This document shows, piece by piece, positions 1-64,000 of a stretch of 64,000 nucleotides of DNA (the first letter of the stretch is position 1; the number at the start of each line of letters is the position of its first letter). The position numbers and the translations under genes are program-made. The stretch comes from an uncultured Gammaproteobacteria bacterium. Lineage in GTDB: Bacteria; Patescibacteriota; Microgenomatia; UBA8517. The notes under the pieces were generated by a model. That model saw nothing but the letters and a program-made list of their open reading frames with translations, had not been told where the DNA came from and searched no databases. The stretch is taken from the NCBI GenBank assembly GCA_964502815.1, contig CAZCXV010000002.1:22802-86801 (forward strand), read 5' to 3'.

Positions 1-354
1 AAAAACATTTAGAGTCCTGGTGATGCCGCCCTCAGCAATTATTTCATAAGTAACATCGGCTCTAGAAATACCCGACTGAGGGCGGGAATCTTTGTGATTT
101 TCAATAACCGCTAGAAGGGGCCTTCTTTTCTCCCAGATTTCTCTTTCTGGCTTGGTAAATTTCTCACCATTTATTGGACATTCTTCAGTTTTTGGCAGAT
201 TTAGATTAATTTTTGAACGACCAGTGCCAACATCCCCGCCACCATCTGTTCCTTTAGACAAGTAACTAAAAGCTGCCCAAGAAATTCCCGAGGAAATCAA
301 AAAAAGCCCTAAAAAACCAAAGACTAATGTTAAGTTTTTACTTGATAATTTCAT
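1..354 (-). CDS. DUF3048-like lipoprotein (YerB family), N-terminal part; gene runs off the window start
   Basis: Minus-strand ORF from ATG at 352-354 (MKLSSKNLTLVFGFLGLFLISSGISWAAF..., signal-peptide-like) with no stop before position 1; motif PLLAVIENHKDSRPQSGISRADVTYEIIAEGGITR resembles the DUF3048 N-domain. Absent from the ORF track because it is truncated. Confidence 0.35.
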   Translation of the reverse strand, partial: MKLSSKNLTLVFGFLGLFLISSGISWAAFSYLSKGTDGGGDVGTGRSKINLNLPKTEECPINGEKFTKPEREIWEKRRPLLAVIENHKDSRPQSGISRADVTYEIIAEGGITRTLNVF

Positions 355-378
355 GGCCAACTTTAAATTTATCATATT

Positions 379-837
379 TTAGGACTTGGAAGCTAGCTCC
401 ACAGACCTTGCTTCTTCTTGAGACAGTTCTTTACTGGCAGACCCATCCTTAATTGATTTTAAATAAAATCTAGTTCGATCGCGGGTATGCAAACCCGTTA
501 AGACAAACCCGTTTCCATTGCCATCTAAAACTGATAATGAAAAACTGTGATCTCCTCCAGTATCCTTGAATGGATTATATCTGACAAGACCCAGTTTCTG
601 GATGTGCCTCAAGCCTTCTTTTTGTATTATAGCAATTTCATTTAAAATTCTTTTTATTTCTTTTTTGTTCTGATCTTCAGACCGAAACACGTCATCTAAG
701 AGTTTTTTCAAATCAGCCTCTTTAGCACGACTAATAAGCTTTTTGTAGTGGTTGACGCTTTTGAAAAGAAAAAAACTCAGGAAAAATAGCCAGATCACAA
801 TCAACATAGAGAGACCAAATAAGATAGTTGTAAGCAT
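379..837 (-). CDS. DUF4446-like membrane protein
   Basis: Track ORF 379..921; likely start at internal Met (MLTTILFGLSMLIVIWLFF, N-terminal TM helix); motif YNPFKDTGGDHSFSLSVLDGNGNGFVLTGLH recalled as DUF4446-like. Alternative start at 921. Confidence 0.4.
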   Translation of the reverse strand: MLTTILFGLSMLIVIWLFFLSFFLFKSVNHYKKLISRAKEADLKKLLDDVFRSEDQNKKEIKRILNEIAIIQKEGLRHIQKLGLVRYNPFKDTGGDHSFSLSVLDGNGNGFVLTGLHTRDRTRFYLKSIKDGSASKELSQEEARSVELASKS

Positions 838-1130
838 ATATTTAAAGTTCTTACATTGTATAAACTTACAAGGTTTCAAGTCAATTGCAATAAGGCTGTC
901 AAGAGGGAAAAATGCTGTCACAAAAAGAAGGTCAACTTGTCAAAGCTGTTTATTAAAAACGCCAATAATCAGGCATAACAGTGTTATATGAATAGTTTTT
1001 CAAGCCTAGCTTCCAACGAAGCTTTAGTTTGCCTGAGGCTAGCTTACCCACGCCCAATGATATACTGTTTCATAAATTTGATTTTGGAATATAAATCAAA
1101 TGCATGAACTTAAAAGGAGGTGATTTATAT

Positions 1131-1271
1131 ATGATGTACTGCGTAAAGTGTAGAGCAAAAAGAGAAGGCAAAGATCTTCAAGAAGTTACCATGAAGAATG
1201 GTAAGAAAGCTATGAAGGGTGCCTGCGAAGTTTGCGGCACAACAATGTTCAAGATTGGTGGAAACAAGTAA
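1131..1271 (+). CDS. small zinc-ribbon protein (DUF5679-like), 46 aa
   Basis: ATGATG start preceded by strong SD aaaggaggtga (1113-1123); MMYCVKCRAKRE...ACEVCGTTMFK has two CxxC pairs; weak hairpin (tcccc/gggga) follows at ~1290-1315. Too short for the ORF track. Confidence 0.5.
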   Translation: MMYCVKCRAKREGKDLQEVTMKNGKKAMKGACEVCGTTMFKIGGNK

Positions 1272-1341
1272 TCACTTCTTGAAACTAAAGCAAAAGGATC
1301 CCCTTTAAGGGGACTTTTGCGTATCAGAAAACTTTCTGCCA

Positions 1342-1959
1342 ATGGTAAAACTAAAAGAAATTAAAAAAGTCTATACAGTTTTTAAAAAAAATTACACCCT
1401 TGTTCCTTTGGAAGTATTTGGCAAAGACTCCTACAAAACTCTAATTTCAACCCTCCTGTCGGCAAGAACAAACGACGACACCACTTTAAAAGTCTGCCAA
1501 GAAAAACTCTTTGTCAAAGCACCAGACATAAAAACACTAAATAAACTAACTCAAGACGAAATCCAGAAACTGATTTACCCGGTAGGCTTTTACAAAACCA
1601 AAGCCAAACATTTAATAAAGTTAACAGAAAAATTATTGAAAGATTTCAATGGGGAAATTCCAGGCACTAGAAAGGATTTAACCTCTCTGTCAGGAGTTGG
1701 CAGAAAAACAGCAAACTTAGTCCTTAATAGAGCTTTTGGAATTCCTGCAATTGCCGTAGATACCCATGTACATAGAATTAGTAATTTACTTGGCTGGGTA
1801 AAAACAGACAAGCCTGAAGAAACTGAAACCGAGCTGATGAAAAATCTGCCCAAACACTACTGGACAGAAATAAATAAACTATTTGTATCAATTGGTAGAA
1901 AATACAGGTCAAAAAGACAACTGGAAGCGTTTTTGAGAGAAAATAAGTTGATTATTTGA
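1342..1959 (+). CDS. endonuclease III-like HhH-GPD DNA glycosylase (no 4Fe-4S cysteine cluster)
   Basis: HhH-GPD motifs LSGVGRKTANLVLNRAFGIPAIAVDTHVHRISNLLGW; only one Cys in 205 aa, so the C-terminal Cys4 FeS loop of canonical Nth is absent. Confidence 0.7.
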   Translation: MVKLKEIKKVYTVFKKNYTLVPLEVFGKDSYKTLISTLLSARTNDDTTLKVCQEKLFVKAPDIKTLNKLTQDEIQKLIYPVGFYKTKAKHLIKLTEKLLKDFNGEIPGTRKDLTSLSGVGRKTANLVLNRAFGIPAIAVDTHVHRISNLLGWVKTDKPEETETELMKNLPKHYWTEINKLFVSIGRKYRSKRQLEAFLRENKLII

Positions 1960-1966
1960 TCAATAA

Positions 1967-2455
1967 TTAAATAAGTCCTAAATTTTTCCTTGTTTCTTCA
2001 TCTGCTTCTGTTATTTCATATGCAGTCCAACCATTTTTCTGAAGAAGGATAAATTCTTTCAATTTCATACCTTTTTTGTTCCTACCTACTCGAACCATAT
2101 ATCCTGTACAGTCTTCACACCGTAAATCTCCAGAAACCTGCACATGATTGTCCTCACCAATCCTTACATGGACAACAGAAGCTCCTGATAAATCATGTCG
2201 ACTCTCTAAAGCCTTTATAATAGACAATCTCTCTGCATGCATTGCATATATTCCACAAACATTTCCACACTTTTCAATATCACACTCATATGGAGAAAGT
2301 GGTCCATTGGAAGCAGATCCTAGTATTTCATTGTCGCGGAAAACAACCGCTCCTCTGTGATCTCTCATACAAGTCGAGGTTTTTGCCACATCTATGGCAG
2401 CATTAACGATGCCTTGAAGTTCTTCTAGTTCAATACCCTCTATTCTTCGGCTCAT
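1967..2455 (-). CDS. CMP/dCMP deaminase family zinc enzyme (ComEB-like)
   Basis: Deaminase zinc motifs HAE (CGIYAMHAERLSII) and downstream CEDC (LRCEDCTGYM) in the expected spacing; N-terminal RGAVVFRDNEILGSASNG resembles dCMP deaminase. Confidence 0.55.
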   Translation of the reverse strand: MSRRIEGIELEELQGIVNAAIDVAKTSTCMRDHRGAVVFRDNEILGSASNGPLSPYECDIEKCGNVCGIYAMHAERLSIIKALESRHDLSGASVVHVRIGEDNHVQVSGDLRCEDCTGYMVRVGRNKKGMKLKEFILLQKNGWTAYEITEADEETRKNLGLI

Positions 2456-2475
2456 AGCTGAAGTATACCAAAATA

Positions 2476-2913
2476 CTAACTTTCTAGAACAATAGTTACT
2501 GGTCCATCCAAGACTGGATCAATAAACATATATGCGCCAAACTTGCCTGTTTCAACCTGTATACCCTCATTTTTCAACACCTCAACAAAATGCTCATATA
2601 TTTGCCTTGCTTTTTCTGGCTCCTCTGCTTTTACAAAAGATGGCCTGTTACCAGCCGATGTGTCTGCATAGAGGGTAAACTGGGAAACTGCCAGTATTTC
2701 TCCACTCACATCCTTTACTGACAGATTCATTTTATCGTTTTCATCAGACATAATTCTTAATTTGGCCACTTTTTTAGCTAGGTCTTCTGCCTTTTTTACA
2801 GTATCCCCAATTCCTACTCCAACCAAGATAAATAAGCCCTTGTCGATTTGTCCCACAACTTTCCCATCGGTCTTAACCGAGGCAGTTTTTACTCTTTGAA
2901 CCACTAATTTCAT
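2476..2913 (-). CDS. dtd: D-aminoacyl-tRNA deacylase
   Basis: MKLVVQRV...SQFTLYADTSAGNRPSF...GPVTIVL are hallmark DTD motifs; 145 aa. Confidence 0.85.
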   Translation of the reverse strand: MKLVVQRVKTASVKTDGKVVGQIDKGLFILVGVGIGDTVKKAEDLAKKVAKLRIMSDENDKMNLSVKDVSGEILAVSQFTLYADTSAGNRPSFVKAEEPEKARQIYEHFVEVLKNEGIQVETGKFGAYMFIDPVLDGPVTIVLES

Positions 2914-2989
2914 AGCCTTGATTCTACTACAAAATCCTTTTGTGCCAAGCTTTGCTTACCATACTTTGCTTCCAGAGCTTGCTTTAGCC

Positions 2990-2998
2990 TGGTATAAT
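2990..2998 (+). promoter_or_regulatory. extended -10 promoter element (TGgTATAAT) for rnpB
   Basis: TG at 2990-2991, one spacer base, TATAAT at 2993-2998, immediately upstream of the RNase P RNA P1 helix. Confidence 0.45.
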
Positions 2999-3000
2999 AG

Positions 3001-3291
3001 AGTTACTCTGGATGGAGGGTGATTACTCGCCTTAAAAAGCGAGAGGAAAGTCCAGGCAGCCGAAGACAAGCTGGTAGTCGTAAGGCTACACGCGTAAGCG
3101 CTAGTCAGAGCAACAGAGACTATGTCGGTCAAAAAACCCTAAAGGTTTGGCGATACGAGTGAAAAGGGCAATCCTCGCTGCTGCAACCTCCGACTAGGAG
3201 AGGGGGTCTTCCCCGTTAATATCCTGAAGTGAGGGCTAAGATAGATTATCACCGAGAAACAAAACCTGGCTTACTACCATCCAGAGTAAAT
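3001..3291 (+). ncRNA. rnpB: RNase P RNA (bacterial type A-like, compact ~290 nt)
   Basis: GAGGAAAGTCCAGGC (P4 5' strand) near the 5' end, ACAAAACCTGGCTTAC (P4 3' strand) near the 3' end, P1 pairing AGAGTTACTCTGGATGG / CCATCCAGAGTAA; matches the E. coli rnpB consensus blocks GGAAAGUCCGGGC and ACAGAACCCGGCUUA. Confidence 0.8.
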
Positions 3292-3293
3292 TC

Positions 3294-4271
3294 TTATTTC
3301 TGACTTTTTAGTCTTGCCTGAAGAAGTGACTCAATAGAAATCACCACCGGAACAGAAAGAATTGCACCGGAAATCCCTGCCAGCTTAAAGCCAATAATAA
3401 TTGACAAAAGGGTCACAACCGGGCTTAAGCCAACTGACTTTTTCATAATGTTTGGCACAAAGACATAATTTTCCACTTGCTGAACTAGAAATGCTAAAGC
3501 AGCCACTGCGACCCCACTCCAGGGAGAGACACTAAAACCAACGATGACTGCAGGAACAGCAGCTACAATTGGTCCAAGCATTGGAATAAGCTCCAGAAAG
3601 CCCGCTAGGATAGCTAAAGGCAGGGCATAAGGAACACCAATAAGAAGCAATCCCACATACACAGATAGACCTACTATAAACATTAGAATCAATTCTCCTC
3701 TAGCCCAACCTCCCAACCTGTTTTCTAGCTCCCTAAGAATGGTTTTTAAGCTGTTTGCTTTAGATTCGCCAAAAAAATGTTCCAATTCATTTTCCAAAGT
3801 AGCCCATTCAATAACGAGATAAAGAGAAACGATTAAGGTAGAAAGAATTGTTAGGGTATTTGAGAAAATCGACACAACAAAGCCACCAATTTGCTGCGGC
3901 AACTTACCCAATTGGGCGCTTAATTCTTGAGCAAAAGTCTGATTTAAACCAAAAGGCAGCTGAAAATTTGAGATGTAGCTTGGAAGGATACCCACAAAAG
4001 CAGTCGTCTGATCAATAACAGCAGGAACAAGTCCAGAAAGACTTACTCCCAATATACCAATCAAAATAAGATAAATTACAATTGCCGAAATCCCCCTGGG
4101 AACTTTGTATTTTGACAACTTGGTAACTAAGGGGTTTAGAATTATGGCAATCAAAAGAGCAACAAAGACCTGCAAAATTACATCTCTAACTAAATAGAGA
4201 AACCATAAAAGCATTAAAAAAAGAACGGTAAAAATAATTGTTCGGTGAGAGATCTCAATTTTCCTTAGCAT
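3294..4271 (-). CDS. AI-2E family transporter (UPF0118/PerM-like permease)
   Basis: Multi-TM protein with C-terminal LPLAILAGFLELIPMLGPIVAAVPAVIVGF typical of AI-2E transporters. Start taken at internal Met (MLRKIEISHRT) to avoid an 89-nt overlap with miaA; track ORF 3294..4343. Confidence 0.65.
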   Translation of the reverse strand: MLRKIEISHRTIIFTVLFLMLLWFLYLVRDVILQVFVALLIAIILNPLVTKLSKYKVPRGISAIVIYLILIGILGVSLSGLVPAVIDQTTAFVGILPSYISNFQLPFGLNQTFAQELSAQLGKLPQQIGGFVVSIFSNTLTILSTLIVSLYLVIEWATLENELEHFFGESKANSLKTILRELENRLGGWARGELILMFIVGLSVYVGLLLIGVPYALPLAILAGFLELIPMLGPIVAAVPAVIVGFSVSPWSGVAVAALAFLVQQVENYVFVPNIMKKSVGLSPVVTLLSIIIGFKLAGISGAILSVPVVISIESLLQARLKSQK

Positions 4272-5175
4272 TTGTACCCCTAGGATACCATTTTTTGACC
4301 AAGTTCTCCACATTTTTACGGTATAGCGGGTCAGAGATATCAAACCAATTTATCCTCTTATCCTTTTTAAACCATACAAGCTGCCTTTTTACATATTGCA
4401 TCTCTCCTTTTTGCCAGTCAGACAAAACTTCCTCCAAATTCTTTTTTCCGGCAAAAAAACCTTGCCACTCCTTATAACCCAGAGAGGTCATAGCTTGATC
4501 ATTCCAAGTGACGCCCATTGTAAATAAGTCACATATCTCAGCCTCAATTCCGGCTACAATTCTTGCCTGAATTCTTTCTTTGATTCTTTTTTCAAAAAAA
4601 CTTAAGTTAGTTGTCAGACCAACTTGACAAACATTCATTCGTTTTTTGAGTTTCTTGACAGAAAGTCCTGTTTGCCTTGCCTGGGCAATTTCTATAGCCC
4701 GCACCAGTCTTCTGGGGTTACTCCTATCAGATTGATTTAGACTGGCAGCTTTTGTGGGATCAAATTGGGCCAAGATGTCAAATAATTTTCCAGGAGTTTT
4801 TTCGGATAGGGTTTTCCTCAAATCTTCATTTCTGGCAATCAGAGCCGTGGGGATACCATCAATCAAACCTTTTATATAAAGGCCCGTTCCACCGACAACA
4901 ATTGGCAACTTGCCCTGTTTTTGAATTTCGGTGATCTTTTTATTGGCTAGCTTAAGATACTGGCCCAGACTAAATCTATCTTTGGCTTCAACCAAATCAT
5001 AGCCATAAATATTACCAACTAAATTCTTGTCTTTACCAGTGCCAATATCTAAATCTTTAAAAACCTGCCTGGAATCAGCAGAAATTAGCTGTCCATTAAA
5101 TCTTTTTGCCAAATAAACTCCCAAATTAGTTTTTCCAGTTGCGGTTGGACCACAAATAACCAGGAGTTTGTTCAT
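4255..5175 (-). CDS. miaA: tRNA dimethylallyltransferase
   Basis: P-loop ICGPTATGKT, DSRQVFKDLDIGTGK, and an overall MiaA-like sequence; start at MNKLLVICGPTATGKT (track ORF starts 6 codons earlier at 5193). Confidence 0.85.
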   Translation of the reverse strand: MNKLLVICGPTATGKTNLGVYLAKRFNGQLISADSRQVFKDLDIGTGKDKNLVGNIYGYDLVEAKDRFSLGQYLKLANKKITEIQKQGKLPIVVGGTGLYIKGLIDGIPTALIARNEDLRKTLSEKTPGKLFDILAQFDPTKAASLNQSDRSNPRRLVRAIEIAQARQTGLSVKKLKKRMNVCQVGLTTNLSFFEKRIKERIQARIVAGIEAEICDLFTMGVTWNDQAMTSLGYKEWQGFFAGKKNLEEVLSDWQKGEMQYVKRQLVWFKKDKRINWFDISDPLYRKNVENLVKKWYPRGTNAKEN

Positions 5176-5179
5176 ATAG

Positions 5180-5965
5180 TTAGCTTGAAGCACTAGTATA
5201 GTACTTCAGAGAGAATTTCCAAAACTGAAGTGCGACGAATATTGCAATTAAGCCAATTGCAAAAGAGCCAACAATCCCCTGCCAACTTAGTAGACCCATT
5301 AAGGCTTTAGCCGGAAAGGTAAACATTATTCCTATGGGTATTAAATAGGTAATTATCCCTTGCAGTGGTTGTCTATATATATCAACAGGAAACCTACCCA
5401 AGGATGTGAGATCTCTATAAATCCAAACTACATGATCTGCCTCTAGTGTTAGAATTGCAAAACATAAAACAGCAATATGAAATGCCGCAGCTATCACTAA
5501 GCCATTTATCATTAATAGTATATAGACCGCTATACTTTGAGGGCTATAAAGCACCTGACCAGCAAAATAAATACTCAATAGTAAAAGTGGTGGAATCGTA
5601 ACAAAGTCAATTAGATCAGCTCCACCCAGTAACGATCTAAATAGTGCATTAACGGGCTTGGATAAAACTAAATCAAACTCGCCATTTATAATCATTGGCC
5701 TAAATCTATACACTTCCCGAAAAAGAAATTGGCTTATTACATCAATCAAATTAAAGGATAGAAAAAAGAAACTAGCCTGTCCTACACCCAAACCCGCCAC
5801 ATTTCCCGCGCCTTTGATTAAAAAGGTCAAAAAGGCGAGGAAAAATGCAAACCTCACTATTTTGCCAAACAAAAAAATAAAAAATGCAAGTTTAGAGTGA
5901 AATCCACTCAAAAACGAATTTCTACTCATCAGTAACCAAAATTTGAAATATTTCTTTAGTTTCAT
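5180..5965 (-). CDS. ABC-2 family transporter permease (COG3694/COG4587-type)
   Basis: 6-TM hydrophobic protein, translationally coupled in a three-gene unit with another permease and an ABC ATPase. Confidence 0.45.
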   Translation of the reverse strand: MKLKKYFKFWLLMSRNSFLSGFHSKLAFFIFLFGKIVRFAFFLAFLTFLIKGAGNVAGLGVGQASFFFLSFNLIDVISQFLFREVYRFRPMIINGEFDLVLSKPVNALFRSLLGGADLIDFVTIPPLLLLSIYFAGQVLYSPQSIAVYILLMINGLVIAAAFHIAVLCFAILTLEADHVVWIYRDLTSLGRFPVDIYRQPLQGIITYLIPIGIMFTFPAKALMGLLSWQGIVGSFAIGLIAIFVALQFWKFSLKYYTSASS

Positions 5966-6765
5966 TATCGTCCTTCGGATTTATACGATTTTAAACCCTT
6001 GCTCCAAATTGACATCAACAAGAGGTACAGTAAAACACACCACCAAAAGCCAACAACAATCCAGAATAATATTTGACTCGTGCTTACTTTGTCCAAATAA
6101 ACTTGAGAGGGGACAAATACTAAATAGGGAAACGGTGTCAGATAAATAGCCGTTTGCCAAAATTTGGGTAGAATGTCTAATGGAAAAAATGCCCCTGACA
6201 AAAATTCAGTTATTGTGTAAAACAAAAACACAGGCGCCCAACTTTGCTCTGGAATCCAAAGTGGTACAGAACTAAATAGGAATATTAGTAGAAAAAATAA
6301 GACAACCGCAATTAACAAGCAAAACAAAAATACGAGCCAAGTCCCTACTCCAAAAGGGAAGTAAAAAATTGGCTTAAAGAGAAAATATAAAACAAAAACT
6401 TCAACTATTGCAAACAACAAATTCAAAACTTTACTGGCCAGATCTCTTGTAAACCAGTAACGAAAAAGGTTGATTGGCTTTAATAAGTAGTTTGCCAGTT
6501 TGCCATCTGATATTTCTCCTGCAATGTTTACTGTTTTTGCAGAAACAACGATTGCCCGCAAGAAAATAACCAAAAACACATAAGTTATTATTTTGGCCCT
6601 ATTGTAACCGAATACTTCTGTACTTGGATTTCTAAATATCGTATCCCAAAGAAAAAAGGTAAGAAAAAAGGTCAAGACATTTCTGACCCGCCACATAACA
6701 AAGTTAACTGGATAAATAAATTCCTGCTGAAAGGAGATTTTAAAAAGTGTCAAGTATTTTTTCAC
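5965..6765 (-). CDS. ABC-2 family transporter permease
   Basis: Multi-TM hydrophobic protein; stop/start overlaps with flanking permease and ATPase genes (ATGA-type coupling). Confidence 0.45.
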   Translation of the reverse strand: MKKYLTLFKISFQQEFIYPVNFVMWRVRNVLTFFLTFFLWDTIFRNPSTEVFGYNRAKIITYVFLVIFLRAIVVSAKTVNIAGEISDGKLANYLLKPINLFRYWFTRDLASKVLNLLFAIVEVFVLYFLFKPIFYFPFGVGTWLVFLFCLLIAVVLFFLLIFLFSSVPLWIPEQSWAPVFLFYTITEFLSGAFFPLDILPKFWQTAIYLTPFPYLVFVPSQVYLDKVSTSQILFWIVVGFWWCVLLYLLLMSIWSKGLKSYKSEGR

Positions 6766-7748
6766 TTCTTTAATCCACCTTTAAATACTTTTCTAATAAT
6801 ATCTTCTACTGGTACTTCTTCAATTGTCAGATCATCAACTGGAAAAGACTGCAGGATTTGGGAGGCAGCCAAAGCCACAGTTTCCCTCGGCACAACGACA
6901 GTAACACTAGGCAAATTAATTTCCCTTATCTCCCCGATTGATTCCAGTTTTTTGTAGTCTACTTCTTTAGAAAGAGACAGTCTAATTATTTTTTCTTTGG
7001 CAAAGTGGCTTACAAGATCTGACAAGTTGCCGTCAAAAATAATTTCTCCGTCAGCAATCACAATCACTCTTTTACAGATATTAACCAAATCATCCATATT
7101 GTGAGAAGTTAAAATTATTGTTGCTTCAAATCTTTTGTTGTAGTCAACAATAAAATCCCTCATTTTTTGCTGGGCAACTAGGTCAAGTCCGATAGTTGGC
7201 TCATCCAAAAAAACCACACTGGGATTATGAAGAAGTGCTGCAATTAACTCCATCTTCATTCTTTGTCCCAAAGAAAGTTTGCGAACAGGTGTTGCCAGTA
7301 AATCTTCAACTCCTAAAAGTTTTACCAACTTTGTGGTTACCTTTTGATACTCACGGTCAGAAATTTCATATATTGCTTTATTTAATTCAAATGTTTCAAT
7401 CGCTGGCAAATCCCACCACAATTGATTTTTTTGACCCATTATTAAAGATATCTTTTTAAGATAATCGTTCTTTCTTTCCCAGGGAATGTAGCCCAGGACA
7501 TTTACAAAGCCAGAAGTTGGATGCAGTATGCCAGACAATATTTTTAAAGTAGTGGTCTTTCCGGCTCCATTTGGACCAATAAAGCCAACCAGTTCTCCTG
7601 ACTTAATTGAAAAACTAATTCCTTTAAGGGCTTTAACTAGCTTCTTTTTTGGCTTAACTAAAGAAGAGATGGTTCCAGATAAACCTTTACCTTTTTGATT
7701 GACTTCAAAGTTTTTAACCAAATTTTCAACAATAATTGCCCTGTCCAT
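6762..7748 (-). CDS. ABC transporter ATP-binding protein (COG4586-like)
   Basis: Walker A GPNGAGKTT, signature LSLGQRMK, Walker B VVFLDEPT, H-loop TSH. Confidence 0.85.
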   Translation of the reverse strand: MDRAIIVENLVKNFEVNQKGKGLSGTISSLVKPKKKLVKALKGISFSIKSGELVGFIGPNGAGKTTTLKILSGILHPTSGFVNVLGYIPWERKNDYLKKISLIMGQKNQLWWDLPAIETFELNKAIYEISDREYQKVTTKLVKLLGVEDLLATPVRKLSLGQRMKMELIAALLHNPSVVFLDEPTIGLDLVAQQKMRDFIVDYNKRFEATIILTSHNMDDLVNICKRVIVIADGEIIFDGNLSDLVSHFAKEKIIRLSLSKEVDYKKLESIGEIREINLPSVTVVVPRETVALAASQILQSFPVDDLTIEEVPVEDIIRKVFKGGLKK

Positions 7749-7769
7749 GATGTAATTATACTATTTAAG

Positions 7770-8045
7770 TTAGCGAGATACTTGTTTTCGAAGTTTTTTG
7801 CCTGGAGTAAATCTTGGAGATCGGTGGGATTTAATTGTCACAAATTTTTCGGTGTTAGGAATTTTTACAGTTTTGCCTTTCATAGTAATTACGCGAAATG
7901 TGCCAAAACCAGAAAGAACCACTTTTTCACCTTTGGCTAAGACCCTACCAATTTCACTTAGGAAAACATCAATTGCCTCTGTTGCACCTTTTTTGGTTAA
8001 ATGTGCTTTTCTTGCTAAAAGTTCTACTAAATCTTTTTTAGTCAT
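7770..8045 (-). CDS. hup: HU family DNA-binding protein
   Basis: MTKKDLVELLA...GFGTFRV...R.PRF.PGK. is the classic HU/IHF fold signature; 91 aa. Confidence 0.85.
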   Translation of the reverse strand: MTKKDLVELLARKAHLTKKGATEAIDVFLSEIGRVLAKGEKVVLSGFGTFRVITMKGKTVKIPNTEKFVTIKSHRSPRFTPGKKLRKQVSR

Positions 8046-8119
8046 GACTGTATCTAGATTTGAATGTTAGTCTAAAACACTAATTATGTCAAGTATGTGG
8101 GCTTTTTATAAGACTTATC

Positions 8120-9376
8120 TTAGTGGGCGGCAGTGGTGTCGCTTACTCTTCGCTCCCTTATCACAGTTACTTTAATTTGTCCTGCATACTCTGCTTCTTT
8201 TTCAAGTCTTTGGGCAATATCATGAGCTAGAACTGTCATTTTGTCATCGTCTACTTCATCAGGGTTTACAATTACCCTGACATCTCTGCCTGCCTGAAAG
8301 GCATAGCCTTCAGAAACTCCAGAAAAAGAGTTGACTATTTCTTCAATCTTACTCATTCTTTTGACATATTCTGTGTGGGGCTCATATCTTGCTCCCGGCC
8401 TGGAGCCAGAAATGGCATCGGCTATCCAAACAATGACAGATTCGATTGAGGAAAATGGTTTGTCTTCATGATGCTCGGCGACCGTGGCAATTGCTTCTTT
8501 GGGAATGGCAAATCTTTTACACGTATTTACACCTACTTCAACATGGGTTCCTTCTTCATCTGTCACAACTTTTCCAATGTCATGCAGCAGGCATCCTAGC
8601 CTAACTATGTCAACATCGGCTCTAATTTCTTGAGCAATCGCAATACCCATTTTGGTTTCTTCAATCGTATGAACTGCCAAGTTTTGACCATATGAAGTTC
8701 TAAACTTATATCTACCAATAAGCTTAATCAGATCCATAGGCAAATTAAAAACTCCGCACTCTTCAACTATTCTTTTGCCTTCTTCCAAAAGGACATCATC
8801 CATAGTTCTTCTAGTAAGTCTAACCACTTCTTCAATTCTTGAGGGTTGGATTCTAGTATCCCTAATCAGTTCTTCCAGGGCACGTCTTGCAATTTCTCTT
8901 CTGATGGAATCAAAAGAAGAGATCTTGATAATATTGGATTCATCCATTTCAAGCTCAACGCCTGCTTCTTTTTCAAAAGTACGGATATTTCTACCCCCAG
9001 CTCCGATTATTCTGCCTTTCACTTCTTCACTGTCTACAGAAATAGTTGAGACAGTGATATCAGCGGTTAGTTTTGGAACTCCAACTCTCATGGCATCTAT
9101 CAAGATCTCTCGTCCTTTTTCTGAAGCTTCAAGTTTAATTCTTTCTTCAGCCCGCCTAATCTTTTCAGCAATTTCGCGGGTGATAGTCTTTTGAACTTCG
9201 TCAAGAAGGATTTTTTTGGCTTCATCTGAGGTCATTGAGGAAGACTTTTCCAGCCTAATTAAAAGCTCTTGTTCTCTTTTTTTCAAAGCTTCTTTTTGTT
9301 TTTCTACTAAAGCTCTGTCTTTCCTGATTTCTTCAATTAATATTTTTAGATCGTCACCGTTTGACATGTTTTTCAA
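8120..9376 (-). CDS. rny: ribonuclease Y (KH + HD domains), no N-terminal membrane anchor
   Basis: KH region GRIIGAGGRNIRTFE, HD motif LLHDIGK, C-terminal RNase Y-like tail; 418 aa, lacks the usual N-terminal TM helix. Confidence 0.85.
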   Translation of the reverse strand: MKNMSNGDDLKILIEEIRKDRALVEKQKEALKKREQELLIRLEKSSSMTSDEAKKILLDEVQKTITREIAEKIRRAEERIKLEASEKGREILIDAMRVGVPKLTADITVSTISVDSEEVKGRIIGAGGRNIRTFEKEAGVELEMDESNIIKISSFDSIRREIARRALEELIRDTRIQPSRIEEVVRLTRRTMDDVLLEEGKRIVEECGVFNLPMDLIKLIGRYKFRTSYGQNLAVHTIEETKMGIAIAQEIRADVDIVRLGCLLHDIGKVVTDEEGTHVEVGVNTCKRFAIPKEAIATVAEHHEDKPFSSIESVIVWIADAISGSRPGARYEPHTEYVKRMSKIEEIVNSFSGVSEGYAFQAGRDVRVIVNPDEVDDDKMTVLAHDIAQRLEKEAEYAGQIKVTVIRERRVSDTTAAH

Positions 9377-9484
9377 TAATTTCTAACTAATTTAGAGTAA
9401 ACAAAAAGATAGCCCTTTTTGTTTCAGGCTTTCAAAGAAGCTTGTAGAAATATTCTAACTTCCATGCTTTCTTTAACTCCAGGG

Positions 9485-10105
9485 CTATTTTACCATTTTT
9501 TTAAAAACGGCGTCAATTGTCTCCCAACTAAAGCCTTTCCTGGCCAAGAAGCCAGCTAGCTTAGCCTTAGCATTTTCATCGGGCAGCTTTTCTATTAAAG
9601 ACTTTTTCTTGAGTGCTAGTTGGTAGGCAACTTCAACTTCATCTAAAATAGTGTCTTCCAGAACTACGTCAATTATTTGTCTGTTAATGCCTTTTTGTTG
9701 AAGTTCAATTTTTAGAAGCCTTTTGCTTCTTGGTCTGAAACTATTTCTTTCTTGAACCCACCATCTGGCAAATTTTTCATCACCAATCAGTTCATACTTG
9801 GCTAGCTTGTTAAAAAGTTCCTCATGCAAAGATGTATGCACTTCTTTTCTTCTTAGGTAGTCTCTGAGTTCTTTTTCGCTTCTAGGCCTGGTCATTGCAA
9901 ACTTCAAAAGCTTTTCCAAGGTCTTTTGAAACTCCGCCTTTTTGATAATATTTTCTATTTCCTCTTCTGACAGTTCTTGATCTACTTTTAAACCCAAAAT
10001 TACAAAATTATCTAAATCAATTCCGAAACCAAATTTATTATCTAAGTAGACATTAACCCTATCGGTCTTTTTCTTTTGTTGTTTTATGAAAGTAATTCTT
10101 GGCAT
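9485..10105 (-). CDS. recX: RecX family regulatory protein
   Basis: Three-repeat helical RecX-like sequence (ELRDYLRRK..., FARWWVQER..., LAGFLARKGFSWETI); downstream of recA in the same orientation; start overlaps the stop of the preceding ORF. Confidence 0.65.
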   Translation of the reverse strand: MPRITFIKQQKKKTDRVNVYLDNKFGFGIDLDNFVILGLKVDQELSEEEIENIIKKAEFQKTLEKLLKFAMTRPRSEKELRDYLRRKEVHTSLHEELFNKLAKYELIGDEKFARWWVQERNSFRPRSKRLLKIELQQKGINRQIIDVVLEDTILDEVEVAYQLALKKKSLIEKLPDENAKAKLAGFLARKGFSWETIDAVFKKMVK

Positions 10106-10854
10106 TATTGTTCCAGAAGGAACTCTAGCATTGGGACGACATACGACAACCTTTTGCCCACATCATCTTTTTCTACTTTGTTTTTCAATTCTTCCAAATC
10201 GATGTCTAATATGAACGGGTCTTCCCACGACAGCCAATCAACATTTTTTGTCTGAATTTTGTCTTTTAGTCGAAGTATCATTTCCGATAAAATCGTTAAG
10301 TCTTTCTGTTTAACAGTCGGCATTATTTCTACCAAATCACCAGCAGGAGCGGCCAAGTGACACCAGGCAAAATCGAGAGTTTTCTCAAAAAGAATTTCAC
10401 CAACTTTAGTTAAAGCTGACTCAGCTGCATAATATTTTAAGGGGTGACTTGCCCAGGCTTTCTTGCTTCTCATGTATAAAACCGGGTTTTTAAAATTAAC
10501 ACTCTCTTTAATATCCGCTACAAATTCTTCTTTATGTTCTCCCAATAAGACAAATAGTAGCCTATCTGCAGAAGTCAAATGAATAATCTCATTGTTTGAT
10601 ACAATCTCAGCTCCTCTTTTATATACTGATACAAAATGGTCTCCAATTTGAGAATCTTTAGGATTTGAGACAATTTCAAAAAAACTGTCTTTAGCTAATG
10701 CTTCAATATATTCCTGCTGTAATTCAAAAGTGGCAGGGGAAAAACCAACGACACATTTAGAGAAAAGTAATTTCAGATCGGGAATTGCTTTTTCTAATAA
10801 TGAAATTATTCTGCCATTTTTGTCATGAAGAGGAAAAGCTATTATTGGAGGCAT
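10105..10854 (-). CDS. hypothetical protein between recA and recX
   Basis: Track ORF 10105..11025 (306 aa) overlaps recA by 143 nt; start at internal Met (MPPIIAFPLHDKNGR) leaves a 30-nt overlap. No recognised motifs; translationally coupled to recX (shared base at 10105). Confidence 0.4.
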   Translation of the reverse strand: MPPIIAFPLHDKNGRIISLLEKAIPDLKLLFSKCVVGFSPATFELQQEYIEALAKDSFFEIVSNPKDSQIGDHFVSVYKRGAEIVSNNEIIHLTSADRLLFVLLGEHKEEFVADIKESVNFKNPVLYMRSKKAWASHPLKYYAAESALTKVGEILFEKTLDFAWCHLAAPAGDLVEIMPTVKQKDLTILSEMILRLKDKIQTKNVDWLSWEDPFILDIDLEELKNKVEKDDVGKRLSYVVPMLEFLLEQ

Positions 10855-10882
10855 AGGTATATTATAGCAACTAATCTCTAAG

Positions 10883-11992
10883 TTATTCTTCTTTTGTTTC
10901 GCCAATTTCATTTGGAAGTGGCTTTTTACTTGCAGAAACTGATTCCCTAATTTTCTTGTCCAAATCTTCTGCAAACTTTGAATTATCTTTAATATAAGTT
11001 TTGGCTCCTTCTCTACCTTGGGCAATTATTTTTCCTTCATAGCTGAAAAAAGATCCAGCTTTGGTAATTATTCCCAGTTCTGTCCCAACATCTAGAAGTC
11101 CACCTGACTTGGAAATGCCTTCGTCATTCATAATGTCAAACTCGGCGACCTTTAGAGGGGGGGCGACTTTATTTTTGACAACTCTAACTCTGGCTCGCAT
11201 ACCAATTGCATTATCTCCATCCTTAATGGTTTCGATTCTTCTAATATCAAGCCTGATTGAAGAGTAAAACTTCAGAGCCAACCCTCCTGGCGTTGTTTCT
11301 GGATTGCCAAACATCACTCCAATCTTTTGTCTTAGTTGGTTGGTAAAGAGTAGAATCGTTTTTGATTTGCTGATTGCTCCAGTTAATTTTCTTAAGGCCT
11401 GGCTCATAAGCCTGGCCTGCATACCCATAACCGAGTCGCCCATTTCGCCTTCTAACTCTGCTCTTGGCACTAAGGCTGCAACAGAATCCACAACTATTAC
11501 ATCTACCGCTCCAGAACGAATTAAGGTTTCAGTAATTTCCAAAGCTTGTTCACCAGTGTCTGGCTGGGACAATAGCAAATCATCTAAGTTAACTCCAAGT
11601 ATTTGGGCTCTCACAGGATCCAAGGCGTGTTCCGCATCAACAAAAGCTACTTGCCCACCTTTCTTTTGCGCTTCAGCAATGATATGCAAACAAACTGTGG
11701 TTTTGCCACTTGCCTCCGGACCATAGATCTCTATAATTCTTCCTCTAGGAACTCCACCAACGCCGAGGGCCAAATCCAGTGCGATAGAACCGGTTGGAAT
11801 AACATCTATTTTTGAATCCGGAGCTTTCTGACCAAGTCTCATAATAGAGCCCTTTCCATACTGCTTTTCAATTTGTTCCATCGCTAACTTAATAGCTTGG
11901 AGCTTTTCTGAGCCTTGAGTTTGGGGTTTTGTTGTTGGTGTTTCTTTTTTTACTTTTGCCACTTGTGCTAAGGTTATAAGCAAAACTTGCAA
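10883..11992 (-). CDS. recA: recombinase RecA
   Basis: [12 protein letters not shown] (Walker A), IVVDSVAAL, and an overall RecA-like sequence; ~25-aa N-terminal extension before the conserved [22 protein letters not shown] block. Confidence 0.9.
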
Positions 11993-12007
11993 CTATTACA
12001 GGCTTCG

Positions 12008-12021
12008 CTGTAACGTTATAG
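12008..12021. promoter_or_regulatory. palindromic element CTGTAACGTTATAG in recA upstream region (candidate operator)
   Basis: Core perfect palindrome TAACGTTA flanked by CTGT...(A)TAG, 16-29 nt upstream of the recA start on the minus strand; resembles but does not match the CTGT-N8-ACAG SOS-box logic. Confidence 0.2.
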
Positions 12022-12079
12022 CAAGTCCTGTAGTTAAATGCAATAGGTTATTTGCAAATCAATTTGTTAAAATGGAAAC

Positions 12080-12658
12080 ATAGATATCGATTTAACTGAA
12101 AGCCTAAAATTATTAAAGCAAGGTTACATTGGCGTTCTCCCTACCGACACTGTTTATGGTATTCATGCACAAGCGTTAGATAAAAATGCAGTTGAGAAAG
12201 TATATGACATAAGAGATAGAAATCCCAAAAAGCCTTTTATTATTTTAATTTCCCAAATAGGAAACTTGAAGCTTTTTAATATCGATATAGATTCTAAAAC
12301 TCAAAAATTCTTGAAGAATCACTGGCCAGACAGATTAAGTGTAATTCTTGATTGCAACCAGGAAAAATTTAAATATCTTCATAGAGGAACAAACACCCTT
12401 GCATTCAGGCTACCCAAAAAACCCGACTTGATTGATATCTTGAAAGAAACAGGGCCATTAATTTCAACCAGCGTTAATCCAGAAGGATTAGAACCGGCAA
12501 AAAACATCCAGGAAGCAAAAAACTATTTTGGAAACAAACTAGACTTCTACGTAGAGGATGCCTCTGTCAACCTTATTTCATCCCCATCAACAGTAATTAA
12601 GATAGATAGTGAAGGAAAAGTTGAAATAGTTAGACAGGGAATAGTAAAAATCACTTAA
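12080..12658 (+). CDS. tsaC: L-threonylcarbamoyladenylate synthase (TsaC/YrdC family); start codon unresolved
   Basis: In-frame upstream of track ORF 12266..12658 lies the conserved YrdC N-terminus DIDLTESLKLLKQGYIGVLPTDTVYGIHAQAL...NPKKPFIILIS. In-frame stop at 12068-12070; no ATG/GTG/TTG before the motif; only ATA (12080) or ATC (12086) are available. Confidence 0.55.
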   Translation: MDIDLTESLKLLKQGYIGVLPTDTVYGIHAQALDKNAVEKVYDIRDRNPKKPFIILISQIGNLKLFNIDIDSKTQKFLKNHWPDRLSVILDCNQEKFKYLHRGTNTLAFRLPKKPDLIDILKETGPLISTSVNPEGLEPAKNIQEAKNYFGNKLDFYVEDASVNLISSPSTVIKIDSEGKVEIVRQGIVKIT

Positions 12659-12666
12659 TTCTAAAT

Positions 12667-12737
12667 TCGGGGAAAGAAGAATTGAACTTCTACCGGACCG
12701 ACCCCATCGGCCCATTCTACCGTTAAACTATTCCCCG
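12667..12737 (-). tRNA. tRNA-Pro (anticodon GGG)
   Basis: Minus-strand cloverleaf CGGGGAA-TA-GTTTAACGGTAGAAT-G-GGCCG ATGGGGT CGGTC-CGGT-AGAAG TTCAATT CTTCT-TTCCCCG-A. 7-bp acceptor, T-loop TTCAATT, U33, anticodon GGG, G37; 71 nt, CCA not encoded. Confidence 0.6.
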
Positions 12738-12810
12738 TTCTGAAAAGTTCCAGAACAGTTGTATTTTAGCATCCATAAGACATTAATTGAAGAATTGAAG
12801 CCAAAAAAAA

Positions 12811-13947
12811 TTATTTTTTTGCAGAAAGAAAGTAAGCAGTCAAGGTAGTAACAGGAACCGCAAGAACAATAGTTCCCATAGTTGAAATAAGCCTAATAAT
12901 CTCACCCATCATAAACTCACTGTTAAAGGTAACCCAGAAAGGAACAGTTTTATTTATCCCAAAAAGCATGATTAAAGGGAGGCTGGTACCTACAATTACC
13001 AAAAAAACTACCGCTAGATAATGTGAAATATTATTGTCCGAATTAATTAATATCTTCGTCACAAGCTTGCCACCTTTTAATTGTTTGTTGTCCACTTTAA
13101 TCATATCAACAAACTCTATCTGCTTTTTAGCAACAAAGGCAACTATTCCCAAGACACCCACACTAATGCCTGCAATAAGCAAGTTTTTGAGTCCCAAGGC
13201 ATCAACTGCACCAGTCTGCAGAAAAATTGCTTCCTGACTGCCTGATCCAGTCAAGGCAGTTTTACTGACCAAAAGGTAAGTCATACCAAAACCAAGAAGG
13301 GCAGTTATTAGAGATGATATAAAAATAAGGGTATTTTTCCTACTGACTCCAAAGCCGATAAAGACAATAAGACCCAATATTAAAAGCAGTGAAACAATGG
13401 TTACTGGCATAGCAGTTGGAGAGGCAATAAGTCTTGGAACCAGGTATTTGTAGGCAACAACCAAGCTGCCAAGAAGCGCCACCAGCATACCCATATTTTT
13501 ACCCCGACCAAGAATTGCCCAAAGAGCTAGAATAACCATGAAAACCATAGCGATATTTATTAGCCTAAATCTATCAGCAATGTAGTAAATCTCTCCTTCT
13601 GGCTGAAAAGCTTTAGTCACAACAACTAATTCTCCAGATTTTACTTTTTGCTCGGCGGTTATCGAAAATAGACTTCCGTGATCTATTTCAATCTCTTTGC
13701 CTTTTTCTGTCCCACTCAATATACTCAGTTTTACTTTCTGAAAAGGTTGAATTACTCCTTGGCCTAAATCCTTGTCTCCCTCTTCAACCATCTGAGATAC
13801 TTTTGCAAGGTAGAACTCGCTTGACTTGGGAGTGAACTCCTGGTTAACAGCCTCTTCTGGAGAAGGGCTTTGTTCTTGAGCCAGGGAAAAACCAGAAACG
13901 CCAAAGAAAATTGCTAATGAAAGTAGAAGTACTAGTATCTTTTTCAT
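12811..13947 (-). CDS. membrane protein with signal peptide, extracytoplasmic N-domain and multi-TM C-domain (YibE/F-like?)
   Basis: N-terminal MKKILVLLLSLAIFFGVSGFSLA signal, ~120-aa soluble region, then ~7 hydrophobic helices; family assignment from recall only. Confidence 0.35.
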   Translation of the reverse strand: MKKILVLLLSLAIFFGVSGFSLAQEQSPSPEEAVNQEFTPKSSEFYLAKVSQMVEEGDKDLGQGVIQPFQKVKLSILSGTEKGKEIEIDHGSLFSITAEQKVKSGELVVVTKAFQPEGEIYYIADRFRLINIAMVFMVILALWAILGRGKNMGMLVALLGSLVVAYKYLVPRLIASPTAMPVTIVSLLLILGLIVFIGFGVSRKNTLIFISSLITALLGFGMTYLLVSKTALTGSGSQEAIFLQTGAVDALGLKNLLIAGISVGVLGIVAFVAKKQIEFVDMIKVDNKQLKGGKLVTKILINSDNNISHYLAVVFLVIVGTSLPLIMLFGINKTVPFWVTFNSEFMMGEIIRLISTMGTIVLAVPVTTLTAYFLSAKK

Positions 13948-13997
13948 TTTCCTAAACCGACAGATTCGATTATATAATATAATGAATTAACTACACA

Positions 13998-14495
13998 ATG
14001 ACAAAAACCAATTTAGGATTATATGTTAGAAACTTTACCTTCGGAGTTGAAGATAGTTTAGTTTCAACTGTGGGGCTATTATCAGGAGTGGCAGTCGCAG
14101 GTCTTTCAGAAAAAGATATTTTTACAACCGGCGTAATCTTAATTTTTGTCGAAGCTCTGTCAATGGGATCGGGAAGTTTTCTTTCAGAACACGCGACTGA
14201 AGAAATTGAAGAAAAAAGAAAATCCTCGTTAACAAAGCCAATCACTGGAGCTATCATTATGTTTTTCTCCTATATCATAGCCGGGCTTATCCCTCTTCTT
14301 CCTTATATCCTTTTTGAAACCAACAAAGCCGTTATCTATTCAATAGTTGCTTCTCTTATTGGTCTTATAGTTCTGGGAGTCATAAATGCACAAACAGTCA
14401 AAAAGGGAATACTCAGACACGCTTTGGAAATGGTTTTTATTGGTGGAACCTCAATTCTTGTTGGGATAATTGTCGGTAAATTTTTAGGCAGGTAA
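13998..14495 (+). CDS. VIT1/CCC1 family (vacuolar iron transporter-like) membrane protein
   Basis: FGVEDSLVSTVGLLSGVAVAG motif and TM topology typical of the VIT family; 165 aa. Confidence 0.55.
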   Translation: MTKTNLGLYVRNFTFGVEDSLVSTVGLLSGVAVAGLSEKDIFTTGVILIFVEALSMGSGSFLSEHATEEIEEKRKSSLTKPITGAIIMFFSYIIAGLIPLLPYILFETNKAVIYSIVASLIGLIVLGVINAQTVKKGILRHALEMVFIGGTSILVGIIVGKFLGR

Positions 14496-14497
14496 GA

Positions 14498-14908
14498 TTA
14501 CCTCTTTGGAGACTGTTTCTTTCTTCGGGCTTTCCCACCCATACCAACTTTTCTTCTTTCACGAGTTCTGTCATCTCTAGTCAAAAGTCCAGCTTTTTTG
14601 AGTGGAGACCTATATTTTTCTGAATTTAGTTTCTCAATTGTCCTTGCAATACCTAAAACTACTGCCCCAAGTTGGCCAATGTTTCCTCCACCAATTACTT
14701 TGATGGTTGCATAATGTTTGCCAGTCAGTTGGGATATTTCAAAAGGTTTCATCCATTTGGCTCTATTAATAACTCCCGAAAAATATTGACCAATTGGCTG
14801 ATCATTAACCATAGTTTGACCATCACCCTTGTAAAGTCTCACTCTAGCGGAAGATGATCTCCTTCTTCCTACTGCATAAATGTAATCTTTTTTTGCTTTA
14901 GTTGTCAT
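14498..14908 (-). CDS. rpsI: 30S ribosomal protein S9
   Basis: GGG..GQ..A...G.ARA core and basic C-terminal tail GGKARRKKQSPKR. Confidence 0.9.
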   Translation of the reverse strand: MTTKAKKDYIYAVGRRRSSSARVRLYKGDGQTMVNDQPIGQYFSGVINRAKWMKPFEISQLTGKHYATIKVIGGGNIGQLGAVVLGIARTIEKLNSEKYRSPLKKAGLLTRDDRTRERRKVGMGGKARRKKQSPKR

Positions 14909-14910
14909 AG

Positions 14911-15330
14911 TTATTTGTTTTCAAATTTGCTTGTAAATTTATGTGTCTCTCCAGAAAAAACCTTTAGTCGAGCCATTCTTTTGTCCCGAAGCCTATTATC
15001 GGCTAGCATTCTTTTGACTGCAAGCTCAATAATTCTAGCTGGTCTTTCCAGTCTTAATTTTGATAGCTTTACCTCCTTAAAGCCTCCAGGGTAACCCGAG
15101 TGGCTGTAGTAAGTTTTTTGCTTTTCTTTACCACCTGTTACTTTTACTTCTTTGGCGTTAATTACTACTACATAGTCCCCGCTGTCCATGTGAGCCGAAT
15201 AGCCAGGTTTATATTTACCGGTAAGATAGATGGCAATTTTGGTTGCCATCCTTCCCAATATTTGATCTTTGACATCTACTAAATGCCAAACCCGTTTTAC
15301 TTCAGCTTGTTTTGGTTGATATGTTTTCAT
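14911..15330 (-). CDS. rplM: 50S ribosomal protein L13
   Basis: MKTYQPK..VKR.WHLVDVKDQILGRMATKIA is a canonical L13 N-terminus. Confidence 0.9.
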   Translation of the reverse strand: MKTYQPKQAEVKRVWHLVDVKDQILGRMATKIAIYLTGKYKPGYSAHMDSGDYVVVINAKEVKVTGGKEKQKTYYSHSGYPGGFKEVKLSKLRLERPARIIELAVKRMLADNRLRDKRMARLKVFSGETHKFTSKFENK

Positions 15331-15334
15331 GTCT

Positions 15335-15844
15335 TTATTTCTTTCCTTTCTTGGCAGATGCTGCCTTCTTGGCCACAGTCTTTTTTGCAGGTGCAGCTTT
15401 TTTAATAGTCTTAATAGCTGGTTTTACAGCTACTTTGTTAACTGGCTTAGTTTTTTTGGTCTTGGTTTCTTTTTTTACTTCACTAGCTTTATCAACAAGC
15501 TCCAATCTAACAATCTCTGCACGGTCACCCTTTCGTGGCCCAAAGTTAATAATTCTGGTAAAGCCCGAGTTTCTCTGATTAGCTGCAACACTATACTTAA
15601 CCCACAGATCTTCTAAGGTCTGTCGATCATTTCCGATAATCTCAGCTGCTCTTCTTTTAGAAGCCAAAGAGTTAATTCTCACTAGTTTCATTAAGTGGTC
15701 TATCTCGACTTGTACCGACTTTGCTTTGGCAATAGTAGTTTTAATTCCTCCACCAAAAACCAAAGATCTAACTTGAGATCTAAACAAAGCCTTCCTGGCA
15801 CCTGAACCGCGAGAAAGATGTCTGCCAAATACTTTTTTACGCAT
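15335..15844 (-). CDS. rplQ: 50S ribosomal protein L17 with K/A-rich C-terminal extension
   Basis: MRKKVFGRHLSR...RSLVFGGGIKTT..KAK L17 core; ~50-aa lysine/alanine-rich tail. Confidence 0.9.
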   Translation of the reverse strand: MRKKVFGRHLSRGSGARKALFRSQVRSLVFGGGIKTTIAKAKSVQVEIDHLMKLVRINSLASKRRAAEIIGNDRQTLEDLWVKYSVAANQRNSGFTRIINFGPRKGDRAEIVRLELVDKASEVKKETKTKKTKPVNKVAVKPAIKTIKKAAPAKKTVAKKAASAKKGKK

Positions 15845-16787
15845 TGGTTAACTCCACTCCCTTCTCAGCAAGTGCTGCTTTAACTATCTTTAAAGACTTA
15901 TCTCCCAAGTTTCTGACTTTTAGTAAATCCTCTTTTTTAGCATTGGCCAATCTTTCAACTGTGTCAAAACCAGCTTTAATTAAAGCATTGGCGACACGAG
16001 TTGGAACTCCAACTTCTTCTAAAGAAAGCTTACCAACAGATCCATAAGCCCCACCTTGAGCAGTGGATTCTTCTTGCTGTTCTTTTTCTTCAGAAACTGG
16101 CGTAATAATCTGATTAAAATAAGAAACCAGAATTTGGGCTGCTTTTAAAATTGCGTCCTTTGGACTAGTGGTTCCATCAGTCCAAACTTCTAGGGTTAAT
16201 TTGTCATAGTTAGTCAGTCGTCCAACACGAGTTTCTTCAACTTTGTAGTCGACTCTTTCTACTGGAGAGAAGCTGGCATCAAGTGCGATTACTCCCACTT
16301 TTTCAACACTTCTTTCTTCAGAAGGAAGGTAGCCAACACCAGTTTCAACATCCATTTCAACCTCAAGCTTGGCACCTTTGGCAAGGTTAGCCAAAATAAG
16401 TTCAGGATTTGTAATAGTCACATTGCCGGGAGCTTTAATATCACCTGCTTTAACTGGTCCATCAGTTTTGACCGACAGAGTCAATTTAACAGGCTGGTCA
16501 TCTATGACAGCGATTCTAACTTTTTTCAGATTCAACAGTAAGTCTAAAACATCTTCCTTCATCCCTTTAAGGGTTGAGAATTGATGTTTCACTCCTTGGA
16601 TTCTGACAGTTGTAATAGCTGCGCCAGGAAGAGATGACAAAAGAACTCTCCTTAAGGCTGTTCCTAAAGTATTTCCATAACCATTTGCAAGCGGTGTTAT
16701 CGTAAACTTTGCGTAATTGTTTCCGCTTTTTTCTTCTTTTGTGTCGTTTGATTGTATTATTTCAAAATTAGGTTGCAAACTAATCAC
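15837..16787 (-). CDS. rpoA: DNA-directed RNA polymerase subunit alpha
   Basis: N-terminal domain ITPLANGYGNTLGTALRRVLLSSLPGAAIT and C-terminal HhH domain (LEEVGVPTRVANALIKAGFDTV). Confidence 0.9.
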   Translation of the reverse strand: MISLQPNFEIIQSNDTKEEKSGNNYAKFTITPLANGYGNTLGTALRRVLLSSLPGAAITTVRIQGVKHQFSTLKGMKEDVLDLLLNLKKVRIAVIDDQPVKLTLSVKTDGPVKAGDIKAPGNVTITNPELILANLAKGAKLEVEMDVETGVGYLPSEERSVEKVGVIALDASFSPVERVDYKVEETRVGRLTNYDKLTLEVWTDGTTSPKDAILKAAQILVSYFNQIITPVSEEKEQQEESTAQGGAYGSVGKLSLEEVGVPTRVANALIKAGFDTVERLANAKKEDLLKVRNLGDKSLKIVKAALAEKGVELTNA

Positions 16788-16803
16788 CTCCTTAATTACT
16801 TCG

Positions 16804-17406
16804 CTATCGCGAGTAGTACTCGATTATATCTTGTTCAGAAATAGGTTCAAGTACGTCTTCTCTTGCAGGCAGTCTAGTAATCTTCCCCGCTGGCCCTTTT
16901 CTTTCAAGCCAGCCAGGTATTTTAATGTCTTCCACCCCTAAAAGCAATTTAACGGTTGGAATTTCCATTGCTTTGGAAGTTAAGGTAATCATGTCCCCAA
17001 TTTTCACCTGATAGGAAGGAATATTTAATTTTTGACCATTAACTAAAACATGTCTATGAGAAACAAGCTGGCGGGATTGAAATCTGGTTTTTGCAAGTCC
17101 TAATCTAAAAACGACATTGTCCAGTCTTGATTCTAAAAGGGTGAAAAACCTATCGGCCGTATTACCCTTGGATTTTAAGGCTTCTGTCATATATCTTCTG
17201 AATTGCTTTTCAGACATGCCGTACAGTCTTTTGGCTTTTTGCTTCTCTCGAAGCTGTTTGCCATATTGGCTCTGGGCTTTCATCTGTCCCTTTGGTCCAT
17301 GAACACCAGGTGTAACAGCTAATCGAGTTAGCTTCAAACCTTTTCCAAAAAGGTCAAAGCCTTCTCGTCTAGATAATCTATCTTTTGGTCCGATATATTT
17401 TGCCAT
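16804..17406 (-). CDS. rpsD: 30S ribosomal protein S4
   Basis: MAKYIGPK.RLSRREG....LFGK and an S4 RNA-binding domain. Confidence 0.9.
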   Translation of the reverse strand: MAKYIGPKDRLSRREGFDLFGKGLKLTRLAVTPGVHGPKGQMKAQSQYGKQLREKQKAKRLYGMSEKQFRRYMTEALKSKGNTADRFFTLLESRLDNVVFRLGLAKTRFQSRQLVSHRHVLVNGQKLNIPSYQVKIGDMITLTSKAMEIPTVKLLLGVEDIKIPGWLERKGPAGKITRLPAREDVLEPISEQDIIEYYSR

Positions 17407-17409
17407 ACC

Positions 17410-17775
17410 TTAAACTCTCCTTTTCTTTTTACTCCTAGGGCCATCGTGCGGCATGGGAGTAACATCTGCAATTTTTGAAATTCTTACCCCTGCTGCCCTA
17501 ATAGCTCTTAAGGCCGAGTCTCGGCCTGCTCCAGGTCCTTTAATATACACTTCTACTTCTTTGACGCCGTTTTCATCTTTGGCCTTTTTGACGACTGCAT
17601 CAACCGCAGTTGTAGCTGCGTATGGAGTGGCTTTTCTGGCACCCTTAAAGCCAGAAGCTCCAGAAGAGCCCCAGGAAAGGGTTCTACCCTCGTCATCAGT
17701 AACTGTTACCAAGGTATTATTGAAACTTGTGGAAACAAATACTTTGCCGGTTTCTGATTGTATTTTTTTTGCCAT
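17410..17775 (-). CDS. rpsK: 30S ribosomal protein S11
   Basis: FNNTLVTVTD..G..LSW.S.G..GFKG.RK.TPYAA signature. Confidence 0.9.
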   Translation of the reverse strand: MAKKIQSETGKVFVSTSFNNTLVTVTDDEGRTLSWGSSGASGFKGARKATPYAATTAVDAVVKKAKDENGVKEVEVYIKGPGAGRDSALRAIRAAGVRISKIADVTPMPHDGPRSKKKRRV

Positions 17776-17779
17776 ATCT

Positions 17780-18184
17780 TTACTTCTTCACTTGTGTTGC
17801 CTGCATCTTCGCCAACACTTCTTTCTTAAAGGCTCCAACCGTCTTTCTCTTACCTTTTTTGGTTCTAGCATTTGACTTGGTCCTTTGGCCTTTAGATGGA
17901 AGACCTTTTGAATGCCTCATTCCTCTATAGCTTCCAATTGATTGAAGTCTGACTATATCAGTTCTAACTTTTCTTGCCAAATCGCCTTCAGTAAGATATT
18001 TTTCCAGTTCAGAGGTAATTTTTGCTTGTTCTTCAGGGGATAAATCTTTAATTCTTTTGGTGGTATCTAGTTTAGCAGAAGAAAGAACTCTTTTTGCCAA
18101 AGTCCAACCAATACCCTCAATACGAGTTAAAGCGAAATCAACTTTCCAGTTATCATTTAATTCTACTCCTGCGATTCTAGCCAT
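17780..18184 (-). CDS. rpsM: 30S ribosomal protein S13
   Basis: MARIAGV.L......ALT.I.GIG...A and a basic C-terminus. Confidence 0.9.
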   Translation of the reverse strand: MARIAGVELNDNWKVDFALTRIEGIGWTLAKRVLSSAKLDTTKRIKDLSPEEQAKITSELEKYLTEGDLARKVRTDIVRLQSIGSYRGMRHSKGLPSKGQRTKSNARTKKGKRKTVGAFKKEVLAKMQATQVKK

Positions 18185-18245
18185 ATTTTTATTTGTCCTT
18201 TCGATATAAACGTTGGCTTTGTTTACATCGTTAGATGAAACAGTG

Positions 18246-18359
18246 TCATCCTTGACGCTGTTTATGTTTTGGATTTACGCAAATAACGTAAAGTACGCCC
18301 TTTCTGCGTACCAATTTACAATCTTTACAAATAGTTTTAATAGAACTTTGAACTTTCAC
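18246..18359 (-). CDS. rpmJ: 50S ribosomal protein L36 (37 aa, GTG start)
   Basis: Minus-strand translation [37 protein letters not shown] matches the L36 consensus ([37 protein letters not shown]). Lies between infA and rpsM as expected; below the ORF-track size cutoff. Confidence 0.8.
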
Positions 18360-18364
18360 CGTAA

Positions 18365-18580
18365 TTAAATTTTATAGACAATTCTGCCTCTTTTGTCATC
18401 GTAGGGCGTCATTTCCACCCGGACTTTGTCCCCTGGAAAGACTCTAACATAGTTTTTTCTCATTCTGCCCGAAAGAGTGGTTAAAATCTCCCTGCCGTCT
18501 GTTAGAACTACCTTAAACATAGTATTTGGCAGAGCTTCTCTAATTTCCCCTTCGACTATAGTATTTTTCTTATCGTCCAT
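18365..18580 (-). CDS. infA: translation initiation factor IF-1
   Basis: S1-like fold sequence [45 protein letters not shown]. Confidence 0.9.
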
Positions 18581-19332
18581 TATGTCAAAACCAAAGAACC
18601 GTCTGCAGTAACTGCTACGGTCTCTTCGAAAAGCCCTGACATTTTACCATCTTGCGTGCGTATTGTCCAACCATCAGAATCGGTAACCAGCTCAGGGTCA
18701 CCGGCTGTGTACATAACCTCAATGGCAAACACAAACCCAGACTTAATAGTGATGTCTTCTGAGGCTGCGCCAGTTACCAAACAGGGAATGGGTGGATACT
18801 CGTGCAGGGCTCTGCCAATTCCATGGCCAACCAGGGATTCTACTGGGTTAAAATTTCCCGCTTTTAGGGCTTTTGCCATAGCAAGAGAGATGTCTACCAG
18901 TTTGTTACCCTCTCTGGCCTCATTAATGGCCATTTTAAGAGCCTTTTTGCCTACAGCCATCATTTCTACCAGTTTGGGGTCACTGCCCAGGTAAACACTT
19001 ATAGAAGTGTCTGTATGGAAACCCTTGTAATACATGCCAAGGTCGACACTAACAAGGTCGTTTTTCCCAAATACTAAATCTTTTCGGGGGATGCCATGGA
19101 CAATGCCGTCATTTACATTAATGCAGGTTGTCCAAAAGTATTCCGGAACCATTTTAAAAGAAGGCGAACCACCTTGGGAAATTATCCCTTCAGTGGCCAA
19201 CTTTTCGATCTCGGCTGCATTTACTCCCGGCTTAATGGCAGCAAGTATTTGCTTTTTGACCTTTGCAAGCTTGGCTCCACCCTCCCACATGAGGGTAATT
19301 TCTGCAGGAGTTTTGATACTAACCTGTGGCAT
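18580..19332 (-). CDS. map: type I methionine aminopeptidase
   Basis: Metal ligands in DLVSVDLG, GHGIGR.LHE and EVMYT contexts; 250 aa. Confidence 0.9.
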   Translation of the reverse strand: MPQVSIKTPAEITLMWEGGAKLAKVKKQILAAIKPGVNAAEIEKLATEGIISQGGSPSFKMVPEYFWTTCINVNDGIVHGIPRKDLVFGKNDLVSVDLGMYYKGFHTDTSISVYLGSDPKLVEMMAVGKKALKMAINEAREGNKLVDISLAMAKALKAGNFNPVESLVGHGIGRALHEYPPIPCLVTGAASEDITIKSGFVFAIEVMYTAGDPELVTDSDGWTIRTQDGKMSGLFEETVAVTADGSLVLT

Positions 19333-19966
19333 TTTTTATTCCTTCCACCAGCTTTGCCAAGTCAATCTGAATATCGTCAATTGGCCTGGCTCCATCCACT
19401 CTAATGAGTTTTCCTTGTTTGTCCAGATAATCTATCAGTTCTTTAGTGTTGTCATTGTAGTATTGAAGCCTAACCTTGACTGACTGGGGACTGTCATCCT
19501 TCCTCTGAATTAACTCTCCACCACATTCGCATTTTTCTCCTGGAGCAGGATTGGTGATAATGTTGTATACCTTGCCACATTTAACACAGATTCTCCTGGA
19601 GGAAATTCTTTTTATAGCTTCTTCTTCACTGATATCAAGAGAAATTATGGCATCAATATCGTCTCCTTTGGTTTTTAAGAACTTATCCAAGGCTTCATAT
19701 TGGGAAATAAATCTGGGGAAGCCTTCAAAAAGAATGTCTTTAAATTCAGAAATATGATCACGTAAAAAATCCAAAACATACATAGTCATTTCTTCCTGAG
19801 GAATAAGTTTTCCGGATTCCATAATTTCTTTTATTCTTGGGTTCTTCTGAGCCAACTCTCGGGAGAGATTACCTGTTTGCAAAAGATATAAGTTAAATCT
19901 TTTAGCCAACATTTCAGACTGAGTCCCTTTGCCAGAAGCTGGAGCGCCTAAAAGAATAATATTCAT
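19319..19966 (-). CDS. adk: adenylate kinase (zinc-lid type)
   Basis: P-loop GAPASGKGTQ, LID domain with CVKCGKVY...CECGG zinc site. Confidence 0.9.
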   Translation of the reverse strand: MNIILLGAPASGKGTQSEMLAKRFNLYLLQTGNLSRELAQKNPRIKEIMESGKLIPQEEMTMYVLDFLRDHISEFKDILFEGFPRFISQYEALDKFLKTKGDDIDAIISLDISEEEAIKRISSRRICVKCGKVYNIITNPAPGEKCECGGELIQRKDDSPQSVKVRLQYYNDNTKELIDYLDKQGKLIRVDGARPIDDIQIDLAKLVEGIKNATG

Positions 19967-20047
19967 GTTATAAGGCTATTATAATCCAAATTGAAGGCTA
20001 AAAATAGACTGTCAATTTCCAAAAACAAATTTTTTGAAACTGAAATA

Positions 20048-21019
20048 TTAAGTAACTCTGTTCTGAGGTTTTCCTTTTGCAAGAGAAGTCAAATTATCAA
20101 CCCAGATTGCATACAGATTCTCTAAAGCCTCTTTTGTATAGTAGCCAAATCCTTTTATCCCAATTGAGTTTTCGAGTTTGGCAAGAGGAGTATTGATTAG
20201 ATCTTCGCCTTCATATGCATATGAATCTACTTTTCCTGATTTTAAAGCTTGAGCCATTGCTTTTTCGTCAACCAACTCCCTATCAACAGTGTTTACAACA
20301 ATTACTCCCTTTTTCATTTTTGTAATTTCTTTTTTGCCAATCATATTGTTGTTTGCTTCCTCGTGGGTCGTGTGAAGCGAAATCGCATCTGCTTGTTTAA
20401 ACAATTCGTTGAGAGAGACCATTCTCACACCTTTCATTTTCTTTGGAGTTCTGTTGTAAGCAATCACTTTCATATCAATTCCTAATGCTAGCTGTGCAGT
20501 AGCCATACCGATACTCCCAAGTCCAATAATTCCCAATGTTTTGCCTTTGAGTTCAAATCCTTGTGTTAATCTATACTTTCCTTTTTGAGTTGCTCTATCT
20601 GAAACAAATATTCTTTTTGCAAGTCCTAAAAGCATTGCAATGGAATGCTCTGCAACTGACTGTCTTGAGTAACCGGGAACGTTGCTTATTGGGAGTTTTC
20701 TTTTCTTCGCGTATTCAAGATCTACCCAGCCAAAAGATGTTGTTGAAAGACAAACTCCTTTAAGATTTGGGAGTGATTCCATAATTTTGGTTAACTTTTC
20801 TTTTGCCTTTTCAAAACCTCCAAGAGGTTCTGGACTGGCGCCAACAATTTCAGCCCCTTTAGCCATTCCAAGCAATTTTTCCATTGAGAGAGCTTCTCTT
20901 GTTTTGGTATATACAACTTGACCCAAGGAAGATAACTGTTTTTGTTGGTCAGGAGTAAAACTATTTTTGGGATCAAAAATCACAATTTTCATTAAGTTGA
21001 ATATATCACTTTTTTTCAC
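20048..21019 (-). CDS. D-isomer-specific 2-hydroxyacid dehydrogenase family (NAD-binding)
   Basis: Rossmann GIIGLGSIGMATAQLA, catalytic R/E/H arrangement (NR..V.., HTTHEEAN); lies between adk and secY. Confidence 0.65.
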   Translation of the reverse strand: MKKSDIFNLMKIVIFDPKNSFTPDQQKQLSSLGQVVYTKTREALSMEKLLGMAKGAEIVGASPEPLGGFEKAKEKLTKIMESLPNLKGVCLSTTSFGWVDLEYAKKRKLPISNVPGYSRQSVAEHSIAMLLGLAKRIFVSDRATQKGKYRLTQGFELKGKTLGIIGLGSIGMATAQLALGIDMKVIAYNRTPKKMKGVRMVSLNELFKQADAISLHTTHEEANNNMIGKKEITKMKKGVIVVNTVDRELVDEKAMAQALKSGKVDSYAYEGEDLINTPLAKLENSIGIKGFGYYTKEALENLYAIWVDNLTSLAKGKPQNRVT

Positions 21020-21107
21020 ATAGTCAATTTTTGTAATTTAAACAAAAAATAGATTCTACTTTAGACTACATGTCTAGTTTATAAAGTACCTACCACTCGC
21101 GATGAAA

Positions 21108-21713
21108 TCAAATCTTTCTTTTTACTTCACCTGGTTCTCTGCCTGTAGTTACCAACTTTCCTTGTTTACTTGGCAAGTCTGATCTTTCTGTAATTTGTAG
21201 TAAAACACCAACCACTCTTTGCATTCCATGTATGTATTGTCTTTGAGCCTGTTCATTGTCGGGACCCCTGAGAGGAAAAAAAATACCTTCACGTTCACCT
21301 TCAGCATCATAAACTTGCATAAGAAAACTATTTAAATTATCAACAGACAGCCTGTCTAGTTTTTGACTTTCAGGAGGAAGGGTAACACTTAGTATAGTTC
21401 TCTCGCCTTCATCGGCTCTAACGGCAACTGCAAAATATAAACTGCCTTCATTAGACAGTGTACATTTAAAAGTTCTATTGCCAGAAAGATTTTCGTTTAA
21501 CATGTGAAAGGAATTGGTGCCTTCGAATTTTTCTCCTTCTTTTACAATTACTTTTTTAAGATTGGCTCTGACATCATTGATAATTGGAGCGATATCTTCT
21601 AGTGTGTTAACACTATCTGCTTCCAAAGAAGTAAAATCTTTCAGATTTTGCCTACAATCTTGATATTCTTTATACCTTTGTGCCAATTTTTCCTGAGTGG
21701 ATACTTCCGCCAT
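21108..21713 (-). CDS. hypothetical protein (201 aa)
   Basis: Clean minus-strand ORF between the dehydrogenase and secY; no recognised motifs; acidic, non-membrane. Confidence 0.4.
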   Translation of the reverse strand: MAEVSTQEKLAQRYKEYQDCRQNLKDFTSLEADSVNTLEDIAPIINDVRANLKKVIVKEGEKFEGTNSFHMLNENLSGNRTFKCTLSNEGSLYFAVAVRADEGERTILSVTLPPESQKLDRLSVDNLNSFLMQVYDAEGEREGIFFPLRGPDNEQAQRQYIHGMQRVVGVLLQITERSDLPSKQGKLVTTGREPGEVKRKI

Positions 21714-21778
21714 AAGATTTTATTTTAAAAAAAAGTTTGCAAATCTACGATTTTATAGCAATTCTAAGAATTGATACA

Positions 21779-23071
21779 TCAAGCTTTGCTTGTTATAAAA
21801 TGCTCATACCTTCTCATAATAAGCTGGGATTCTAAGTCTTTGGTCAGTTCAATTACCACTGACACTACAATTAAAAGTCCTGTTCCTCCAACTACCAAGT
21901 TTGGTATGGCGACAAAGTTTTGCACAATTGAAGGCAAAATTGCAATAATACCCAAAAAAAGTGCTCCTACTAAAGTAATTTTACTCAAAACCGATCCTAA
22001 ATATTTTGCGGTTTGTGGTCCTGGCCTAGTTCCTGGAATAAAGCCGCCGTTTTTTTGCAAACTTTCGGCAATTTTTTCCGGATTAAAGACCACTGTCGTG
22101 TAAAAATAGGTAAAGGCTACTACAAGCGCAAAATATAAAACATTATACAAAAGAGATTGAGGATTTAAGGCTGCTGAAATATCTTGGGCAATTTTGGCTA
22201 CCTGGGCATTTCCTGTCGAGCCCACAAAGTTAGACACCAAGGATGGCATCAAGATTAAAGATATGGCAAAAATAATTGGGATTACCCCTGCTTGATTTAA
22301 TTTTAGTGGCATATAGGAAGTGGCGCCTGCCACCTCTCCTCTAGAACGTCTTGCATAGTGGACTGGAATTCTTCTGACTGCTTCAGAAATCAAAACCACC
22401 AAGCCCATGACAATCACAGCCAATACTACAAAGAAGGCTACTTTGGCAAAATTTTCAGTTGTAACAAGTCCTTTTGTTTGGACAATAGAAGCCGGAAGTC
22501 TTGAGATTATGCCTGCAAAAATCAAAAAGGATACGCCATTGCCTACTCCATATTGAGTAATCAGTTCGCCAAACCAAATTGACAACATAGTGCCAGTTAT
22601 CATCGTAATAACTAGTGCCAATAACGCCCCAGGAGAAAGGGTAGCAATAATGCCTTGACCACGCAGCAGTAAGTACATGCCAAAAGCTTGCATAGCAGCC
22701 AGTGGAACAGTTAGAAATCTTGTGTATTGGTTAATTTTTTCCTGACCATACTCGCCCTCTTTCTGAAGTTCCTCCAGAGAAGGAATAACAAAACCTAAAA
22801 GCTGGACAATAATTGAAGCATTGATATAAGGCCCCAACCCCAGTGCCATAATAGAAAAGTTTCCCAAAGTTCCCCCTGAAAAAATATCAACCAAAGAAAA
22901 AAGGGCACTACCTTCAAACAAAGCCTTAAGAAGAGGTAAGTTGATGCCAGCTACAGGGACGTGAGCCACTAACCTAAAGATAACTACAATAGCAGCCGTG
23001 ATTAAAAGTTTTTTTCTAATTGCAGGCGTTTTCCCAAGCCTGACAAAAAATTTAGCAATTGAGGCAAACAT
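21779..23071 (-). CDS. secY: preprotein translocase subunit SecY
   Basis: 10-TM SecY-like sequence (N-terminal [25 protein letters not shown], plug and C-terminal YEHFITSK-like tail). Confidence 0.9.
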
Positions 23072-23086
23072 TATGCTTATTTTATC

Positions 23087-23102
23087 ACATTACTTAAAAT
23101 GT
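23087..23102. promoter_or_regulatory. palindromic operator candidate ACATT-N6-AATGT upstream of the HTH-methyltransferase
   Basis: 16-bp inverted repeat 22 nt upstream of the MTase ATG, in the divergent secY/MTase intergenic region. N-terminal HTH-containing C5-MTases (M.SsoII/M.EcoRII/M.MspI type) autorepress via such operators. Confidence 0.35.
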
Positions 23103-23123
23103 TAATATAGTAACCCTTGCATT

Positions 23124-24395
23124 ATGCAGTGGTTACTTTATACTGGTGTTATGCAAACCCTCTTAACCGTCAATGAAGCAGCAAAAAAACTCGATATATC
23201 TGTAGATACAATAAGAAGATGGGATAAAAAAGGTCTTATTAAATCTCATCGGTCAAGTAACAATTATAGATTGTTCAATCTAGAAGAAATTGGTAGAATA
23301 CACAACAAAATCTCTAACGGAGTTGGAAAGTTTCAAATCTTGAAATCACTTACAAAGACTAACTACACAGTCATCGATCTTTTTTCTGGAGCAGGAGGTA
23401 CATCCCTTGGATTTGAAAATGCAGGACTAAAACACAAATTACTTGTTGAAATTGATAAAAATGCCGTCAACACTTTAAGAAAAAACCGACCTAATTGGAA
23501 TGTAATAGAAAGCGATATATCTAAAGTTGATTTCAGGGGTTTAGAAGCCGACATTGTTGAGGGTGGTTTTCCCTGCCAAGCTTTTAGTTTCGCTGGTAAA
23601 AAAATGGGGTTTGAAGACATTAGAGGAACTTTATTTTTTGAATTTGCCAGATGCATAAAGGAAGTACGTCCAAAAATCGCGATTGGAGAAAATGTTCGAG
23701 GACTACTTCAACATGACAAAGGTAAAACTTTAAATACCATGGTTAACACATTGAAAGAGTTAGGCTATAAAGTTGGATATAAAGTGTTGAGAGCTCAATA
23801 TTTTGATGTACCTCAAAAAAGAGAACGCTTAATTATAATCGCGGTAAGAAATGATATGAATGTACCAATTATGTTTCCCAAAGAAAAAGATTACATAATA
23901 ACATTACGTGAAGCGTTAAAAAATGTCCCAATCTCCGAAGGACAATCCTACCCTAAAAAAAAGGAAAATATGATGAAACTTATATCTCCTGGTGGCTACT
24001 GGAAAGATTTACCAGTTGAAGAACAAAAAGAATATATGGGAGCTAGTTTTTATATGGGAGGAGGAAAAACCGGCATGGCTCGTAGATTATCATGGGATGA
24101 ACCATCATTGACTTTGACTACTAGTCCAGCACAAAAACAAACAGAAAGATGTCATCCCGAAGAAACGAGACCTCTCACAGTTAAAGAATATGCACGTATA
24201 CAAAGCTTTCCCGATGAATGGATTTTTGAAGGCTCAATTGGTTCACAATATAAACAAATAGGTAATGCTGTGCCTGTTAATCTTGGTTATTATATGGGCA
24301 TGACTGCAGCAGATATACTCAATAAGAATGTTGACCTTAAAAAATATGATCTTTATAAGCAAGAAGAAATCATTTTCCAAGCTGCTCTTTTGTAA
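23124..24395 (+). CDS. DNA (cytosine-5)-methyltransferase with N-terminal MerR/excisionase-like HTH domain
   Basis: HTH LTVNEAAKKLDISVDTIRRWDKKGLI; motif I DLFSGAGGTSLGF, motif IV GGFPCQAFSFAGK, motif VI ENV, C-terminal QIGNAV (motif X). Confidence 0.85.
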   Translation: MQWLLYTGVMQTLLTVNEAAKKLDISVDTIRRWDKKGLIKSHRSSNNYRLFNLEEIGRIHNKISNGVGKFQILKSLTKTNYTVIDLFSGAGGTSLGFENAGLKHKLLVEIDKNAVNTLRKNRPNWNVIESDISKVDFRGLEADIVEGGFPCQAFSFAGKKMGFEDIRGTLFFEFARCIKEVRPKIAIGENVRGLLQHDKGKTLNTMVNTLKELGYKVGYKVLRAQYFDVPQKRERLIIIAVRNDMNVPIMFPKEKDYIITLREALKNVPISEGQSYPKKKENMMKLISPGGYWKDLPVEEQKEYMGASFYMGGGKTGMARRLSWDEPSLTLTTSPAQKQTERCHPEETRPLTVKEYARIQSFPDEWIFEGSIGSQYKQIGNAVPVNLGYYMGMTAADILNKNVDLKKYDLYKQEEIIFQAALL

Positions 24396-25119
24396 AATGT
24401 ACTTTTATATCTTCTGTTAAATCCAAAAGTACCTTTTTTATTAAAGTTTTCCCCTTTACTTTTAAAGCATTAGTGCCAAATAATTCGATTAGATCAGCAT
24501 AGAAATTTTCATCTCCAGTTAAGTGATGCCAAAATTCTTTTCCAACTATCACTGAATATTCTTTGTTAATATTTTTATAATTTCCACTAAGTTCATCTTC
24601 AGTTCCATAAAGTACTCCCACAATTAAATCTTCAAGTGAAATTGATAAATTATTCGTCCTTGCGAGATTTTTGACTGCGACAAAATGCCTAGATATAGTT
24701 TCAACATCATCTTTGTTCACTGTTTGTGGACCAGCTTTAATTTGACAATACTTTTTTCTCCCATCAAGTTTATCTTCAAATTCTATATCAATTCCAGAGG
24801 TCGTCGAAGCAAAACCTGAAAGAACCTGACTACAAAACTTTTGTAGATTATTACCAAAACTTGTATTTATTGAAGTACCCAATATACGTGGATATAAGAG
24901 TACTTTTGCAAGTGTTTCTGGTTTTGTATTACCGTCCATAAAAATTCCCAAATAATTTAATAAAAAAGGATTGTATTTAAACGAGGATAGTTTTCGCAAT
25001 TTCTTTAAGTTACTAACGTGATTTGGAATTATCGTTTCTCCAAAAAACTTTTTTGCGTTTTCTAAAATTTGTATTTTAAGCTTTTCGTCCATTCTCCCGG
25101 TAATATTAACACAAATCAA
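24370..25119 (-). CDS. putative type II restriction endonuclease (partner of the C5-MTase)
   Basis: Convergent with the MTase and overlapping it by 26 nt at the 3' ends. ~240-250 aa with no transporter or enzyme motifs; possible degenerate PD-(D/E)xK-like region GIDIEFEDK...CQIKAG. Assigned from context only. Confidence 0.4.
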   Translation of the reverse strand: MICVNITGRMDEKLKIQILENAKKFFGETIIPNHVSNLKKLRKLSSFKYNPFLLNYLGIFMDGNTKPETLAKVLLYPRILGTSINTSFGNNLQKFCSQVLSGFASTTSGIDIEFEDKLDGRKKYCQIKAGPQTVNKDDVETISRHFVAVKNLARTNNLSISLEDLIVGVLYGTEDELSGNYKNINKEYSVIVGKEFWHHLTGDENFYADLIELFGTNALKVKGKTLIKKVLLDLTEDIKVHFTKEQLGK

Positions 25120-25139
25120 TATTTACAAAAAAATGTAAC

Positions 25140-25571
25140 TTACTTTAAAGAGTTTTCAACAGATTTAGACATAGGAAGATTTATTTCAAGCTTCTTTTCC
25201 AGTTTTCCCTTGCCAAGAATTTTTACACCGTATTTTAAAGCTTTTTTGCCAACAATTTTCTTGTCGATTAAAAGATCAATGGTTACCTTTGTTCCTACCG
25301 GAAGTATATTTAATTTTTCTATGTTTACTGGCAGTGCCTTTGGATGGGTTTTGTTTTTTAATTTTCCTCTCAGAAAGGGAAGCCTATGAATTAAGGATTT
25401 TTTCACTTTCATGCCTTCAAACAAAATTCCAATCGAGCCTCTAGCCTTTTGACCTTTTTGTCCACGGCTTGAAGTGTGTCCACCTTTACCCGAACCATAG
25501 CCTTGGCCTTTTCTTTTGTCTTTCTTGGTTACAATCCTTTGTAATTTCATACTATTTTGTTTTCCTTTCAT
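25140..25571 (-). CDS. rplO: 50S ribosomal protein L15
   Basis: Gly/Lys-rich N-terminus KRKGQGYGSGKGGHTSSRGQKGQKARGS, typical of L15. Confidence 0.85.
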   Translation of the reverse strand: MKGKQNSMKLQRIVTKKDKRKGQGYGSGKGGHTSSRGQKGQKARGSIGILFEGMKVKKSLIHRLPFLRGKLKNKTHPKALPVNIEKLNILPVGTKVTIDLLIDKKIVGKKALKYGVKILGKGKLEKKLEINLPMSKSVENSLK

Positions 25572-26028
25572 GCATTTTATTTAATGTCTTTAAAGCTTCA
25601 AAAGTGGCATAGACATTTGAGATTTTATTGGAAGTTCCAAGGATTTTTCCAACTGCATCTCTGACTCCTGCAGCTTCTAAAACTACTCTCATGGTGCCCC
25701 CGGCAATTATTCCCGTACCCTTTGGGGCAGGTTTCAAAAGTACTTTAGCTGCTGAGAATTTTTCCCTTACTTCATAGGCCACAGTTGTTCCTCTCATAGA
25801 AACGGTAATCATATTCTTTTTGGCGGCAACGACCGCTTTTTGAATTGCTGTTCTCACATCTCCTGCCTTAGCAACACCCAAGCCAACTCTACCTTTTTTA
25901 TCACCAATAACTAAAAGTGCTGAAAATCTAATAGTGTTTCCTCCTTTAGTCTTTTTGCTGACACGTCTTATTTGAACTACTTGCTCATCAAATTCTTTTG
26001 GTTGCGGTACATAATTTGGGTTATACAT
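25552..26028 (-). CDS. rpsE: 30S ribosomal protein S5
   Basis: dsRBD VVQIRRVSKKTKGGNTIRFSALLVIGDKKGRVGLGVAKA and C-terminal S5 domain; overlaps rplO with no L30 gene in between. Confidence 0.9.
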   Translation of the reverse strand: MYNPNYVPQPKEFDEQVVQIRRVSKKTKGGNTIRFSALLVIGDKKGRVGLGVAKAGDVRTAIQKAVVAAKKNMITVSMRGTTVAYEVREKFSAAKVLLKPAPKGTGIIAGGTMRVVLEAAGVRDAVGKILGTSNKISNVYATFEALKTLNKMHERKTK

Positions 26029-26031
26029 AGT

Positions 26032-26370
26032 TTAGAATTTTAATCCTCCCTTTCTGGCGCCTTCGGCAACTGCTTTAATTCTGCCATGATAGGCAAAACC
26101 ATTTCGGTCAAAAACAACAGCCTTGATTTTTTTGCCTAATGCTTTCTTGGCAATTTCTTCTCCAATAAAAGTTGCCTTTTGCATTTTGGTCATTTTCTGA
26201 TCATTTTTGAGATCCGAAGCCTCGAGCAAAGTTATGGCTTTTTGGTCATCAATCAGTTGGGCATAGATATATCTGTCAGATCTGAAAACTGAAAGTCTTG
26301 GCAATTTGCCAGTTCCAGAAATCTTGGCTCTGATTCTTTTTTTTCTTGTTTGTCTGTCTTTAGTTACCAT
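26032..26370 (-). CDS. rplR: 50S ribosomal protein L18
   Basis: RKKRIRAKISGT..PRLSVFRS.R.IYAQ.ID and C-terminal FDRNGFAYHGR. Confidence 0.9.
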   Translation of the reverse strand: MVTKDRQTRKKRIRAKISGTGKLPRLSVFRSDRYIYAQLIDDQKAITLLEASDLKNDQKMTKMQKATFIGEEIAKKALGKKIKAVVFDRNGFAYHGRIKAVAEGARKGGLKF

Positions 26371-26376
26371 AGGTTT

Positions 26377-26916
26377 TTAAGCAGCCTTAGCAGCTTGCTT
26401 TCCCGCCTTTCTTCTGATCACTTCATCTGTATATTTAATACCTTTTCCCTTGTAAGGTTCGGGCTTTCTGACTGCCCGCACATTAGCTGCAACCTGGCCG
26501 ACTATGTCTTTGTCTGCTCCCTCAACTGTAATGATTGATTTCTCCAACTTAAAAGAAATTCCTAGCGGTGCTTCTACAATTACCGGGTGAGAGTAACCAA
26601 TATTTAGTATTAATTGGTTACCCTTAACTTCTCCTCTGTAGCCTGCGCCAACTATTTCCAAAGTCTTGCTCCAGCCTTCAGTTACTCCTTTAACCATATT
26701 GGCAATATGGGATCTAGTTGTCCCTTGCAACGAAAGTGACTTTTTATCGGTTCCTTTTCTTTTTACCTCAATTAAATTATCTTTTTCCAAAACACTAACT
26801 CCAGGGGTAGCTTTTTCCAAAGATCCCTTGGGTCCAGTAATCTTAACTTGTCCAGGGTTAATCTCGACTGTTACTCCACTTATTATTTGTATTGGTAGTT
26901 TTCCAAATCTTGCCAT
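26377..26916 (-). CDS. rplF: 50S ribosomal protein L6
   Basis: Two-domain L6 signature (MARFGKLPIQI..GV.V.I; GYSHPV.V..P.GI). Confidence 0.9.
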   Translation of the reverse strand: MARFGKLPIQIISGVTVEINPGQVKITGPKGSLEKATPGVSVLEKDNLIEVKRKGTDKKSLSLQGTTRSHIANMVKGVTEGWSKTLEIVGAGYRGEVKGNQLILNIGYSHPVIVEAPLGISFKLEKSIITVEGADKDIVGQVAANVRAVRKPEPYKGKGIKYTDEVIRRKAGKQAAKAA

Positions 26917-26948
26917 AATTGTGTTTACTTATTGATTCCTTTTAGTCA

Positions 26949-27326
26949 TCACCAAATCTCAGCTATTACCTCTCCTCCCATTCCCAGTTTCAAAGCCTGT
27001 TTAGTAGAAACTACACCTTTTGGGGTAGAAATTATAAATATCGATCCACCCTTGTGCTTGGCTAGTTCATCTACAGTGACATAAATCCTCAAACCCGGCT
27101 TGGAAACTAGTTTCAAATCCAAAATTACTGGCTCTCGGTGGTCGTAAGAGAGTTTAACTGATAATTCTCTGTCTTTTTCTTCAACTTCAGACAAAAAACC
27201 TTCCCTCTTCAAAACTTGGGCAACCGCTTTTTTAAGCGTAGATGTTTCAACTACCACATCTTTCCTGGTAGCCTTAGCCGCATTTTTTATTTGTATTAAA
27301 AAATCTCCTACTTGATAGTTTGTCAT
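26949..27326 (-). CDS. rpsH: 30S ribosomal protein S8
   Basis: Start at internal Met (MTNYQVGDFLIQIKNAAKA, matching the S8 N-terminus). The track ORF's 47-aa N-terminal extension overlaps rpsZ and is rejected. Confidence 0.85.
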   Translation of the reverse strand: MTNYQVGDFLIQIKNAAKATRKDVVVETSTLKKAVAQVLKREGFLSEVEEKDRELSVKLSYDHREPVILDLKLVSKPGLRIYVTVDELAKHKGGSIFIISTPKGVVSTKQALKLGMGGEVIAEIW

Positions 27327-27327
27327 C

Positions 27328-27513
27328 TTACCAACTTGCCTTCCTAACCCCTGGAATTTCTCCTCTAGAGGCATACTCCCTAAAACAAAGCCTGCAAATT
27401 CCAAATTTGCGCATATAACCACGTTGCCGGCTACACAACCTGCAACGGTTTCTATATCTAATTGCATATTTCAATTTTTTTGTTTCTCTAACTATGTTAC
27501 TTGTTTTTGCCAT
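27328..27513 (-). CDS. rpsZ: 30S ribosomal protein S14 type Z (zinc-binding, 61 aa)
   Basis: [23 protein letters not shown] is a Cys4 zinc-ribbon S14 of the short (type Z) form. Confidence 0.85.
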
Positions 27514-27518
27514 CTGTC

Positions 27519-28067
27519 TTAATTATTTTCCTCTTTTGCAAAAGGCATACCCAGGTATTCTAGCAACTTTCTTGATTGCTGCCTGTCTTTGGTTGAGGTA
27601 ACAATAGTTATCTCAAGACCTTTATTCTTGTCCATTTTTGAAATGTCAATTTCGGGAAACATAGTCATTTCAGAAAAACCTATTGAATAGTTGCCTGCCA
27701 TGTCAAAACCCTTGGTGGGAATCCCTCTAAAATCCCTGATCCTTGGTAAAACTATTGAAATAAGCTTGTCCAAAAAGTTATACATTCTAACGCCTCTGAG
27801 GGTTACTCGCAAGCCAACCGGCATTCCAGCTCTAATCGAAAAACCAGCAACTGAAAGCTTGGCGGGTCTAATCTGCGGCTTTTGCCCGGTAATCATACCT
27901 AACTCTTCGGCTGTTTTTTCCTGCAACCCCTTATCTTTTATTAAATTTCCAATGCCCATATTGACGACAATCTTGGTAATCTTTGGCAATGCATTTGGAT
28001 TTTTAATCCCAAATTCTTCAGCCAATTTCGGTCTCACGTCTTTGGTATATTTTTCTTTTACCGACAT
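27519..28067 (-). CDS. rplE: 50S ribosomal protein L5
   Basis: Start at [40 protein letters not shown] (L5 consensus N-terminus). Track ORF extends to 28202 overlapping rplX; alternative start at 28106. Confidence 0.85.
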
Positions 28068-28105
28068 GTGTGTCGGAACTTTTGCTGTGTGTTTATTTTC
28101 GGCCA

Positions 28106-28420
28106 TTACTTCATTTCCTTCCTGCATTTTTTGCAAATTCTTAACTTTTTGTCGTCTTTCAATGTAAACCCAGCCCGAGTCAGCTTTTTGCAATTGGGAC
28201 AAACCAAGGCAAATTTTGAAAAAGCCATTGGTCTGGGAATATCAAAAACCCCACCTTTTTTATCCTGAGTCATGCTAGCCTTAACGTGCTTTTTATAGAT
28301 ATTAATCTCAGGAATCAATGCCAGCTTCTTTTTAGGAAAAATTTTTTCAATCTTTCCCTCTCTGCCTTTATCTTTTCCTAAAGTTATTTTTACTTGATCT
28401 CCCACTCTAAATTTAATCAT
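28106..28420 (-). CDS. rplX: 50S ribosomal protein L24 with C-terminal Cys4 zinc-ribbon extension
   Basis: KOW motif MIKFRVGDQVKITLGKDKGREGKIEKI; C-terminal CPNCKK...CKKCRKEM (CxxC...CxxC). Confidence 0.85.
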   Translation of the reverse strand: MIKFRVGDQVKITLGKDKGREGKIEKIFPKKKLALIPEINIYKKHVKASMTQDKKGGVFDIPRPMAFSKFALVCPNCKKLTRAGFTLKDDKKLRICKKCRKEMK

Positions 28421-28463
28421 GATTTATCATGAGAAGTCGTAAGACTTCATCATCTCCTTGTCT

Positions 28464-28832
28464 TTAAACTACCTCTCTAGCCAATGAGGCAATTTTTGCG
28501 TAACCCGCCTCCTTAACTTCTCTGGCAATTGGCCCTAATATTCTAGTTCCTCTAGGTAATCCTTGCTTATCTATCACAACTCCGGCGTTATCATCAAATC
28601 GAACATAAGTTCCATCCCTGCGCTTTATTTCTTTTTTGGCTCGTACAATAACTACCGTTACCGGTTCAGAGTCTTTCACCGCTCCGACTGGGTCGGCACC
28701 ATCAACAACACATCTGACAACCTGGCCAAGAGAGGCTTTTTTACCAACCCTGCCCGAGATACCAATAACCATTAGTCTTTTGGCTCCCGAATTGTCAGCT
28801 GGCTTTAAAATTGATCTTAACTGTACGCTCAT
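28464..28832 (-). CDS. rplN: 50S ribosomal protein L14
   Basis: ADNSGAKRLMVIGISG and DGTYVRFDDNAGVVID core. Confidence 0.9.
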   Translation of the reverse strand: MSVQLRSILKPADNSGAKRLMVIGISGRVGKKASLGQVVRCVVDGADPVGAVKDSEPVTVVIVRAKKEIKRRDGTYVRFDDNAGVVIDKQGLPRGTRILGPIAREVKEAGYAKIASLAREVV

Positions 28833-28839
28833 ATGCTCA

Positions 28840-29157
28840 TTATTTTCTTTTCTTTGGTTTTGATTTAGTCTTGACTTTAGATGGCAAGGATTTTTCTTTG
28901 TCAGCCTTTGTTTTTATAACTCCAGTTGAGGCTTCAATTGAAACTAAATGCCACCTTTTAAGCTTACTTATTGGCCTTCCTGCCGCAAACTTTACGATAT
29001 CTCCCAGCTTTGCTTTGCTTTCCTCATCATGGATGTGAAAATTTCTAGTCTTTTTCATTCTTTTCTTGTAAATTGGGTGAGCCACCAAGCGCTCTACCTC
29101 TACAGTTGCTGTTTTGGCCATCTTGATTGAAATTACTCTACCAATTAACACTTTCAT
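28840..29157 (-). CDS. rpsQ: 30S ribosomal protein S17 with K-rich C-terminal tail
   Basis: GRVISIKMAKTATVEVERLVAHPIYKK OB-fold N-terminus; KVKTKSKPKKRK tail. Confidence 0.85.
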   Translation of the reverse strand: MKVLIGRVISIKMAKTATVEVERLVAHPIYKKRMKKTRNFHIHDEESKAKLGDIVKFAAGRPISKLKRWHLVSIEASTGVIKTKADKEKSLPSKVKTKSKPKKRK

Positions 29158-29366
29158 GACTTTATTATTTCCTTTTCTTTTTGTCCCAAAATTGTCAAAA
29201 TCTGGGCTACTTCTTTTTTAGCATTTCTAACCATTTTTAGATTTTTCTCTTGTCCAACCCTAATCTTCATATAGTCTAAAGCTATTTTTTTCTTGAGATC
29301 TAAAACCTTTTGATTTAGGTCTTTAACATTTTTTTCTTTTAATTGGTTTAATTCTTTAGTTTTCAT
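29154..29366 (-). CDS. rpmC: 50S ribosomal protein L29
   Basis: MKTKELNQLKEKNVKDLNQKVLDLKKKIALDYMKIRVGQ helical L29 pattern; 4-nt overlap with rpsQ. Confidence 0.8.
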   Translation of the reverse strand: MKTKELNQLKEKNVKDLNQKVLDLKKKIALDYMKIRVGQEKNLKMVRNAKKEVAQILTILGQKEKEIIKS

Positions 29367-29377
29367 AGTATTGTATC

Positions 29378-29791
29378 TTACTCTCCTTTTTTAACAACTC
29401 TAGTCTTGAAAGGCATCTTACTGGCTGCTTTTTCAAAAGCTCTGGTCACTGCCTCTTCAGGAACACCAGCTACTTCAAAGAGAATTCTACCCGGCTTAAC
29501 TACAGCTACATATCTGTCGACGTCACCTTTTCCTCCACCCATTCTTTGTCCCGCAGCCCGACCTGACACTGGTTTGTCTGGGAAAACTCTAATCCAGAGT
29601 CTGCCTTTTCTTTTTAGGGAATTAGTTATCGCACGACGTCCAGCCTCAATTTGAGCCGAAGTCATCCACTTGACTTCCAAGGCCTTTAAGCCATATTCTC
29701 CAAATGAGACATCCGAGCCTCTAAGGGCCAATCCTCTCCTTCTACCTCTAAAATCTTTTCTAAATTTCCTTCTTGCTGGCTGTAACATCAC
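29378..29791 (-). CDS. rplP: 50S ribosomal protein L16
   Basis: MLQPARRKFRK..RGR..G.A..G..V.FGEYGLKA and RMGGGKG signature. Confidence 0.9.
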   Translation of the reverse strand: MMLQPARRKFRKDFRGRRRGLALRGSDVSFGEYGLKALEVKWMTSAQIEAGRRAITNSLKRKGRLWIRVFPDKPVSGRAAGQRMGGGKGDVDRYVAVVKPGRILFEVAGVPEEAVTRAFEKAASKMPFKTRVVKKGE

Positions 29792-30444
29792 TCACTTTCT
29801 CCTTCTTTGTATATCCACACCTTTACGCCAACATAGCCCCTTTTTAAAAGTGCTGCGATTTTGGCGTAATCAATGTTTTCTCTTAAGGTTTGGGTTGGAA
29901 CTGACCCTTGATGAAATTTTTCTCTTCTGGCAATTTCAGCTCCAGCAATACGTCCTCCTAAAACTACTTTAACCCCCTTAGCTCCAGATTGCATTACTTT
30001 TTCCATGGCTTTGGTGACAACACGCCTTTGTGGCATTCTTCTTTCCAACTCGCCTGCAATTCTCATCGCCACCAAATGGGCCGAAAGATCTGGATTTTTG
30101 ACTTCTTTTACTTGGAGGTCGATTTTGACGTCTTTGGCAGTTTTTCCTCTAACACCCAAAATAATACTGCCTATGTAATTTCTAGTTTCTTCAATTCCCG
30201 ATCCGCCTCTGCCAATAACTACCCCCGGTCTAGCAACTGAAACGGTAATTACCATTGACTTGGGCAGCCTCTCGATTTCAACTTTATTAATGCCTGCCAA
30301 TTTAAATTTTTCCATTAAGGCGGCTCTAATTTTAATATCTTCAATCAAAAAATCTTTAAACTTAGAGTCATCAGAAAACCATCTTGACTTCCAAGGCAAG
30401 AATGTTCCCGTTCTAAAGCTTATTGGATTAACTTTCTGACCCAT
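29788..30444 (-). CDS. rpsC: 30S ribosomal protein S3
   Basis: MGQKVNPISFR N-terminus, KH domain, GVKV.LGGR..GAEIAR.E. Confidence 0.9.
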   Translation of the reverse strand: MGQKVNPISFRTGTFLPWKSRWFSDDSKFKDFLIEDIKIRAALMEKFKLAGINKVEIERLPKSMVITVSVARPGVVIGRGGSGIEETRNYIGSIILGVRGKTAKDVKIDLQVKEVKNPDLSAHLVAMRIAGELERRMPQRRVVTKAMEKVMQSGAKGVKVVLGGRIAGAEIARREKFHQGSVPTQTLRENIDYAKIAALLKRGYVGVKVWIYKEGESE

Positions 30445-30807
30445 TTACTTTTTCTCCTCCTCTTTGGTCACTTCTTTTTTCTTTTCTTCTAAAACTACCT
30501 TAATGTGGCTCATTCTTCTCTTGTAAGGCTTCAGTCTTCCTCTTGAAGCGGCTCTGCCTCTTTTCAACCTTGGTCCTTCGCCAATCTGAATTTCCTTAAA
30601 GATTAAATCACTATCTACCACTCCCACCTGTTTAGCATTGGCAATGGCTGTCTTAATCACCTTTAGTAAAGGTTCACTAGCCACTTTGCCAATAAAAGGT
30701 AAGACTTTAATGGCTTCTAAAGGAAGCATTTTTTTAATCAAAAACACAACCGGCCTAACTTTAGTAGGCGAGATACGTAAAAATTTTTGTGTTGCTGAGT
30801 ATTCCAT
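30445..30807 (-). CDS. rplV: 50S ribosomal protein L22
   Basis: L22 fold; SPTKVRPV..LIKKM..EAI..L N-terminus. Confidence 0.85.
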   Translation of the reverse strand: MEYSATQKFLRISPTKVRPVVFLIKKMLPLEAIKVLPFIGKVASEPLLKVIKTAIANAKQVGVVDSDLIFKEIQIGEGPRLKRGRAASRGRLKPYKRRMSHIKVVLEEKKKEVTKEEEKK

Positions 30808-30812
30808 ATTTG

Positions 30813-31094
30813 TTAGGTCTTGTCTGCTGTCCTTTTGACCACTTGACCATGACCTCTAAAGGTTCTGGTTGGGGAAAACTCCCCTAGTCTATGACCAACC
30901 ATGTCTTCCGTTACAAATACTTCAATGAAAAGCTTGCCATTGTGGACTTGGAAATATTTACCAACAAATTCTGGGGCAATTTGACTTGATCTAAACCAAG
31001 TCTTAATTGCCTTGCCTTTATCACCCATGCCAGCATTAACCTTCTTGACAAGGCGTGGATCTACATATGGTCCTTTTTTAGCTGATCTAGACAT
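30813..31094 (-). CDS. rpsS: 30S ribosomal protein S19
   Basis: [16 protein letters not shown] and [17 protein letters not shown]. Confidence 0.9.
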
Positions 31095-31876
31095 TACTTA
31101 GTTCCTCCTCTGGTTTGACCTTTGCCGCCGGCGTGTTTACCCCGCTTTCGGCCGGCAACGATTAGTTTATCAGAATATTTGCGTTTAGCACGGGTTTTAC
31201 CCACTGCAGGTCTGCCCCAAGGCGTCTTTGGCGCCTTCATCCCAACACCACTCCTACCTTCTCCGCCTCCATGAGGGTGGGAGTTGGGGTGCTGAGCCAC
31301 ACCACGAACACTTGGTCTTATACCCATATGTCTTTTGGTACCTGCTTTTCGCAAATTTCTGGCTTTGTGGGTAACATTTCCGACCTGGCCAACAGTAGCC
31401 TTTGCTTTTGGATCAAACCTTCTTATTTCTGCCGAAGGCATTTTAATCAAAACCCAGTTTTCTTCTCTTCCTTGAACCATAGCTACACTACCTGCGCCTT
31501 TAACCATTTGAGCACCCTTGCCCGGCATAATTTCGAGATTGTGTACAGGAGTACCAACTGCTATTTTTCCCAATGGCAGAGTATTGCCAGTTTCCATTGG
31601 AGCCAGCTCGCCACTGGTTATCTTTTGGCCAACTTTCAAGCCAACAGGAGCGAGAATATATCTTTTATCTCCATCTTCATAGACGACAAGTGCAATTTTT
31701 GAGTTTCTGTTTGGATCGTATTCAATAGTGGTAATAATTCCCCAAACGCCATCTTTTTCTCTTTTCCAGTCAATAGTTCTCAAATATCTTTTCTCACGAC
31801 CTCCTTGGTGTCTAACGGTTACCTTACCTTTTGATCTACCCGATTTTTTTCTAAGAATGGTTTTTAAGTTTTTCAT
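31094..31876 (-). CDS. rplB: 50S ribosomal protein L2
   Basis: GGG..Q.YR.IDFKR and C-terminal SHPHGGGEG motifs. Confidence 0.9.
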
Positions 31877-31878
31877 GC

Positions 31879-32178
31879 TTATTTTTTAACCTTTCCTTTT
31901 TTTTCTTTCTTTTCTTCAAAAAGATCAATCTTTTGGCCTTCTTTAGCTTCAATAATTGCCTTCTTCTTGGCTTTGGTTCTAGTTGCCACACCCCTCAAAG
32001 TTTTTTTGAATTCTGGCTTTATTTTTAAAGTTTTTACTGAAACCACGTCAATGTCAAAAAGCTTTTTAGCTTCTTTTTTAATTTCCATTTTATCCATATC
32101 CAAGCTCACGAAAAAAGTATATTTGCCTTTTTTGGCCTCTGCCAGGCTTTTTTCTGTTAATACTGGTTTAATGATCAT
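31879..32178 (-). CDS. rplW: 50S ribosomal protein L23
   Basis: MIIKPVLTEKS...KYTF.VS..MDK.EIK.E; 99 aa. Confidence 0.85.
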   Translation of the reverse strand: MIIKPVLTEKSLAEAKKGKYTFFVSLDMDKMEIKKEAKKLFDIDVVSVKTLKIKPEFKKTLRGVATRTKAKKKAIIEAKEGQKIDLFEEKKEKKGKVKK

Positions 32179-32834
32179 TTTGTTTTCTTCCCCTGAGCTT
32201 TCGCCATTGTTTTTACTTTAACTTCTGGCTTTTTGGTTTTTTCTTTGACAACTTCAAAAATTGCTGCATCTAAAACTAGCTTTCCGCCGAAGACAACATC
32301 GTAGGCATTAAGATCTTTAAAGCTAATAATCTTAGTATCTTTTAAGTTTTTGAGCGTTTTTGTTTTTTTAATGTTTACTTCTGTAAGAGCAATTATCATT
32401 CTGCCAAAATCAGTTAATTTTCTAGCATCTTTAGTTTTCTTGACAGTAGATAGTCCTTCAATGGCAATAACTTCACCCATCTTTGCTTTCATGGAAAGAG
32501 CAACATTTAAAGCTTTTCTTTTCATTTTTGTTGAAAGAGTCAAAACCTTTTGCTCAAGCTTTGGTCCATGGGCAATTCCCCCGCCAACATAAATTGGGGC
32601 TCTTCTTGATCCATGTCTTGCGCCACCCGTTCCCTTTTGTTTGTAAACCTTTTTAGTGGTTCTATTTATTTCAGCTCTAGTTTTGGTTTTAGAACTACCA
32701 ATATGGACTCTATCTTGGTAGATATGTACAGCCTGAGAGACAAGACTCAAATTCTCTTTTTCTTCCATATATTTTGGAAGTATAACTTGACCAGTTTTCA
32801 TTGCTTTTAAGTTAAATTTATCTATCTTAAGCAT
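32175..32834 (-). CDS. rplD: 50S ribosomal protein L4
   Basis: KQKGTGGARHGSRRAPIYVGGG.AHGPK core. Confidence 0.85.
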   Translation of the reverse strand: MLKIDKFNLKAMKTGQVILPKYMEEKENLSLVSQAVHIYQDRVHIGSSKTKTRAEINRTTKKVYKQKGTGGARHGSRRAPIYVGGGIAHGPKLEQKVLTLSTKMKRKALNVALSMKAKMGEVIAIEGLSTVKKTKDARKLTDFGRMIIALTEVNIKKTKTLKNLKDTKIISFKDLNAYDVVFGGKLVLDAAIFEVVKEKTKKPEVKVKTMAKAQGKKTK

Positions 32835-33558
32835 TTTCTTCCTCCTTGGCTTCTACTTTTTCTTCTACTTGTGGTTCCTGGACTACGACTGGGTTTTTCA
32901 CAACCAAAGGGTGCCAAGCTTTGCTTGTTTCTCCGACTCTGGTAATTCTAATTAAGCTTCCAACTGTCCCTGGAATTGCGCCTTTGAGCATTATTTCATC
33001 GGTTTGCGGATCTACTTGTATTACTTCTAAGTTTTTAATTGTTTTAGTGTCTGATCCCATTCTTCCGGCCATGTGTTTTCCTTTATAGACTCTTCCTGGA
33101 GTTGTTCCCTGACCGATTGATCCTGGAGCACGGTGTCTATCTGACTGACCATGAGTTTTTGGCCCGCCGGCAAAGCCCCACCTTTTCACTCCTCCGGCAA
33201 AGCCTTTACCTTTGGAAATACCAGTGACATTAACCGTGTCTCCTTGAGACAATACATCTGTCAAGGATATTTTGTCGCCTGACTTGAGGTCGGTGTCAGC
33301 CACTTTTACTTCACGCAAAAAATTAGGAGCTGTCTTTCCATTTACAGCTCCTTTAAGGTGTCCCAATAGGGGTTTGGTAATATTTTTGGTTTTCTTGGCT
33401 CCTGTGCCAATTTGGACGGCTAAATAACCATCTTTGTCTTGAGATTTGACTTGGGTAACTATGTTTGGGGTAACTTTGACTACAGTTACAGAAACCCTCT
33501 CGTCGCCGACGAAGGTTTGGGTCATTTTTGACTTGGTTCCCAGTATTGTATTAAACAT
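32827..33558 (-). CDS. rplC: 50S ribosomal protein L3
   Basis: Start at MFNTILGTKSKMTQTF (matches L3 N-terminus M.GILGKK.GMTQ.F); GKGFAGGVKRWGF.GGP.THG.S..HR.PGSIG core. Track start (GTG 33573) abuts a terminator T-tract. Confidence 0.85.
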   Translation of the reverse strand: MFNTILGTKSKMTQTFVGDERVSVTVVKVTPNIVTQVKSQDKDGYLAVQIGTGAKKTKNITKPLLGHLKGAVNGKTAPNFLREVKVADTDLKSGDKISLTDVLSQGDTVNVTGISKGKGFAGGVKRWGFAGGPKTHGQSDRHRAPGSIGQGTTPGRVYKGKHMAGRMGSDTKTIKNLEVIQVDPQTDEIMLKGAIPGTVGSLIRITRVGETSKAWHPLVVKNPVVVQEPQVEEKVEAKEEENA

Positions 33559-33573
33559 AAATTTATAAACCAC

Positions 33574-33596
33574 AAAAAAAGGTGCCCTAAGGCACC
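33574..33596 (-). terminator. intrinsic terminator-like hairpin + U7 in the rplC leader (candidate attenuator)
   Basis: Minus-strand GGTGCC-TTAG-GGCACC (6-bp GC-rich stem, 4-nt loop, plus 33581-33596) followed by TTTTTTT (plus 33574-33580), 16 nt upstream of the rplC ATG. Confidence 0.5.
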
Positions 33597-33670
33597 ATAT
33601 ATGAAAAATACGGCCTTTTGGGGGCTACCCGTGATCAAAAGTGACGAACTAATATAACCACGCAAGAAGG

Positions 33671-33699
33671 ATTATATCAAAGAAGGACTGAGCCTGCAA
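33671..33699 (-). promoter_or_regulatory. sigma70-like promoter TTGCAG-17-TATAAT upstream of the rplC leader
   Basis: Minus-strand -35 TTGCAG (plus 33694-33699), 17-nt spacer, -10 TATAAT (plus 33671-33676). Lies between the 141-aa ORF stop and the leader hairpin. Confidence 0.4.
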
Positions 33700-33708
33700 C
33701 TTACGAAG

Positions 33709-34134
33709 TTAAGTTAGACCTAATCTTAAATTAACTGGACCATCTGTTAACATACCCCTATATTCACGACCAATTTCCCCAATCACATCTTTTGAAGACA
33801 AACTCATTTTTGGTGCATATTTCTCAACTAGGGCTCTTGCGGCTGGTACCCCAGCCAAAGCCGCGCCCAATATACCGCCAACCAGATATCTAATCGCATT
33901 TTTCTGAGTCCCAACACTATCAAGTGCAATCTGGAAACCTGAATCAAAAACATTAGCCTCTGCTTGAGGGGGAGATGATCCCAGGATTGCATTAGACACT
34001 CCTCTTACAAACCAGTTATCATACCCATCAGGATATTCCATAGATAAATAATTCATCACTTCCACTAACTTTTGTGGCATGACTTGTGTATCCACAATAT
34101 CACCAGCTCTAATTTGTTTAAAAATCTCTGACAT
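33709..34134 (-). CDS. hypothetical protein (141 aa) between rpsJ and rplC
   Basis: Clean ORF in the operon orientation; no recognised motifs (Gly/Ala-rich GGILGAALAGVPAARAL segment). Its AUG lies within a 7-bp hairpin (34133-34150). Confidence 0.4.
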   Translation of the reverse strand: MSEIFKQIRAGDIVDTQVMPQKLVEVMNYLSMEYPDGYDNWFVRGVSNAILGSSPPQAEANVFDSGFQIALDSVGTQKNAIRYLVGGILGAALAGVPAARALVEKYAPKMSLSSKDVIGEIGREYRGMLTDGPVNLRLGLT

Positions 34135-34150
34135 AGGCTGTGTAGCCTAT
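34133..34150 (-). promoter_or_regulatory. perfect 7-bp hairpin ATAGGCT-GTGT-AGCCTAT overlapping the start codon of the 141-aa ORF
   Basis: Inverted repeat seen directly in the sequence; the AUG of the 141-aa ORF (34132-34134) is formed by the last two bases of the 3' arm plus one base. Confidence 0.35.
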
Positions 34151-34194
34151 CAAATAGATAAGCGTAGGTGTCAACCCTCAAATATCCTATAAGA

Positions 34195-34506
34195 TTACAT
34201 CTTTACCTCAATGGAGACACCTGCTGGAAGATCAAGATTAGAAAGATTATCAATAGTTCTCGGAGACGGATCCACTATATCAATAAGGCGCTTGTGGACC
34301 AAAATTTCAAAGTGTTCCTGGGCATTTTTAATACCTCTAGAGGTGGATGGGGTAACTGCCATCATAGTTCTTTTGGTAGGTAAAGGAAGAGGACCAATTA
34401 CTTTGGCACCAGTTGCAATTGCAGTTTCAATAATTTTTGCAGCAGCCTCATCGATTACACGGTAATCGTAGCTTTTCAATTTGACTCGTAGTCTTCCACT
34501 AGGCAT
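34195..34506 (-). CDS. rpsJ: 30S ribosomal protein S10
   Basis: RLRVKLKSYDYRVIDEAAAKIIETAIATGAKVIGPLPLPT...RLIDIV is canonical S10. Confidence 0.9.
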   Translation of the reverse strand: MPSGRLRVKLKSYDYRVIDEAAAKIIETAIATGAKVIGPLPLPTKRTMMAVTPSTSRGIKNAQEHFEILVHKRLIDIVDPSPRTIDNLSNLDLPAGVSIEVKM

Positions 34507-34538
34507 ATATGTGCAAAAATTTAAAGTGCGGGCAAGAT

Positions 34539-35717
34539 TTAAGCTATAATCTTGGTAATAACTCCAGCTCCAACTGTTCTGCCACCTTCTCGGATGGCAA
34601 ATCTCATCCCTTCTTCAAGGGCTACTGGAACTATTAATTTTACTTTCATTTTAGCATTGTCTCCTGGCATAACCATTTCAATGCCTTCAGGTAGAGTTGC
34701 CTCTCCTGTAACGTCCGCTGTCCTTATAAAAAACTGTGGCTTGTAGCCTGTGAAAAATGGTGTATGTCTTCCACCTTCTTCTTTAGAAAGAATGTAAACT
34801 TCGGCTTCAAACTCGGTGTGGGGAGTAATCGATCCCGGCTTTGCCAAAACTTGGCCTCTTTCAATGTCGTCTTTTTCAATACCTCGAAGCAAAAGTCCGG
34901 CATTGTCTCCAGCTTGAGCATCATCAAGGCTCTTTCTAAACATTTCAATACCAGTTACAACGGTTTTCTTGGTTGGTTTTATTCCAACAATTTCAATTTC
35001 TCCGTTTAATTTCAAAGCTCCTCTTTCAACCCTGCCAGTTACAACAGTTCCACGTCCTTTAATAGAAAAGACATCTTCAACAGGCATTAAGAAAGGCTTA
35101 TCAGTATCACGAACTGGATCCGGGATATAGGTGTCAACCGCATCCATAAGAGCCTGGATTTGTTTTTCTGCTTCCCCGTCGCCTTCTGTAGCTTTAAGAG
35201 CTGATCCTTTAATTACTGGTACATCGTCTCCTGGGTATTCATATTTTTTGAGAAGATCCCTAACATCTGCTTCAACCAAGTCAATAATTTCTGGGTCATC
35301 AACCATGTCGCATTTATTCAAAAAAACTACCAAAGCTGGTACGTTAACCTGGCGAGCTAAGATTACGTGCTCTCTGGTTTGTGGCATAGGACCATCTACT
35401 GCAGAAACTACCAAGATTGCTCCATCCATCTGAGCAGCACCAGTGATCATATTCTTGATGTAATCTGCGTGACCTGGAGCATCGATGTGGGCATAGTGCC
35501 TTTTTTCAGTTTCATATTCTTGGTGAGAAAGATTAATAGTAACTCCTCGCTGTCTTTCTTCTGGCGCTGAATCAATGTCGCCATAAGTTTTTGCAGTCGC
35601 AAGACCCTTTTTGGCCAAAACCATAGTAATAGCTGAGGTTAAAGTAGTTTTTCCATGATCAACGTGACCGATGGTTCCGATATTTACGTGTGGTTTAGTT
35701 CTTGAAAATGCTGCCAT
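34539..35717 (-). CDS. tuf: elongation factor Tu
   Basis: [26 protein letters not shown]-motifs and an EF-Tu-like sequence over its full length; a TATAAT-like hexamer (minus, plus 35728-35733) sits only 10 nt upstream of the ATG. Confidence 0.95.
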
Positions 35718-35851
35718 TGTTACTTGTATTATATTTTCTTTGCCTTTAAAAATCTAGGGGCAAATAAAAAAGGCCTAATTTAGCCTGGTGATGGTATTAT
35801 ATTCGAGCCTATTTATTCGTGTCAACTGGCAAATCAGACCTAACTTTCTAA

Positions 35852-37066
35852 TTATTCCACCACTTTTGCAGACAATGCATTCTTGCGCATGTGAGTCTGT
35901 TTGCACAGCCATTCATACTCTTTTTTACTTAATACATCTTGGTAGTCCGAAAGCGCCTGATCTATCTCGTCTGTTGTCATCTTCCATAATCTTTCTCGAC
36001 GCAGTTCATTTTTAATTTTATTCTTTCTACCATCATCTTTTACAAACATTCCCGATAAACCACTGGGTTTATCGAGTTTACCTACTAAGTGATCCGCCAA
36101 TCGATCCTCGACTTCAACTAATCTATCCATGTTTAAAATTTTCCCATTGATTGCGAATTCGACATATTTATAAAACTCCCCAGCCAAACTCTTAAATTTC
36201 TGAGAACCAATATCAAGGCTGCCAATCTCACTTCTAGCTATTAGATTCTCTATATCTCCCAGTAAGTCAAAGTAAATTGTAAGATTGACGTACTCTAACA
36301 TTTGCTTTGTTTCATAAGCATTTAATAGATAATTATTTTGAATGTCTTCTATTTTTTTAGATAATAATTCCATAAGCCTCATGCCATCTTCATCATAGAT
36401 GTATATTTTCTTTAACTTCTCAGAGTTTTGAGGGTGAATGCTTTTAAAAACTTCCAATGTGTCTGGAGTAGAACTTGTTCTAGGTCCAAGACGGTTGTAA
36501 TCAAAAACAAAGTTAGATGGTAATAATCCTTGCTGTTGATATGATGCAATCACTTTGGCGACTGAAGAATTTCCATCGGCAATTGAACTATTAATATCTG
36601 TACGTAATTGTCTTAATACTTGTTTTTCCAAGTCGTTTCTCAACTTTTCGAAGTCATCTTTCATGTTCGGAAACAACAATTCCTTTTCTCTGATTCGCTT
36701 AAATCGTTGACTTACTGCAACTAAATCCCCGGCACCTTCTGATCTGTGCATGTGACGAGAGATAGACCGAGGTATAGCATCTTTTATGCGTCCAGAAAAT
36801 CTATCAACTGTCTGCCTTAAGCCTTCGGGCAATTCATCTCTAAATATCAAAAAATCCTCAACCGGAGCATCCAAACCCCAACCTTGCGTTTTCCCATCAA
36901 CTATTTCATGAGCCAATTGCTGCTCACTTTTTAGAGGATAATGTTGTTTTGTTACTTCCCACTCAAGAATTACGTTGGCTATAAATTCCCCATCCAATAT
37001 CTGTAATGGTTGATTGGCTTTTGCCTCAGGCTGACTTGGAGTAATTACATCTGATACTTCACTCAT
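35852..37066 (-). CDS. hypothetical protein (404 aa, acidic, no TM)
   Basis: Long clean ORF between tuf and the CoA-transferase; no recognised motifs; followed by a weak hairpin + T6 (plus 35766-35786). Confidence 0.45.
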   Translation of the reverse strand: MSEVSDVITPSQPEAKANQPLQILDGEFIANVILEWEVTKQHYPLKSEQQLAHEIVDGKTQGWGLDAPVEDFLIFRDELPEGLRQTVDRFSGRIKDAIPRSISRHMHRSEGAGDLVAVSQRFKRIREKELLFPNMKDDFEKLRNDLEKQVLRQLRTDINSSIADGNSSVAKVIASYQQQGLLPSNFVFDYNRLGPRTSSTPDTLEVFKSIHPQNSEKLKKIYIYDEDGMRLMELLSKKIEDIQNNYLLNAYETKQMLEYVNLTIYFDLLGDIENLIARSEIGSLDIGSQKFKSLAGEFYKYVEFAINGKILNMDRLVEVEDRLADHLVGKLDKPSGLSGMFVKDDGRKNKIKNELRRERLWKMTTDEIDQALSDYQDVLSKKEYEWLCKQTHMRKNALSAKVVE

Positions 37067-37130
37067 GAGTTAAGTATAACTTATAGAGTTGTATTTGGTG
37101 GTTTCTACAAAATTAGATATACTCCAGAGT

Positions 37131-38255
37131 ATGAATAAAATATTTTCTGGAGTCAGAGTTTTAGATCTAACCAAAGTTTTCAGTGGTCCTTTTGCAACCA
37201 GAATGTTGGCTGATTATGGAGCAGAAGTAATAAAAGTTGAAAACAGCCTTTCTCCAGATGACACTAGAAACTTTCCTCCCTTAAAAAATAACTGGAGCGG
37301 TTATTTTGAAATTTTAAATCGCAACAAAAAAGGGGTAAGTTTAAATCTTAAAAATGAAATTGATTTGCAAAAACTTTACAGCTTAGTCAAAAACTGCGAC
37401 GTCTTTGTAGAAAACTTTGCACCAAAAACCAAATTTAGCCTCAAAATCGACTATCAAACTCTAAGGAAGATAAACCCAGAAATTATCTATGCCTCACTTT
37501 CTGGACGTGGACAAACTTCCAGTGAAAAGTATTATGACATCATTGCCCAAACCCAGTCCGGTCTTCTTTCTTTAACTGGAGAAGAAAGAAAACCAATAAA
37601 AATTGGTCCTGCGGTAGTTGATGCTTTTTCTGGAATGACTCTGGCGTTTGCAATTTCTTCAGCACTTTTTTACAAACAAAAAACAGGACAAGGACAATAT
37701 ATTGATGTCTCCATGCTTGCCTCTTCCTATAACTTATTGGAAAGCAGCTTAATCCAGTCTTCAGTAACAAAAACAAATCCCAAAAGAACAGGAAACCAAG
37801 ATGGCTTAATTGCTCCTTTTGGAATCTATAAAACTAAAGATGGTTTTATAGCGATTGCCATTGGCAACCAGCTCTTTTGGAAAACTTTTGCTGGTTTCCT
37901 GCAAAAGGAATCCTCTATCTCTATTCCCTGGGATAAATTTTCCAGCAATGAAGCAAGAATTCAAAATCAAACAAAGTTAACCCAGATAATTGAAACTGTT
38001 TTTAGCAGATTTGAAACAGAATATCTAGTTTTTGCTTTAAAAGCTTTAAATCTCCCTGTTTCCAAAGTAAACACCATGCAGGATGTTTTGAAAAATGAAT
38101 TTAACTACCAAGAAAACTTTCTCTTAAGGGGAAAAAATGAGAAGGCCGGTGAATTTGTAACTACTGGTTTTTCAGTAAGATTTTCTGAACAAAAAGATTA
38201 CCAGATAGTAAACGCTCCCCAAATAGGAGAAAATAATAAGGATTATGGGATTTGA
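37131..38255 (+). CDS. CoA-transferase family III (CaiB/BaiF/formyl-CoA transferase family)
   Basis: N-terminal GVRVLDLTKVFSGPFATRMLADYGAEVIKVE is the family III CoA-transferase signature. Start at internal Met (MNKIFSG); track ORF starts at 37089. Confidence 0.75.
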   Translation: MNKIFSGVRVLDLTKVFSGPFATRMLADYGAEVIKVENSLSPDDTRNFPPLKNNWSGYFEILNRNKKGVSLNLKNEIDLQKLYSLVKNCDVFVENFAPKTKFSLKIDYQTLRKINPEIIYASLSGRGQTSSEKYYDIIAQTQSGLLSLTGEERKPIKIGPAVVDAFSGMTLAFAISSALFYKQKTGQGQYIDVSMLASSYNLLESSLIQSSVTKTNPKRTGNQDGLIAPFGIYKTKDGFIAIAIGNQLFWKTFAGFLQKESSISIPWDKFSSNEARIQNQTKLTQIIETVFSRFETEYLVFALKALNLPVSKVNTMQDVLKNEFNYQENFLLRGKNEKAGEFVTTGFSVRFSEQKDYQIVNAPQIGENNKDYGI

Positions 38256-39174
38256 CCTCCTGCCCTATAAAGATGGTTATTTCCAAAAATTAGTTGACCT
38301 ACTTAGTCTATCCTTTGAGATGAAAGCACAAGACAAACAAGAACTCATAAGGTGGAAACTACTTAATAGAATCTGGGGTGAGCCAATAATTTATACTGCT
38401 TTTAGTGAAGATAGATTAATAGGTGTCTACACCAGTATTCCCCATCCAATCTCCTACGAAAACGAAACTATTTTGGCGACTGGCTGCATTGATATGGTTA
38501 CCCACCCTGATTACAGAAGACAAGGAATAATTAAAAAATTAGCAGAAAAAACCTATCAAGAAGTAAAAAATCAAAATTACGAATTATCTTTTGGCTTTTC
38601 AAACGAAGAGGGAGTAAAAGTAGACCTGAATGCCAATGGTTACGGCTACTTTGTCCTCGGCAAGTTTCAAAAATATTACAAATTAGTTGTCAGAAAGAAA
38701 AGTTGCAGCCTTTCTTTAAAAGAAACGGGTGATATAAATGTTCCAGCTTTCATTAATCCTTACTTGCAAATAAAGAAAGACAAAAAATACCTAGACTGGA
38801 GATATATCACAAAGCCTGGTGTAGATTGCCAACTGTTTGAGATACAAGGAGACACTACTGGCTTAGTAGTATTGAAATTCGAACACAACTCCTGCTATGT
38901 CTATGATATTGTTTCAGATTACTCAGACCAAAAAAACATTTTTGAAATTGTGAGAGCAATAGAAAATTACTGTTTTGATAAACACATCCATATGGTTGTC
39001 TACAACTGTTTAAAAAATAAATTTTGGGAGAAAATATTTGCCAGTTTCAAATTCTTGAAACTACCAGATGTTGGCAAGAAATACTATTTCACGGTAAAAG
39101 TCCACAACGATCAAAATAAAAATCTTTACCTAAACAAAAACAATTGGTTACTTCTTTCTGGAGATATTATTTAG
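38245..39174 (+). CDS. GNAT-superfamily acyltransferase (FemAB/BioF2-like size)
   Basis: Acyl-CoA binding motif MVTHPDYRRQGIIKKLAE (R/Q-x-x-G-x-G/A); 11-nt overlap with the upstream CoA-transferase suggests an operon. Confidence 0.5.
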   Translation: MGFDLLPYKDGYFQKLVDLLSLSFEMKAQDKQELIRWKLLNRIWGEPIIYTAFSEDRLIGVYTSIPHPISYENETILATGCIDMVTHPDYRRQGIIKKLAEKTYQEVKNQNYELSFGFSNEEGVKVDLNANGYGYFVLGKFQKYYKLVVRKKSCSLSLKETGDINVPAFINPYLQIKKDKKYLDWRYITKPGVDCQLFEIQGDTTGLVVLKFEHNSCYVYDIVSDYSDQKNIFEIVRAIENYCFDKHIHMVVYNCLKNKFWEKIFASFKFLKLPDVGKKYYFTVKVHNDQNKNLYLNKNNWLLLSGDII

Positions 39175-39748
39175 CTAACTTTTTTCCCGATCTGACAACT
39201 TCCTCAATAGAATGTGCATGAATTTTTATGCACTGCATTTTGTTTGCTGGGTTTTCAACAATGATTGTCGTATTGTCTAGTTGTTCACTTTTGACTGTCG
39301 GTCTACTCATTTTATATCTACCCATAAAGTTGGGAAATCTTTTCAAAAAAGCACTTTCAATATTTTCTCCCTCTTCCAAAGGTAAAACAAATTCCGCGTG
39401 TTCAAGTCCATCTTCTGGAAAATCGTGATTCACACTTGGATATGGAACTTCAACACAAGGAGTTTCTAATCCCTTCACTTTGAAATTTAGAATTCTTCTT
39501 CTATTTACTAAAGCTCTTGAAATTCTTTTGCTTCCACTTTCAGCTTCAATTTCTTTCCTCAACCTGTCAGTTGTCGCAATACCTGCGATTCTTAATCCTA
39601 CATGATCTATCACCAAATCCTCAATTCCATCAAGACCAACACTGTGCCCAAACTGAATTAAATTGTCAATAAAGTCAGGAATTTGTTCCTTAACACTAAA
39701 CCAGTTCAGACCTGAAGATTCTGTTTTTCTATCTTTGAAATCTACCAT
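39167..39748 (-). CDS. YecM-like protein (VOC-fold, DUF991-type)
   Basis: DHVGLRIAG, EDGLEHAEFVLPLEEGE and IKIHAHSIEEVV mirror the E. coli YecM motifs DHISLRCH, HEGWEHIEIVLPG, IKFHPWSIEEIV. Start at internal Met (MVDFKDRK); track ORF overlaps fusA. Confidence 0.5.
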   Translation of the reverse strand: MVDFKDRKTESSGLNWFSVKEQIPDFIDNLIQFGHSVGLDGIEDLVIDHVGLRIAGIATTDRLRKEIEAESGSKRISRALVNRRRILNFKVKGLETPCVEVPYPSVNHDFPEDGLEHAEFVLPLEEGENIESAFLKRFPNFMGRYKMSRPTVKSEQLDNTTIIVENPANKMQCIKIHAHSIEEVVRSGKKLAK

Positions 39749-39752
39749 TTTT

Positions 39753-41924
39753 TTAGTTTCTAGTAGCAGGGCCAGCCATTTTTTTAGCAACTAACATGGC
39801 TTGGATATTTGCAGGAACTTCTTCATAATGGGATGGCTCAATATAGGGAACTGCTCTTCCTTGAGTCATTGACCGAAGTTGGGTGGTAAAACCAGACAGT
39901 TCTCCCAAAGGTGCCATGCCATTTACCACAGTCATCATTCCTCTTTCCTCTGTTCCTTGAATTTGGGCTCTTTTACTGGAAAGAGAGCCAATAACATCTC
40001 CCATATATTCTGCAGGAGTAGTTACTTCAATTTTTACAATTGGCTCAAGTATTACTATATCGGCATTTTTGGCAGCTGCCTCAACTGCCATAGAGCCTGC
40101 AATCTTAAAAGACATTTCAGAAGAATCCACATCGTGGAAAGAGCCATCATAAACTGCTACCAAAACATCAGTTAGTGTAAATCCCGCAAGTATCCCTCCT
40201 TCAAGTTTTTCTTTAATGCCTTTTTCAATTGCCGGAATGAAAGACTGGGGAATTGCACCACCTTTAATCTCAGAAACAAATTTAAAACCTTCTCCCCGAG
40301 GCCGTGGTTCAATCCTAACGAAACAGTGGCCATATTGACCTCTGCCTCCAGTTTGCCTAATGTATTTGCCTTCGCCAGTTGCAGCCTTTTTAACCGTTTC
40401 TTTGTAGGCAACTTGGGGAGCTCCTGTGTTTGCAACTACATTAAATTCTCTGCGCATTCGGTCAACCAAAATTTCTAGCTGCAATTCTCCCATGCCGGAA
40501 ATAATTGTCTGGCCGGTTTCAAGGTTTGACTTGATTCTAAAAGTTGGATCCTCATCAGATAATTTATTTAAAGCCAATCCCATTCTTTCCTGATCAGTTT
40601 TTGTTGCGGGCTCAATGGCCAGAGAAATAACTGGCTCAGGAAAAGTAATTGCTTCCAAATGAATCGGATTTTTTTGCTGACAAAGGGTATCTCCAGTGGT
40701 AGTCTCTTTAAAGCCTACAACAGCCACAATTTCCCCAGAATAAGCTTCATCAACCAGTTCCCTCTGATCTGCATGCATCAAAACTAATTTGCCAACCCGC
40801 TCAGAAGTTTGCCTAACGGTGTTATAAATACTTTCCCCAGCTTTTATGGTTCCAGAATAAACTCGCACAAATACTAGTCTTCCTACATGCGGATCAGTCA
40901 TTACTTTAAATGCCAAGGCTGATAGGGGAGCCTCATTGTTTCTCTCCATGAGAACTTTCTGACCATTTCTAGGATCTGTTCCTTCAACCATCGGAAGGTC
41001 AATGGGGGAGGGAAGATATTCAACCACTGCGTCAAGAAGGGTTCTAACGGTTACCATTCTGTTGTCGCCTCCTAGGATTGGGAAGAATTTGCCCGAAATT
41101 ACGCCTTTTCTAATTGCTCTTTTAATATCTGCTTCCGTTAATTCCTGACCCTCAAGATATTTATTCAAAGCTTCATCATCATACTCGGCAACTTTTTCAA
41201 TAAGTTCCTCCCGATACTGCTTTGCCTTGTCTAGCATATCTGTAGGGATTTCTTCTTCAGCCAGTTGATTATCTTCAATGTCTTTGTAGGTATAGGCCTT
41301 CATCTTTACCAGATCAACAATTCCATGCAGCTCGTGTTCAAAACCAATTGGTAGCTGAATAGCCACCGCATTTGCCCCAAGTCTTTCATGAATAGACTTT
41401 AAAGAGCCTTCAAAGTCAGCCCCAATTAAATTAAGTTTATTTAAGACACAGATTCTTGGCACATTGTATTTATTCGCTTGCCTCCAGACAGTTTCTGACT
41501 GGCTTTCTACTCCTGTTCGGCCGTCAAACACCATGACCGCACCATCAAGAACCCGCAGGGAACGCTCAACTTCAGCCGTGAAGTCAATGTGGCCTGGAGT
41601 ATCGATAATATTTACTCTATAGTGGCCATTTTCAACTGAAGACGAACTTTGCAAATCCCAGAAAGTGGTGATAGCTGCAGAAACAATAGTAATTCCTCGT
41701 TCTCTTTCCTGATCCATCCAATCAGTGACGGTTGTTCCTTCGTCAACCGATCCATGCTTGTAAGTCTTGCCAGTTTCAAAAAGAATACGTTCTGTAGTAG
41801 TGGTTTTTCCGGCATCAATATGGGCAATAATACCGATATTTCGGATTTTTTCATACGACACCAAACGATCCTTGGTGACCGTTGAAGCAATAGCTGATTT
41901 TTTCTTTGCAACTTGTCCTGCCAT
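39753..41924 (-). CDS. fusA: elongation factor G
   Basis: AHIDAGKTTTTERILF, DTPGHIDF, NKLN G-motifs and EF-G domains II-V; 723 aa. Confidence 0.95.
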   Translation of the reverse strand: MAGQVAKKKSAIASTVTKDRLVSYEKIRNIGIIAHIDAGKTTTTERILFETGKTYKHGSVDEGTTVTDWMDQERERGITIVSAAITTFWDLQSSSSVENGHYRVNIIDTPGHIDFTAEVERSLRVLDGAVMVFDGRTGVESQSETVWRQANKYNVPRICVLNKLNLIGADFEGSLKSIHERLGANAVAIQLPIGFEHELHGIVDLVKMKAYTYKDIEDNQLAEEEIPTDMLDKAKQYREELIEKVAEYDDEALNKYLEGQELTEADIKRAIRKGVISGKFFPILGGDNRMVTVRTLLDAVVEYLPSPIDLPMVEGTDPRNGQKVLMERNNEAPLSALAFKVMTDPHVGRLVFVRVYSGTIKAGESIYNTVRQTSERVGKLVLMHADQRELVDEAYSGEIVAVVGFKETTTGDTLCQQKNPIHLEAITFPEPVISLAIEPATKTDQERMGLALNKLSDEDPTFRIKSNLETGQTIISGMGELQLEILVDRMRREFNVVANTGAPQVAYKETVKKAATGEGKYIRQTGGRGQYGHCFVRIEPRPRGEGFKFVSEIKGGAIPQSFIPAIEKGIKEKLEGGILAGFTLTDVLVAVYDGSFHDVDSSEMSFKIAGSMAVEAAAKNADIVILEPIVKIEVTTPAEYMGDVIGSLSSKRAQIQGTEERGMMTVVNGMAPLGELSGFTTQLRSMTQGRAVPYIEPSHYEEVPANIQAMLVAKKMAGPATRN

Positions 41925-41937
41925 ATACTTATATTAC

Positions 41938-41965
41938 AAAAAAGATCCCGATTCCATATCGGGAT
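41938..41965 (-). terminator. intrinsic terminator (perfect 8-bp hairpin ATCCCGAT-N5-ATCGGGAT + U6) 12 nt upstream of the fusA start
   Basis: Inverted repeat at plus 41945-41965 followed on the minus strand by TTTTTT (plus 41938-41943); ends the small-peptide operon and sits in the fusA 5' region. Confidence 0.5.
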
Positions 41966-41972
41966 ACTTGTG

Positions 41973-42001
41973 ATTATATCTATTTCTTGAAAAATTAGCA
42001 A
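41973..42001 (-). promoter_or_regulatory. promoter-like TTGCTA-17-TATAAT immediately upstream of the fusA hairpin
   Basis: Minus-strand -35 TTGCTA (plus 41996-42001), 17-nt spacer, -10 TATAAT (plus 41973-41978); the predicted TSS coincides with the hairpin start. Confidence 0.3.
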
Positions 42002-42166
42002 TTGAGGTATACAATCCTTCCAAATGACAGAAGGTGATCTGGGTAAAGGAATTTCGCCTCAAATTCATCACGAGTTAAACAGTGGACTGAATTTGACCAG
42101 GTTTCAGAAGAACTGAAGTTACAATATCCACTAACAAGAGAAGATGATGGGCTAACTATAAAGTAG

Positions 42167-42259
42167 TTATTTTTTATCCACCACAAAAAAAATTATATAA
42201 CTACCAACGAGCGTAAGTGTTGCCCCAATTATCATTACTATTTGATATGCTTGAATCAT
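42167..42259 (-). CDS. small hydrophobic peptide B (30 aa, single TM)
   Basis: MIQAYQIVMIIGATLTLVGSYIIFFVVDKK; start overlaps the stop of peptide A (ATGA). Confidence 0.3.
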   Translation of the reverse strand: MIQAYQIVMIIGATLTLVGSYIIFFVVDKK

Positions 42260-42381
42260 TTTATTTTAGCCTTCCTATTTTTATTTCTTTTCAAATTCAA
42301 TAATAACACAGCACCCCAAATAAGAGCCAAACCTTGAATCAGCCAAAATACGCCAATACCAAAATTGAAATCAAATTGCAT
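42256..42381 (-). CDS. small hydrophobic peptide A (41 aa, single TM, basic tail)
   Basis: MQFDFNFGIGVFWLIQGLALIWGAVLLLNLKRNKNRKAKIK; overlaps the 3' end of the upstream 67-aa ORF in another frame. Confidence 0.3.
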   Translation of the reverse strand: MQFDFNFGIGVFWLIQGLALIWGAVLLLNLKRNKNRKAKIK

Positions 42382-42574
42382 TTATTTCCCTTTCTTCTTG
42401 TAATTTGAGTCCAATCCTAATACATCCATATACTGCTAAAGTACTTAATACAATGTTAATAATTTTAATAATAAATGTCGTGTTTGTGGGAATATTTGAA
42501 AATCCAAAAATACCAAGAGTGATCCCTTTTGCTAAATCATAGAAAAAGCTTGCTAGAGAATCGGCTTGTTTCAT
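42371..42574 (-). CDS. small membrane protein (67 aa)
   Basis: Start at internal Met (MKQADSLASFFYDLAKGITLGIFGF...). The track ORF's longer N-terminus would cover the consensus promoter, so the shorter form is preferred. Confidence 0.35.
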   Translation of the reverse strand: MKQADSLASFFYDLAKGITLGIFGFSNIPTNTTFIIKIINIVLSTLAVYGCIRIGLKLQEEREINAI

Positions 42575-42599
42575 ATTAAATAACGAATACATTAAATCC

Positions 42600-42628
42600 A
42601 TACTAAAACAAATTTTTAACTTTGTCAA
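42600..42628 (-). promoter_or_regulatory. consensus sigma70-type promoter TTGACA-17-TAGTAT for the small-peptide operon
   Basis: Minus-strand -35 TTGACA (plus 42623-42628), 17-nt spacer, -10 TAGTAT (plus 42600-42605), ~25 nt upstream of the 67-aa ORF start. Confidence 0.4.
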
Positions 42629-42712
42629 GTATCTATAGAATAATATCTATAAGAGGAATTTATGTTGAAGTAAATTTATATTTTAAATCTTTAAAAAAAC
42701 CGAGGATACGAC

Positions 42713-43195
42713 CTAATTCCACTTAAAATGACTGAAGGCACGATTGGCTTCTGCACTTCGCTCCATATCTTGTCTTTTCTTGACTGATGCGCCTTCTTCT
42801 TTGGCGGCATCAAGTATTTCTGCTGCTAATTTTAGGGCAAAAGTGTGAAATTCAGAATTTGACCTTTTTCTGGAAAATTCTATAAGCCATCTTATTGCCA
42901 AGGAATCTTTTCTTACTCCTCTGACTGGCATTGGAACTTGGTAGGCAGCTCCTCCAACGCGCCTTGATCTTACTTCCATTGAAGGCCTGATATTGTCCAG
43001 GGCTTGGCCAAAGATAACCATAGGGTCTTCCTTGGTTTTTTCTTTAATAATGTCAAAAGCATGATAAATTTGTTTTTGCGAAACTGTCTTTTTGCCATCC
43101 ATCATGGCTCTATTTACTAGTTTTGTTACCAGAGTATTGCCATACACTGGATCTGGCGTGATTACTTTTGCTGGTGGCGCTCCTCTTCTTGGCAT
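42713..43195 (-). CDS. rpsG: 30S ribosomal protein S7
   Basis: Start at MPRRGAPPAKVITPDPVYGN (S7 consensus N-terminus), directly after the rpsL stop. The track ORF's 32-aa extension overlaps rpsL and is rejected. Confidence 0.9.
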   Translation of the reverse strand: MPRRGAPPAKVITPDPVYGNTLVTKLVNRAMMDGKKTVSQKQIYHAFDIIKEKTKEDPMVIFGQALDNIRPSMEVRSRRVGGAAYQVPMPVRGVRKDSLAIRWLIEFSRKRSNSEFHTFALKLAAEILDAAKEEGASVKKRQDMERSAEANRAFSHFKWN

Positions 43196-43196
43196 A

Positions 43197-43619
43197 TTAA
43201 ACCGCTCCTCCTTGCACAGCTTTGGTTCCATATCTACTTCTTCCAGTTTTTCTGCCAACAACACCATCTGCTCCAAATTTGCCTCTAACAATTTTGTATC
43301 TTACGCCTGATAAATCTTTTACTTTTCCGCTTCTGACCATGACAACTGCGTGCTCGGCAATATTGTGACCTTCACCCGGAATATAGGCAGTGATTTCTTG
43401 TTTATTAGAAAGTCTTACTCTAGCAACTTTACGGAGAGCCGAGTTTGGCTTTCTAGGCGTCATTGTTCTGACAGCCAAAACTACCCCTCTTTTGAAGGGT
43501 GCTGATAAGGATTTAAACTTTCTGTCTTTGGCATTAAACCACCGCTTTAGAGCTGTGGCTTTTGCTTTGGCGACTTTTGGCTTTCTACCTTTTCGAACTA
43601 GTTGTGCAGCTGTTGGCAT
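43197..43619 (-). CDS. rpsL: 30S ribosomal protein S12
   Basis: [31 protein letters not shown]; ~15-aa C-terminal extension. Confidence 0.9.
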
Positions 43620-43622
43620 ATT

Positions 43623-46600
43623 TTAAGTTGTGATTCTATCAGGTGTGACCGGTATAAGTCTACCAATAATAACATTTTCCTTAAGTCCCAAAAGTCTGTC
43701 CACTCTTCCTCTTAAAGAAGCATCTGTTAAAATATCGGTTGTTTGCTCAAATGAAGCTGCCGAAAGCCAGCTGTCGGTATGTAAAGCTCTTCTGGTAACT
43801 CCAGAGACTATTTGCTTAAATGAGGCCAACTTCTTACCTTCTTCATTCATCTTGATGTTTTCTTCCTCAATCTTGGCCTTTTCGATGATATCTCCAGGAA
43901 GATACTGTGTCTCACCGGCGTTTGAAATCTTGACTTCATCAGTCATCTTTCTGACAATAACTTCAAAGTGTCTGTCGTTTATTGGTATACCTTGGGATTC
44001 ATAGACTGCTTGGAGCTCGTTTACTAGGTATTCCTGGGTAGCTTTAAGCCCACTTACATTCAAGATTTCTTTCAGATCTAGTGATCCAGATGCCAGCTGA
44101 ACACCTGGTGCGACCAATTGACCATTTTCAACAACTAATTTAGAAGCCTTTGGAATAATATATTCTCTTTCGTCTTTTTGTTTACCAGTGCCTTTGATGG
44201 TTACTTTCCAGCCAGATTCAGTCTCATCAACTTTTATTTTTCCGGTAATTTCGGCAATTGGGGAAAGAATCTTTGGAATTCTGGCTTCAAACAATTCTTC
44301 AACTCTTGGAAGTCCTTGAGTAACATCAACTCCAATGACACCTCCCGAGTGTTTAGTACGAAGCGTCAACTGCGTTCCAGGTTCGCCAATGGATTGGGCG
44401 GCAACAACGCCTACTGGAACTCCAATTTGAACTATTTTTTTGTCAGCCAAGTTCCAGCCATAGCACTTTTGGCAAACTCCATATTTAGTCAAACAGGTAA
44501 GTGGAGATCTGATAATTGCTGTTCCCACTTCTGATTCGCTAAGTTTCTTAGCTACTTCCTCATCAATAAATACTCCCTTTTTAACAATTACCTTACCCTT
44601 GGGAGTCTTAATGTCACTTGCGGCAAATCTGCCAAAAATTCTCTTGGCAAAAACATTGCCACGAACGCTCTTTTTGATTTCAATGCCTTCTTTGCTACCG
44701 CAATCCTCAACCCTAACCAGCATATCGTGGGTCACGTCCACCAGTCTTCTGGTCAAATATCCTGCATCGGCTGTTTTAATAGCTGTATCTGTCAAACCCT
44801 TTCTTGATCCACGGCCAGAGGCAACGTATTCAAAAACCGACAAACCTTCTCTAAAATTAGACTTAATTGGAAGTTCAACAATTTTTCCCGTCGGGTCAGT
44901 AACCAAGCCTCTCATACCCGCAAGTTGCTTGATTTGGTCTCTGGAGGTACGACCGACTTTGGCGTCAATAACCACTCTGATTGCGCCGGTTGGTTCAATT
45001 ATCTCCCAAGTCCGATCGGCAATTTCTTCAGTAGTTTCAATCCAAACTTCTTGTGTAAGTCTACGCTTTTCTTCAGCCGTAATAAGCCCCTGGGCAAAGT
45101 TTTCCTCAATTTCCGATACTCTAATATTGGCTTCTTCTATAATTTTGTTCTTTTCCGGCAAGATCTGGGCATCGACAACACCAAACGACAATCCACTGAC
45201 GGTTCCACCCACAAAACCAAGGTCTTTAATGTCATCTATTAGTTTGACAACCTGATCTTCACCAACCATGGCAAAGGATTTAGTCAAGATTTCCTTAATT
45301 AAAGAAGAGTTGACTGATTCATTGATAAACCCAAACTCAGAAGGCAAAACTTCATTAAATAAAATTCTCCCGGCGGTAGTATCAATTATTTTGCCTTCTA
45401 CTCTAACCGAAATAGTTTGTCTTAATTCAACATGTCCTCCTTGATAGGCCGTTAAAGCCTCTCCGGAATCTGCAAAAACTGTCCCATAAACTTTAATTCT
45501 AGGATCATCACTGGTCAAATAATAAACTCCCAAAGCCATTTCTTTAGAAGATGGGGAAGTAGAAGGAGAACCGTCAGATACTCTTAGTAAATTTTTGTCG
45601 CTCATGATTAAAGTTTTTGCTTCCTCAATTGCTTTGGCCGAAAGTGGAATGTGAACTGCCATTTGGTCACCGTCAAAGTCGGCATTAAAACCCGAGCAAA
45701 CCGCAGGGTGTACTCGAATTGCATTACCCTCAATTAAGATCGGGTAAAATGCTTGAATTCCAAGCTTGTGCAAAGTTGGTGCACGGTTTAAAAGTACTGG
45801 GTGGTTTTTAGTAATCTCTTCCAAGATGTCAAAAACTTCTGGAGGCCTTCTTTCTAGCATGTTTTTGGCAGACTTGACATTGGGAGCAACACCTCTGACT
45901 ATCATTTCCCTGAGGACAAAGGGTTTAAACATCTCAAGGGCCATTTCTTTTGGCAAACCACATTCGGTAAGTCTAAGTTCAGGTCCAACAATAATAACCG
46001 ACCTTCCAGAATAATCTACGCGTTTTCCAAGCAAGTTTTGTCTAAATCTTCCTTGTTTTCCCCGAAGCATATCGGAAAGAGACCTCAAAGTCTGTTTACC
46101 CCGGCCCCTCCTGGTCGCCTTCCTTTGGCTGGCATCAATAAGAGAGTCAACTGCCTCTTGAAGCATTCTTTTTTCATTTCTAAGGATTATCTCGGGAGCA
46201 CCAAGAGTAATTAAGTGTTTCAAACGATTGTTTCTATTTATCACTCTTCGATAAAGATCGTTTAAATCTGAAGTTGCAAATCTTCCGCCAGACAACTGAA
46301 CCATTGGCCTTAGGTCAGGAGGCAAAACTGGCAAGACTCTCATTATTGTCCAACCTGGGTGGACTTTGGCAGTCCGCATACCGTCAATAATTTTAAGTCT
46401 TTTGGTAAGCTTGATAAACTTAGCACCTCTAATATCGGTGTCTTCGAGCTCTTTCCTAATTTCAACTGCAATTTCTTCCAAGTTTAGTTTTTCAATAACG
46501 TTTAAAATAGCTTCTGCACCCATTTTGACTTCAATAAAATCACCTGCGTCATAGGAGGAAAGTTCATCGTATTCTTCTTCTGACAAGAAACCTAATTTTC

Positions 46601-47372
46601 TAATACCTTTTGCAAGACCAATAAGCTTGTCAAACAACTCTTCTGTTCGCTCTAGGGTCATCTTCTCTTCTTCTCCTAAAGCGGTTGTTTTTTTTCTTGA
46701 ATCAAGATCAATTTCAGAAACAGCAAGGCCAGCCTGTTCCTTGTCTTTTATTTTTTCCTTAGTCTTTTCTCTCCTGGTTTGGGCATCTTTTTCAAGAAGT
46801 TCCCTTCTTTCGCCGTAAGCTTCTTTAATTTCTGCTAGTTTTGCTTCCTTTGCGGTGACCAGTTTTTTTATTGCATCAAACCTTTTGTCTTCATCAGTTG
46901 CAATAACCAAATATCTGGCAAAGTAAACTACCTGCTCAATTGCTCTTGGTGGAAGATCAAGAAGAAGAGATATCTTTGATGGTGCCCCTTTAAAAAACCA
47001 AACGTGAACAACGGGAGCTGCAAGAGAAATATGACCCATTCTTTCCCGTCTCACCCTAGCTTCAGTCACTTCAACTCCACATTTGTCGCAAATGACTCCC
47101 TTGTATCTAATTCTTTTGTACTTTCCGCAGTAACACTCCCAATCTTTAGTAGGGCCAAAAATTCTCTCATCAAAAAGGCCATCTTTTTCGGGTTTTAAAG
47201 TTCGATAGTTAATCGTCTCAGGCTTTGTTACCTCGCCATGCGACCAAATTCTAATCTCCTCAGGCGACGCCAGCCTGATCTTTAGTGCTTTAAAGTCTTC
47301 TAAGTTTCTTAAATCAAGCAATGTGTCTGTAGTGGTGTTGCTCATATATTTATTTTTTAGTCTCCTCGACAA
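43623..47372 (-). CDS. rpoC: DNA-directed RNA polymerase subunit beta'
   Basis: Zinc site CYCGKYKRIRYKGVICDKCGVEV and catalytic NADFDGDQMAVH loop; 1249 aa. Confidence 0.95.
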   Translation of the reverse strand: MSRRLKNKYMSNTTTDTLLDLRNLEDFKALKIRLASPEEIRIWSHGEVTKPETINYRTLKPEKDGLFDERIFGPTKDWECYCGKYKRIRYKGVICDKCGVEVTEARVRRERMGHISLAAPVVHVWFFKGAPSKISLLLDLPPRAIEQVVYFARYLVIATDEDKRFDAIKKLVTAKEAKLAEIKEAYGERRELLEKDAQTRREKTKEKIKDKEQAGLAVSEIDLDSRKKTTALGEEEKMTLERTEELFDKLIGLAKGIRKLGFLSEEEYDELSSYDAGDFIEVKMGAEAILNVIEKLNLEEIAVEIRKELEDTDIRGAKFIKLTKRLKIIDGMRTAKVHPGWTIMRVLPVLPPDLRPMVQLSGGRFATSDLNDLYRRVINRNNRLKHLITLGAPEIILRNEKRMLQEAVDSLIDASQRKATRRGRGKQTLRSLSDMLRGKQGRFRQNLLGKRVDYSGRSVIIVGPELRLTECGLPKEMALEMFKPFVLREMIVRGVAPNVKSAKNMLERRPPEVFDILEEITKNHPVLLNRAPTLHKLGIQAFYPILIEGNAIRVHPAVCSGFNADFDGDQMAVHIPLSAKAIEEAKTLIMSDKNLLRVSDGSPSTSPSSKEMALGVYYLTSDDPRIKVYGTVFADSGEALTAYQGGHVELRQTISVRVEGKIIDTTAGRILFNEVLPSEFGFINESVNSSLIKEILTKSFAMVGEDQVVKLIDDIKDLGFVGGTVSGLSFGVVDAQILPEKNKIIEEANIRVSEIEENFAQGLITAEEKRRLTQEVWIETTEEIADRTWEIIEPTGAIRVVIDAKVGRTSRDQIKQLAGMRGLVTDPTGKIVELPIKSNFREGLSVFEYVASGRGSRKGLTDTAIKTADAGYLTRRLVDVTHDMLVRVEDCGSKEGIEIKKSVRGNVFAKRIFGRFAASDIKTPKGKVIVKKGVFIDEEVAKKLSESEVGTAIIRSPLTCLTKYGVCQKCYGWNLADKKIVQIGVPVGVVAAQSIGEPGTQLTLRTKHSGGVIGVDVTQGLPRVEELFEARIPKILSPIAEITGKIKVDETESGWKVTIKGTGKQKDEREYIIPKASKLVVENGQLVAPGVQLASGSLDLKEILNVSGLKATQEYLVNELQAVYESQGIPINDRHFEVIVRKMTDEVKISNAGETQYLPGDIIEKAKIEEENIKMNEEGKKLASFKQIVSGVTRRALHTDSWLSAASFEQTTDILTDASLRGRVDRLLGLKENVIIGRLIPVTPDRITT

Positions 47373-50300
47373 TTATTTCCTCCATAGCCTCCGGCCCGTC
47401 TTTGATAAGTTCTATCAATGCCATTTCCTCGGCCAACACGTCTTCTTTCTTCTCAATTTTTTCATTTGCTGATTCTACCTGAGTTTCTTGCCCATCGCTA
47501 ACTTTCTTAATTACACCTTCGGCATAAATTCCCAAACCTAGAGAGTTTAGTTCCCTAACCAAAACCTTAAAAGATTCTGGAACTTTTGCTTCTGGAATTG
47601 GCTCACCTTTGACGATTGCTCCAAAAGCCTGGGCACGACCTACAATATCGTCAGATTTGATAGTCAACATTTCCTGCAAGGTGTGTGCAGCTCGGTGAGA
47701 TTCAAGCGCCCAAACTTCCATTTCTCCAAGTCTTTGCCCTCCCATTTGGGCCTTGCCGCCCAAAGGCTGCTGAGTAACAAGCGAGTATGGCCCAGTACTT
47801 CTTGCGTGCGTCTTGTCCTCAACCATGTGTTTCAATTTCATGATGTAGCTGATGCCTACTACCGTATCTTCCTTAAACGGTTCTCCAGTTCTGCCATCAA
47901 TAAGTCTGGCTTTTCCAGTTTTTGGCAAACCAGCGCTTTCGAGTTCTTCAAAAACGGTTGTCTCTTTTATCGGGTCAAAAACCGGCAGAGCCCCGGTCTC
48001 GCCTTTTTTCTTTAAGGCCCAACCCAAATGACATTCCAAAAGCTGCCCCAAGTTCATTCGAGCAAGAACTGAAAGAGGAGAAATGATGATGTCAACTGGT
48101 GTTCCGTCTTCAAGATAAGGCATATCAGCTGCCGGCATCATCTTAGCAATAACTCCTTTGTTTCCATGTCTACCGGCAATTTTATCTCCAACCATTACTT
48201 TTCTAATTTGGGCAACTTTAACGACTATTGATTTTATTACTCCAGGTCCTAAGTCATCACCTTTTACTCTATCTAAAATATTGACTTCAGTTATAATTCC
48301 ACCCTCTCCATGAGGAATCCGAAGAGAAGTATCTCTCACTTCTCTAGCCTTCTCGCCAAAAATGGCTCTCAAGAGTCTTTCTTCGCTCGTTAATTCAGTC
48401 TCCCCTTTTGGAGCAATTTTTCCAACCAAAATATCATTTGGTCCAACTTCTGCACCTAAAACAACAACCCCTTCTTCATCCAAGTTGGCAAGTTCATCTT
48501 CGCCAACGTTTGGAATGTCTGCGGTCACTTCCTCAGGTCCTAATTTTGTTTCAACAACGTCTGCCTGATATTCCTTAATATGAATAGAGGTTAAAAGATC
48601 GTCTTTAACCAATCTCTCTGAGATTAAGATAGCGTCTTCAAAACCATAACCCATAAAAGAGGTGTAGGCCACTACCATATTCTGGCCAAGTGCCAATTCG
48701 CCCTCTTCAGACGCTGGTCCGTCGATAATCAAGTCACCTTTTTTAACCTTTTGACCGGAAATCACTTTCACTTTTTGGTTGTAGGCGGTTGATTGGGCAG
48801 TTCGTAAAAATTTGGTGACGTGATAGATTGCCTTTTTGCCGCCATCTACCATTTCACAATCTCCCTGCGGTTCACCTGCGAATTTTTTGTCCAATTTAAT
48901 CTCAATCGTCTGAGCGTCTGCATATTCAACTACACCGTCAAATTCACTTCTGACAACCCGACCCATGGCGGAAGCAATCCCACTCTCCATGCCAGTTCCA
49001 ACAACTGGAGCCGCAGGATTTACTAAAGGCACAGCCTGACATTGCATATTTGAGCCCATTAAAGCACGGTTACCTTCGTCATGAGCAAGAAAAGGAATTA
49101 GAGAAGCCGATGCGCCAAAAACTTGTCTTGGGGTAATATCTATTAAATCAATAAGTTCGGGTGAGCCTTCCAAGAAAGAGCCTTTAAATCTTAAAGGTAC
49201 GCGTGTAGAAGTAATAAAACCGTCTTTGTCTACTTCTATCCCTGAGTGGGTGATATGCATTTCTTCTTCATCATCTGCCGTCAAATAAACTGTTTGCTCG
49301 GTAATCTTGGCCTTAAACTCTTTTCCCGACTTCACTTTTTCGACCACTCGGTAAGGAGTTTCCAAGAAACCATATTCGTTGACCCGAGCGTACAAAGCCA
49401 AGTACGTCACCAGTCCAATATTTGGTCCCTCCGGGCTTCTAACTGGATCAATTCTGCCATATTGAGAAGAATTGACATCGCGGATGGAAAAAGATGCCCG
49501 CTCTCTGTTTATACCTCCTGGCCCCAAAACTGTAACACGCCTTAAGTTGTCAATTTCACTTAAAGGATTGGTGTCATCTAAAATTTGGGACAACTGTGAG
49601 GTTCTATAAAACTCATTTAAAGCCGCAATTAAAGGCCTAGCATTAATTAGGATTGACGGCTGTGGTTTGTCGTCTGGAGAAATCAAACTCATTTTTTCTT
49701 TAACTGACCGCTCTAATCTTAGTAGCCCTACTCTAAAGGCGTGAGTTGCCACTAATTCTCCAACTCTTCTCAATCGTCTATTGGAGAGGTGATCAATATC
49801 GTCTACTCTGCCTGTTCCGTTTTGAAGTCCGATTAAATATTTCAGAGTGGCAACAACGTCATCCCGAGTCAAAACCCAGTTTTGTGGGGAATTTTCAATC
49901 TCAAGGCTCAGTCTTTTATTAATTTTATATCTACCGACTTTTCCCAAGTCATATCTTCTGGCGTCCGTAAATAGGGAATTGAAAAGTCCTTGAGCGTTAT
50001 CCAAAAGAGCCGGCTCTCCAGGCCTCATCTTTTTGTAAATTTCAATTAGAGCCTCCTCCTTAGTCTTCGTTGGATCTTTGGCAATAGTTTTTGAAATATA
50101 TTGGTGATCCTTGTGGATATCAACAACTCCAAAGACTTCCTTAATTTCCCTATCAGAATCCATGCCAAATGCCCGAAGAAAAGTTATGGCATTTACTTTT
50201 CTGCGTTTGTCAATACGAGCTGAGATAACGTCATTTTTTGATACTTCAAATTCCAACCAGGAGCCATGCATTGGCCTAACCTCCGCCATATAAAGCATGC

Positions 50301-50739
50301 GGCCGGTAGAATTATCCAAGTCGCCCGCAAAATAAACTCCAGGAGATCTAACTAACTGGTTGATAACTGCTCTTTCAATGCCTGAGATAATAAATGTTCC
50401 AGATTTGGTCATTTGAGGAATATCGCCAAGATAAACTTCCTGAGAGACCTCTTCACCGGTCTTTTTGTTTATTAAGGTTGCAATAATTTTAAAAGGGGAA
50501 GAAAAAGTAAGCCCTTTTTCGCGAGCAAATTTTGGCGTAATAGATGGTTCTTCGAGTGCTGGCTCGGAAAGAACTAATTGCCAATTTTTTCCAGTGAAGT
50601 CGTCTATTGGGGAGATTTCCTTGAGTTCTTGGGCGATGCCTTCTTCTAGAAACCATTTCCATGATTCCCTTTGGACCTGAGAAAGATCCATTGTTGGCAG
50701 ATTCTTTTCAATTTTTCCAAAATTTCGCCTTTGAGCCAT
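47350..50739 (-). CDS. rpoB: DNA-directed RNA polymerase subunit beta
   Basis: Start at MAQRRNFGKIE (track ORF extends to 50808 across a terminator hairpin); rifampicin-cluster region FFGSSQLSQFMDQ-like LSQILDDTNPLSE and C-terminal GGQRLGEMEVWALE. Confidence 0.95.
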   Translation of the reverse strand: MAQRRNFGKIEKNLPTMDLSQVQRESWKWFLEEGIAQELKEISPIDDFTGKNWQLVLSEPALEEPSITPKFAREKGLTFSSPFKIIATLINKKTGEEVSQEVYLGDIPQMTKSGTFIISGIERAVINQLVRSPGVYFAGDLDNSTGRMLYMAEVRPMHGSWLEFEVSKNDVISARIDKRRKVNAITFLRAFGMDSDREIKEVFGVVDIHKDHQYISKTIAKDPTKTKEEALIEIYKKMRPGEPALLDNAQGLFNSLFTDARRYDLGKVGRYKINKRLSLEIENSPQNWVLTRDDVVATLKYLIGLQNGTGRVDDIDHLSNRRLRRVGELVATHAFRVGLLRLERSVKEKMSLISPDDKPQPSILINARPLIAALNEFYRTSQLSQILDDTNPLSEIDNLRRVTVLGPGGINRERASFSIRDVNSSQYGRIDPVRSPEGPNIGLVTYLALYARVNEYGFLETPYRVVEKVKSGKEFKAKITEQTVYLTADDEEEMHITHSGIEVDKDGFITSTRVPLRFKGSFLEGSPELIDLIDITPRQVFGASASLIPFLAHDEGNRALMGSNMQCQAVPLVNPAAPVVGTGMESGIASAMGRVVRSEFDGVVEYADAQTIEIKLDKKFAGEPQGDCEMVDGGKKAIYHVTKFLRTAQSTAYNQKVKVISGQKVKKGDLIIDGPASEEGELALGQNMVVAYTSFMGYGFEDAILISERLVKDDLLTSIHIKEYQADVVETKLGPEEVTADIPNVGEDELANLDEEGVVVLGAEVGPNDILVGKIAPKGETELTSEERLLRAIFGEKAREVRDTSLRIPHGEGGIITEVNILDRVKGDDLGPGVIKSIVVKVAQIRKVMVGDKIAGRHGNKGVIAKMMPAADMPYLEDGTPVDIIISPLSVLARMNLGQLLECHLGWALKKKGETGALPVFDPIKETTVFEELESAGLPKTGKARLIDGRTGEPFKEDTVVGISYIMKLKHMVEDKTHARSTGPYSLVTQQPLGGKAQMGGQRLGEMEVWALESHRAAHTLQEMLTIKSDDIVGRAQAFGAIVKGEPIPEAKVPESFKVLVRELNSLGLGIYAEGVIKKVSDGQETQVESANEKIEKKEDVLAEEMALIELIKDGPEAMEEIIVEETKK

Positions 50740-50783
50740 GAGGGTAATTTTATTAGTCCCTGGGTAAATACCCAGTGACATGC

Positions 50784-50804
50784 AAAAACCCGTCCGAAGA
50801 CGGG
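50784..50804 (-). terminator. terminator-like hairpin CCCGTC-UUCG-GACGGG + U5 in the rpoB leader (candidate attenuator)
   Basis: Plus 50789-50804 inverted repeat with a UUCG tetraloop on the minus-strand RNA, followed by TTTTT (plus 50784-50788); ~45 nt upstream of the rpoB ATG; a second hairpin CTGGGT-ATTT-ACCCAG follows. Confidence 0.5.
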
Positions 50805-50831
50805 ACAACCTAAAAATTAGGCTTAAGGGTA

Positions 50832-50859
50832 ATTATAGCTACAAATCAAAGAGTGTCAA
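50832..50859 (-). promoter_or_regulatory. consensus promoter TTGACA-16-TATAAT upstream of the rpoB leader
   Basis: Minus-strand -35 TTGACA (plus 50854-50859), 16-nt spacer, -10 TATAAT (plus 50832-50837), directly after the mltG stop. Confidence 0.45.
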
Positions 50860-50870
50860 CTATCAAAATT

Positions 50871-51845
50871 TCAAAGATATTTTCTAATGTTCTCGTTGTG
50901 TTCTTCAAGAGTCCTTGCAAAGTGAATTTTTCCTTTGCTGTCATGAATGTAATACCAATATTCTGACTCTTCGGGGCTTATCGCAGCTTTTATGGAAGAT
51001 AGGCCAGGGGAGGCAATAGGGGAAGGGGGAAGCCCAGGGTGGGCATAGGTATTAAAAGGAGAATTGATGTCTATATCTGCCTTGGTTAACTTCTCCCAAT
51101 AATTATCCAGCTTTACAGTACTTTTCAATTTTGAACTGGCAACAGCGTACTGAACAGAAGCGTCAATTTGTAGTGGCCAACCTGTTTTCAGTCTTTTCAA
51201 AATTATGCCCGCAACAACTGGTTTTTCTTCCTCGCTACTTGTTTCTCTTTCCAAGAGGGAAGCGATAATCACTTGTTTTTGGGAAGGAGAAAAATCTTTA
51301 GTTTTCAAGTCAAAAGTTGAGGAAAGTTTAGTCACGACTTTTTGAGCAGAAGTGGTTTTTTCAAAAAGATAGGTATCTGGAAATAAATAGCCTTCTTTGT
51401 CTTTAGTCAAACTCAAAAATTCAACTTTAAAATCAAGTGCTTTTTGATCCTTTAGAGAAAAGGAAGTTACAAACTTATCTGCAATCTCTTCTCTTCTTAG
51501 TCCTTCAGGAATAGTCACCCATACTTGCCTAGGTCCTCTTAAAAGCTCAGAAATTACCTTAATCATCGACAGGGAAGGGGAGAGTTCATATTGACCTGGC
51601 TGGATCCTACCCTCAGTACCAGTTATTTTGGTATAAATTTTAAAAACCAGTGCATTTTGAATAAGTCCTTCCCTTTCCAGATTATTTGCAATCTTCATTG
51701 CCCCACTCCCCTTGGTTATTAAAAATTGTTTATTTTCAAGAGATTTTGAAACAGGTAGGATGTTTTGGTTAAACCAAAGATAACCGCCAAGTCCTGCGAA
51801 TACTAGCAAAATAAAAACAATTGGAATAAGTAGCCTTTTGATCAT
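50871..51845 (-). CDS. mltG: endolytic murein transglycosylase MltG (YceG family)
   Basis: N-terminal TM (MIKRLLIPIVFILLVFAGLGGYLWF), YceG-like body (ITKGSGAMKIANNLEREGLI, IPEGLRREEIADKF, DTYLF, conserved E in LLERETSSEEE). Start at internal Met; track ORF 50871..52016. Confidence 0.75.
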   Translation of the reverse strand: MIKRLLIPIVFILLVFAGLGGYLWFNQNILPVSKSLENKQFLITKGSGAMKIANNLEREGLIQNALVFKIYTKITGTEGRIQPGQYELSPSLSMIKVISELLRGPRQVWVTIPEGLRREEIADKFVTSFSLKDQKALDFKVEFLSLTKDKEGYLFPDTYLFEKTTSAQKVVTKLSSTFDLKTKDFSPSQKQVIIASLLERETSSEEEKPVVAGIILKRLKTGWPLQIDASVQYAVASSKLKSTVKLDNYWEKLTKADIDINSPFNTYAHPGLPPSPIASPGLSSIKAAISPEESEYWYYIHDSKGKIHFARTLEEHNENIRKYL

Positions 51846-51879
51846 ATCTCTTAGAGTATAACTTAAACAAAGAAGGAAA

Positions 51880-52080
51880 TTAAACTTCCTCAAGGAGGGC
51901 TCTTCTGTAGGTCTTTTTGGTAGTGTCGTAAATATAGATACGCCTGCATTTGCAGTGAATCTTTTCAAAGCCTTTTTTGAAGTTTTCCTTTTTGCCTTTT
52001 GCAAGAGGCATTCCACAACCTACACACTGTCCCTGGGACAGAAGCCAAGCCTGGATTGGTGCGATTACATTTTTAAACAT
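51880..52080 (-). CDS. small zinc-ribbon protein (66 aa)
   Basis: CVGCG...HCKC cysteine pairs; sits between ruvX and mltG, where Bacillus has the small yrzB gene. Confidence 0.3.
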   Translation of the reverse strand: MFKNVIAPIQAWLLSQGQCVGCGMPLAKGKKENFKKGFEKIHCKCRRIYIYDTTKKTYRRALLEEV

Positions 52081-52090
52081 TTATTTATAC

Positions 52091-52483
52091 TTATTTGTAT
52101 TGTACCTGATCCAAATAACTTTGCAAGATAATGGCAGCTGCATAAGCGTCTTCCATATCTTTTCTCTTCTTTCTTTTGATGCCAGCCTCACGAGCCAGAA
52201 ATTGGGCGTCTAAGGAAGATAAAGTTTCATCGTGGAAAACTACCTCAATATTAAGTTTCTCTTTTAATTTCTTACCAAACTCAAGTGCATCTTTTTTTGA
52301 ATCTCTTTCACTCTTCCCCACCACTATTCTCTCAATATTGTGCGACTTAATTATTTTTGTCAGTTTTTCAATTAGTTTTTCTTCACTTGAATACCTGATA
52401 ACTTCCAAAGGTTCAGAAATTTTGGTCTCGGCAAGAGCCACCCCTACTTTGGCTTGCCCGAAGTCAATTCCTAATAGCCGCAT
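52091..52483 (-). CDS. ruvX: Holliday junction resolvase-like RuvX/YqgF
   Basis: MRLLGIDFGQAKVGVALAE (RNase H-like first strand with catalytic D), ...KDMEDAYAAAIILQSYLD C-terminus. Confidence 0.8.
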   Translation of the reverse strand: MRLLGIDFGQAKVGVALAETKISEPLEVIRYSSEEKLIEKLTKIIKSHNIERIVVGKSERDSKKDALEFGKKLKEKLNIEVVFHDETLSSLDAQFLAREAGIKRKKRKDMEDAYAAAIILQSYLDQVQYK

Positions 52484-53120
52484 TTGCCTCCTCTGGTGGA
52501 ACAATCCTAGCTTTTACTACAAGTCTTTTTGGTCTGGTTGGATCTCCTGGTGGGGTACAGGTAACAAGGGTTAAAAATGAATCGCTCAAGTTTTGTTCCA
52601 ATACTTGGGCATCAGTTGGAACTACTTCGGTCATACTTTCGATTCGATATTTATAGCTCACGCCGTCATATGCCACAAACACTTCATCATTCATTTTTAG
52701 CCTATCCAAAGTTGAAAAAATGGTAATGTAGCTTTTGGGGTCAAAAAAAGCCGGTAAAACTGAATGGCCAAAAACCACCGCATTGCCTCTCTTTCCTGGA
52801 ACTGCAGTTCCAGGGTATTGAATTAAATGTTCTGCCAAATCTTCTCCACCAATTGCTACAGCTGCATTTTCAATTTTTAACTTTGGGATAGAAATAGTAT
52901 AAAAAACAACATTATTCGAACCAAAATCACCTGGTTTGGATTCTGGCAACCAGTTTGACAATTTCGAATAATCAATACCGTTAGTTTTCGTAAAAGTCGC
53001 AAACTTCTGGTCTTTGGTTAAATTGTAGCTAACTATTGGATAAAACACCCAGACAATAATTCCTAGGCCAACTAGACCACTGGTAATTGCAATTAATCTT
53101 AGTATTAGTTTTGTCTTCAT
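52464..53120 (-). CDS. sortase family transpeptidase
   Basis: N-terminal TM, catalytic GHSV (His) and TLVTCTPPG (TLxTC Cys) motifs, conserved Arg in RLVVKARIV. Confidence 0.7.
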   Translation of the reverse strand: MKTKLILRLIAITSGLVGLGIIVWVFYPIVSYNLTKDQKFATFTKTNGIDYSKLSNWLPESKPGDFGSNNVVFYTISIPKLKIENAAVAIGGEDLAEHLIQYPGTAVPGKRGNAVVFGHSVLPAFFDPKSYITIFSTLDRLKMNDEVFVAYDGVSYKYRIESMTEVVPTDAQVLEQNLSDSFLTLVTCTPPGDPTRPKRLVVKARIVPPEEANAAIRN

Positions 53121-53187
53121 ATTTCTAAGTCTCTCACAATTTAGCAAATCTACAACACACTCCACAAGAGATATCCTTTAAAGAAGT

Positions 53188-56100
53188 TTAAGAGCTTGTG
53201 TTTTTCTCCCACAAAACATCCATATCGTCAATCATGTATGGCGGGTTGTAAGAAAATCTTTTAGTCGTTTGGAATTTATATGATTTTCCAACTTCAGATA
53301 TTCTTTTTTCTATAGCTTTTTCAAATCCCCCACCTGTTCTATTAGTTCTAATAGCTGTATTTTTTGAAACTAATATCTTATCAAAATCATTGTTATTGGC
53401 AAATTGCTCTACTTTTTTTATTATTCCCACAAATAATGCTTCTTCATCTACGGAATATAGGTATGTACTTGAAGGATTGAAGGAGACTGACAACAGTTTT
53501 TGACCGTTTTCTTCGTATGCATGCATCAATACCAAACCCTGACAGATTGCTGTTTCTGGGTCTTTAAACACCAACTGCAAATACTCGGGCATATTCCACA
53601 TCTCTTCATCACCTGAAACACACACTCCTCCTACCATTCTTGCATTTGCTGTTTCTTTTGTCTTTGAGATATAGCCATACAAAACTTCTCTTTGCTTTCC
53701 AGAAAGTGATTCAAACTTTTCAAGTTCATCTTGTATTGCAAGTCTTTCCAATTCAAAGATATCTATAAACCTCTGGGCAGTGTATGAAGCAAACTGTTCA
53801 TCATCATATTTTCCACTTCTAATATTTGCTTCTACATTTAATGCCTCTTGCAAATTTATTTCCCCCAAATGTGTCCCTGAATCTATTTCACCATTAGTTA
53901 TTAACTTATATGCAGCTAGTGTTTTTTCTCTTTGTGACCTTAACTGAGCATAAAAAGCTTTAGTGCGCGCCTTGGGAGATTCTGTTTTATCATTAGACAA
54001 GTAATCCACAAAACTCTCGTAGCGATCAACGATTCTATCGATAGATGGTCTCATTTCTTGCCATTGTATTTCCAATTCCTCCTTTTTCTTCCTTAAGCCA
54101 TTCCTATCTTCTTCAAGTTGTTTTATCTTTTCTTTTCTTTCATCAACAATCTTAATTGCACCTGCCTTACCTATATTCTTTTGAACTCGTGATATTTCAT
54201 TATCTATATTTGCAATATCATCTAATACCTGAGCTGCTGGAATTATTACATTAAAAAATGGAATTCTATTAGGAACTACTTCCATATTTTTCTTTATTTT
54301 TTCGGCGCTACTCAAAATTTTAACAACTTGTCGAGCGAAGCTATCTGATAATCCCAGCCTGTCAATTTGCAATCTATTGATTTCATCTTGTCTTTCAGAA
54401 CTGGATGCTTCTTCAGATAATTTCTTAAAATATTCCGGCATTGCATCTGCAATAGTTTTGTTTTCCCACGCAAATTGAACGATTCTCCTGTGTACCTCTT
54501 TTATCCTGTCTGCATAGAATGTTTCCAATTCACATAAAAGTGCATATTGAGGATTATTTGCAATTCCTACTCTATCTCTTGTTCCAGCAATATAATCTGC
54601 TATATCTTCAAACTCTGCAAACTCATACTTGATTATCAAACTCTTAATTACTTCTGGATCTAAACTTTTTGTTCCATATATTGAATCAGATAGAACTAAA
54701 AATAACTTTTCTTCAGCTGTTTTAACTTCCGCTAAATTAACACTTTGCAATCCACCGATTTCTACAATTTGAGCTAATGTTTCATCAAGGTTAACAATTA
54801 GTAATTCCATTGCTTTTTGTTTGTCATAATTAAAATCTTTCATTTGGTCAGCCACAGCATATATTGGAGTTTGAATATTTTCATGAACTTGCAAATTCAA
54901 TTGTTGTCCATCTTTAACCCTAATTTCTGCTTGAGATAGTAAATCTATTTCATATCTGGGATCAATTTTATATTTTGCCAAATCTTGTGATCTGTCTTCA
55001 CATTTTTCGTTTTCCGTGTAAGATGACCAACCACTAGCATTCTCTGCATAAACATGCCTGAGTAAGTCTTTATAAAACGGCTTTTTCCGTTCTTCTTCAG
55101 AGATTATTTCTTCACCAGTCATTTTCTCGGCCAAACCTTTAAGTTGAACCATAAACATCTTCTCACTTCCATTTTGTTTGGCTTGCTTGTAAGCTTCAAC
55201 AATACCAGGAGTTATAACCCTAAATTGTTTTGCAAATTCTATAATTAGACTTCGTTCGCTTTGATCTATTACTCCTGCATCTAAACATTCTTTATATCCT
55301 CTAATAATAGAGTCTGACTTTTGTCCAAACTCTCCAATTAACCTACCAAGAAATTTGACATCCTCAGTAGTTTCCATCAGTTCTCCATGGTTAGAAAAAA
55401 CGAAATTCCAAATCTCGGACATTTTTTCACCAAGTAATGATTTTGCGTATTTCGGTATCGAGAAAATTCCTTCTAGCTCGATTTCCGTATTTCTTATCGC
55501 ATTGGTAACTTCTTGAGAAGTCAAGTATCTCAATATTTCCAACTTCTGTTGGTTTTCGTAAATTTCAGCGGACAAAGATATTACTCTTTGTAGACGTATG
55601 AGCGCATCTTTTTGTCCAATGCGGTCTCCTATTTCACTTTCAACAACCATAAAAAGCAATTTGTCTCTGAGCAGTTTTTGAAAATAGAAGCTTTTAATAT
55701 CAACCCAACCTTTTAGTTTAGGTCTACCATCTCGCATAGCATCCATGGTTTTTTCAATTTCCAATAATTTATTGTCGGTCTCAAACAAAGAAGCCGCCTC
55801 TTGCTGCGAAATTGTTCCCCTTGAAATTAAGAGATCTGCAAGTGTCTGAGTCCTTAAAGTTTCTGCAGCCAAGGATAATAATTCAGGATTTCTGTCCTCT
55901 ACATTAGTTAATATTGATATTGCAAATTCTTCTGCTTTTCTTGAACCAAGTGATACTATTCTATCGCTACCCCCAAGTATCCAACCTTCCAACACCTTTC
56001 TGTTGTTTTCAAGTCCTGGATATTTTGTGATAGCAGCGTCAATAATTTGCTGCCAGTCTGATCGTTTTGAGAGTTCATTTAAGGCGGTATTGACTGCTGA

Positions 56101-57510
56101 AACATTATATTTATGTGAACTTTCATATTCGCCATAAGAAGCTATCAAGACCAAATTTCTTATTGTCTCTGGAGTTGGATATTTAGCTAGCAATTTTATT
56201 TCTCCACCAACAGTAGAACCTGCATGTAGTGAAGACTTTAGTGCATCTTGGTATATTTTTTCGTCAATTTTTTCCAATTGATCATCTCCAAATATAGCAT
56301 TTACTTCAGAGTTTGCCTGCAAAATTTCCCAAAAACTCAAATTTGCAGGACTTTTAACAATATGTTCTGCAGATATTTCCTCTATTTTTACCGTTTCGGG
56401 ATTACTACTTACTCTCGACCCCGGCCTACCCAGTCTTTTATATTTAGTTCCAGTTGCTGTTGCTATTATTTGTTCCCGGTCAAAATCTGAAAGTATAAGG
56501 TTTATGCCCTCCGATTCATAGGCTATTTTTTTGATGTCTTCGACAAACAAACTTCCCACCATTCTTCTTAATACCGAGATATCAGATTTTTTAGTAACAA
56601 GGGTTGTCCATTCCAAGACTAAATAGCCGTTCCACAATAACGAATTTTCTCCCAAACTTTGTCTTAATTCATTAAGTTCCCTCTCTGCTTCCAAATCATT
56701 TCTCAATACTATCTGGCTAGCCATTTTTAGGGAACTAACTATTTCTTCTTCACGGCCTTGATAGATTTTATATTCTTTACACCACTTAGACAATAAAGGT
56801 ACAACACATTTGTCTATATATTCCTCCCTAACTTGAGGGATAATATTAGGACTATTTTCTAGTTCTGTCATATATTGTAAATATTGACCCCGAACTTGTT
56901 GCACTTCTCTAACAACTTCATTTTCAATGACTTCTTCTTGAAATCTCCTAATTGGAGTGCCTATATTTTGATATCTAGCAGCTTCTTCACGCAATTTTTT
57001 CCTCTCAATTCTCAAAGCATCAATTTGATTTTCCAAAACCAAAGCTCCAGGCTGTCCTTCTAGTCCCTTTTCCCATATTTCTTCGTTCAAAGAATTTATT
57101 TTTTCCGATATTCGGTTTGCTTGATAATTTCTCTTTGCCTCCCAGGCTTCAACCAATTCAGCTGTTTTAGAACCTGTCTCTAGTGCCTTTTCCACTGCAT
57201 CTCCTCTAAGATTATTTTTATCGATTTTCAATAAATACTCTGCTGACTGCTGCAACAGGTTGATTGAAGGTAAATCCATTGTTTCCACTTCTTCTAAATC
57301 TAATCTTGATTGAGACAAAGCAACTAATCTTCCTATCCTATCTTGGCTGGGAAACACCTTTGACCTTATCTCTGCGAGTCTTTGTCTTAATGGATGCTCT
57401 TCTGAAAAAGTTTTCAATTCGTTCTCGGGCTTAAGAACAGAGTCGGTGTTATTCTCTGACATGTTTAATTTTACAATACATTTGAAGCTATCTCTCAGCA
57501 GTGACCTCAA
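53188..57510 (-). CDS. giant hypothetical protein (1440 aa, cytoplasmic, coiled-coil/alpha-helical repeat-like)
   Basis: Uninterrupted 4.3-kb ORF, no signal peptide/TM, no Walker motifs found by eye. E/K-rich predicted coiled-coil stretches and HEAT-like helical repeats. Start overlaps the upstream 760-aa gene stop by 23 nt. Confidence 0.5.
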   Translation of the reverse strand: MRSLLRDSFKCIVKLNMSENNTDSVLKPENELKTFSEEHPLRQRLAEIRSKVFPSQDRIGRLVALSQSRLDLEEVETMDLPSINLLQQSAEYLLKIDKNNLRGDAVEKALETGSKTAELVEAWEAKRNYQANRISEKINSLNEEIWEKGLEGQPGALVLENQIDALRIERKKLREEAARYQNIGTPIRRFQEEVIENEVVREVQQVRGQYLQYMTELENSPNIIPQVREEYIDKCVVPLLSKWCKEYKIYQGREEEIVSSLKMASQIVLRNDLEAERELNELRQSLGENSLLWNGYLVLEWTTLVTKKSDISVLRRMVGSLFVEDIKKIAYESEGINLILSDFDREQIIATATGTKYKRLGRPGSRVSSNPETVKIEEISAEHIVKSPANLSFWEILQANSEVNAIFGDDQLEKIDEKIYQDALKSSLHAGSTVGGEIKLLAKYPTPETIRNLVLIASYGEYESSHKYNVSAVNTALNELSKRSDWQQIIDAAITKYPGLENNRKVLEGWILGGSDRIVSLGSRKAEEFAISILTNVEDRNPELLSLAAETLRTQTLADLLISRGTISQQEAASLFETDNKLLEIEKTMDAMRDGRPKLKGWVDIKSFYFQKLLRDKLLFMVVESEIGDRIGQKDALIRLQRVISLSAEIYENQQKLEILRYLTSQEVTNAIRNTEIELEGIFSIPKYAKSLLGEKMSEIWNFVFSNHGELMETTEDVKFLGRLIGEFGQKSDSIIRGYKECLDAGVIDQSERSLIIEFAKQFRVITPGIVEAYKQAKQNGSEKMFMVQLKGLAEKMTGEEIISEEERKKPFYKDLLRHVYAENASGWSSYTENEKCEDRSQDLAKYKIDPRYEIDLLSQAEIRVKDGQQLNLQVHENIQTPIYAVADQMKDFNYDKQKAMELLIVNLDETLAQIVEIGGLQSVNLAEVKTAEEKLFLVLSDSIYGTKSLDPEVIKSLIIKYEFAEFEDIADYIAGTRDRVGIANNPQYALLCELETFYADRIKEVHRRIVQFAWENKTIADAMPEYFKKLSEEASSSERQDEINRLQIDRLGLSDSFARQVVKILSSAEKIKKNMEVVPNRIPFFNVIIPAAQVLDDIANIDNEISRVQKNIGKAGAIKIVDERKEKIKQLEEDRNGLRKKKEELEIQWQEMRPSIDRIVDRYESFVDYLSNDKTESPKARTKAFYAQLRSQREKTLAAYKLITNGEIDSGTHLGEINLQEALNVEANIRSGKYDDEQFASYTAQRFIDIFELERLAIQDELEKFESLSGKQREVLYGYISKTKETANARMVGGVCVSGDEEMWNMPEYLQLVFKDPETAICQGLVLMHAYEENGQKLLSVSFNPSSTYLYSVDEEALFVGIIKKVEQFANNNDFDKILVSKNTAIRTNRTGGGFEKAIEKRISEVGKSYKFQTTKRFSYNPPYMIDDMDVLWEKNTSS

Positions 57511-59719
57511 TATTAATATTTTTGGTCACTCTAGGTAAGGCTCCAAGACGTCCAGGAAGTTTAGGAGTTGGCTTAATGACTACTCTCGAGAAGCTGGCAA
57601 TAGAACTTAAGTAATCTTGGGTGAACTTTGGCGACTTGCCAGTAATCTTTTTGGCAACTTCATCAGGGTTAATTGAAGGCAGTAAATTTGCAGAAACTTT
57701 CATTTCAACTTCAATTATTCCACCTTTGTTACTTTTGACTGTAAATTCGTTTTCAATTTGTTCATCCCGTAAGACAAAGCCATCTGGCACACTTTCCGCA
57801 AGTAAAGACTTTGATAGCTTAAGCAAATCCTCTTTGGACACTACTGGGGCAGAAGCGTTGCCTTTTAGGGTTAATTTTAAATCCTTAGCTTCATCCCCAA
57901 CTTTGTGGTTGAAGTCCTTTTGGTCAGTGGCGACAGAAGTTGCATCACCAATAATAATTTGACTGTCTTCCAAAGTTTCGTTTATGGCTGATTTACCTTT
58001 TTCTTCCAGCTCCTTGGTTACTTTTTCTTCCAAGCTTTCCCTGTCATCAGCAGAAACTGCCTGAATGTCTCTACTTGAGCCCCCACTAAAGGCACTGTCG
58101 GCAACACCGTCCACTTCGCTCTTTGGGTAATTTCCCACCTTAAATGATTCTCCTTTTGCCAAATTTGATTCCGATCCAATTGCTTCGGCAATAGCTTCAA
58201 CAGTTGTCATCCCGGGGCTGGTAGGCGAAGTTGCCGCCGATATAGACGCGGATTGGAGAGGGATAAATTTCAAGTTACTACTACTCAAAAGAACTGTTGT
58301 TGCAGTTAATTTTACAGGAGTTGCAGTCCCGTTTCTAACTTGGACCTTTCCTTTGGCTTTTTCACCAACAGTTTTGGTACCAGTAGCTATTACCTCGCCT
58401 TGGGCAGACACTTCTTTAGTAACCATTTTTCCAGTTAAAGTGTTTGAACCAGTTGCAGACCCAGATCCAGTATTAATAAAAACGTTTTGTGTCTTTGAAA
58501 TCTCTTTTGGTGAAACATAGATAATAACCTCGGCCTTTGGCAAAAACCACCAGGCGGCAAATAGGCCAACAAATAAAATAACTAAGGCAAGAGCTCCAAA
58601 TTTAAAAGGTTTGTCATTAGCCATTAAACTATCCAAATGAGTTGGCCCACTCATGGCTTTAAGAGCCACTTTCGGTAATTTTAATTCAGACTTATTTTTA
58701 AGCTTTCTCAATAATCTTCCTAGAAAAACCAGGGGGGTAAACTTTTTTACTTGGTGAACAGATTCTTCTTTGTGAATGGCAAACTCTGAAGGTTGATTAT
58801 GACTATATAAATCTTTGGTTTGTGGTCTATCCTCAAAATTATCTCCAATATCTTGACCAAGAGAAAAACCCAGCTCACGAGGATCCACTGTTTGGCTTTC
58901 AAGATTGGCTGCCTCTTTAGGAATACTTTCAGTTTCCTTAAATGTTGGCAAACTTTGACCAATCTGTTTTTTAACCAATCCTTGTACGCTTTGAGCTCCG
59001 GCAATTTCAGATGCTCCTGCAAGACTGACCGCAACTATTTTTTCTTCTGGATCAATCATTTCAATTTTTGGCGTATGCAGAAACTTCACTTTTTCATTAC
59101 CTGTCCAATCTGCTTGCGAAAGCGCATCTCTACCAAACTCCAATTCACTAATTTTTCCATCGTAGACAATAAATCTTGACGGATAATGCTCTTCAACCGG
59201 AAATCTGGTTAATCCTTCGGTTACATCTTCGACCAAAGACAAACTTCTGGCAACACTGACATTGCCGACTAAATTCCCAAGCTTAAACAAAGAGACATCT
59301 AAATATTCCTTTCCAAAACCAATTAATATTCCAGTTAAAGGCGAGCCCTCTTGACTTTTGATATAGTAGGCAAGGGCTTCGGGCAAAACTACAAAACCTG
59401 AAGGTTCGAGAGAAAGTTTGGAACAAACAACTCTAATCTTTTCTAGGTATTCAGGCTTAATGTTGCCCTCTGCCACCCAGGAAGAAGGTATGCCAAAAAC
59501 AACTTTAGACGGTTCTTCTTCGCTTTCAGGAAAATCATTGATTGCGTCAGACAAGGAAGTGTCAACTGACGTAACTAAGTCTTCATCACTTTCCCAATAA
59601 ACAGGTGTTGAGGCAGCAATTATCTTGGCAATTTTTCCATCCTCGCCCTCTTGGGTTGTCCAAATTGAAGCTTGCACCCAGCCTGTTTCAATTGTTAGTG
59701 TCCAGTAATATTCGGGCAT
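57488..59719 (-). CDS. bitopic membrane protein: degenerate actin-like (FtsA/PilM-like) cytoplasmic N-domain, 1 TM, long Ser/Thr/Gly-rich extracytoplasmic C-domain
   Basis: N-terminal LTIETGWVQASIW (phosphate-1-like) and TGILIGFGKEYLDVSLFKLGNLVGNV (phosphate-2-like, DxGxG degenerated) suggest an ASKHA fold. TM at FGALALVILFVGLFAAWWFL; C-terminal 370 aa low-complexity S/T/G-rich, no LPXTG. Confidence 0.5.
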   Translation of the reverse strand: MPEYYWTLTIETGWVQASIWTTQEGEDGKIAKIIAASTPVYWESDEDLVTSVDTSLSDAINDFPESEEEPSKVVFGIPSSWVAEGNIKPEYLEKIRVVCSKLSLEPSGFVVLPEALAYYIKSQEGSPLTGILIGFGKEYLDVSLFKLGNLVGNVSVARSLSLVEDVTEGLTRFPVEEHYPSRFIVYDGKISELEFGRDALSQADWTGNEKVKFLHTPKIEMIDPEEKIVAVSLAGASEIAGAQSVQGLVKKQIGQSLPTFKETESIPKEAANLESQTVDPRELGFSLGQDIGDNFEDRPQTKDLYSHNQPSEFAIHKEESVHQVKKFTPLVFLGRLLRKLKNKSELKLPKVALKAMSGPTHLDSLMANDKPFKFGALALVILFVGLFAAWWFLPKAEVIIYVSPKEISKTQNVFINTGSGSATGSNTLTGKMVTKEVSAQGEVIATGTKTVGEKAKGKVQVRNGTATPVKLTATTVLLSSSNLKFIPLQSASISAATSPTSPGMTTVEAIAEAIGSESNLAKGESFKVGNYPKSEVDGVADSAFSGGSSRDIQAVSADDRESLEEKVTKELEEKGKSAINETLEDSQIIIGDATSVATDQKDFNHKVGDEAKDLKLTLKGNASAPVVSKEDLLKLSKSLLAESVPDGFVLRDEQIENEFTVKSNKGGIIEVEMKVSANLLPSINPDEVAKKITGKSPKFTQDYLSSIASFSRVVIKPTPKLPGRLGALPRVTKNINIEVTAER

Positions 59720-61463
59720 ATATTCTTCTGATGCCAGCCGAGGCTGACTCTTCTTTATATATCTTAACACGCCCGTTAATTTCTTTCAGGTTAGTGACAT
59801 GCGGACCACCACAGACTTCTTTTGAAAAAAATTCACCTCGAGGGTCACCTATTGTATAGACTTTTACTTTTTCTCCATACCTTTCACCAAAAAAGGCTAC
59901 TGCACCCTCTTTAATTGCTTCAGCTAAGGTTTTTACTTCGTAAGACACAGGTAGTTCTCTTTTGATTTCTTGGTTAACTAAATCCTCAATTTCTTTTAGC
60001 TGTTCAAGCGTTAACTTTTCAGAGTGGGTAAAATCAAACCTTAACCTTTCAGCTGTGATATTACTGCCTTTTTGAGAAACATGATTTCCAAGTACCCTTC
60101 TTAAAGCTGCATGAATCAGATGTGTTGCAGTATGAAGACTTGTTGTTTCTTTGGAGTGATCTGCAAGTCCCCCTTTAAAAGTTCCGCTAGATGCAGTCCT
60201 AGATATATCTTGGTGTTTGGAAAATTCCTTTTTAAATTCTTCAACATCAACTTCCTGGCCTTTCTCTTGGAAAAGTTCTATCGTTAATTCCAAAGGAAAA
60301 CCATAAGTTTGATATAGATCAAAAGCGATCTTGCCATCAATCTTGGCAATTTTTTCTACCTCTTTCAGGCCTTTTGAAAGCGTGACTAAGAACTTTTTCT
60401 CTTCACTTTTGATGGTATTTATAATCTCAGCTTGCTTCTCAATGAGTTGTTTATAATCCTGGCCGTAAATAGAAATGACTGCCTTGGCTATTGGGCTTAA
60501 AAACTCCTCATGAACTCCAAGTTTTTTTCCAAACCTAGCAGCTCGTCTTATTAATCTTCTTAAGATATAACCTCTTTCTTTGTTTGAAGGAAAAATACCC
60601 TCAGAAATTACAAAAACGGATGCTCTAACGTGATCGGCAACAATCCGGTGCTCTTTTTTGTTGTCCACATATGTCGTATTTGTAACTTCAGCAACCTTTT
60701 TTAGAATATCTCCCCAAACAGAATCAACTTGATAATTGTCGTCAAAACCAGAAAAAACTGCGCAAGTTCTTTCAACTCCCATGCCGGTATCAACATTTTT
60801 TTGCTTTAAAGGTTCAAATTTTCCTTCTGTAGTTTTGTTGTATTGCATAAAAACATTATTCCAAATTTCAAAAAACCTTCCACAGCCGTCTCCAGGTTTG
60901 CAACCTGATCCATGGGGAACTCCAGTTGCATCGTAAAAGATTTCTGAGTCCGGGCCACAAGGCCCGGTGTGGCCTGCAGGTCCCCACCAGTTGTCTTTTT
61001 TTGGAAAAAAGTAGATTCTTTCATCAGGGATACCCAATTTCTTCCAAATATTTGCTGATTCTTCATCTTTAGGGGCATCATTATCCCCTTCAAAACAAGT
61101 CACCCAAAGCTTATTTGGATCTGCACCTAATTCACCAACCAAAAACTCATATGACCAAGTTAGAGACTCTTTTTTCCAATAGTCTCCCAAAGACCAATTA
61201 CCTAGCATTTCAAAGAAAGTGTTGTGACTGGTGTCGCCCACCTCATCAATATCGTCAGTCCTGAGGCAAAGTTGGTTATCAACAATCCTTTTTCCCCCAG
61301 GATGAACTTCTCCTAAAAGATATGGAACCAGGGGATGCATGCCTGCAGTAGTAAACAAGACTGTAGGGTCATTTTCTGGCACCAAAGAAGCAGAAGGGAT
61401 AATGGTGTGTCCCTTTTTTTTAAAATAATTAAGATATTTTTCAATTAATTCACGTCTATTCAT
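59688..61463 (-). CDS. alaS: alanine--tRNA ligase, short form lacking the C-Ala domain
   Basis: Class II core FTTAGMHPLVPY (motif 2 region), FFEMLGNWS, editing-domain HTATHLIHAAL...CGGPHV; 591 aa ending right after the editing domain. Confidence 0.9.
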   Translation of the reverse strand: MNRRELIEKYLNYFKKKGHTIIPSASLVPENDPTVLFTTAGMHPLVPYLLGEVHPGGKRIVDNQLCLRTDDIDEVGDTSHNTFFEMLGNWSLGDYWKKESLTWSYEFLVGELGADPNKLWVTCFEGDNDAPKDEESANIWKKLGIPDERIYFFPKKDNWWGPAGHTGPCGPDSEIFYDATGVPHGSGCKPGDGCGRFFEIWNNVFMQYNKTTEGKFEPLKQKNVDTGMGVERTCAVFSGFDDNYQVDSVWGDILKKVAEVTNTTYVDNKKEHRIVADHVRASVFVISEGIFPSNKERGYILRRLIRRAARFGKKLGVHEEFLSPIAKAVISIYGQDYKQLIEKQAEIINTIKSEEKKFLVTLSKGLKEVEKIAKIDGKIAFDLYQTYGFPLELTIELFQEKGQEVDVEEFKKEFSKHQDISRTASSGTFKGGLADHSKETTSLHTATHLIHAALRRVLGNHVSQKGSNITAERLRFDFTHSEKLTLEQLKEIEDLVNQEIKRELPVSYEVKTLAEAIKEGAVAFFGERYGEKVKVYTIGDPRGEFFSKEVCGGPHVTNLKEINGRVKIYKEESASAGIRRIYARILLDTNN

Positions 61464-61519
61464 GCCTTGAATTATACCTCACCTTGTTTTTTTGTGCATT
61501 TTTGGTATTATCTACATCA

Positions 61520-61771
61520 ATGAAAGAAACAGATATTAGGGATATCTCCAAAGATAGATTCGATGTATGTAGTCGTTGTACTCTTAAAAAGAGTACAATA
61601 TCCCTTGCACTTAACGAAATCCCAAATCTAAGTGAAACACATGCAGTCTCAAATAGTTGTAAACTCAATGGAGAAGGACAATCAATGGCAACTGTAATTG
61701 TTTATTCCAATTTGGGCAAGAAGCAAGTCATTGTAGACACTTCTGGTAATTGCGAAAACTTTAATTCCTAG
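61520..61771 (+). CDS. possible leaderless small protein (83 aa, Cys-containing); alternatively non-coding alaS upstream region
   Basis: Extended -10 TGgTATTAT (61503-61511) 8 nt before the ATG at 61520; ORF contains a perfect 19-nt palindrome (61578-61596), which is unusual for coding sequence. Confidence 0.2.
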   Translation: MKETDIRDISKDRFDVCSRCTLKKSTISLALNEIPNLSETHAVSNSCKLNGEGQSMATVIVYSNLGKKQVIVDTSGNCENFNS

Positions 61772-62010
61772 ATTCTATTCTCTCCATGGGAGCTGACATC
61801 TTTGCCTTTTCTAAACATTGAAAGAATCCCGGTTAGTTTTTCTGGCCTAATAAGTCCTCCACCAAGGATTGCGTCCTCAAGGATTGAGTTTAGTCTTTTT
61901 ATTGATTTTCTTAGATCAATTATTACCATCACAATCTGCACTCCAACAATAGCCAGAAGCCCGGTAAGGGAGACTACTACAATTACAAGTAAAGTTTGTA
62001 TACCATCCAT
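61768..62010 (-). CDS. small membrane protein, DUF948/YtxG-like
   Basis: N-terminal TM (TLLVIVVVSLTGLLAIVGVQIVMVII) followed by a short helical region; architecture and size typical of DUF948. Confidence 0.35.
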   Translation of the reverse strand: MDGIQTLLVIVVVSLTGLLAIVGVQIVMVIIDLRKSIKRLNSILEDAILGGGLIRPEKLTGILSMFRKGKDVSSHGENRI

Positions 62011-62012
62011 AA

Positions 62013-62642
62013 TTAGTTTTTCAATTGTACGGTAATAACCCGCACAATGGTAGTTTCTTTTCCACTTCTTGACCTTGCAACTATCTCAATTTTTTGGGTG
62101 TCTTGATTTACCTCAATTTCGGTTGTAAATTTGCCGTCATCTGTCACCAATGCCTGCTGATTATTTATTTTAATTGTTGCTCCAGGATCAGTTTTTCCCT
62201 CCACCTGCAAATTACCAATATTAACAACCTGAGCTTCACCAGGTTTTATTACTTCTAACTTTGGAGAACTTGTAAAGCCAATATATTGCATTACCAAATA
62301 GCCTAGAATTGCCAGTAAAATAATTGTTGTCCCGGTTATAAAAGTCAATCTTGGCGTCCAAACAAATTTATTTTCTACATCGGGCTTTGGGGTAAGTGAA
62401 AGTTTCGTTGGTGGATAATCTCTTCTCAAAAAAGCCAGAGCTTGGTCAGAACTTAACTCCAGAGAATCGGCAACTGATCTTACAAAACCCCTGACTACAG
62501 GGTACTCGGGCAGAGTTTGCCAATCTTCACTTTCCAAGGCCTGCAAAAAATCTTTTTTAATTTTTGTCAATCCTTCCAAATGCGCTTTGGAATATGATTT
62601 TTTCATTCTTGCCTCTTTAAGAAGCTGACCTATTGTTACCAT
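62013..62642 (-). CDS. rodZ: RodZ-like protein (N-terminal HTH, TM, C-terminal beta domain)
   Basis: HTH MVTIGQLLKEARMKKSYSKAHLEGLTKIKKDFLQALE, TM LTFITGTTIILLAILGYLVM, C-terminal extracytoplasmic domain. Confidence 0.5.
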   Translation of the reverse strand: MVTIGQLLKEARMKKSYSKAHLEGLTKIKKDFLQALESEDWQTLPEYPVVRGFVRSVADSLELSSDQALAFLRRDYPPTKLSLTPKPDVENKFVWTPRLTFITGTTIILLAILGYLVMQYIGFTSSPKLEVIKPGEAQVVNIGNLQVEGKTDPGATIKINNQQALVTDDGKFTTEIEVNQDTQKIEIVARSRSGKETTIVRVITVQLKN

Positions 62643-62650
62643 AATTCTTT

Positions 62651-64000
62651 TTAACCAGAAGACTGACCAACCAGATAGTTCTGAGCATTTTCCATAATTA
62701 CATCTCTTGGCTTAGCGCCATCTGATGGCCCAACAATCCCCGCCGCTTCCAGTTGATCAATAAGTCTGGCGGCTCTAGCGTAACCAACAGAAAGTCTTCT
62801 TTGAAGGAGGGATGCCGAGGCCTTGCCGCTTTGGGCAACGATTCTGACTGCCTCACCAAAACTTTCGTCGGCATTACCTTCCACGCCAGTTACCGGATTA
62901 CTGCCAGGTTTTGGCATAGAAACCACCTCTTCGGTGTATTGTGGATTTACCCCCTGGTTTTTAATAAACGAGATCAAATTAATAACATCACGATCTGAGA
63001 TATATGCTCCCTGAATACGCGTTGGCTTGGCAGCTTCTGGAGGAAGATATAACATATCCCCTTTACCCAAGAGTTTTTCGGCTCCTTGGGTATCAAGAAT
63101 AACTCTTGAGTCAATTAAAGATGCAACCGCAAAAGCAATACGCGAGGGGATATTTGCCTTAATGAGACCCGTAATTACATTAACCGAAGGCCTTTGAGTA
63201 GCAAGAACCATATGAATTCCCGTTGCCCGAGACATCTGGGCAATTCTAGTTATCGCATCTTCCACTTCAACTGGAGAAAGCAGCATTATATCTGCAAGTT
63301 CGTCTATAACAACCACTATATAGGGCATTGCCTGAAAGCCACTCATCTCATTATAAGAGGCTATATTTCTTGCCCCCACTTGAGCAAACAACTTATATCT
63401 TCTGTCCATTTCGGCCATTACCCAACGAAGAGCTGAAATAACTTTCTCGGCTTCAACAATGACGGGGGTCAAAAGGTGAGGAATGTTATTGTAGCCAGTT
63501 AGCTCCACCCTTTTTGGATCCACCAAAATTAACTTTACCTCAGAAGGCGAGGCTCGAAATAGTAGAGATGACAGGAAAGTATTTATGGCAACCGACTTAC
63601 CAGATCCAGTTTGGCCGGCAATAAGGACATGTGGCATTTTAGCAAGGTCGCCCACAACCGGCTTGCCACCAACATCAAGCCCTAAAGCAACAGATAATTT
63701 GGAAGGACTGTTGTGCATCGCTTCTGACTCCAAGATTTTCTTTAGAGGAACAAACTCTGGAGCCCGGTTGGGAAGTTCAATACCCACTAAGCTTCTGCCT
63801 GGAATTGGGGCTTCGATACGAATCGTTCCCGTAGAAGCCGCCAAGGCAAGCGCCATATCCCGGTCGAGACCGGTAATTTTTGAGAGTTTGGTTCCTAAAG
63901 CTACTTCCAAGGCGTATTGGGTAACTGCAGGACCAAGATTTACTTCAACTACGCGGGCTGTAACGCCAAAAGATTCCAAGGTCTGCTCAATAATAGCCGC
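62651..64000 (-). CDS. ftsK: DNA translocase FtsK/SpoIIIE (C-terminal motor and gamma domains; N-terminus beyond window end)
   Basis: Walker A AGQTGSGKSV, Walker B VVVIDELAD, and a C-terminal winged-helix gamma-like region (ESFGEAVRIVAQSGKASASLLQRRLSVGYARAARLIDQLE); ORF continues past position 64000. Confidence 0.85.
   Translation of the reverse strand, partial: AAIIEQTLESFGVTARVVEVNLGPAVTQYALEVALGTKLSKITGLDRDMALALAASTGTIRIEAPIPGRSLVGIELPNRAPEFVPLKKILESEAMHNSPSKLSVALGLDVGGKPVVGDLAKMPHVLIAGQTGSGKSVAINTFLSSLLFRASPSEVKLILVDPKRVELTGYNNIPHLLTPVIVEAEKVISALRWVMAEMDRRYKLFAQVGARNIASYNEMSGFQAMPYIVVVIDELADIMLLSPVEVEDAITRIAQMSRATGIHMVLATQRPSVNVITGLIKANIPSRIAFAVASLIDSRVILDTQGAEKLLGKGDMLYLPPEAAKPTRIQGAYISDRDVINLISFIKNQGVNPQYTEEVVSMPKPGSNPVTGVEGNADESFGEAVRIVAQSGKASASLLQRRLSVGYARAARLIDQLEAAGIVGPSDGAKPRDVIMENAQNYLVGQSSG

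What the first reader, a model, noticed from the sequence alone, without database searches (positions are those of the whole stretch)
23072..25139. Type II restriction-modification module inserted inside the spc ribosomal-protein operon, between rplO and secY
Across Bacteria rplO is followed directly by secY. Here two genes sit between them:
- an N-terminal-HTH C5 cytosine methyltransferase on the plus strand (motifs I, IV PCQ, VI ENV and X are all present);
- a convergent 249-aa ORF whose 3' end overlaps the MTase by 26 nt and which reads like a type II restriction endonuclease.
The endonuclease candidate runs in the same direction as the ribosomal genes and starts only 20 nt after the rplO stop, so it could be transcribed by read-through from the spc operon promoter. 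A restriction-modification module splitting one of the most conserved operons in biology is unusual, and it suggests recent horizontal acquisition with tolerated disruption of r-protein/secY coupling.
Basis: partly seen in the sequence, partly recalled or inferred. Interest (0 to 1): 0.7.

Follow-up and report, generated by a model that had tools for sequence, protein, structure and literature searches.

The report
Restriction-modification cassette inside ribosomal operon
An intact two-gene restriction-modification (DNA-cutting plus DNA-marking) defence cassette of a well-known family has landed between the ribosomal protein gene rplO and the secretion gene secY of an uncultured groundwater bacterium; the place is unusual, the system itself is ordinary.

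Summary
The host is a Woesebacteria-like Patescibacterium (CPR) from groundwater. On its minus strand, rplO (25140-25571) and secY (21779-23071) are separated by 2,068 bp holding two convergent genes.

- **Endonuclease (24370-25092, minus):** a PmeII/EcoO109I-family type II enzyme. Pfam PF14511 gives E=6e-38, and the predicted fold matches EcoO109I.
- **Methyltransferase (23151-24395, plus):** a C5-cytosine enzyme with every catalytic motif intact and an N-terminal MerR-type HTH.
- **Corrected starts:** homologues and gene callers indicate 240 and 414 aa, not 249 and 423 aa.
- **Candidate operator:** a 25-bp inverted repeat (23111-23135) overlaps the methyltransferase promoter. It is conserved upstream of all six homologous methyltransferase genes examined. 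DNA homology to other cassettes ends exactly at its outer edge.
- **Mobility:** the same convergent cassette sits in unrelated neighbourhoods elsewhere.
- **Relatives:** none of about 130 carries the cassette, and 119 have rplO directly next to secY. About seven carry other cargo at this junction.
- **Composition:** the endonuclease gene has the lowest GC3 of the 58 window genes.

The verdict is a horizontally acquired, probably active R-M cassette, likely cutting GGWCC-type sites. It is a new member of a known kind in an uncommon place. Read-through expression from the ribosomal operon remains untested.

The parts
25140..25571 (-). rplO (ribosomal protein L15), the upstream flank and the last ribosomal protein gene before the insert
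   Evidence: NCBIfam rplO_bact E=3.3e-18 and Pfam Ribosomal_L27A. It overlaps rpsE by 20 nt, and no rpmD is present.
25093..25139 (-). 47-nt spacer between the rplO stop and the endonuclease ATG. It contains an extended -10-like element, TGtTAATAT (25111-25103). No terminator-like hairpin is present.
   Evidence: Sequence read. The terminator scan found nothing here. The RNA fold has z=-0.34. The promoter assignment is inference only.
24370..25092 (-). Type II restriction endonuclease gene of the PmeII/EcoO109I family, 240 aa. The alternative TTG start at 25119 gives 249 aa.
   Evidence: PF14511 E=5.9e-38. There are 3,845 homologues, and the named ones are called 'PmeII family type II restriction endonuclease'. 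The AF2 model has pLDDT 90.6. Foldseek's best hit is EcoO109I 1wte, E=3.3e-9, TM 0.64. D102, E104, Q117 and K119 are invariant, and K119 aligns with EcoO109I K126.
24370..24395 (.). 26-nt overlap of the convergent 3' ends of the endonuclease and methyltransferase genes
   Evidence: ORF coordinates. Homologous cassettes are also tail-to-tail, with a 3-nt gap or overlaps of 8, 9 and 38 nt.
23151..24395 (+). C5-cytosine DNA methyltransferase gene with an N-terminal MerR-type HTH, 414 aa. The upstream ATG at 23124 would give 423 aa.
   Evidence: PF00145 E=1.5e-84 and MerR E=3.6e-13. TIGR00675 dcm E=3e-82. Motifs I, IV, VI, VIII, IX and X align with M.HhaI. PADLOC MTase_II PDLC03272 matches the full length, HTH included, at E=6e-110. 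The protein is 76%, 69% and 63% identical to the cassette methyltransferases in L075, L076 and L077.
23111..23135 (.). 25-bp inverted repeat TAACCCTTGCATTATGCAGTGGTTA, the candidate operator for the methyltransferase's own HTH. It overlaps the -35-like TTGCAT (23117-23122) and lies just upstream of the -10-like TATACT (23139-23144).
   Evidence: It occurs once in the window, against 0.04 expected. The repeat finder reports it independently as I6. It is conserved directly upstream of the methyltransferase start in L075, L076, L077/78, L166 and L160. DNA homology to the L075 and L077 cassettes ends exactly at 23111.
23072..23110 (-). 39-nt secY leader left between the cassette edge and the secY ATG. 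It is probably the native rplO-secY spacer. It contains a TAAAAT (23084-23079) 7 nt before the ATG, a candidate -10 element for secY.
   Evidence: Its length matches the median 34-nt rplO-secY gap in 119 relatives. Relatives with cargo upstream of secY have TATAAT about 10 nt before the secY ATG. The promoter role is inference.
21779..23071 (-). secY, the downstream flank
   Evidence: PF00344 E=5.7e-106 and TIGR00967 E=2.1e-118.

Best explanation
A self-contained type IIP restriction-modification cassette of about 2.0 kb was acquired horizontally and inserted just after the rplO stop codon. The insert spans from 23111 to at most 25139. It splits rplO from secY in a Woesebacteria-like CPR bacterium.

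Shown by the analyses:
- The cassette encodes an intact PD-(D/E)XK endonuclease of the PmeII/EcoO109I family.
- It also encodes a convergent, intact m5C methyltransferase with an N-terminal MerR-type HTH domain.
- A 25-bp inverted repeat lies over the methyltransferase gene's -35/spacer region. It is conserved in every homologous cassette examined.
- In four of six cassettes a -10 hexamer sits exactly 6 nt before the methyltransferase ATG.

Inferred:
- The methyltransferase binds that repeat through its HTH and represses its own, probably leaderless, transcript. This is the principle established for SsoII/Ecl18kI-type methyltransferases.
- The enzyme pair recognises a GGWCC-type site with a GGNCC core. 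The methyltransferase protects the 38 GGWCC sites in this window, and the endonuclease cuts unmethylated incoming DNA.
- The endonuclease gene has its own weak promoter. It may also be transcribed by read-through from the ribosomal operon, because no terminator follows rplO.
- That read-through would run antisense through the methyltransferase gene before reaching secY. secY probably also has a promoter of its own in its 39-nt leader.
For: - Family and fold of the endonuclease.
- Methyltransferase motifs intact. HTH present.
- Cassette conserved as a convergent endonuclease plus HTH-methyltransferase unit in five other, unrelated neighbourhoods (L075, L076, L077, L078, L166). Both proteins diverge in parallel, methyltransferase 63-76% and endonuclease 57-66% identical.
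- Operator conserved in 6 of 6 methyltransferase homologues and unique in the window.
- The homology boundary falls at 23111.
- Cassette absent from about 130 relatives, 119 of which have rplO next to secY.
- Deviant composition, endonuclease GC3 z=-3.2 and methyltransferase GC3 z=-2.0.
- Independent assembly identical.
- PmeII cuts GGWCC (bioRxiv 10.1101/2021.02.10.430591).
- EcoO109I's W130 wedge reads the flanking R/Y bases (PMC7337904). It aligns with Q123 here, which argues against a 7-bp RGGNCCY site.
Against: - No activity, methylation or transcript data exist for this system.
- GGWCC and GGNCC are not clearly avoided in the window. Observed/expected is 0.62 and 0.53 against a dinucleotide model, but 0.90 and 0.86 against a maximal-order Markov model. 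Neither long residence nor the specificity is therefore corroborated.
- Single-sequence similarity to EcoO109I is weak (E=0.56), so the aligned catalytic residues rest on profile and fold.
- The promoter scan of the region was not above chance, with 19 sites against 14.8 expected. The -35 hexamers I propose are weak.
- No target-site duplication, terminal repeat, integrase or transposase marks how the cassette got in.
- No close relative with an empty site was recovered.
Confidence: 0.88

Rival explanations
1. The cassette is a decaying or partly domesticated remnant. The endonuclease is inactive or silent, and only the methyltransferase works, as an effectively orphan enzyme for epigenetic marking or protection against other GGWCC systems.
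For: No clear site avoidance was found. Homologous methyltransferases with the operator but without a detectable endonuclease gene exist, for example on viral contig L160. An endonuclease gene co-directional with a strongly transcribed operon would be hazardous if fully active.
Against: The endonuclease ORF is full length. It keeps all 59 columns that are invariant among 18 family members, including D102, E104, Q117 and K119. It folds with pLDDT 90.6. There are no frameshifts or stops, and the sequence is identical in two assemblies.
Confidence: 0.08
2. The gene pair is an old, vertically inherited part of the operon in this lineage, a conserved local feature rather than a horizontal insert.
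For: The junction carries other, apparently inherited cargo in two related subclades, L019/L021/L025/L026 and L032/L035. No close relative (SecY above 86% identical) with upstream sequence was available.
Against: None of about 130 related loci has an endonuclease or methyltransferase homologue there. The composition is deviant. The cassette occurs in unrelated contexts, including Saccharimonadales and one locus next to a serine recombinase. The best named hits are Firmicutes.
Confidence: 0.03
3. The arrangement is a chimeric assembly that joins an R-M-bearing fragment into the ribosomal operon.
For: The source is a short-read metagenome assembly.
Against: A separate assembly of a different run (Logan SRR5855237) gives a 10,391-bp contig that is 100% identical across rpsH to rpsM, including both junctions. 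The flanks abut the cassette with short spacers and no repeats that could mislead an assembler.
Confidence: 0.01

Closest known systems
PmeII (GGWCC) and the 'PmeII family' type II restriction endonucleases, Pfam PF14511 RE_EcoO109I
   Same: The profile match is strong and covers the full length. The protein is about 56-67% identical to family members in the 18-sequence alignment. The invariant core GIDIEF...KKYCQxKxGPxTxNKDD is present. An m5C methyltransferase gene is adjacent.
   Different: The host is a CPR bacterium and the location is inside the ribosomal protein operon. Identity to PmeII itself was not measured because its sequence is not held here, so the GGWCC specificity is inferred.
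EcoO109I (RG^GNCCY), PDB 1WTD/1WTE
   Same: It is the best structural match, Foldseek E=3.3e-9, probability 1.00, TM 0.64. The catalytic lysine aligns, K126 with K119.
   Different: Sequence identity is only about 19-21%. The W130 wedge that reads the outer R/Y bases is Q123 here (PMC7337904). From my own knowledge, EcoO109I is controlled by a separate C protein. This cassette has no C gene and instead carries an HTH fused to the methyltransferase.
SsoII/Ecl18kI-type R-M systems, in which the methyltransferase's N-terminal HTH regulates transcription
   Same: The C5 methyltransferase has an N-terminal DNA-binding domain of about 70 aa, and an inverted-repeat operator lies in its own promoter (PMC2760811 and PMC3978073).
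   Different: The genes here are convergent and overlap at their 3' ends. They are not divergent around a shared regulatory region, so one operator cannot directly serve both promoters. The HTH is scored as MerR-type by Pfam. Binding has not been tested.
Canonical bacterial spc operon order ...rpsE-(rpmD)-rplO-secY-adk-map
   Same: All these genes are present in that order on the minus strand.
   Different: Three features depart from the canonical order in this genome: a 2.07-kb R-M insert between rplO and secY, two further lineage-specific genes between secY and adk, and no rpmD.

Membership tests
PF14511 RE_EcoO109I / PmeII-family type II restriction endonuclease | Profile match above the curated threshold over most of the domain | tested here: met
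   131.1 bits against a cut-off of 22.5, E=5.9e-38, profile positions 2-194 of 198. phmmer-type search found 3,845 homologues.
PF14511 RE_EcoO109I / PmeII-family type II restriction endonuclease | EcoO109I-like PD-(D/E)XK fold | tested here: met
   AF2 model pLDDT 90.6, pTM 0.81. Foldseek against 1wte_A gives E=3.3e-9 and TM 0.64/0.58. The next unrelated hit has E=0.06.
PF14511 RE_EcoO109I / PmeII-family type II restriction endonuclease | Catalytic core residues retained: the 'PD' aspartate strand and the xXK lysine | tested here: met
   D102, E104, Q117 and K119 are invariant in 18 family members, including the window protein. K119 aligns with EcoO109I K126. Assigning roles to these residues is inference.
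PF14511 RE_EcoO109I / PmeII-family type II restriction endonuclease | Sequence-specific cleavage, G^GWCC or a related site | not testable with these tools
   This needs the enzyme or methylome data. Site counts in the window were uninformative.
C5-cytosine DNA methyltransferase (PF00145 / TIGR00675) | Conserved motifs I (FxGxG), IV (PCQ with the catalytic Cys), VI (ENV), VIII (QxRxR) and X (GNxV) | tested here: met
   DLFSGAGG, GFPCQAFS, ENV, QKRER and GNAV align column for column with M.HhaI. PF00145 scores 284.6 bits and TIGR00675 276.9 bits against a cut-off of 100.65.
C5-cytosine DNA methyltransferase (PF00145 / TIGR00675) | m5C methylation of the cognate site | not testable with these tools
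   This needs EM-seq, bisulfite, MFRE-seq or nanopore 5mC data.
Type II R-M system (PADLOC/REBASE sense) | Adjacent endonuclease and methyltransferase genes forming a unit that recurs together | tested here: met
   The genes are adjacent and overlap by 26 nt. The same pair is found in L075, L076, L077, L078 and L166 in different neighbourhoods. PADLOC gives MTase_II at E=1e-120 and a weak REase_II hit at E=3.4e-4.
SsoII/Ecl18kI-like systems regulated by the methyltransferase | N-terminal HTH domain fused to the methyltransferase | tested here: met
   The MerR HTH covers residues 15-51 of the 423-aa model, E=3.6e-13.
SsoII/Ecl18kI-like systems regulated by the methyltransferase | Inverted-repeat operator in the methyltransferase promoter region | tested here: met
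   The repeat at 23111-23135 is unique in the window, with 0.04 expected. It is conserved upstream of 6 of 6 homologous methyltransferase genes. Binding itself was not tested.
SsoII/Ecl18kI-like systems regulated by the methyltransferase | Divergent endonuclease and methyltransferase genes sharing one regulatory intergenic region | tested here: not met
   The genes are convergent, and the two 5' ends are about 1.9 kb apart. No second operator copy lies near the endonuclease start.
C-protein-controlled R-M systems | A separate small HTH controller gene with a C-box upstream of the endonuclease gene | tested here: not met
   Only two genes fit in 23072-25139. The other ORFs of at least 50 aa are antisense overlaps.
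Canonical spc operon gene order | rplO immediately followed by secY | tested here: not met
   The gap here is 2,068 bp. The median gap is 34 nt in 119 related loci.

The most novel reading that the evidence does not exclude
The two junctions flanking secY in the ribosomal super-operon of Microgenomates-group CPR bacteria may act as recurrent landing pads for accessory and defence cargo. Cargo seen so far is this R-M cassette, an AbiEii toxin, SNase-type nucleases, NUDIX hydrolases and a deaminase. In this genome the endonuclease gene may hitch-hike on ribosomal operon read-through. Restriction capacity would then scale with growth rate, while the same read-through collides head-on with methyltransferase transcription. 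The essential flanks would also make the selfish cassette hard to delete.
Probability: 0.15. Interest if true: 0.55.

Novelty: new member of a known kind. Interest (0 to 1): 0.35.

Why it matters
The system itself adds nothing new mechanistically. PmeII/EcoO109I-family enzymes, HTH-fused m5C methyltransferases and the mobility of R-M cassettes are all established.

Three points have modest value.

1. It is a clean, well-delimited case of a selfish defence cassette sitting inside the most conserved gene cluster of bacteria, in a lineage (CPR) with a small genome.
2. rplO-secY adjacency is broken in roughly 5% of related species, and secY then carries its own TATAAT-type promoter. This matters for anyone using operon synteny or read-through models in these organisms.
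3. The conserved 25-bp operator with a -10 hexamer 6 nt before the ATG gives a testable regulatory model for a widespread, convergent and C-protein-less R-M architecture.

If strand-specific transcript data showed ribosomal read-through driving the endonuclease gene against the methyltransferase gene, it would be an instructive natural experiment in toxin/antitoxin balance.

Tried and rejected
- **Exact-protein look-up with the 249-aa TTG model.** It found nothing. The 240-aa ATG model is what is on record.
- **Recognition-site avoidance for GGWCC, GGNCC and RGGNCCY.** Depletion appears only against a dinucleotide model and vanishes with a maximal-order Markov model. It is not usable as evidence for activity or specificity.
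- **Promoter and terminator scan of 21500-26200.** Promoter-like sites were at chance level, 19 against 14.8 expected. No terminator lies near the cassette. RNA folds of the rplO-endonuclease spacer and of the 3' overlap were unremarkable, z=-0.34 and z=-1.64.
- **Search for an empty site in a close relative.** The genome and metagenome scans returned only one closer relative. It is L004, the same contig as L086, with SecY 86% identical, and it starts inside secY. The exact insertion point is therefore inferred from cassette homology only.
- **Flanking direct or terminal inverted repeats.** None was found at the cassette borders, so the insertion mechanism is undetermined.
- **NCBIfam.** It gave no hit for the endonuclease. 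The sequence search of the PDB gave only a marginal EcoO109I hit, E=0.56, so structure prediction was needed.
- **Shine-Dalgarno inspection.** SD usage is weak and irregular in this genome, so it did not settle the start codons.
- **Literature searches for R-M inserts in ribosomal operons.** They found no precedent in the held library. That is not proof that none exists.
- **Viral-contig scan with the operator pattern.** Five of six hits (L161-L165) had no methyltransferase homologue and were treated as chance.
Full report
**Setting.** The window comes from a 107-kb groundwater-metagenome contig (ENA ERZ909576, k127_620495). SecY is 60-65% identical to MAGs labelled Candidatus Woesebacteria, Microgenomates or Patescibacteria. 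The ribosomal super-operon lies on the minus strand in the order ...rplN, rplX, rplE, rpsN, rpsH, rplF, rplR, rpsE, rplO, [two extra genes], secY, [two extra genes], adk, map, infA, rpsM....

**Check of the observation.** The coordinates are right.
- rplO is 25140-25571 (-) and secY is 21779-23071 (-).
- Between them lie a minus-strand ORF (24370-25119) and a plus-strand ORF (23124-24395), whose 3' ends overlap by 26 nt.
- The arrangement is not an assembly artefact. An independent assembly of another run (SRR5855237) gives a contig 100% identical over 10,391 bp across both junctions.

**The endonuclease.**
- The minus-strand ORF matches Pfam PF14511 (RE_EcoO109I) at E=5.9e-38 over nearly the whole profile.
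- It has 3,845 homologues. The named ones are called 'PmeII family type II restriction endonuclease', mostly from Bacillus and Clostridium relatives, at about 60% identity. The best hit is 67% identical.
- An alignment of 18 members shows an invariant core, GIDIEF..D..D..KKYCQ.K.GP.T.NKDD, fully kept in the window protein.
- The AlphaFold model is confident, pLDDT 90.6. Its only significant PDB matches are the EcoO109I structures, 1wte at E=3.3e-9 and TM 0.64. AvaII appears only weakly.
- K119 aligns with EcoO109I K126.
- The gene callers' model and all homologue N-termini start at the ATG at 25092, giving 240 aa, rather than the TTG at 25119.

**Likely specificity.** PmeII's site is GGWCC (bioRxiv 10.1101/2021.02.10.430591). 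EcoO109I cuts RG^GNCCY and uses W130 to read the outer R/Y pairs (PMC7337904). That position is Q123 here. I therefore favour a 5-bp GGWCC/GGNCC-type site, as an inference. The window holds 38 GGWCC sites and shows no robust avoidance.

**The methyltransferase.**
- PF00145 scores E=1.5e-84 and TIGR00675 scores E=3e-82.
- Motifs I (DLFSGAGG), IV (GFPCQAFS), VI (ENV), VIII (QKRER), IX and X (GNAV) align with M.HhaI.
- The N-terminus is a MerR-type HTH, E=3.6e-13.
- PADLOC has a type II methyltransferase model (PDLC03272) that matches the full length including the HTH.

**A conserved cassette with a conserved operator.**
- The closest endonuclease homologues with context sit in the same convergent pairing with a MerR-HTH methyltransferase. 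These are P0002 (L075), P0003 (L076), P0086 (L077/L078, Saccharimonadales) and P0044 (L166).
- Each sits in a different neighbourhood, and L077 lies next to a serine recombinase.
- A more distant homologue (L079) has an Xre-type HTH methyltransferase in tandem orientation.
- The methyltransferase and endonuclease diverge in parallel, 76/69/63% and 66/64/57% identical.
- Directly upstream of every methyltransferase start lies a 25-bp inverted repeat, TAACCnTTGC-N5-GCAnTGGTTA.
- In the window it is at 23111-23135. It is unique there, with 0.04 expected, and the repeat finder reports it independently.
- It is also present in L166 and upstream of a methyltransferase homologue on an IMG/VR viral contig, L160.
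- In the window it overlaps a -35-like TTGCAT (23117-23122). A -10-like TATACT (23139-23144) follows, 6 nt before the ATG at 23151.
- The same '-10, 6 nt, ATG' geometry recurs in L075, L076 and L166. This points to a leaderless methyltransferase mRNA and fixes the true start at 23151, giving 414 aa.
- DNA homology between the window cassette and those of L075 and L077 stops exactly at 23111. The repeat is therefore the cassette's outer edge on that side.
- The remaining 39 nt up to secY match the usual rplO-secY spacer, median 34 nt.
- By analogy with SsoII/Ecl18kI (PMC2760811, PMC3978073), the fused HTH most likely binds this repeat and autorepresses. This step is inferred.

**Is it an insertion?**
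- Of the related loci with upstream sequence (71 from species-representative genomes, 80 from metagenomes), 119 have rplO directly abutting secY.
- None has an endonuclease or methyltransferase homologue.
- The endonuclease gene has the lowest GC (0.299, z=-2.9) and GC3 (0.195, z=-3.2) of 58 window genes. The methyltransferase gene has GC3 z=-2.0.
- No direct repeats, terminal repeats or recombinase genes mark the borders, so the insertion mechanism is unknown.

**The junction is not sacrosanct in this clade.**
- About seven relatives (L019, L021, L025, L026, L032, L035, L148) carry 2-5 kb or more of other genes between rplO and secY.
- That cargo includes NUDIX, SNase, a cytidine deaminase, a TPR protein, a sigma-70 region-4 protein, peptide deformylase, AbiEii toxin, GNAT and CYTH.
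- The cargo-bearing relatives fall into two or three subclades by SecY identity. This suggests a few independent events rather than a very hot spot.
- In L019, L021 and L025 a TATAAT lies about 10 nt before the secY ATG. secY evidently runs on its own promoter when it is uncoupled from rplO.
- The window has a TAAAAT 7 nt before its secY ATG. This is a candidate only.

**Expression in this context.** No terminator-like structure follows rplO. The spacer also carries an extended -10-like TGtTAATAT (25111-25103) that could be the cassette's own endonuclease promoter. None of this can be settled without transcript data.

**Verdict.** It is a new member of a known kind in an uncommon location, a neat example rather than a new kind of system.

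Noticed in passing
window 20048-21713 (minus strand): Two more lineage-specific genes split the conserved secY-adk junction. One is a 201-aa protein with no Pfam, NCBIfam or PADLOC hit (21108-21713). The other is a D-isomer-specific 2-hydroxyacid dehydrogenase (20048-21019). Neither was found in any of about 150 related loci. Several relatives (L004, L010, L016, L029, L033, L041) have other inserts at the same junction.
   Followed up: partly
window 33709-34134 (minus strand): A 141-aa ORF with no Pfam or PADLOC hit sits between rpsJ and rplC. This is another insertion in the normally contiguous S10 operon.
   Followed up: partly
window 25552-25571: rpsE and rplO overlap by 20 nt, and there is no rpmD (L30) gene between them. 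From my own knowledge, loss of L30 is a reported trait of CPR bacteria. The L15 protein is divergent, scoring below the NCBIfam cut-off (65.9 against 77.95 bits).
   Followed up: no
L019 1203-5942; L021 3710-5933; L035 3948-5928; L025 and L026 upstream of 6001; L032 1216-1905; L148 838-4935: Related Woesebacteria and Microgenomates carry unrelated cargo between rplO and secY: NUDIX, SNase, deaminase, TPR, sigma-70 region 4, peptide deformylase, AbiEii toxin, GNAT and CYTH. In L019, L021 and L025, secY then has a TATAAT about 10 nt upstream of its ATG.
   Followed up: partly
L160 10364-11619 (IMG/VR UViG_3300043812_000067): A putative viral contig carries the same operator repeat followed by an HTH-methyltransferase homologue (63% identical). 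No endonuclease homologue was detected. This may be a phage-borne orphan methyltransferase that would protect the phage from this R-M family.
   Followed up: partly
L077 8303-9862 versus L078 2342-4567: Two Saccharimonadales contigs share the identical cassette and downstream genes. They differ next to the methyltransferase gene, where L077 has a serine recombinase and L078 has about 2.2 kb with no called gene. This hints at a mobile or decaying element beside the cassette.
   Followed up: no
window 24728: One GGWCC site lies inside the endonuclease gene itself. It would need methylation if GGWCC is the target.
   Followed up: no

Follow-up and report, generated by a model that had tools for sequence, protein, structure and literature searches.

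In the leader of the E. coli S10 operon, ribosomal protein L4 causes transcription termination together with NusA (Zengel and Lindahl, summarised in PMC3616713). In the Bacillus L20 leader (infC-rpmI-rplT; Rfam RF00558), which also acts by attenuation, the choice between alternative folds and an intrinsic terminator depends on protein bound to an upstream helix, and the terminator stem covaries (PMC3849166). The only r-leader candidate previously listed directly upstream of rplC-rplD-rplW-rplB is the candidate L4 r-leader of Archaeoglobi (Eckert and Weinberg 2020, PMC7247131), which is archaeal and was rated uncertain by its authors (PMC7247131). Here, we describe a leader RNA in the same position upstream of rplC in a Woesebacteria-like member of the Candidate Phyla Radiation (CPR), found in a 64-kb stretch of DNA that was analysed as a whole and is called the window below. 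A literature search for r-protein leaders in CPR, Patescibacteria or Microgenomates returned none. It is quite likely that the leader is a regulated attenuator, and likely that it acts in cis on transcription of the rplC (L3-L4-...-L15) r-protein operon by the mechanism proposed below; the module is very probably a previously undescribed switch throttling ribosomal-protein production.

Like the E. coli S10 leader, the rplC leader belongs to an S10-type cluster and has a hairpin ahead of an intrinsic terminator with a U-run, which is passed by all transcription of the operon; by analogy, the shared logic would be autogenous feedback on transcription. On the other hand, the E. coli leader precedes rpsJ, whereas the present leader precedes rplC, so that rpsJ is left outside and is co-linear with tuf. 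In place of the hairpins HA-HE and HG upstream of rpsJ that define the E. coli family, the element found here lies after rpsJ and before rplC. The E. coli leader comprises five hairpins plus a translational arm that overlaps the start of S10, unlike the rplC leader, and its attenuation consists of pausing stabilised by L4 and NusA, with no antiterminator described, whereas the rplC leader has a covarying antiterminator. The distributions also differ, Gammaproteobacteria on the one side and Woesebacteria-like CPR on the other, and a covariance model of the whole rplC leader RNA (model R1) gave only chance scores on the E. coli rpsJ upstream region (E >= 1.1), that is, no detectable homology. 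The rplJL leader of B. subtilis, on which Yakhnin and colleagues worked in 2015, is reportedly an attenuator responsive to the r-protein complex L10(L12)4. Both this and the L20 leader belong to other operons and have other sequences and structures than the rplC leader, which has no Rfam match at E <= 10; in addition, the L20 site is an evident mimic of 23S rRNA, and none is detectable in the rplC leader against E. coli rRNA.

All features of the leader lie on the minus strand. Its promoter comprises a -35 element, TTGCAG (33694..33699; clade consensus cTTGC), and an extended -10 element, TG-A-TATAAT (33671..33679, with TG at 33679-33678 and TATAAT at 33676-33671). They are separated by a 17-nt spacer that ends in the TG and is otherwise random in sequence among relatives. 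Across 33 related leaders, TTGC is conserved at 88-100%, TTTG at 76-94% and TATAAT at 82-100%, all at fixed spacing, and the spacer positions reach 27-45% only; this difference places the promoter above chance. The discriminator and the predicted transcription start occupy 33663..33670, with the start placed at about 33664-33662 by promoter geometry. A consensus promoter scan did not list TTGCAG-17-TATAAT, because TTGCAG agrees with TTGACA at only 3 of 6 positions, and the promoter-like matches around the leader were at chance level (18, with 18.4 expected). The scan reported instead an overlapping TTGATA-18-TATATT (33680-33651), which relatives do not conserve. Judged from its sequence, the rplC unit thus appears to have its own strong sigma-70-type promoter with an extended -10 element, predicted to be active and held at a fixed position relative to the RNA.

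The terminator hairpin (T), GGUGCC-UUAG-GGCACC, occupies 33581..33596 and is followed by a U7 tract at 33574..33580, where all relatives have T5-T8; a 15-nt spacer (33573-33559) separates the tract from the rplC ATG (33558-33556). The sequence-only reading of this DNA had already pointed out the promoter at 33671-33699 and this hairpin with its U7, and both were recovered when the sequence was read again and the coordinates re-derived; its distance of 16 nt from terminator to AUG has to be corrected to 15 nt, and its leader length of ~105 nt is right if transcription starts near 33664. Hairpin T, with 6 pairs (5 of them GC) and a 4-nt loop, ranks second among the terminator-like sites of a consensus scan, which number 17 in 8 kb against 6.8 +/- 2.4 in shuffled sequence. 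Folded in isolation it reaches -13.1 kcal/mol (z = -3.4), a value equalled by none of 200 shuffles. The hairpin and U-tract recur in 36/36 related leaders, so that on sequence grounds the element has the structure of an intrinsic (Rho-independent) terminator, and its stem shows compensatory changes (GGCGCC/GGCGCC, GACCCC/GGGGUC, AGCCCC/GGGGCU, GGUGUC/GACACC). Since the U-tract ends only 15 nt before the ATG, and 0 nt before it in L010 and L091, no promoter fits in between and expression of rplC needs read-through.

Such a hairpin could also be an unregulated element, either a constitutive leaky terminator that ends transcripts from tuf-rpsJ(-ORF141) and sets a fixed rplC level, or a general element for 5'-UTR stability or U-rich ribosome loading, with the 5'-proximal hairpin P1 (described below) as a stabilising hairpin. 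Two other genes in the window invite this reading: fusA has TTGCTA-17-TATAAT followed by a hairpin (41965-41945) and CUUUUUUG, and tuf has TTGACA-18-TATAAT followed by a hairpin (35786-35771) and UUUUU. Both hairpins directly follow the promoter without a sensor domain, and the tuf arrangement recurs in Woesebacteria relatives. As these leaders share the order of promoter, hairpin and U-run, a hairpin with a U-run may be a general 5'-UTR feature of the clade and not always a regulated terminator. The genes here also have no obvious Shine-Dalgarno sequences, and a consensus scan for a terminator between rpsJ and the leader found none. However, the distance from the terminator to the ATG varies from 0 to 171 nt, which argues against a role in ribosome loading; in contrast to the tuf and fusA hairpins, T is reached about 70-90 nt into the transcript, after a conserved structured domain; and neither the covarying antiterminator pairing nor the conserved terminator loop, mostly CUCC/CUCU among relatives and complementary to the upstream GGAG/GGAR strand, would be explained. 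We consider an unregulated element unlikely. It is likewise unlikely that the leader belongs to a clade-wide setting of translation-gene output by promoter-proximal termination, in which a sensor would respond to free ribosomes, to translational capacity or to a global signal (NTP, alarmone, Nus factor) and not to a single r-protein. The sensor parts in such a scheme would be P1, a near-leaderless mini-ORF and GGAGGUG, a perfect anti-SD complement present in many members.

The leader can also adopt an alternative fold, the antiterminator (AT), at 33581..33629. In its outer helix, GGU (33629-27) and GCCC (33625-22), which lie within the 5' strand GGUAGCCC (33629-33622), pair with GGGC (33587-84) and ACC (33583-81); in its inner helix, GCCGUAU (33614-08) pairs with AUAUGGU (33600-33594). 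Both arms of the terminator are taken up by these pairings, and AT and T are mutually exclusive. In the window the AT fold is computed at -25.2 kcal/mol and the T fold at -22.2 kcal/mol, and an equally good antiterminator is obtained with only 2% of shuffled upstream sequences and 6% of chimeric terminators. Among the relatives, E(AT) - E(T) lies below the median of dinucleotide-shuffled upstream sequences in 33/36 leaders, and in 25/36 at most 12% of the shuffled sequences score as low. When upstream regions and terminators were exchanged between leaders, the native combination fell in the best decile for 14/35, against about 3.5 expected (rank 0.06 for the window). The homologous AT pairs of 21 relatives, on a MAFFT alignment built without structural information, are paired in 81.7% of cases, compared with 33-58% when the strands are slid, and their score was reached by 0/500 shuffles, a somewhat optimistic covariation result in that the alignment columns were picked after the pair frequencies had been inspected. 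Folding of the growing transcript gives the order P1, inner AT helix, full AT. The antiterminator is unsupported in about a quarter to a third of the members (L009, L010, L098, L111, L125, L147). The search for an alternative antiterminator fold, which had been put forward as a check on the attenuator idea, thus had a positive outcome by fold energies, shuffling, chimeras and covariation alike.

These tests were based on constrained folding of single sequences, a trimmed alignment (A3) and a covariance-model alignment (A4); MAFFT with RNAalifold yielded no predicted pair for 34 untrimmed leaders, the alignment being too noisy. Two further pairings were considered for the antiterminator and dropped. 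A GGAGG box pairing with the terminator loop CCUCC, considered as a universal antiterminator, holds in some members (L009, L028), and in neither the window nor the GGAGAAG subgroup. A 5' pyrimidine tract paired with the antiterminator region probably lies upstream of the transcription start, in the discriminator.

Upstream of the antiterminator and not overlapping it, the hairpin P1 spans 33630..33662, with CGUGGUUA (33662-33655) paired to UGAUCACG (33637-33630) in minimum-free-energy folds. Its 17-nt loop contains the conserved motif GUUCGUCA (33649-33642), which is carried by only about 60% of the members; the loops of L104, L116, L102 and L011 are wholly different. The stem is conserved and covaries: the five core pairs are formed in 83.8% of cases on MAFFT alignment A3, compared with 27-55% when the partner strand is slid, and both sides change in 4/5 pairs on the covariance-model alignment. 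For P1 and T together, 83.2% of the pairs are formed in 30 sequences, both sides change in 9/13 pairs, and the covariation score was reached by 0/500 shuffles. Between P1 and the terminator, the terminator-constrained fold and the growing-transcript folds at 52-64 nt contain a small local hairpin, P2 (GCC/CCCAAAA/GGC, 33613..33625), of 3-4 bp, seen in the window and L008 only; in these models it occupies both 5' strands of the antiterminator, which faintly suggests an anti-antiterminator.

P1 also holds a start codon. An RTG (A/G then TG) is present in 36/36 leaders, 8-10 nt after the -10 element in 30/36; in the window it is GTG (33661-33659), 9 nt after the -10, and opens a mini-ORF, GTG...TGA (33635..33661), with the literal translation VVILVRHF, in which the initial GTG would read as Met. 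This mini-ORF matters solely to an explanation by ribosome-mediated attenuation. According to that explanation, translation would begin near-leaderless from the RTG, 2-4 nt from the predicted 5' end; a ribosome that reached the stop codon would sit over the beginning of the antiterminator 5' strand and favour termination, the lack of translating ribosomes would favour read-through, and the operon would sense translational capacity directly. An RTG-started ORF of 6-18 codons in every leader and the invariance of the RTG fit this, and by our reading of the sequences, about half of the leaders have a stop codon (TAA, TAG, TGA) directly before the P1 3' strand, 18/21/24/27 nt from the start; in the window it is located 6 nt before the antiterminator 5' strand. 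The RTG is, however, accounted for by the pairing of P1 together with a purine at or near +1, and ORFs this short are expected by chance in AT-rich sequence. A Shine-Dalgarno sequence is absent and would have no space, P1 buries the start codon, and some members, L110 among them, have about 17 nt between the stop and the antiterminator strand. The peptide sequence shows no conservation and, again by our reading, GUUCGUCA falls in frames that differ from leader to leader; conservation therefore acts at the RNA level. Attenuation by a translated leader ORF is distinctly unlikely.

In the window, model R1 matches the leader at 33575..33665 (46.5 bits, E = 1.6e-7) and nothing else in the 64 kb. 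Woesebacteria-like CPR genomes and metagenomes yielded 36 leaders (35 distinct) with this module ahead of rplC; they come from related uncultured groundwater bacteria whose L3 proteins are 51-71% identical, and the layout is common to them: conserved promoter, P1, linker, GC hairpin with U-tract, then rplC 0-171 nt later. Comparison of the rplC upstream regions of relatives, suggested earlier as a check, thus found the hairpin and U-tract conserved throughout. In 887,623 bases searched, each locus gave a single match to the model, in every case directly before rplC in sense orientation and none elsewhere, as would be expected of an r-leader, a structured RNA that is conserved and consistently precedes an r-protein operon. 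The upstream neighbour varies (rpsJ, an FtsJ-like methyltransferase, orphans and others), and the distance from rpsJ to rplC ranges from 130 to 2671 nt.

This arrangement bears on whether the locus could be a free-standing sRNA gene, with its promoter, ~90-nt RNA and terminator giving a trans-acting sRNA and the synteny with rplC being incidental. An own promoter and an own terminator would suit such a gene, as would the 72-171 nt between terminator and rplC in 10 relatives, some of whose spacers look promoter-like (e.g. TTGGTA-17-TATAAA in L015). In 23/35 leaders, however, the U-tract lies within 30 nt of the ATG (0 nt in two), with no space for a second promoter; the linkage to rplC is absolute despite the varying upstream neighbour, and an antiterminator makes sense only in cis. 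An sRNA gene is extremely unlikely.

In the window, the unit behind the leader begins with rplC (L3; 32827..33558, from the ORF list and Pfam labels on the source contig) and comprises 18 genes: L3, L4, L23, L2, S19, L22, S3, L16, L29, S17, L14, L24, L5, S8, L6, L18, S5 and L15. The sequence-only reading had drawn it as one continuous unit from L3 to secY, which does not hold, as rplO and secY are separated by a restriction-modification pair whose methylase is encoded on the opposite strand. Upstream, and outside the switch, the orphan gene ORF141 (33709..34134) separates the leader promoter from rpsJ. It found only itself among 5.8e9 proteins and no Pfam family, and it has no similarity to the ORF of 167 aa that L008, the nearest relative, carries in this position. 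Relatives with the same leader lack ORF141 and some have different inserts there; in L010, L099, L104, L111, L113 and L125, nothing is inserted and the promoter follows 7-26 nt after the rpsJ stop. The proposal that the promoter and attenuator were gained because ORF141 split rplC from rpsJ is contradicted by these insert-free relatives, which carry the same module, and the module is therefore older than the insertion. What stands of that interpretation is a leader before rplC with its own conserved promoter and terminator-type hairpin; the ORF141-driven origin does not.

With the Rfam 15 gathering thresholds, the only match in the window was tRNA-Pro; a permissive scan of 33400-34300 (E <= 10) gave chance-level snoRNA/sRNA matches far below threshold, and seven related loci gave none at E <= 0.5. 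A model of the Archaeoglobi L4 r-leader is presumably included in Rfam, and if so, it has no match in the window. In a control, the E. coli S10 leader itself was matched by no Rfam 15 model, so that the silence of Rfam says little about that family. These searches also touch on the idea that a small molecule (nucleotide alarmone, NTP) or NusA/NusG sets the balance between AT and T, in a riboswitch-like manner or through another effector that is not an r-protein. The two-state architecture is that of riboswitch expression platforms, and the C-rich discriminator after the -10 hints that the promoter, too, is under growth-rate control. Unlike aptamers, however, the leader has loop and junction nucleotides that are not universally conserved, and the P1 loops differ; Rfam gives no match even at E <= 10, and narrow distribution with fast divergence is typical of r-protein leaders (PMC3616713). 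An effector of this kind is very unlikely.

An r-protein encoded in the operon is a reasonable candidate for the effector, with at best an even chance, and L4 is our best guess, suggested by analogy with E. coli. Mimicry of rRNA was not seen at the sequence level against E. coli rRNA, and structural mimicry without sequence similarity is possible: a P1 profile (nhmmer) had no match in E. coli 16S and 23S rRNA, and a profile of the linker and AT region gave E >= 2, which is not significant. A by-eye likeness to 16S h31 and to 23S around 2550-2600 was dropped, and a likeness of GGUUCGUCA to a tRNA T-loop was rejected by inspection, as it has U where a T-loop needs A58. Another undescribed leader hairpin is found between rpsJ and rplC in Curtissbacteria, a sister Microgenomates lineage. 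Its 3' end, like that of the present leader, is a hairpin with a U-run; rplC follows 7-130 nt later. The RNA differs, having the form GGUGGGAC-A-CCUGAA-(GACAU or variable hairpin)-CUAAGG-A-GUCCUGCC-U5, and model R1 has no match in these leaders; its apical part matches E. coli 23S rRNA 192-205 (CUGAAACAUCUAAG) at 14/15 positions. As to which protein binds 23S helix 11, no answer was found (PMC9935924).

Based on the above, the leader in the window may work as follows. Transcription would start near 33664, the first about 33 nt would fold into P1, and the next about 50 nt would form either the antiterminator or the terminator. In the antiterminator, the terminator would lose its loop and 3' arm to pairing with an upstream strand, while a second strand would sequester its 5' arm; this fold, being thermodynamically preferred here, would be the default, giving read-through and an operon that is ON. 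We infer a trans-acting factor that binds P1, the adjacent linker and the antiterminator 5' strand, and binding at P1 would presumably be transmitted to the antiterminator and block it. The terminator would then form, and transcripts would end near 33574, 15 nt before rplC, with the operon OFF. The likeliest factor would be a downstream-encoded ribosomal protein (L4 by analogy, or L3 as the product of the first gene), and the result would be autogenous feedback.

To our knowledge, almost nothing has been established about how genes are regulated in bacteria of the Candidate Phyla Radiation, whose genomes are tiny, whose regulators are few and whose ribosomes are unusual. The rplC leader would be a concrete RNA switch over 18 ribosomal-protein genes in Woesebacteria-like organisms, backed by comparative sequence analysis. 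As a new RNA family it could enter annotation pipelines, and its about 35 natural variants with built-in compensatory changes are usable for biochemical testing. The interval between rpsJ and the leader promoter appears as a hot spot for inserted lineage-specific genes. If the proposed mechanism is true, the attenuation feedback on S10/spc genes would have been re-invented with an unrelated RNA at another junction of the cluster, after rpsJ and before rplC.

The 150-nt gap between ORF141, an orphan 141-aa ORF (34134-33709), and rplC (33558-32827) lies in a series of minus-strand genes that begins with tuf (35717-34539) and rpsJ (34506-34195) and continues after rplC with rplD and further genes. 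The contig derives from groundwater metagenomes, and the L3 protein of the window is nearest to those of Woesebacteria and other Microgenomates (Candidate Phyla Radiation, CPR); for ORF141, a search of 5.8e9 proteins gave no relative, and no Pfam family matched. On reading the sequence, all elements named in the sequence-only reading were found in the gap, on the minus strand: a -35 element TTGCAG (33699-33694), a 17-nt spacer ending in TG, a -10 element TATAAT (33676-33671), and the terminator hairpin T, GGUGCC-UUAG-GGCACC (33596-33581), followed by U7 (33580-33574) and, after 15 nt, the rplC ATG. Near the 5' end of the leader, CGUGGUUA (33662-33655) pairs with UGAUCACG (33637-33630) on the same strand to form the hairpin P1, whose loop contains GUUCGUCA. 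In a generic scan T is the second-ranked terminator-like site of the region, and the isolated hairpin folds at -13.1 kcal/mol (z = -3.4), equaled by 0 of 200 shuffles. The leader promoter was missed by the corresponding promoter scan because its -35 element fits TTGACA at just 3 of 6 positions; since promoter-like hits in the region are also at chance level, the window alone gives weak evidence for it.

Using L3 as the query against one genome per species and the JGI metagenomes, 160 related loci were collected. Every locus with an L3 at least ~51% identical to that of the window and a non-tiny rpsJ-rplC gap has the same module in the 100-200 nt 5' of rplC (36 leaders, 35 distinct), in the order cTTGC, 17-nt spacer, TTTGnTATAAT, RTG, P1, linker, GC-rich hairpin with U5-U8, and rplC. 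The RTG is invariant and lies 8-10 nt 3' of the -10 element in most members; the distance from the module to rplC is 0-171 nt, and at most 30 nt in 23 of 35 leaders. Across these leaders, TTGC (88-100%), TTTG (76-94%) and TATAAT (82-100%) form a sharp logo against a random spacer (27-45%), which makes the promoter credible. An overlapping promoter-like site from the generic scan (TTGATA-18-TATATT, 33651-33680, minus strand), whose -10 falls within the P1 5' strand and loop, is probably fortuitous, as it is unconserved in relatives (the nearest relative, locus L008, has GGTAATACAG at that place).

The specificity of the module was assessed with a covariance model (R1) built from a trimmed MAFFT alignment of 21 leaders (A3) with P1 and T annotated. 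When the window and the 160 loci were searched on both strands (887,623 bases), R1 gave one match per Woesebacteria-type locus, always on the sense strand and directly 5' of rplC, including the non-seed members L011, L012, L091, L097, L101, L111-L113, L117 and L125; elsewhere in this space only two chance-level hits (E ~0.7) appeared. The window match covers 33665-33575 (46.5 bits, E = 1.6e-7). The hairpin and U-run are conserved in the rplC upstream regions of relatives. The absolute linkage to rplC beside a variable upstream neighbor, and the usual lack of room for a promoter after T, make a free sRNA gene unlikely. In L089, L098, L111 and L117, the terminator-rplC spacer is 72-171 nt; such long spacers hold more GC-rich hairpins (CCCCGCUCUUUAAGAGCGGGG in L098, CCCCUCCGAAG...CGAAGGGGGG in L111), and some carry promoter-like sequence (e.g., TTGGTA-17-TATAAA in L015). 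These additions might act as a second regulatory element or a secondary promoter, or might be small repeats that were inserted.

It had been proposed that ORF141 split the operon and that rplC then acquired its own module; insert-free relatives refute this, since in L010, L099, L104, L111, L113 and L125 the promoter starts 7-26 nt after the rpsJ stop. At least 10 relatives carry an FtsJ/TlyA-like methyltransferase (Pfam PF01728, E = 3.5e-25) as the insert, and others carry unrelated ORFs of up to 2.5 kb, always upstream of the promoter. The insert-free relatives and this constant position indicate that the ancestral order in the clade is rpsJ, promoter plus leader, rplC, and the sequences mark the stretch from the rpsJ stop to the leader promoter as an insertion hot spot. 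The hot spot was sampled in the window (33709-34194, holding ORF141) and in the gaps of L008, L011-L019, L090, L098, L100-L102 and L105; further contents are a MucR-like protein, a glycosyltransferase-sized ORF and various orphans, and in L011 the coding end of the methyltransferase overlaps the -35 element. The unit 3' of the leader, previously described as L3-L4-...-secY, does run from L3 to L15, but secY is split off. A type II restriction-modification pair (23124-25119) lies between rplO (25571-25140) and secY (23071-21779) and breaks the usual spc-operon continuity; its endonuclease is EcoO109I-like (25119-24370, minus), and its C5 cytosine methylase (23124-24395, plus) carries a MerR-type HTH at the N-terminus.

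Both hairpins are conserved as structures. T shows the compensatory variants GGUGCC/GGCACC, GGCGCC/GGCGCC, GACCCC/GGGGUC, AGCCCC/GGGGCU and GGUGUC/GACACC. In the MAFFT alignment, made without structural information, P1 is paired at 83.8%, compared to 27-55% with slid partners; in the covariance-model alignment of 30 sequences, P1 and T together are paired at 83.2%, both sides change in 9 of 13 pairs, and the covariation score is reached by 0 of 500 shuffles. The P1 loop motif is not present in all members, and a small-molecule riboswitch is unlikely, the loops being too variable for it. Ribosome-mediated attenuation through a near-leaderless mini-ORF starting at the invariant RTG (33661-33635 in the window) is possible but weakened: this mini-ORF has no SD, its start is buried in P1, its peptide is unconserved, and GUUCGUCA falls in different reading frames. 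The 15 nt 3' of the U-tract (33559-33573; GUGGUUUAUAAAUUU) are almost a copy of the P1 5' strand (33653-33661; GUGGUUAUAUUAG), and GUGG, GUUG or GAUG directly follows the U-run in many relatives; this resemblance may have arisen by chance, or the 15 nt may compete from downstream for the P1 3' strand once transcripts read through T.

In many members, the unconstrained minimum-energy fold of the whole leader is a longer hairpin rather than T. In this antiterminator fold (AT), the loop and 3' arm of T are base-paired to an upstream strand, and the 5' arm of T to another one. Such an alternative fold had been suggested as a check, and it was found and examined by constrained folding, chimeras and covariation. 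For each leader, the best fold with T enforced was compared to that with T pairs forbidden, natively and after dinucleotide shuffling of the upstream part. In 33 of 36 leaders the AT-T difference of the native sequence lay under the shuffle median, with no more than half of the shuffles as low; in 25 of 36, no more than 12% of them were. In the window, AT reaches -25.2 kcal/mol versus -22.2 for T, and 2% of shuffles equal the native value. When each upstream part was joined to every other leader's terminator, 14 of 35 native pairs reached the best decile, compared to ~3.5 expected (window rank 0.06). In A3, the six AT pairs, which join GYY to GGC in the 3' arm and GGA/R to YUCY in the loop, show 81.7% pairing, compared to 33-58% when slid, and their pairing, double changes and covariation score are each reached by 0 of 500 shuffles, in a test made somewhat favorable by columns picked after the pair frequencies had been seen. 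Pairing in AT accounts for the conservation of the T loop (mostly CUCC or CUCU), which is unusual among terminators; in the window and L008, both AT strands have changed together: the loop reads UUAG, and GGUAGCC(C/U) is the partner of GGGCACC. Folds of the growing transcript give P1, then the small local hairpin P2 (GCC/GGC), then the inner AT helix as the T 5' arm emerges, and finally full AT. In roughly one quarter to one third of members (e.g., L009, L010, L098, L111, L125 and L147), AT is not better than chance.

A serious alternative is a constitutive terminator or a generic 5'-UTR element, since fusA and tuf in the same window also have a promoter directly followed by a hairpin and U-run, and the tuf arrangement is seen again in relatives. 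However, these hairpins sit at the extreme 5' end without an upstream domain, and they leave the covarying AT of the rplC leader unexplained. In detail, strong sigma-70-type promoters of fusA (42001-41973) and tuf (35825-35796), both on the minus strand, are followed within 7-10 nt by short hairpins at 41965-41945 (AUCCCGAUAUGGAAUCGGGAU, then CUUUUUUG; ATG at 41924) and 35786-35771 (AGGCUAAAUUAGGCCU, then UUUUU; ATG at 35717). The tuf arrangement recurs across Woesebacteria (L010, L011, L014, L017, L100, L105, L111 and L117), and a UCCCGAU...AUCGGGA stem is common to the window fusA leader and the tuf leaders of L105, L111 and L017. These hairpins may serve as a 5' stabilizer, a promoter-proximal attenuator or a protein operator. 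Upstream, the ~680-nt rpsG-fusA gap contains three small minus-strand ORFs (76, 41 and 30 aa, ~42167-42601), hydrophobic on reading and without a Pfam label on the source contig, preceded by TTGACA-17-TAGTAT (42628-42600).

Comparative evidence, namely the covarying AT and the conserved P1, T and promoter, supports the attenuator interpretation of the rplC leader already put forward in the sequence-only reading. All transcription of rplC has to pass T. AT would block termination, and the computed energies make it the predicted thermodynamic default in the window. A factor may bind P1, the adjacent linker and the AT 5' strand, possibly stabilizing P2; the bound factor would prevent AT, so that T forms and transcription halts 15 nt short of rplC. 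As effector, a protein of the operon would be most economical, with L4 as an unproven candidate; profiles of P1 and linker showed no significant similarity to E. coli rRNA. Ribosomal protein L10 regulates by attenuation. Similarly, Bacillus L20 acts by attenuation (PMC3849166), and the E. coli regulator is L4 (PMC3616713).

Curtissbacteria-type genomes carry a different conserved hairpin and U-run 7-130 nt 5' of rplC, GGUGGGAC-A-CCUGAA-(GACAU or a variable inserted hairpin)-CUAAGG-A-GUCCUGCC-U5, observed in the loci L023, L031, L032, L038, L041, L046, L048, L051-L054, L057, L060, L062, L124, L137, L139-L142, L155 and L158-L165. Its apex matches E. coli 23S rRNA 192-205 (CUGAAACAUCUAAG) at 14 of 15 positions, a score equaled by ~5% of shuffled queries, and the match sits in a GGGG/CCCC-type stem, as in the rRNA. 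This hairpin, for which Rfam gave no match, resembles an r-protein leader that mimics rRNA, in this case 23S domain I.

The E. coli S10 leader is the functionally closest known system to the Woesebacteria-type rplC leader. However, the latter lies outside that family, at a different junction, and has a covarying AT, whereas no antiterminator is described for the S10 mechanism; R1 gave no hit upstream of E. coli rpsJ. In Rfam 15, no model matches the rplC leader, and none matches the E. coli S10 leader either. The sole published r-leader candidate directly 5' of rplC is archaeal, from Archaeoglobi (PMC7247131), and literature searches found none described in CPR bacteria. As no known family fits, the rplC leader appears to form a new RNA family with a familiar type of function: it is a regulatory RNA, well supported and not described before, of a known mechanistic type and from a phylum that is poorly understood.

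Follow-up and report, generated by a model that had tools for sequence, protein, structure and literature searches.

Four genes between fusA and tuf, including a conserved CoA-transferase/N-acyltransferase pair, in a bacterium probably of the Patescibacteria type

Gene content of the fusA–tuf interval

The window (the whole stretch of 64,000 nucleotides analysed here) comes from a groundwater metagenome bacterium that is probably of the Patescibacteria/CPR type. Its fusA and tuf genes, usually neighbours, are separated by 4,035 bp holding four real genes (Table 1), all of which appear in the ORF listing where the original prediction had placed them, and profile searches agree with its four domain calls. 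The split that it reported is real as well: in the 37 sampled non-CPR genomes where tuf follows fusA, only 14–244 bp lie between the two (an apparent 822 bp gap in L027 is a split EF-G alignment and was set aside from this range). Six Patescibacteria-type loci have gaps of 0.56–4.1 kb, often with a Phd/YefM-like small gene.

Table 1. Features at and around the fusA–tuf interval (positions within the window)
Feature	Position	Strand	Basis or remark
tuf (EF-Tu), 392 aa, downstream boundary	34539..35717	-	ORF and Pfam domains
tuf promoter and leader	35718..35825	-	consensus match, hairpin, conservation with L082
TTGACA	35825-35820	-	perfect TTGACA-18-TATAAT with TATAAT at 35801-35796
Hairpin (35786-35771) followed by T-run	35786-35761	-	terminator pattern
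Second TATAAT	35733-35728	-	10 nt before tuf ATG at 35717
o404, 404 aa	35852..37066	-	soluble, predicted all-helical, fast-evolving, lineage-restricted
Divergent intergenic region (o404 gene/cassette), 64 nt	37067..37130		sequence and L082 alignment
Family III CoA-transferase, 374 aa	37131..38255	+	PF02515 (CoA_transf_3), E 1.3e-100, 2-366 of 366
CoA-transferase stop/GNAT start overlap, 11 nt	38245..38255	+	ATGGGATTTGA
Eis-like tandem-GNAT N-acyltransferase, 309 aa, without SCP2 domain	38245..39174	+	Acetyltransf_9, E 2.7e-17
YecM-like VOC-fold protein, 193 aa	39167..39748	-	PF06185, E 1.1e-25, 6-179 of 180
Palindromic hairpin	39214..39233		inside 3' end of YecM-like gene, 40 nt past GNAT stop
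fusA (EF-G), 723 aa, upstream boundary	39753..41924	-	Pfam GTP_EFTU, EFG_III, EFG_IV, EFG_C

For the CoA-transferase, the gene caller chose the ATG at 37131, and a TTG at 37089 would give 388 aa. Its best PDB relatives are SUGCT (9BR6), YfdE (4HL6) and a formyl-CoA transferase; D164, invariant in four orthologues, aligns with the conserved Asp of the PDB chains and is a candidate catalytic residue. Since its scores against the NCBIfam equivalogs (216–221 bits) are far below their cut-offs (522–750 bits), none of the named enzymes is its orthologue. Among characterised enzymes, its nearest relatives act on short dicarboxylates.

The GNAT protein belongs to a tiny family, with nine matches in a word-index search of 5.8e9 proteins. 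Its AF2 model (mean pLDDT 90.4) has 3N7Z, 2I00, 2HV2 and Eis2 as top Foldseek matches, with E-values of 3e-16 to 5e-12 and query-normalised TM-scores of 0.64–0.69 over about 315 columns (0.50–0.57 when normalised to the target). The family alignment (A3) has invariant T86-H-P-D89, R91, G94, N120 and C-terminal W301/G306/D307; the R-x-x-G-x-G/A motif is non-canonical at its last position, because the window reads R91-R-Q-G94-I-I.

As predicted, the YecM-like gene directly follows fusA on the minus strand, its ATG lying 4 nt past the fusA stop, and this spacing suggests co-transcription of the two; an alternative TTG start at 39790 (207 aa), which had set the end coordinate of the original prediction and overlaps fusA, is less likely. 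The product of the o404 gene had been described as an acidic protein without a recognisable domain. Family searches agree, with no relative found in Pfam, NCBIfam, PADLOC, PHROG or PDB and no known family to place it in, but a pI of 5.6 makes it only mildly acidic. No transmembrane segments are predicted, and an AF2 single-sequence model was unusable (pLDDT 45.6). The word-index search of 5.8e9 proteins returned o404 itself only, and 1.84e9 representatives searched exhaustively with HMMER yielded one other protein, P0009 (o401; 401 aa, E 2.8e-5), which aligns colinearly at 22% identity (E 6e-11) and occupies the same position in the related locus L082.

Upstream of tuf, the weak terminator and the TATAAT 10 nt before the ATG, both noted originally, are present; the TTGACA-18-TATAAT element matching the sigma-70 consensus at 12/12 positions (35825-35796) had been missed. 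The leader hairpin would fall at the extreme 5' end of a transcript starting at this perfect promoter. Although the upstream gene differs in L082, 86 of the 108 leader positions (~80%) are identical between the two tuf upstream regions, in contrast to 38–54% at four-fold-type third codon positions, where synonymous sites are saturated. An Rfam search of the leader gave no match, and its fold z-score is -0.3. To judge from the sequence, tuf has its own promoter, conserved between relatives, and the fusA–tuf split may be tolerated because of this promoter and leader: genes lodged upstream would not cut off EF-Tu expression, and, in this lineage, the segment would sit at a transcriptionally uncoupled junction of the str/S10 gene cluster.

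The acylation cassette and its possible substrates

The CoA-transferase gene lies directly upstream of the GNAT gene in all six loci of the subfamily (the window, L082, a JGI contig, L086, L087 and L089). The 11-nt overlap, correctly predicted for the window, is exactly reproduced in L082, L086 and the JGI contig, while L089 has an overlap of 14 nt and L087 a gap of 5 nt. The CoA-transferase is thus translationally coupled to the GNAT, and the pairing is conserved. Within the divergent intergenic region, the 11-mer ACTTATAGAGT (37079-37089) is common to the window and L082 and is a candidate promoter element. The palindromic hairpin past the GNAT stop, scored terminator-like on both strands by pattern matching only, is a candidate terminator of the plus-strand cassette.

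The contexts of the cassette elsewhere point to the cell envelope. On the JGI contig, the cassette directly follows a FemAB gene of the same strand, and LytR_cpsA_psr and PMT genes are close by; in L086 the surroundings comprise GT2 glycosyltransferases, a polysaccharide deacetylase, an NTP-transferase, two large membrane proteins and a sortase; in L087 the cassette is placed after secA. Glycan genes adjoin the cassette neither in the window nor in L082. More distant GNAT relatives are found between a polysaccharide deacetylase and GT2 (L088), between NeuB and UDP-GlcNAc 2-epimerase (L090), and within a complete NeuB/DegT/4,6-dehydratase/PglD-like/PIG-L cluster (L091). These recurrent neighbours support the original suggestion that the pair acts in a small-molecule or cell-wall modification pathway.

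The cassette is probably a two-enzyme acylation system with surface sugars as its target. The CoA-transferase would first transfer CoA to a free carboxylic acid, with a common acyl-CoA as donor. With the non-standard acyl-CoA formed in this way, the GNAT would then N-acylate a precursor of a cell-envelope glycan or of peptidoglycan at an amino group; an amino sugar is the most likely acceptor. The positionally conserved o404, transcribed divergently from the cassette, may be its partner or regulator.

An unlikely alternative is that the cassette modifies the translation apparatus: the GNAT would act like RimI, RimJ or RimL, with a ribosomal protein or an elongation factor as its acylation target, and this would account for the retention of the cassette between fusA and tuf. 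Two diverged genomes share the placement of the cassette between translation-factor genes, the second half of the GNAT family profile weakly matches a bS18-alanine N-acetyltransferase (9MTO, E 4.9e-4), and the fold neighbours of the GNAT, Eis-like enzymes and N-myristoyltransferases, acylate proteins. However, the cassette is on the strand opposite the translation genes, it adjoins envelope/glycan genes or secA rather than translation genes in four other genomes, and the more remote members of this GNAT family are found in sugar-nucleotide clusters; moreover, Rim enzymes work with acetyl-CoA, for which no CoA-transferase is required.

It is quite unlikely that the cassette serves in defence against xenobiotics or antibiotics, with an Eis-like acylation of aminoglycoside-type amines for which the CoA-transferase would supply or recycle acyl-CoA in a cell of minimal metabolism. 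Eis-family enzymes are indeed the best structural neighbours, and AAC(2') acetyltransferases are weakly matched at the sequence level (E 0.004–0.05), but the match to curated resistance-enzyme profiles is far under the cut-off (17 versus 350 bits), PADLOC gives no match and the SCP2 domain of Eis is missing, in agreement with the low target-normalised TM-scores. The contexts of the cassette in other genomes, described above, are biosynthetic.

Age and origin of the segment

The fusA–tuf placement of the cassette is known from two genomes, those of the window and of L082; in L082 the order is fusA, an unrelated 113-aa ORF (o113), GNAT, CoA-transferase, o401, an extra o269 and tuf. Three of the four window genes (CoA-transferase, GNAT and o404) thus hold the same slot in L082, none of them with a housekeeping annotation. 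Protein identity between the two is 93% for EF-Tu, 89% for EF-G and 85% for RpoC, versus 68% for the CoA-transferase, 48% for the GNAT and 22% for o404/o401. The YecM-like gene is absent from L082, where o113 takes its place, and its homologues (43–44% identity) adjoin ychF or a DHODH fragment rather than fusA or the cassette. This gene is an add-on to fusA of variable occurrence, unlinked to the cassette elsewhere, and would have been appended in a slot whose content varies between relatives.

The original prediction had read the segment as a single accessory island and as an insertion rather than ancestral order. That a mobile or horizontally acquired island recently entered the str operon as one block is very unlikely. 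Mixed orientation, the 4-kb gap where most bacteria have less than 250 bp, a bulk GC of 0.34–0.37 against 0.42 in the fusA and tuf flanks, and further accessory insertions in the ribosomal cluster, such as a restriction-modification pair between secY and rplO, are consistent with it. However, codon positions 1 and 2 account for the lower GC, as they do in other non-ribosomal genes; GC3 (0.25–0.34) is not deviant against the window mean of 0.316 +/- 0.041, and the codon-usage distances of the segment's genes fall inside the window range. Neither flanking direct repeats nor an adjoining tRNA were found, a profile search for integrase, transposase and other mobility genes gave none, and no relatives of the segment turned up in plasmid, phage and viral collections. 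Because the synteny with L082 persists despite saturated synonymous sites, the composition is ordinary and repeats, mobility genes and a tRNA were not found, the segment is derived relative to most bacteria yet old and vertically kept. The YecM-like gene, moreover, is independent of the other three, and for the island reading both "recent" and "single block" are rejected.

The internal junctions of the segment are reproduced by independent assemblies, contigs of other runs being 100% identical to the window over 36155-39938, 37431-39284 and 38182-39719. A chimeric metagenome contig has a close to negligible probability given these contigs and the same gene order in a different organism (L082), even though two low-coverage contigs, L095 (coverage 1.6) and L096, diverge from the window at 37426, inside the CoA-transferase, and the far end of L095 switches to a different EF-G; with a non-matching part of 43% GC and, in L095, a second species' fusA, these two are likely chimeras themselves.

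Combined with the above analysis, the best overall explanation, to which we give a probability of about 0.5, is that several independent units, not one island, make up the segment, with the cassette carrying out the acylation proposed above.

Comparison with known systems

Like the canonical str (rpsL-rpsG-fusA-tufA) and S10 operons, the window keeps rpoB-rpoC-rpsL-rpsG-fusA...tuf-rpsJ-rplC on one strand; unlike in them, 4 kb separate fusA from tuf, tuf has a putative conserved promoter of its own, and there are more lineage-specific genes at the rpsG-fusA, rpsJ-rplC and rplO-secY junctions. The YecM-like protein aligns with E. coli YecM (1K4N) over 170 residues (E 5e-11), but its NCBIfam equivalog score stays under the cut-off (87 against 237 bits), and its gene sits immediately behind fusA.

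The CoA-transferase shares full-length PF02515 and the aligned D164 with SUGCT, YfdE, Frc/YfdW and succinyl-CoA:mesaconate CoA-transferase, and matches PDB chains of short-dicarboxylate family III CoA-transferases at E 1e-53 to 3e-59. Unlike these enzymes, it is coupled to an N-acyltransferase and not embedded in a catabolic pathway.

Like Eis (3N7Z, 2I00, 2HV2 and M. abscessus Eis2), the GNAT has an N-terminal Acetyltransf_9 followed by a second GNAT-like domain, and a similar CoA-binding stretch of the H-x-R-R-x-G type; its conserved extreme C-terminus (W301...G306-D307 plus two residues) may resemble the C-terminal carboxylate that is catalytic in Eis and NMT. It differs from Eis (about 400 aa) in being ~90 residues shorter, without an SCP2-type third domain, at 10–18% identity, and in its obligate pairing with a CoA-transferase gene, for which we know of no parallel among Eis genes. 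That Eis-like enzymes are known as acetylases of aminoglycosides and proteins, not of sugars, speaks against the sugar target proposed above. By analogy, the GNAT may work like PseH, LegH or PglD, as its distant relatives lie in NeuB/2-epimerase (L090) and dehydratase/aminotransferase/NeuB/PIG-L (L091) clusters. PseH is a single-domain GNAT, PglD and LegH are hexapeptide-repeat enzymes, and, to our knowledge, all three draw on the acetyl-CoA of central metabolism and have no CoA-transferase dedicated to them.

Gene layout and age of the fusA–tuf segment

The minus strand of the window carries rpoB, rpoC, rpsL, rpsG, fusA, tuf, rpsJ and the S10/spc ribosomal genes, and the 4,035 bp between the fusA stop codon and the tuf ATG hold four ORFs, listed with the other features in the table. 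The YecM-like gene has its ATG 4 nt past the fusA stop, the end of the CoA-transferase gene overlaps the start of the GNAT gene by 11 nt (these two are called the cassette here), and the remaining ORF, o404, encodes a 404-aa protein. The original prediction had described these genes accurately, including a hairpin and a TATAAT lying 10 nt ahead of the tuf start codon. The GNAT and YecM-like genes are convergent, their 3′ ends overlapping by 8 nt (39167-39174), so that a fusA transcript continuing past its end would enter the cassette in antisense direction. Convergent geometry of the same kind, with a 4-nt overlap, is seen in L082, a contig of a relative that also carries the cassette between fusA and tuf.

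Features of the fusA–tuf segment, other junctions and comparison loci (positions refer to the sequence named in the second column)
Feature	Sequence	Coordinates	Strand	Match or content
fusA	window	39753-41924	-	
YecM-like gene	window	39167-39748	-	PF06185 E 1.1e-25; 1K4N (E. coli YecM) E 5e-11
GNAT	window	38245-39174	+	Acetyltransf_9 E 2.7e-17
Family III CoA-transferase	window	37131-38255	+	PF02515 E 1.3e-100
o404 (404 aa)	window	35852-37066	-	no family match
tuf	window	34539-35717	-	
tuf promoter	window	35825-35796		perfect TTGACA-18-TATAAT
secY	window	21779-23071		
C-5 cytosine methylase	window	23124-24395	+	N-terminal MerR HTH
EcoO109I-type endonuclease	window	24370-25119	-	
Ribosomal-protein gene, presumably rplO	window	25140-25571		
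rpsJ–rplC ORFan (141 aa)	window	33709-34134		no family match
rpsG–fusA spacer	window	41925-42712		790 bp
Three tandem small ORFs	window	42167-42628	-	85 or 76, 41 and 30 aa; hydrophobic
Hairpin upstream of fusA	window	41945-41965		perfect 8-bp palindrome
Promoter-like site upstream of fusA	window	42001-41973		10/12
Sortase	window	52464-53165		
Two overlapping ORFs (1,440 and 760 aa)	window	53188-59770	-	no Pfam domain, no LPxTG motif
269-aa acidic protein	L082	11235-12044		HELGH (HExxH) motif
rpsJ–rplC junction	L082	13710-15750		o256, FtsJ methyltransferase, o216
Phd/YefM-like gene	L013	9579-9824		
Phd/YefM-like gene	L025	9482-9877		
Phd/YefM-like gene	L042	4062-4364		
Phd/YefM-like gene	L012	5729-6010		

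In an EF-Tu scan with one genome per species, 37 non-CPR loci among the matches listed (EF-Tu 67–75% identical, all phyla) had fusA ahead of tuf, with a spacer of 14–244 bp; a lone apparent 822-bp spacer came from an EF-G alignment broken in two. Among the same listed matches, six Patescibacteria-type loci had 0.56–4.1 kb at this junction, variously filled by a 1,134-aa ORF, by pilin-like genes or by a small Phd/YefM-like gene (under the Pfam cut-off). The gap is unusual for bacteria generally and less so for Patescibacteria-type organisms. The window is part of a 107-kb groundwater metagenome contig; its low GC, this habitat and the L3 and S10 proteins, which matched CPR loci slightly better, suggest that it belongs to the Patescibacteria. 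The Phd/YefM-like gene lies directly upstream of tuf in four Patescibacteria-type genomes and is absent from the window; its antitoxin match covers the N-terminal ~45–60 residues (E 1e-6 to 3e-4, below the Pfam cut-off), three of the four proteins are mutually similar by BLASTP, and no toxin partner was seen beside the gene in those four genomes. In this lineage, accessory genes are common at the junctions of the ribosomal super-operon.

The original prediction took the segment for an inserted accessory island, of which the gene content stands and the recent mobile block does not. It had named deviant GC and codon usage as a check, and both lie inside the range of the window: GC3 of the four genes is 0.253–0.342 (window mean 0.316 ± 0.041), their codon-usage distances of 0.82–0.99 fall in a window range of 0.46–1.50, and their lower bulk GC comes from the first and second codon positions, a trait shared with other non-ribosomal genes. 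The flanking direct repeats, likewise named as a check, were limited to short, low-identity pairs without meaning, no integrase, transposase or recombinase domain was found in the four genes with Pfam or NCBIfam, the single tRNA of the window lies at 12667 rather than beside the segment, and no close relatives of the segment were found in plasmid, phage and viral collections.

The comparison with relatives points the same way for three of the four genes. When o404 was searched exhaustively with HMMER against 1.84 billion cluster representatives, a single further protein came up, P0009 (401 aa, E 2.8e-5), which is o401 in L082, where the order is rpoC, rpsL, rpsG, (o132), fusA, o113, GNAT, CoA-transferase, o401, o269, tuf, rpsJ. 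Protein identities between the window and L082 fall from 93% (EF-Tu and S12) through 89% (EF-G), 85% (RpoC), 73% (L3), 68% (CoA-transferase), 66% (L4) and 48% (GNAT) to 22% (o404/o401), and conserved four-fold-type third codon positions are 38–54% identical, close to saturation. Given shared synteny at near-saturated third positions, the o404 family and both cassette genes have occupied the fusA–tuf gap since a rather deep ancestor of the two genomes, which speaks against a recently acquired mobile island, and that explanation is rejected. The slot after fusA varies, with the YecM-like gene in the window and an unrelated 113-aa ORF in L082, and the nearest YecM-like homologues (43–44% identity) adjoin ychF or a DHODH fragment, away from any cassette; the segment therefore appears to be composite. 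On these sequence comparisons it would be an old, vertically kept, composite arrangement.

Misassembly of a chimeric metagenome contig is excluded as the source of the gap, because it is contradicted by the L082 gene order and by independent contigs from other sequencing runs that are 100% identical to the window over 36155-39938, 37431-39284, 38182-39719 and 38196-39719. Two low-coverage contigs from another sample, L095 and L096, match the window exactly to the right of 37426 and diverge left of it; the breakpoint falls inside the CoA-transferase gene, which their version would truncate. Their non-matching part (1-490) carries an unrelated HExxH ORF at 43% GC, and the right end of L095 switches to the EF-G (fusA) of another species. 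Both are most likely chimeras; possibly they represent a strain variant whose cassette is broken.

The YecM-like protein is assigned by PF06185 (90.9 bits against a cut-off of 25; positions 6-179 of 180) and by its match to 1K4N (E 5.2e-11, residues 19-188). Its PHROG match is to a family of unknown function, and the YecM literature offered no usable precedent. The anti-phage defence models of PADLOC returned no family for this protein, o404, o401, the GNAT or the neighbouring ORFans.

The probable tuf promoter and further accessory genes

A perfect promoter sequence precedes tuf and had not been listed in the original prediction. Over the 108 nt from its -35 hexamer to the tuf ATG, 86 positions are identical in the window and L082, behind a different upstream gene; the shared elements are the -35 and -10 hexamers, a 5-bp hairpin with a T-run just after this strong promoter, a GCCCCTAGATTTT block and a second TATAAT. 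Such identity despite near-saturated synonymous sites indicates that tuf has a private promoter and leader under purifying selection, and tuf is probably transcribed independently of fusA. A conserved promoter of this kind would be a concrete reason for a strongly conserved adjacency to be broken and to stay broken. A conserved RNA element in the leader was also considered and dropped, as there was no Rfam match and the fold z-score was -0.3.

Several further genes lie in and near the ribosomal cluster. A type II restriction-modification pair (23124-25119), a further accessory insertion, occupies the junction between secY and the next ribosomal-protein gene. The ORFan between rpsJ and rplC is a single-member cluster present on six contigs, and the same junction in L082 holds three other genes. 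The rpsG–fusA spacer contains the three small ORFs, with the hairpin and the promoter-like site just upstream of fusA, and in L082 it contains a 132-aa gene that is unrelated and lies on the other strand. Upstream of rpoB, two very large ORFs adjoin the sortase gene, RuvX and a YceG/MltG-like gene. L082 has an extra acidic protein between o401 and tuf, with a weak Peptidase_M78/IrrE-like match (E 0.007) and no counterpart in the window.

The o404 protein

The 404-codon ORF is a real gene, being of this length in DNA of 37% GC and having a counterpart of nearly the same length (401 codons) at the same position in L082, with which its product aligns colinearly (BLASTP E 6e-11). The protein has a pI of 5.6, is hydrophilic and lacks a transmembrane segment; the prediction is of a helical, soluble protein, though its single-sequence AF2 model is unreliable (pLDDT 45.6). 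No family match was obtained in Pfam, NCBIfam, PADLOC or PHROGs, the last also searched with o401 and the neighbouring ORFans, and a profile of o404 and o401 reached at best E 0.026 against PDB sequences.

The divergent arrangement of o404 and the cassette is kept in the window and L082 (64 and 85 nt apart), and the spacers share an 11-mer, so a functional link between them is possible. The other four cassette loci have no o404 homologue beside the cassette, and the cassette-flanking proteins in L086 and L087 showed no homology with o404. A palindrome over the o404 start codon (37054-37077), considered as an operator, was dropped since L082 lacks it. Judged from the identities, o404 appears to stand out from its neighbour genes in rate of change, and it offers a clean case of a positionally conserved near-orphan gene, usable for studies of very fast protein evolution.

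The CoA-transferase–GNAT cassette and its possible role

The CoA-transferase scores 337.5 bits with PF02515 (cut-off 23.3), and the match spans positions 2-366 of the 366-position profile. D164, in the stretch IGPAVVDAFSGM, pairs in alignments with the Asp found in chains of SUGCT, YfdE and formyl-CoA transferase and is invariant in four full-length cassette orthologues (49–69% identical); we take it to correspond to the active-site Asp that forms the acyl-aspartyl anhydride, presumably Asp169 of Frc. All NCBIfam equivalog cut-offs were widely missed (Mct, 221 against 700 bits; YfdE, 218 against 522; SucGlut/CaiB-type, 216 against 750; Frc, 202 against 442; CaiB, 116 against 413), so that substrate specificity is not transferable from any named enzyme.

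The GNAT protein matches PF13527 (Acetyltransf_9) with 63.4 bits against a cut-off of 25, and its AF2 model (pLDDT 90.4) gave a Foldseek probability of 1.00 to GNAT structures. The best neighbours are the Eis-like tandem GNATs 3N7Z, 2I00, 2HV2 and Eis2 (TM-score 0.64–0.69), followed by N-myristoyltransferases and a tandem-GNAT glucosamine N-acetyltransferase. The β4–α3 acyl-CoA motif reads R91-R-Q-G94-I-I, its last position being non-canonical. The family is very small, with nine matches in a word-index search of 5.8 billion proteins, and an alignment-based scan of metagenomes returned the same organism only (L085). A PHROG match was marginal (E 0.0045).

The close subfamily comprises six loci (the window, L082, a JGI contig, L086, L087 and L089), and in every one the CoA-transferase gene directly precedes the GNAT gene on the same strand; the two genes overlap by 11 nt in four loci and by 14 nt in one, and are 5 nt apart in the remaining one. 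On the JGI contig a FemAB gene is directly upstream of the cassette, with LytR_cpsA_psr and PMT genes near; L086 has GT2 glycosyltransferases, a polysaccharide deacetylase, an NTP-transferase, two large polytopic membrane proteins and a sortase around it, and in L087 secA precedes it. More distant members of the GNAT family occur in sugar clusters and have no CoA-transferase: between a polysaccharide deacetylase and a GT2 (L088), between NeuB and UDP-GlcNAc 2-epimerase (L090), and on a Sinorhizobium megaplasmid (L091) inside a complete 4,6-dehydratase/DegT/NTP-transferase/PIG-L/2-epimerase/PglD-like/NeuB cluster.

From gene context and fold, N-acylation of envelope glycans is the most economical reading: the GNAT family would N-acylate amino groups of envelope glycan precursors, and the subfamily linked to a transferase would draw on an acyl-CoA for which the cell has no other route, obtained by CoA transfer onto a free acid. 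The constant adjacency and conserved overlap make the CoA-transferase product the putative acyl donor of the GNAT. The fuller reading joins three claims: that the pair is an undescribed salvage route placing a non-acetyl acyl group from a scavenged acid onto a surface-glycan or cell-wall amine in CPR-type bacteria of minimal metabolism; that o404 is a rapidly co-evolving partner (acceptor, scaffold or regulator); and that the ribosomal super-operon junctions of this lineage are long-lived landing pads for accessory genes, each downstream block having its own promoter. For the three jointly we put the probability at about one in four. If they hold, bacteria with almost no central metabolism would get unusual acyl-CoA donors for surface decoration by CoA transfer from scavenged acids and not by de novo synthesis, which would bear on envelope variation in episymbiotic CPR bacteria.

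The fusA–tuf position and a weak RimI-type match are what hints at a Rim-like role acting on the translation apparatus, and the other genomic contexts argue against it. The searched literature on CoA-transferase/N-acyltransferase clusters held no usable precedent, and the coupled pair was not found described there. Nor did a usable precedent emerge for the L082 accession or for the BioProject of the window, which is mentioned just as one among several groundwater data sets. The conserved, translationally coupled pair of a CoA-transferase and a tandem GNAT is the most useful new result.

Set beside known systems, the fold neighbours would suit an Eis-like resistance role, which is weakened by the biosynthetic contexts, by scores far under threshold (17.3 bits against a cut-off of 350 for the AAC(2′) NCBIfam model) and by the domain structure. 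Eis consists of two GNAT domains and a C-terminal SCP2-like domain in about 400 aa, whereas the window GNAT has 309 aa and no Pfam match to SCP2, and only the two GNAT domains aligned with Eis (target-normalised TM-score 0.50–0.57). The component enzyme families are well known, and the cassette, with its function read from sequence, would overturn no current understanding of these superfamilies.
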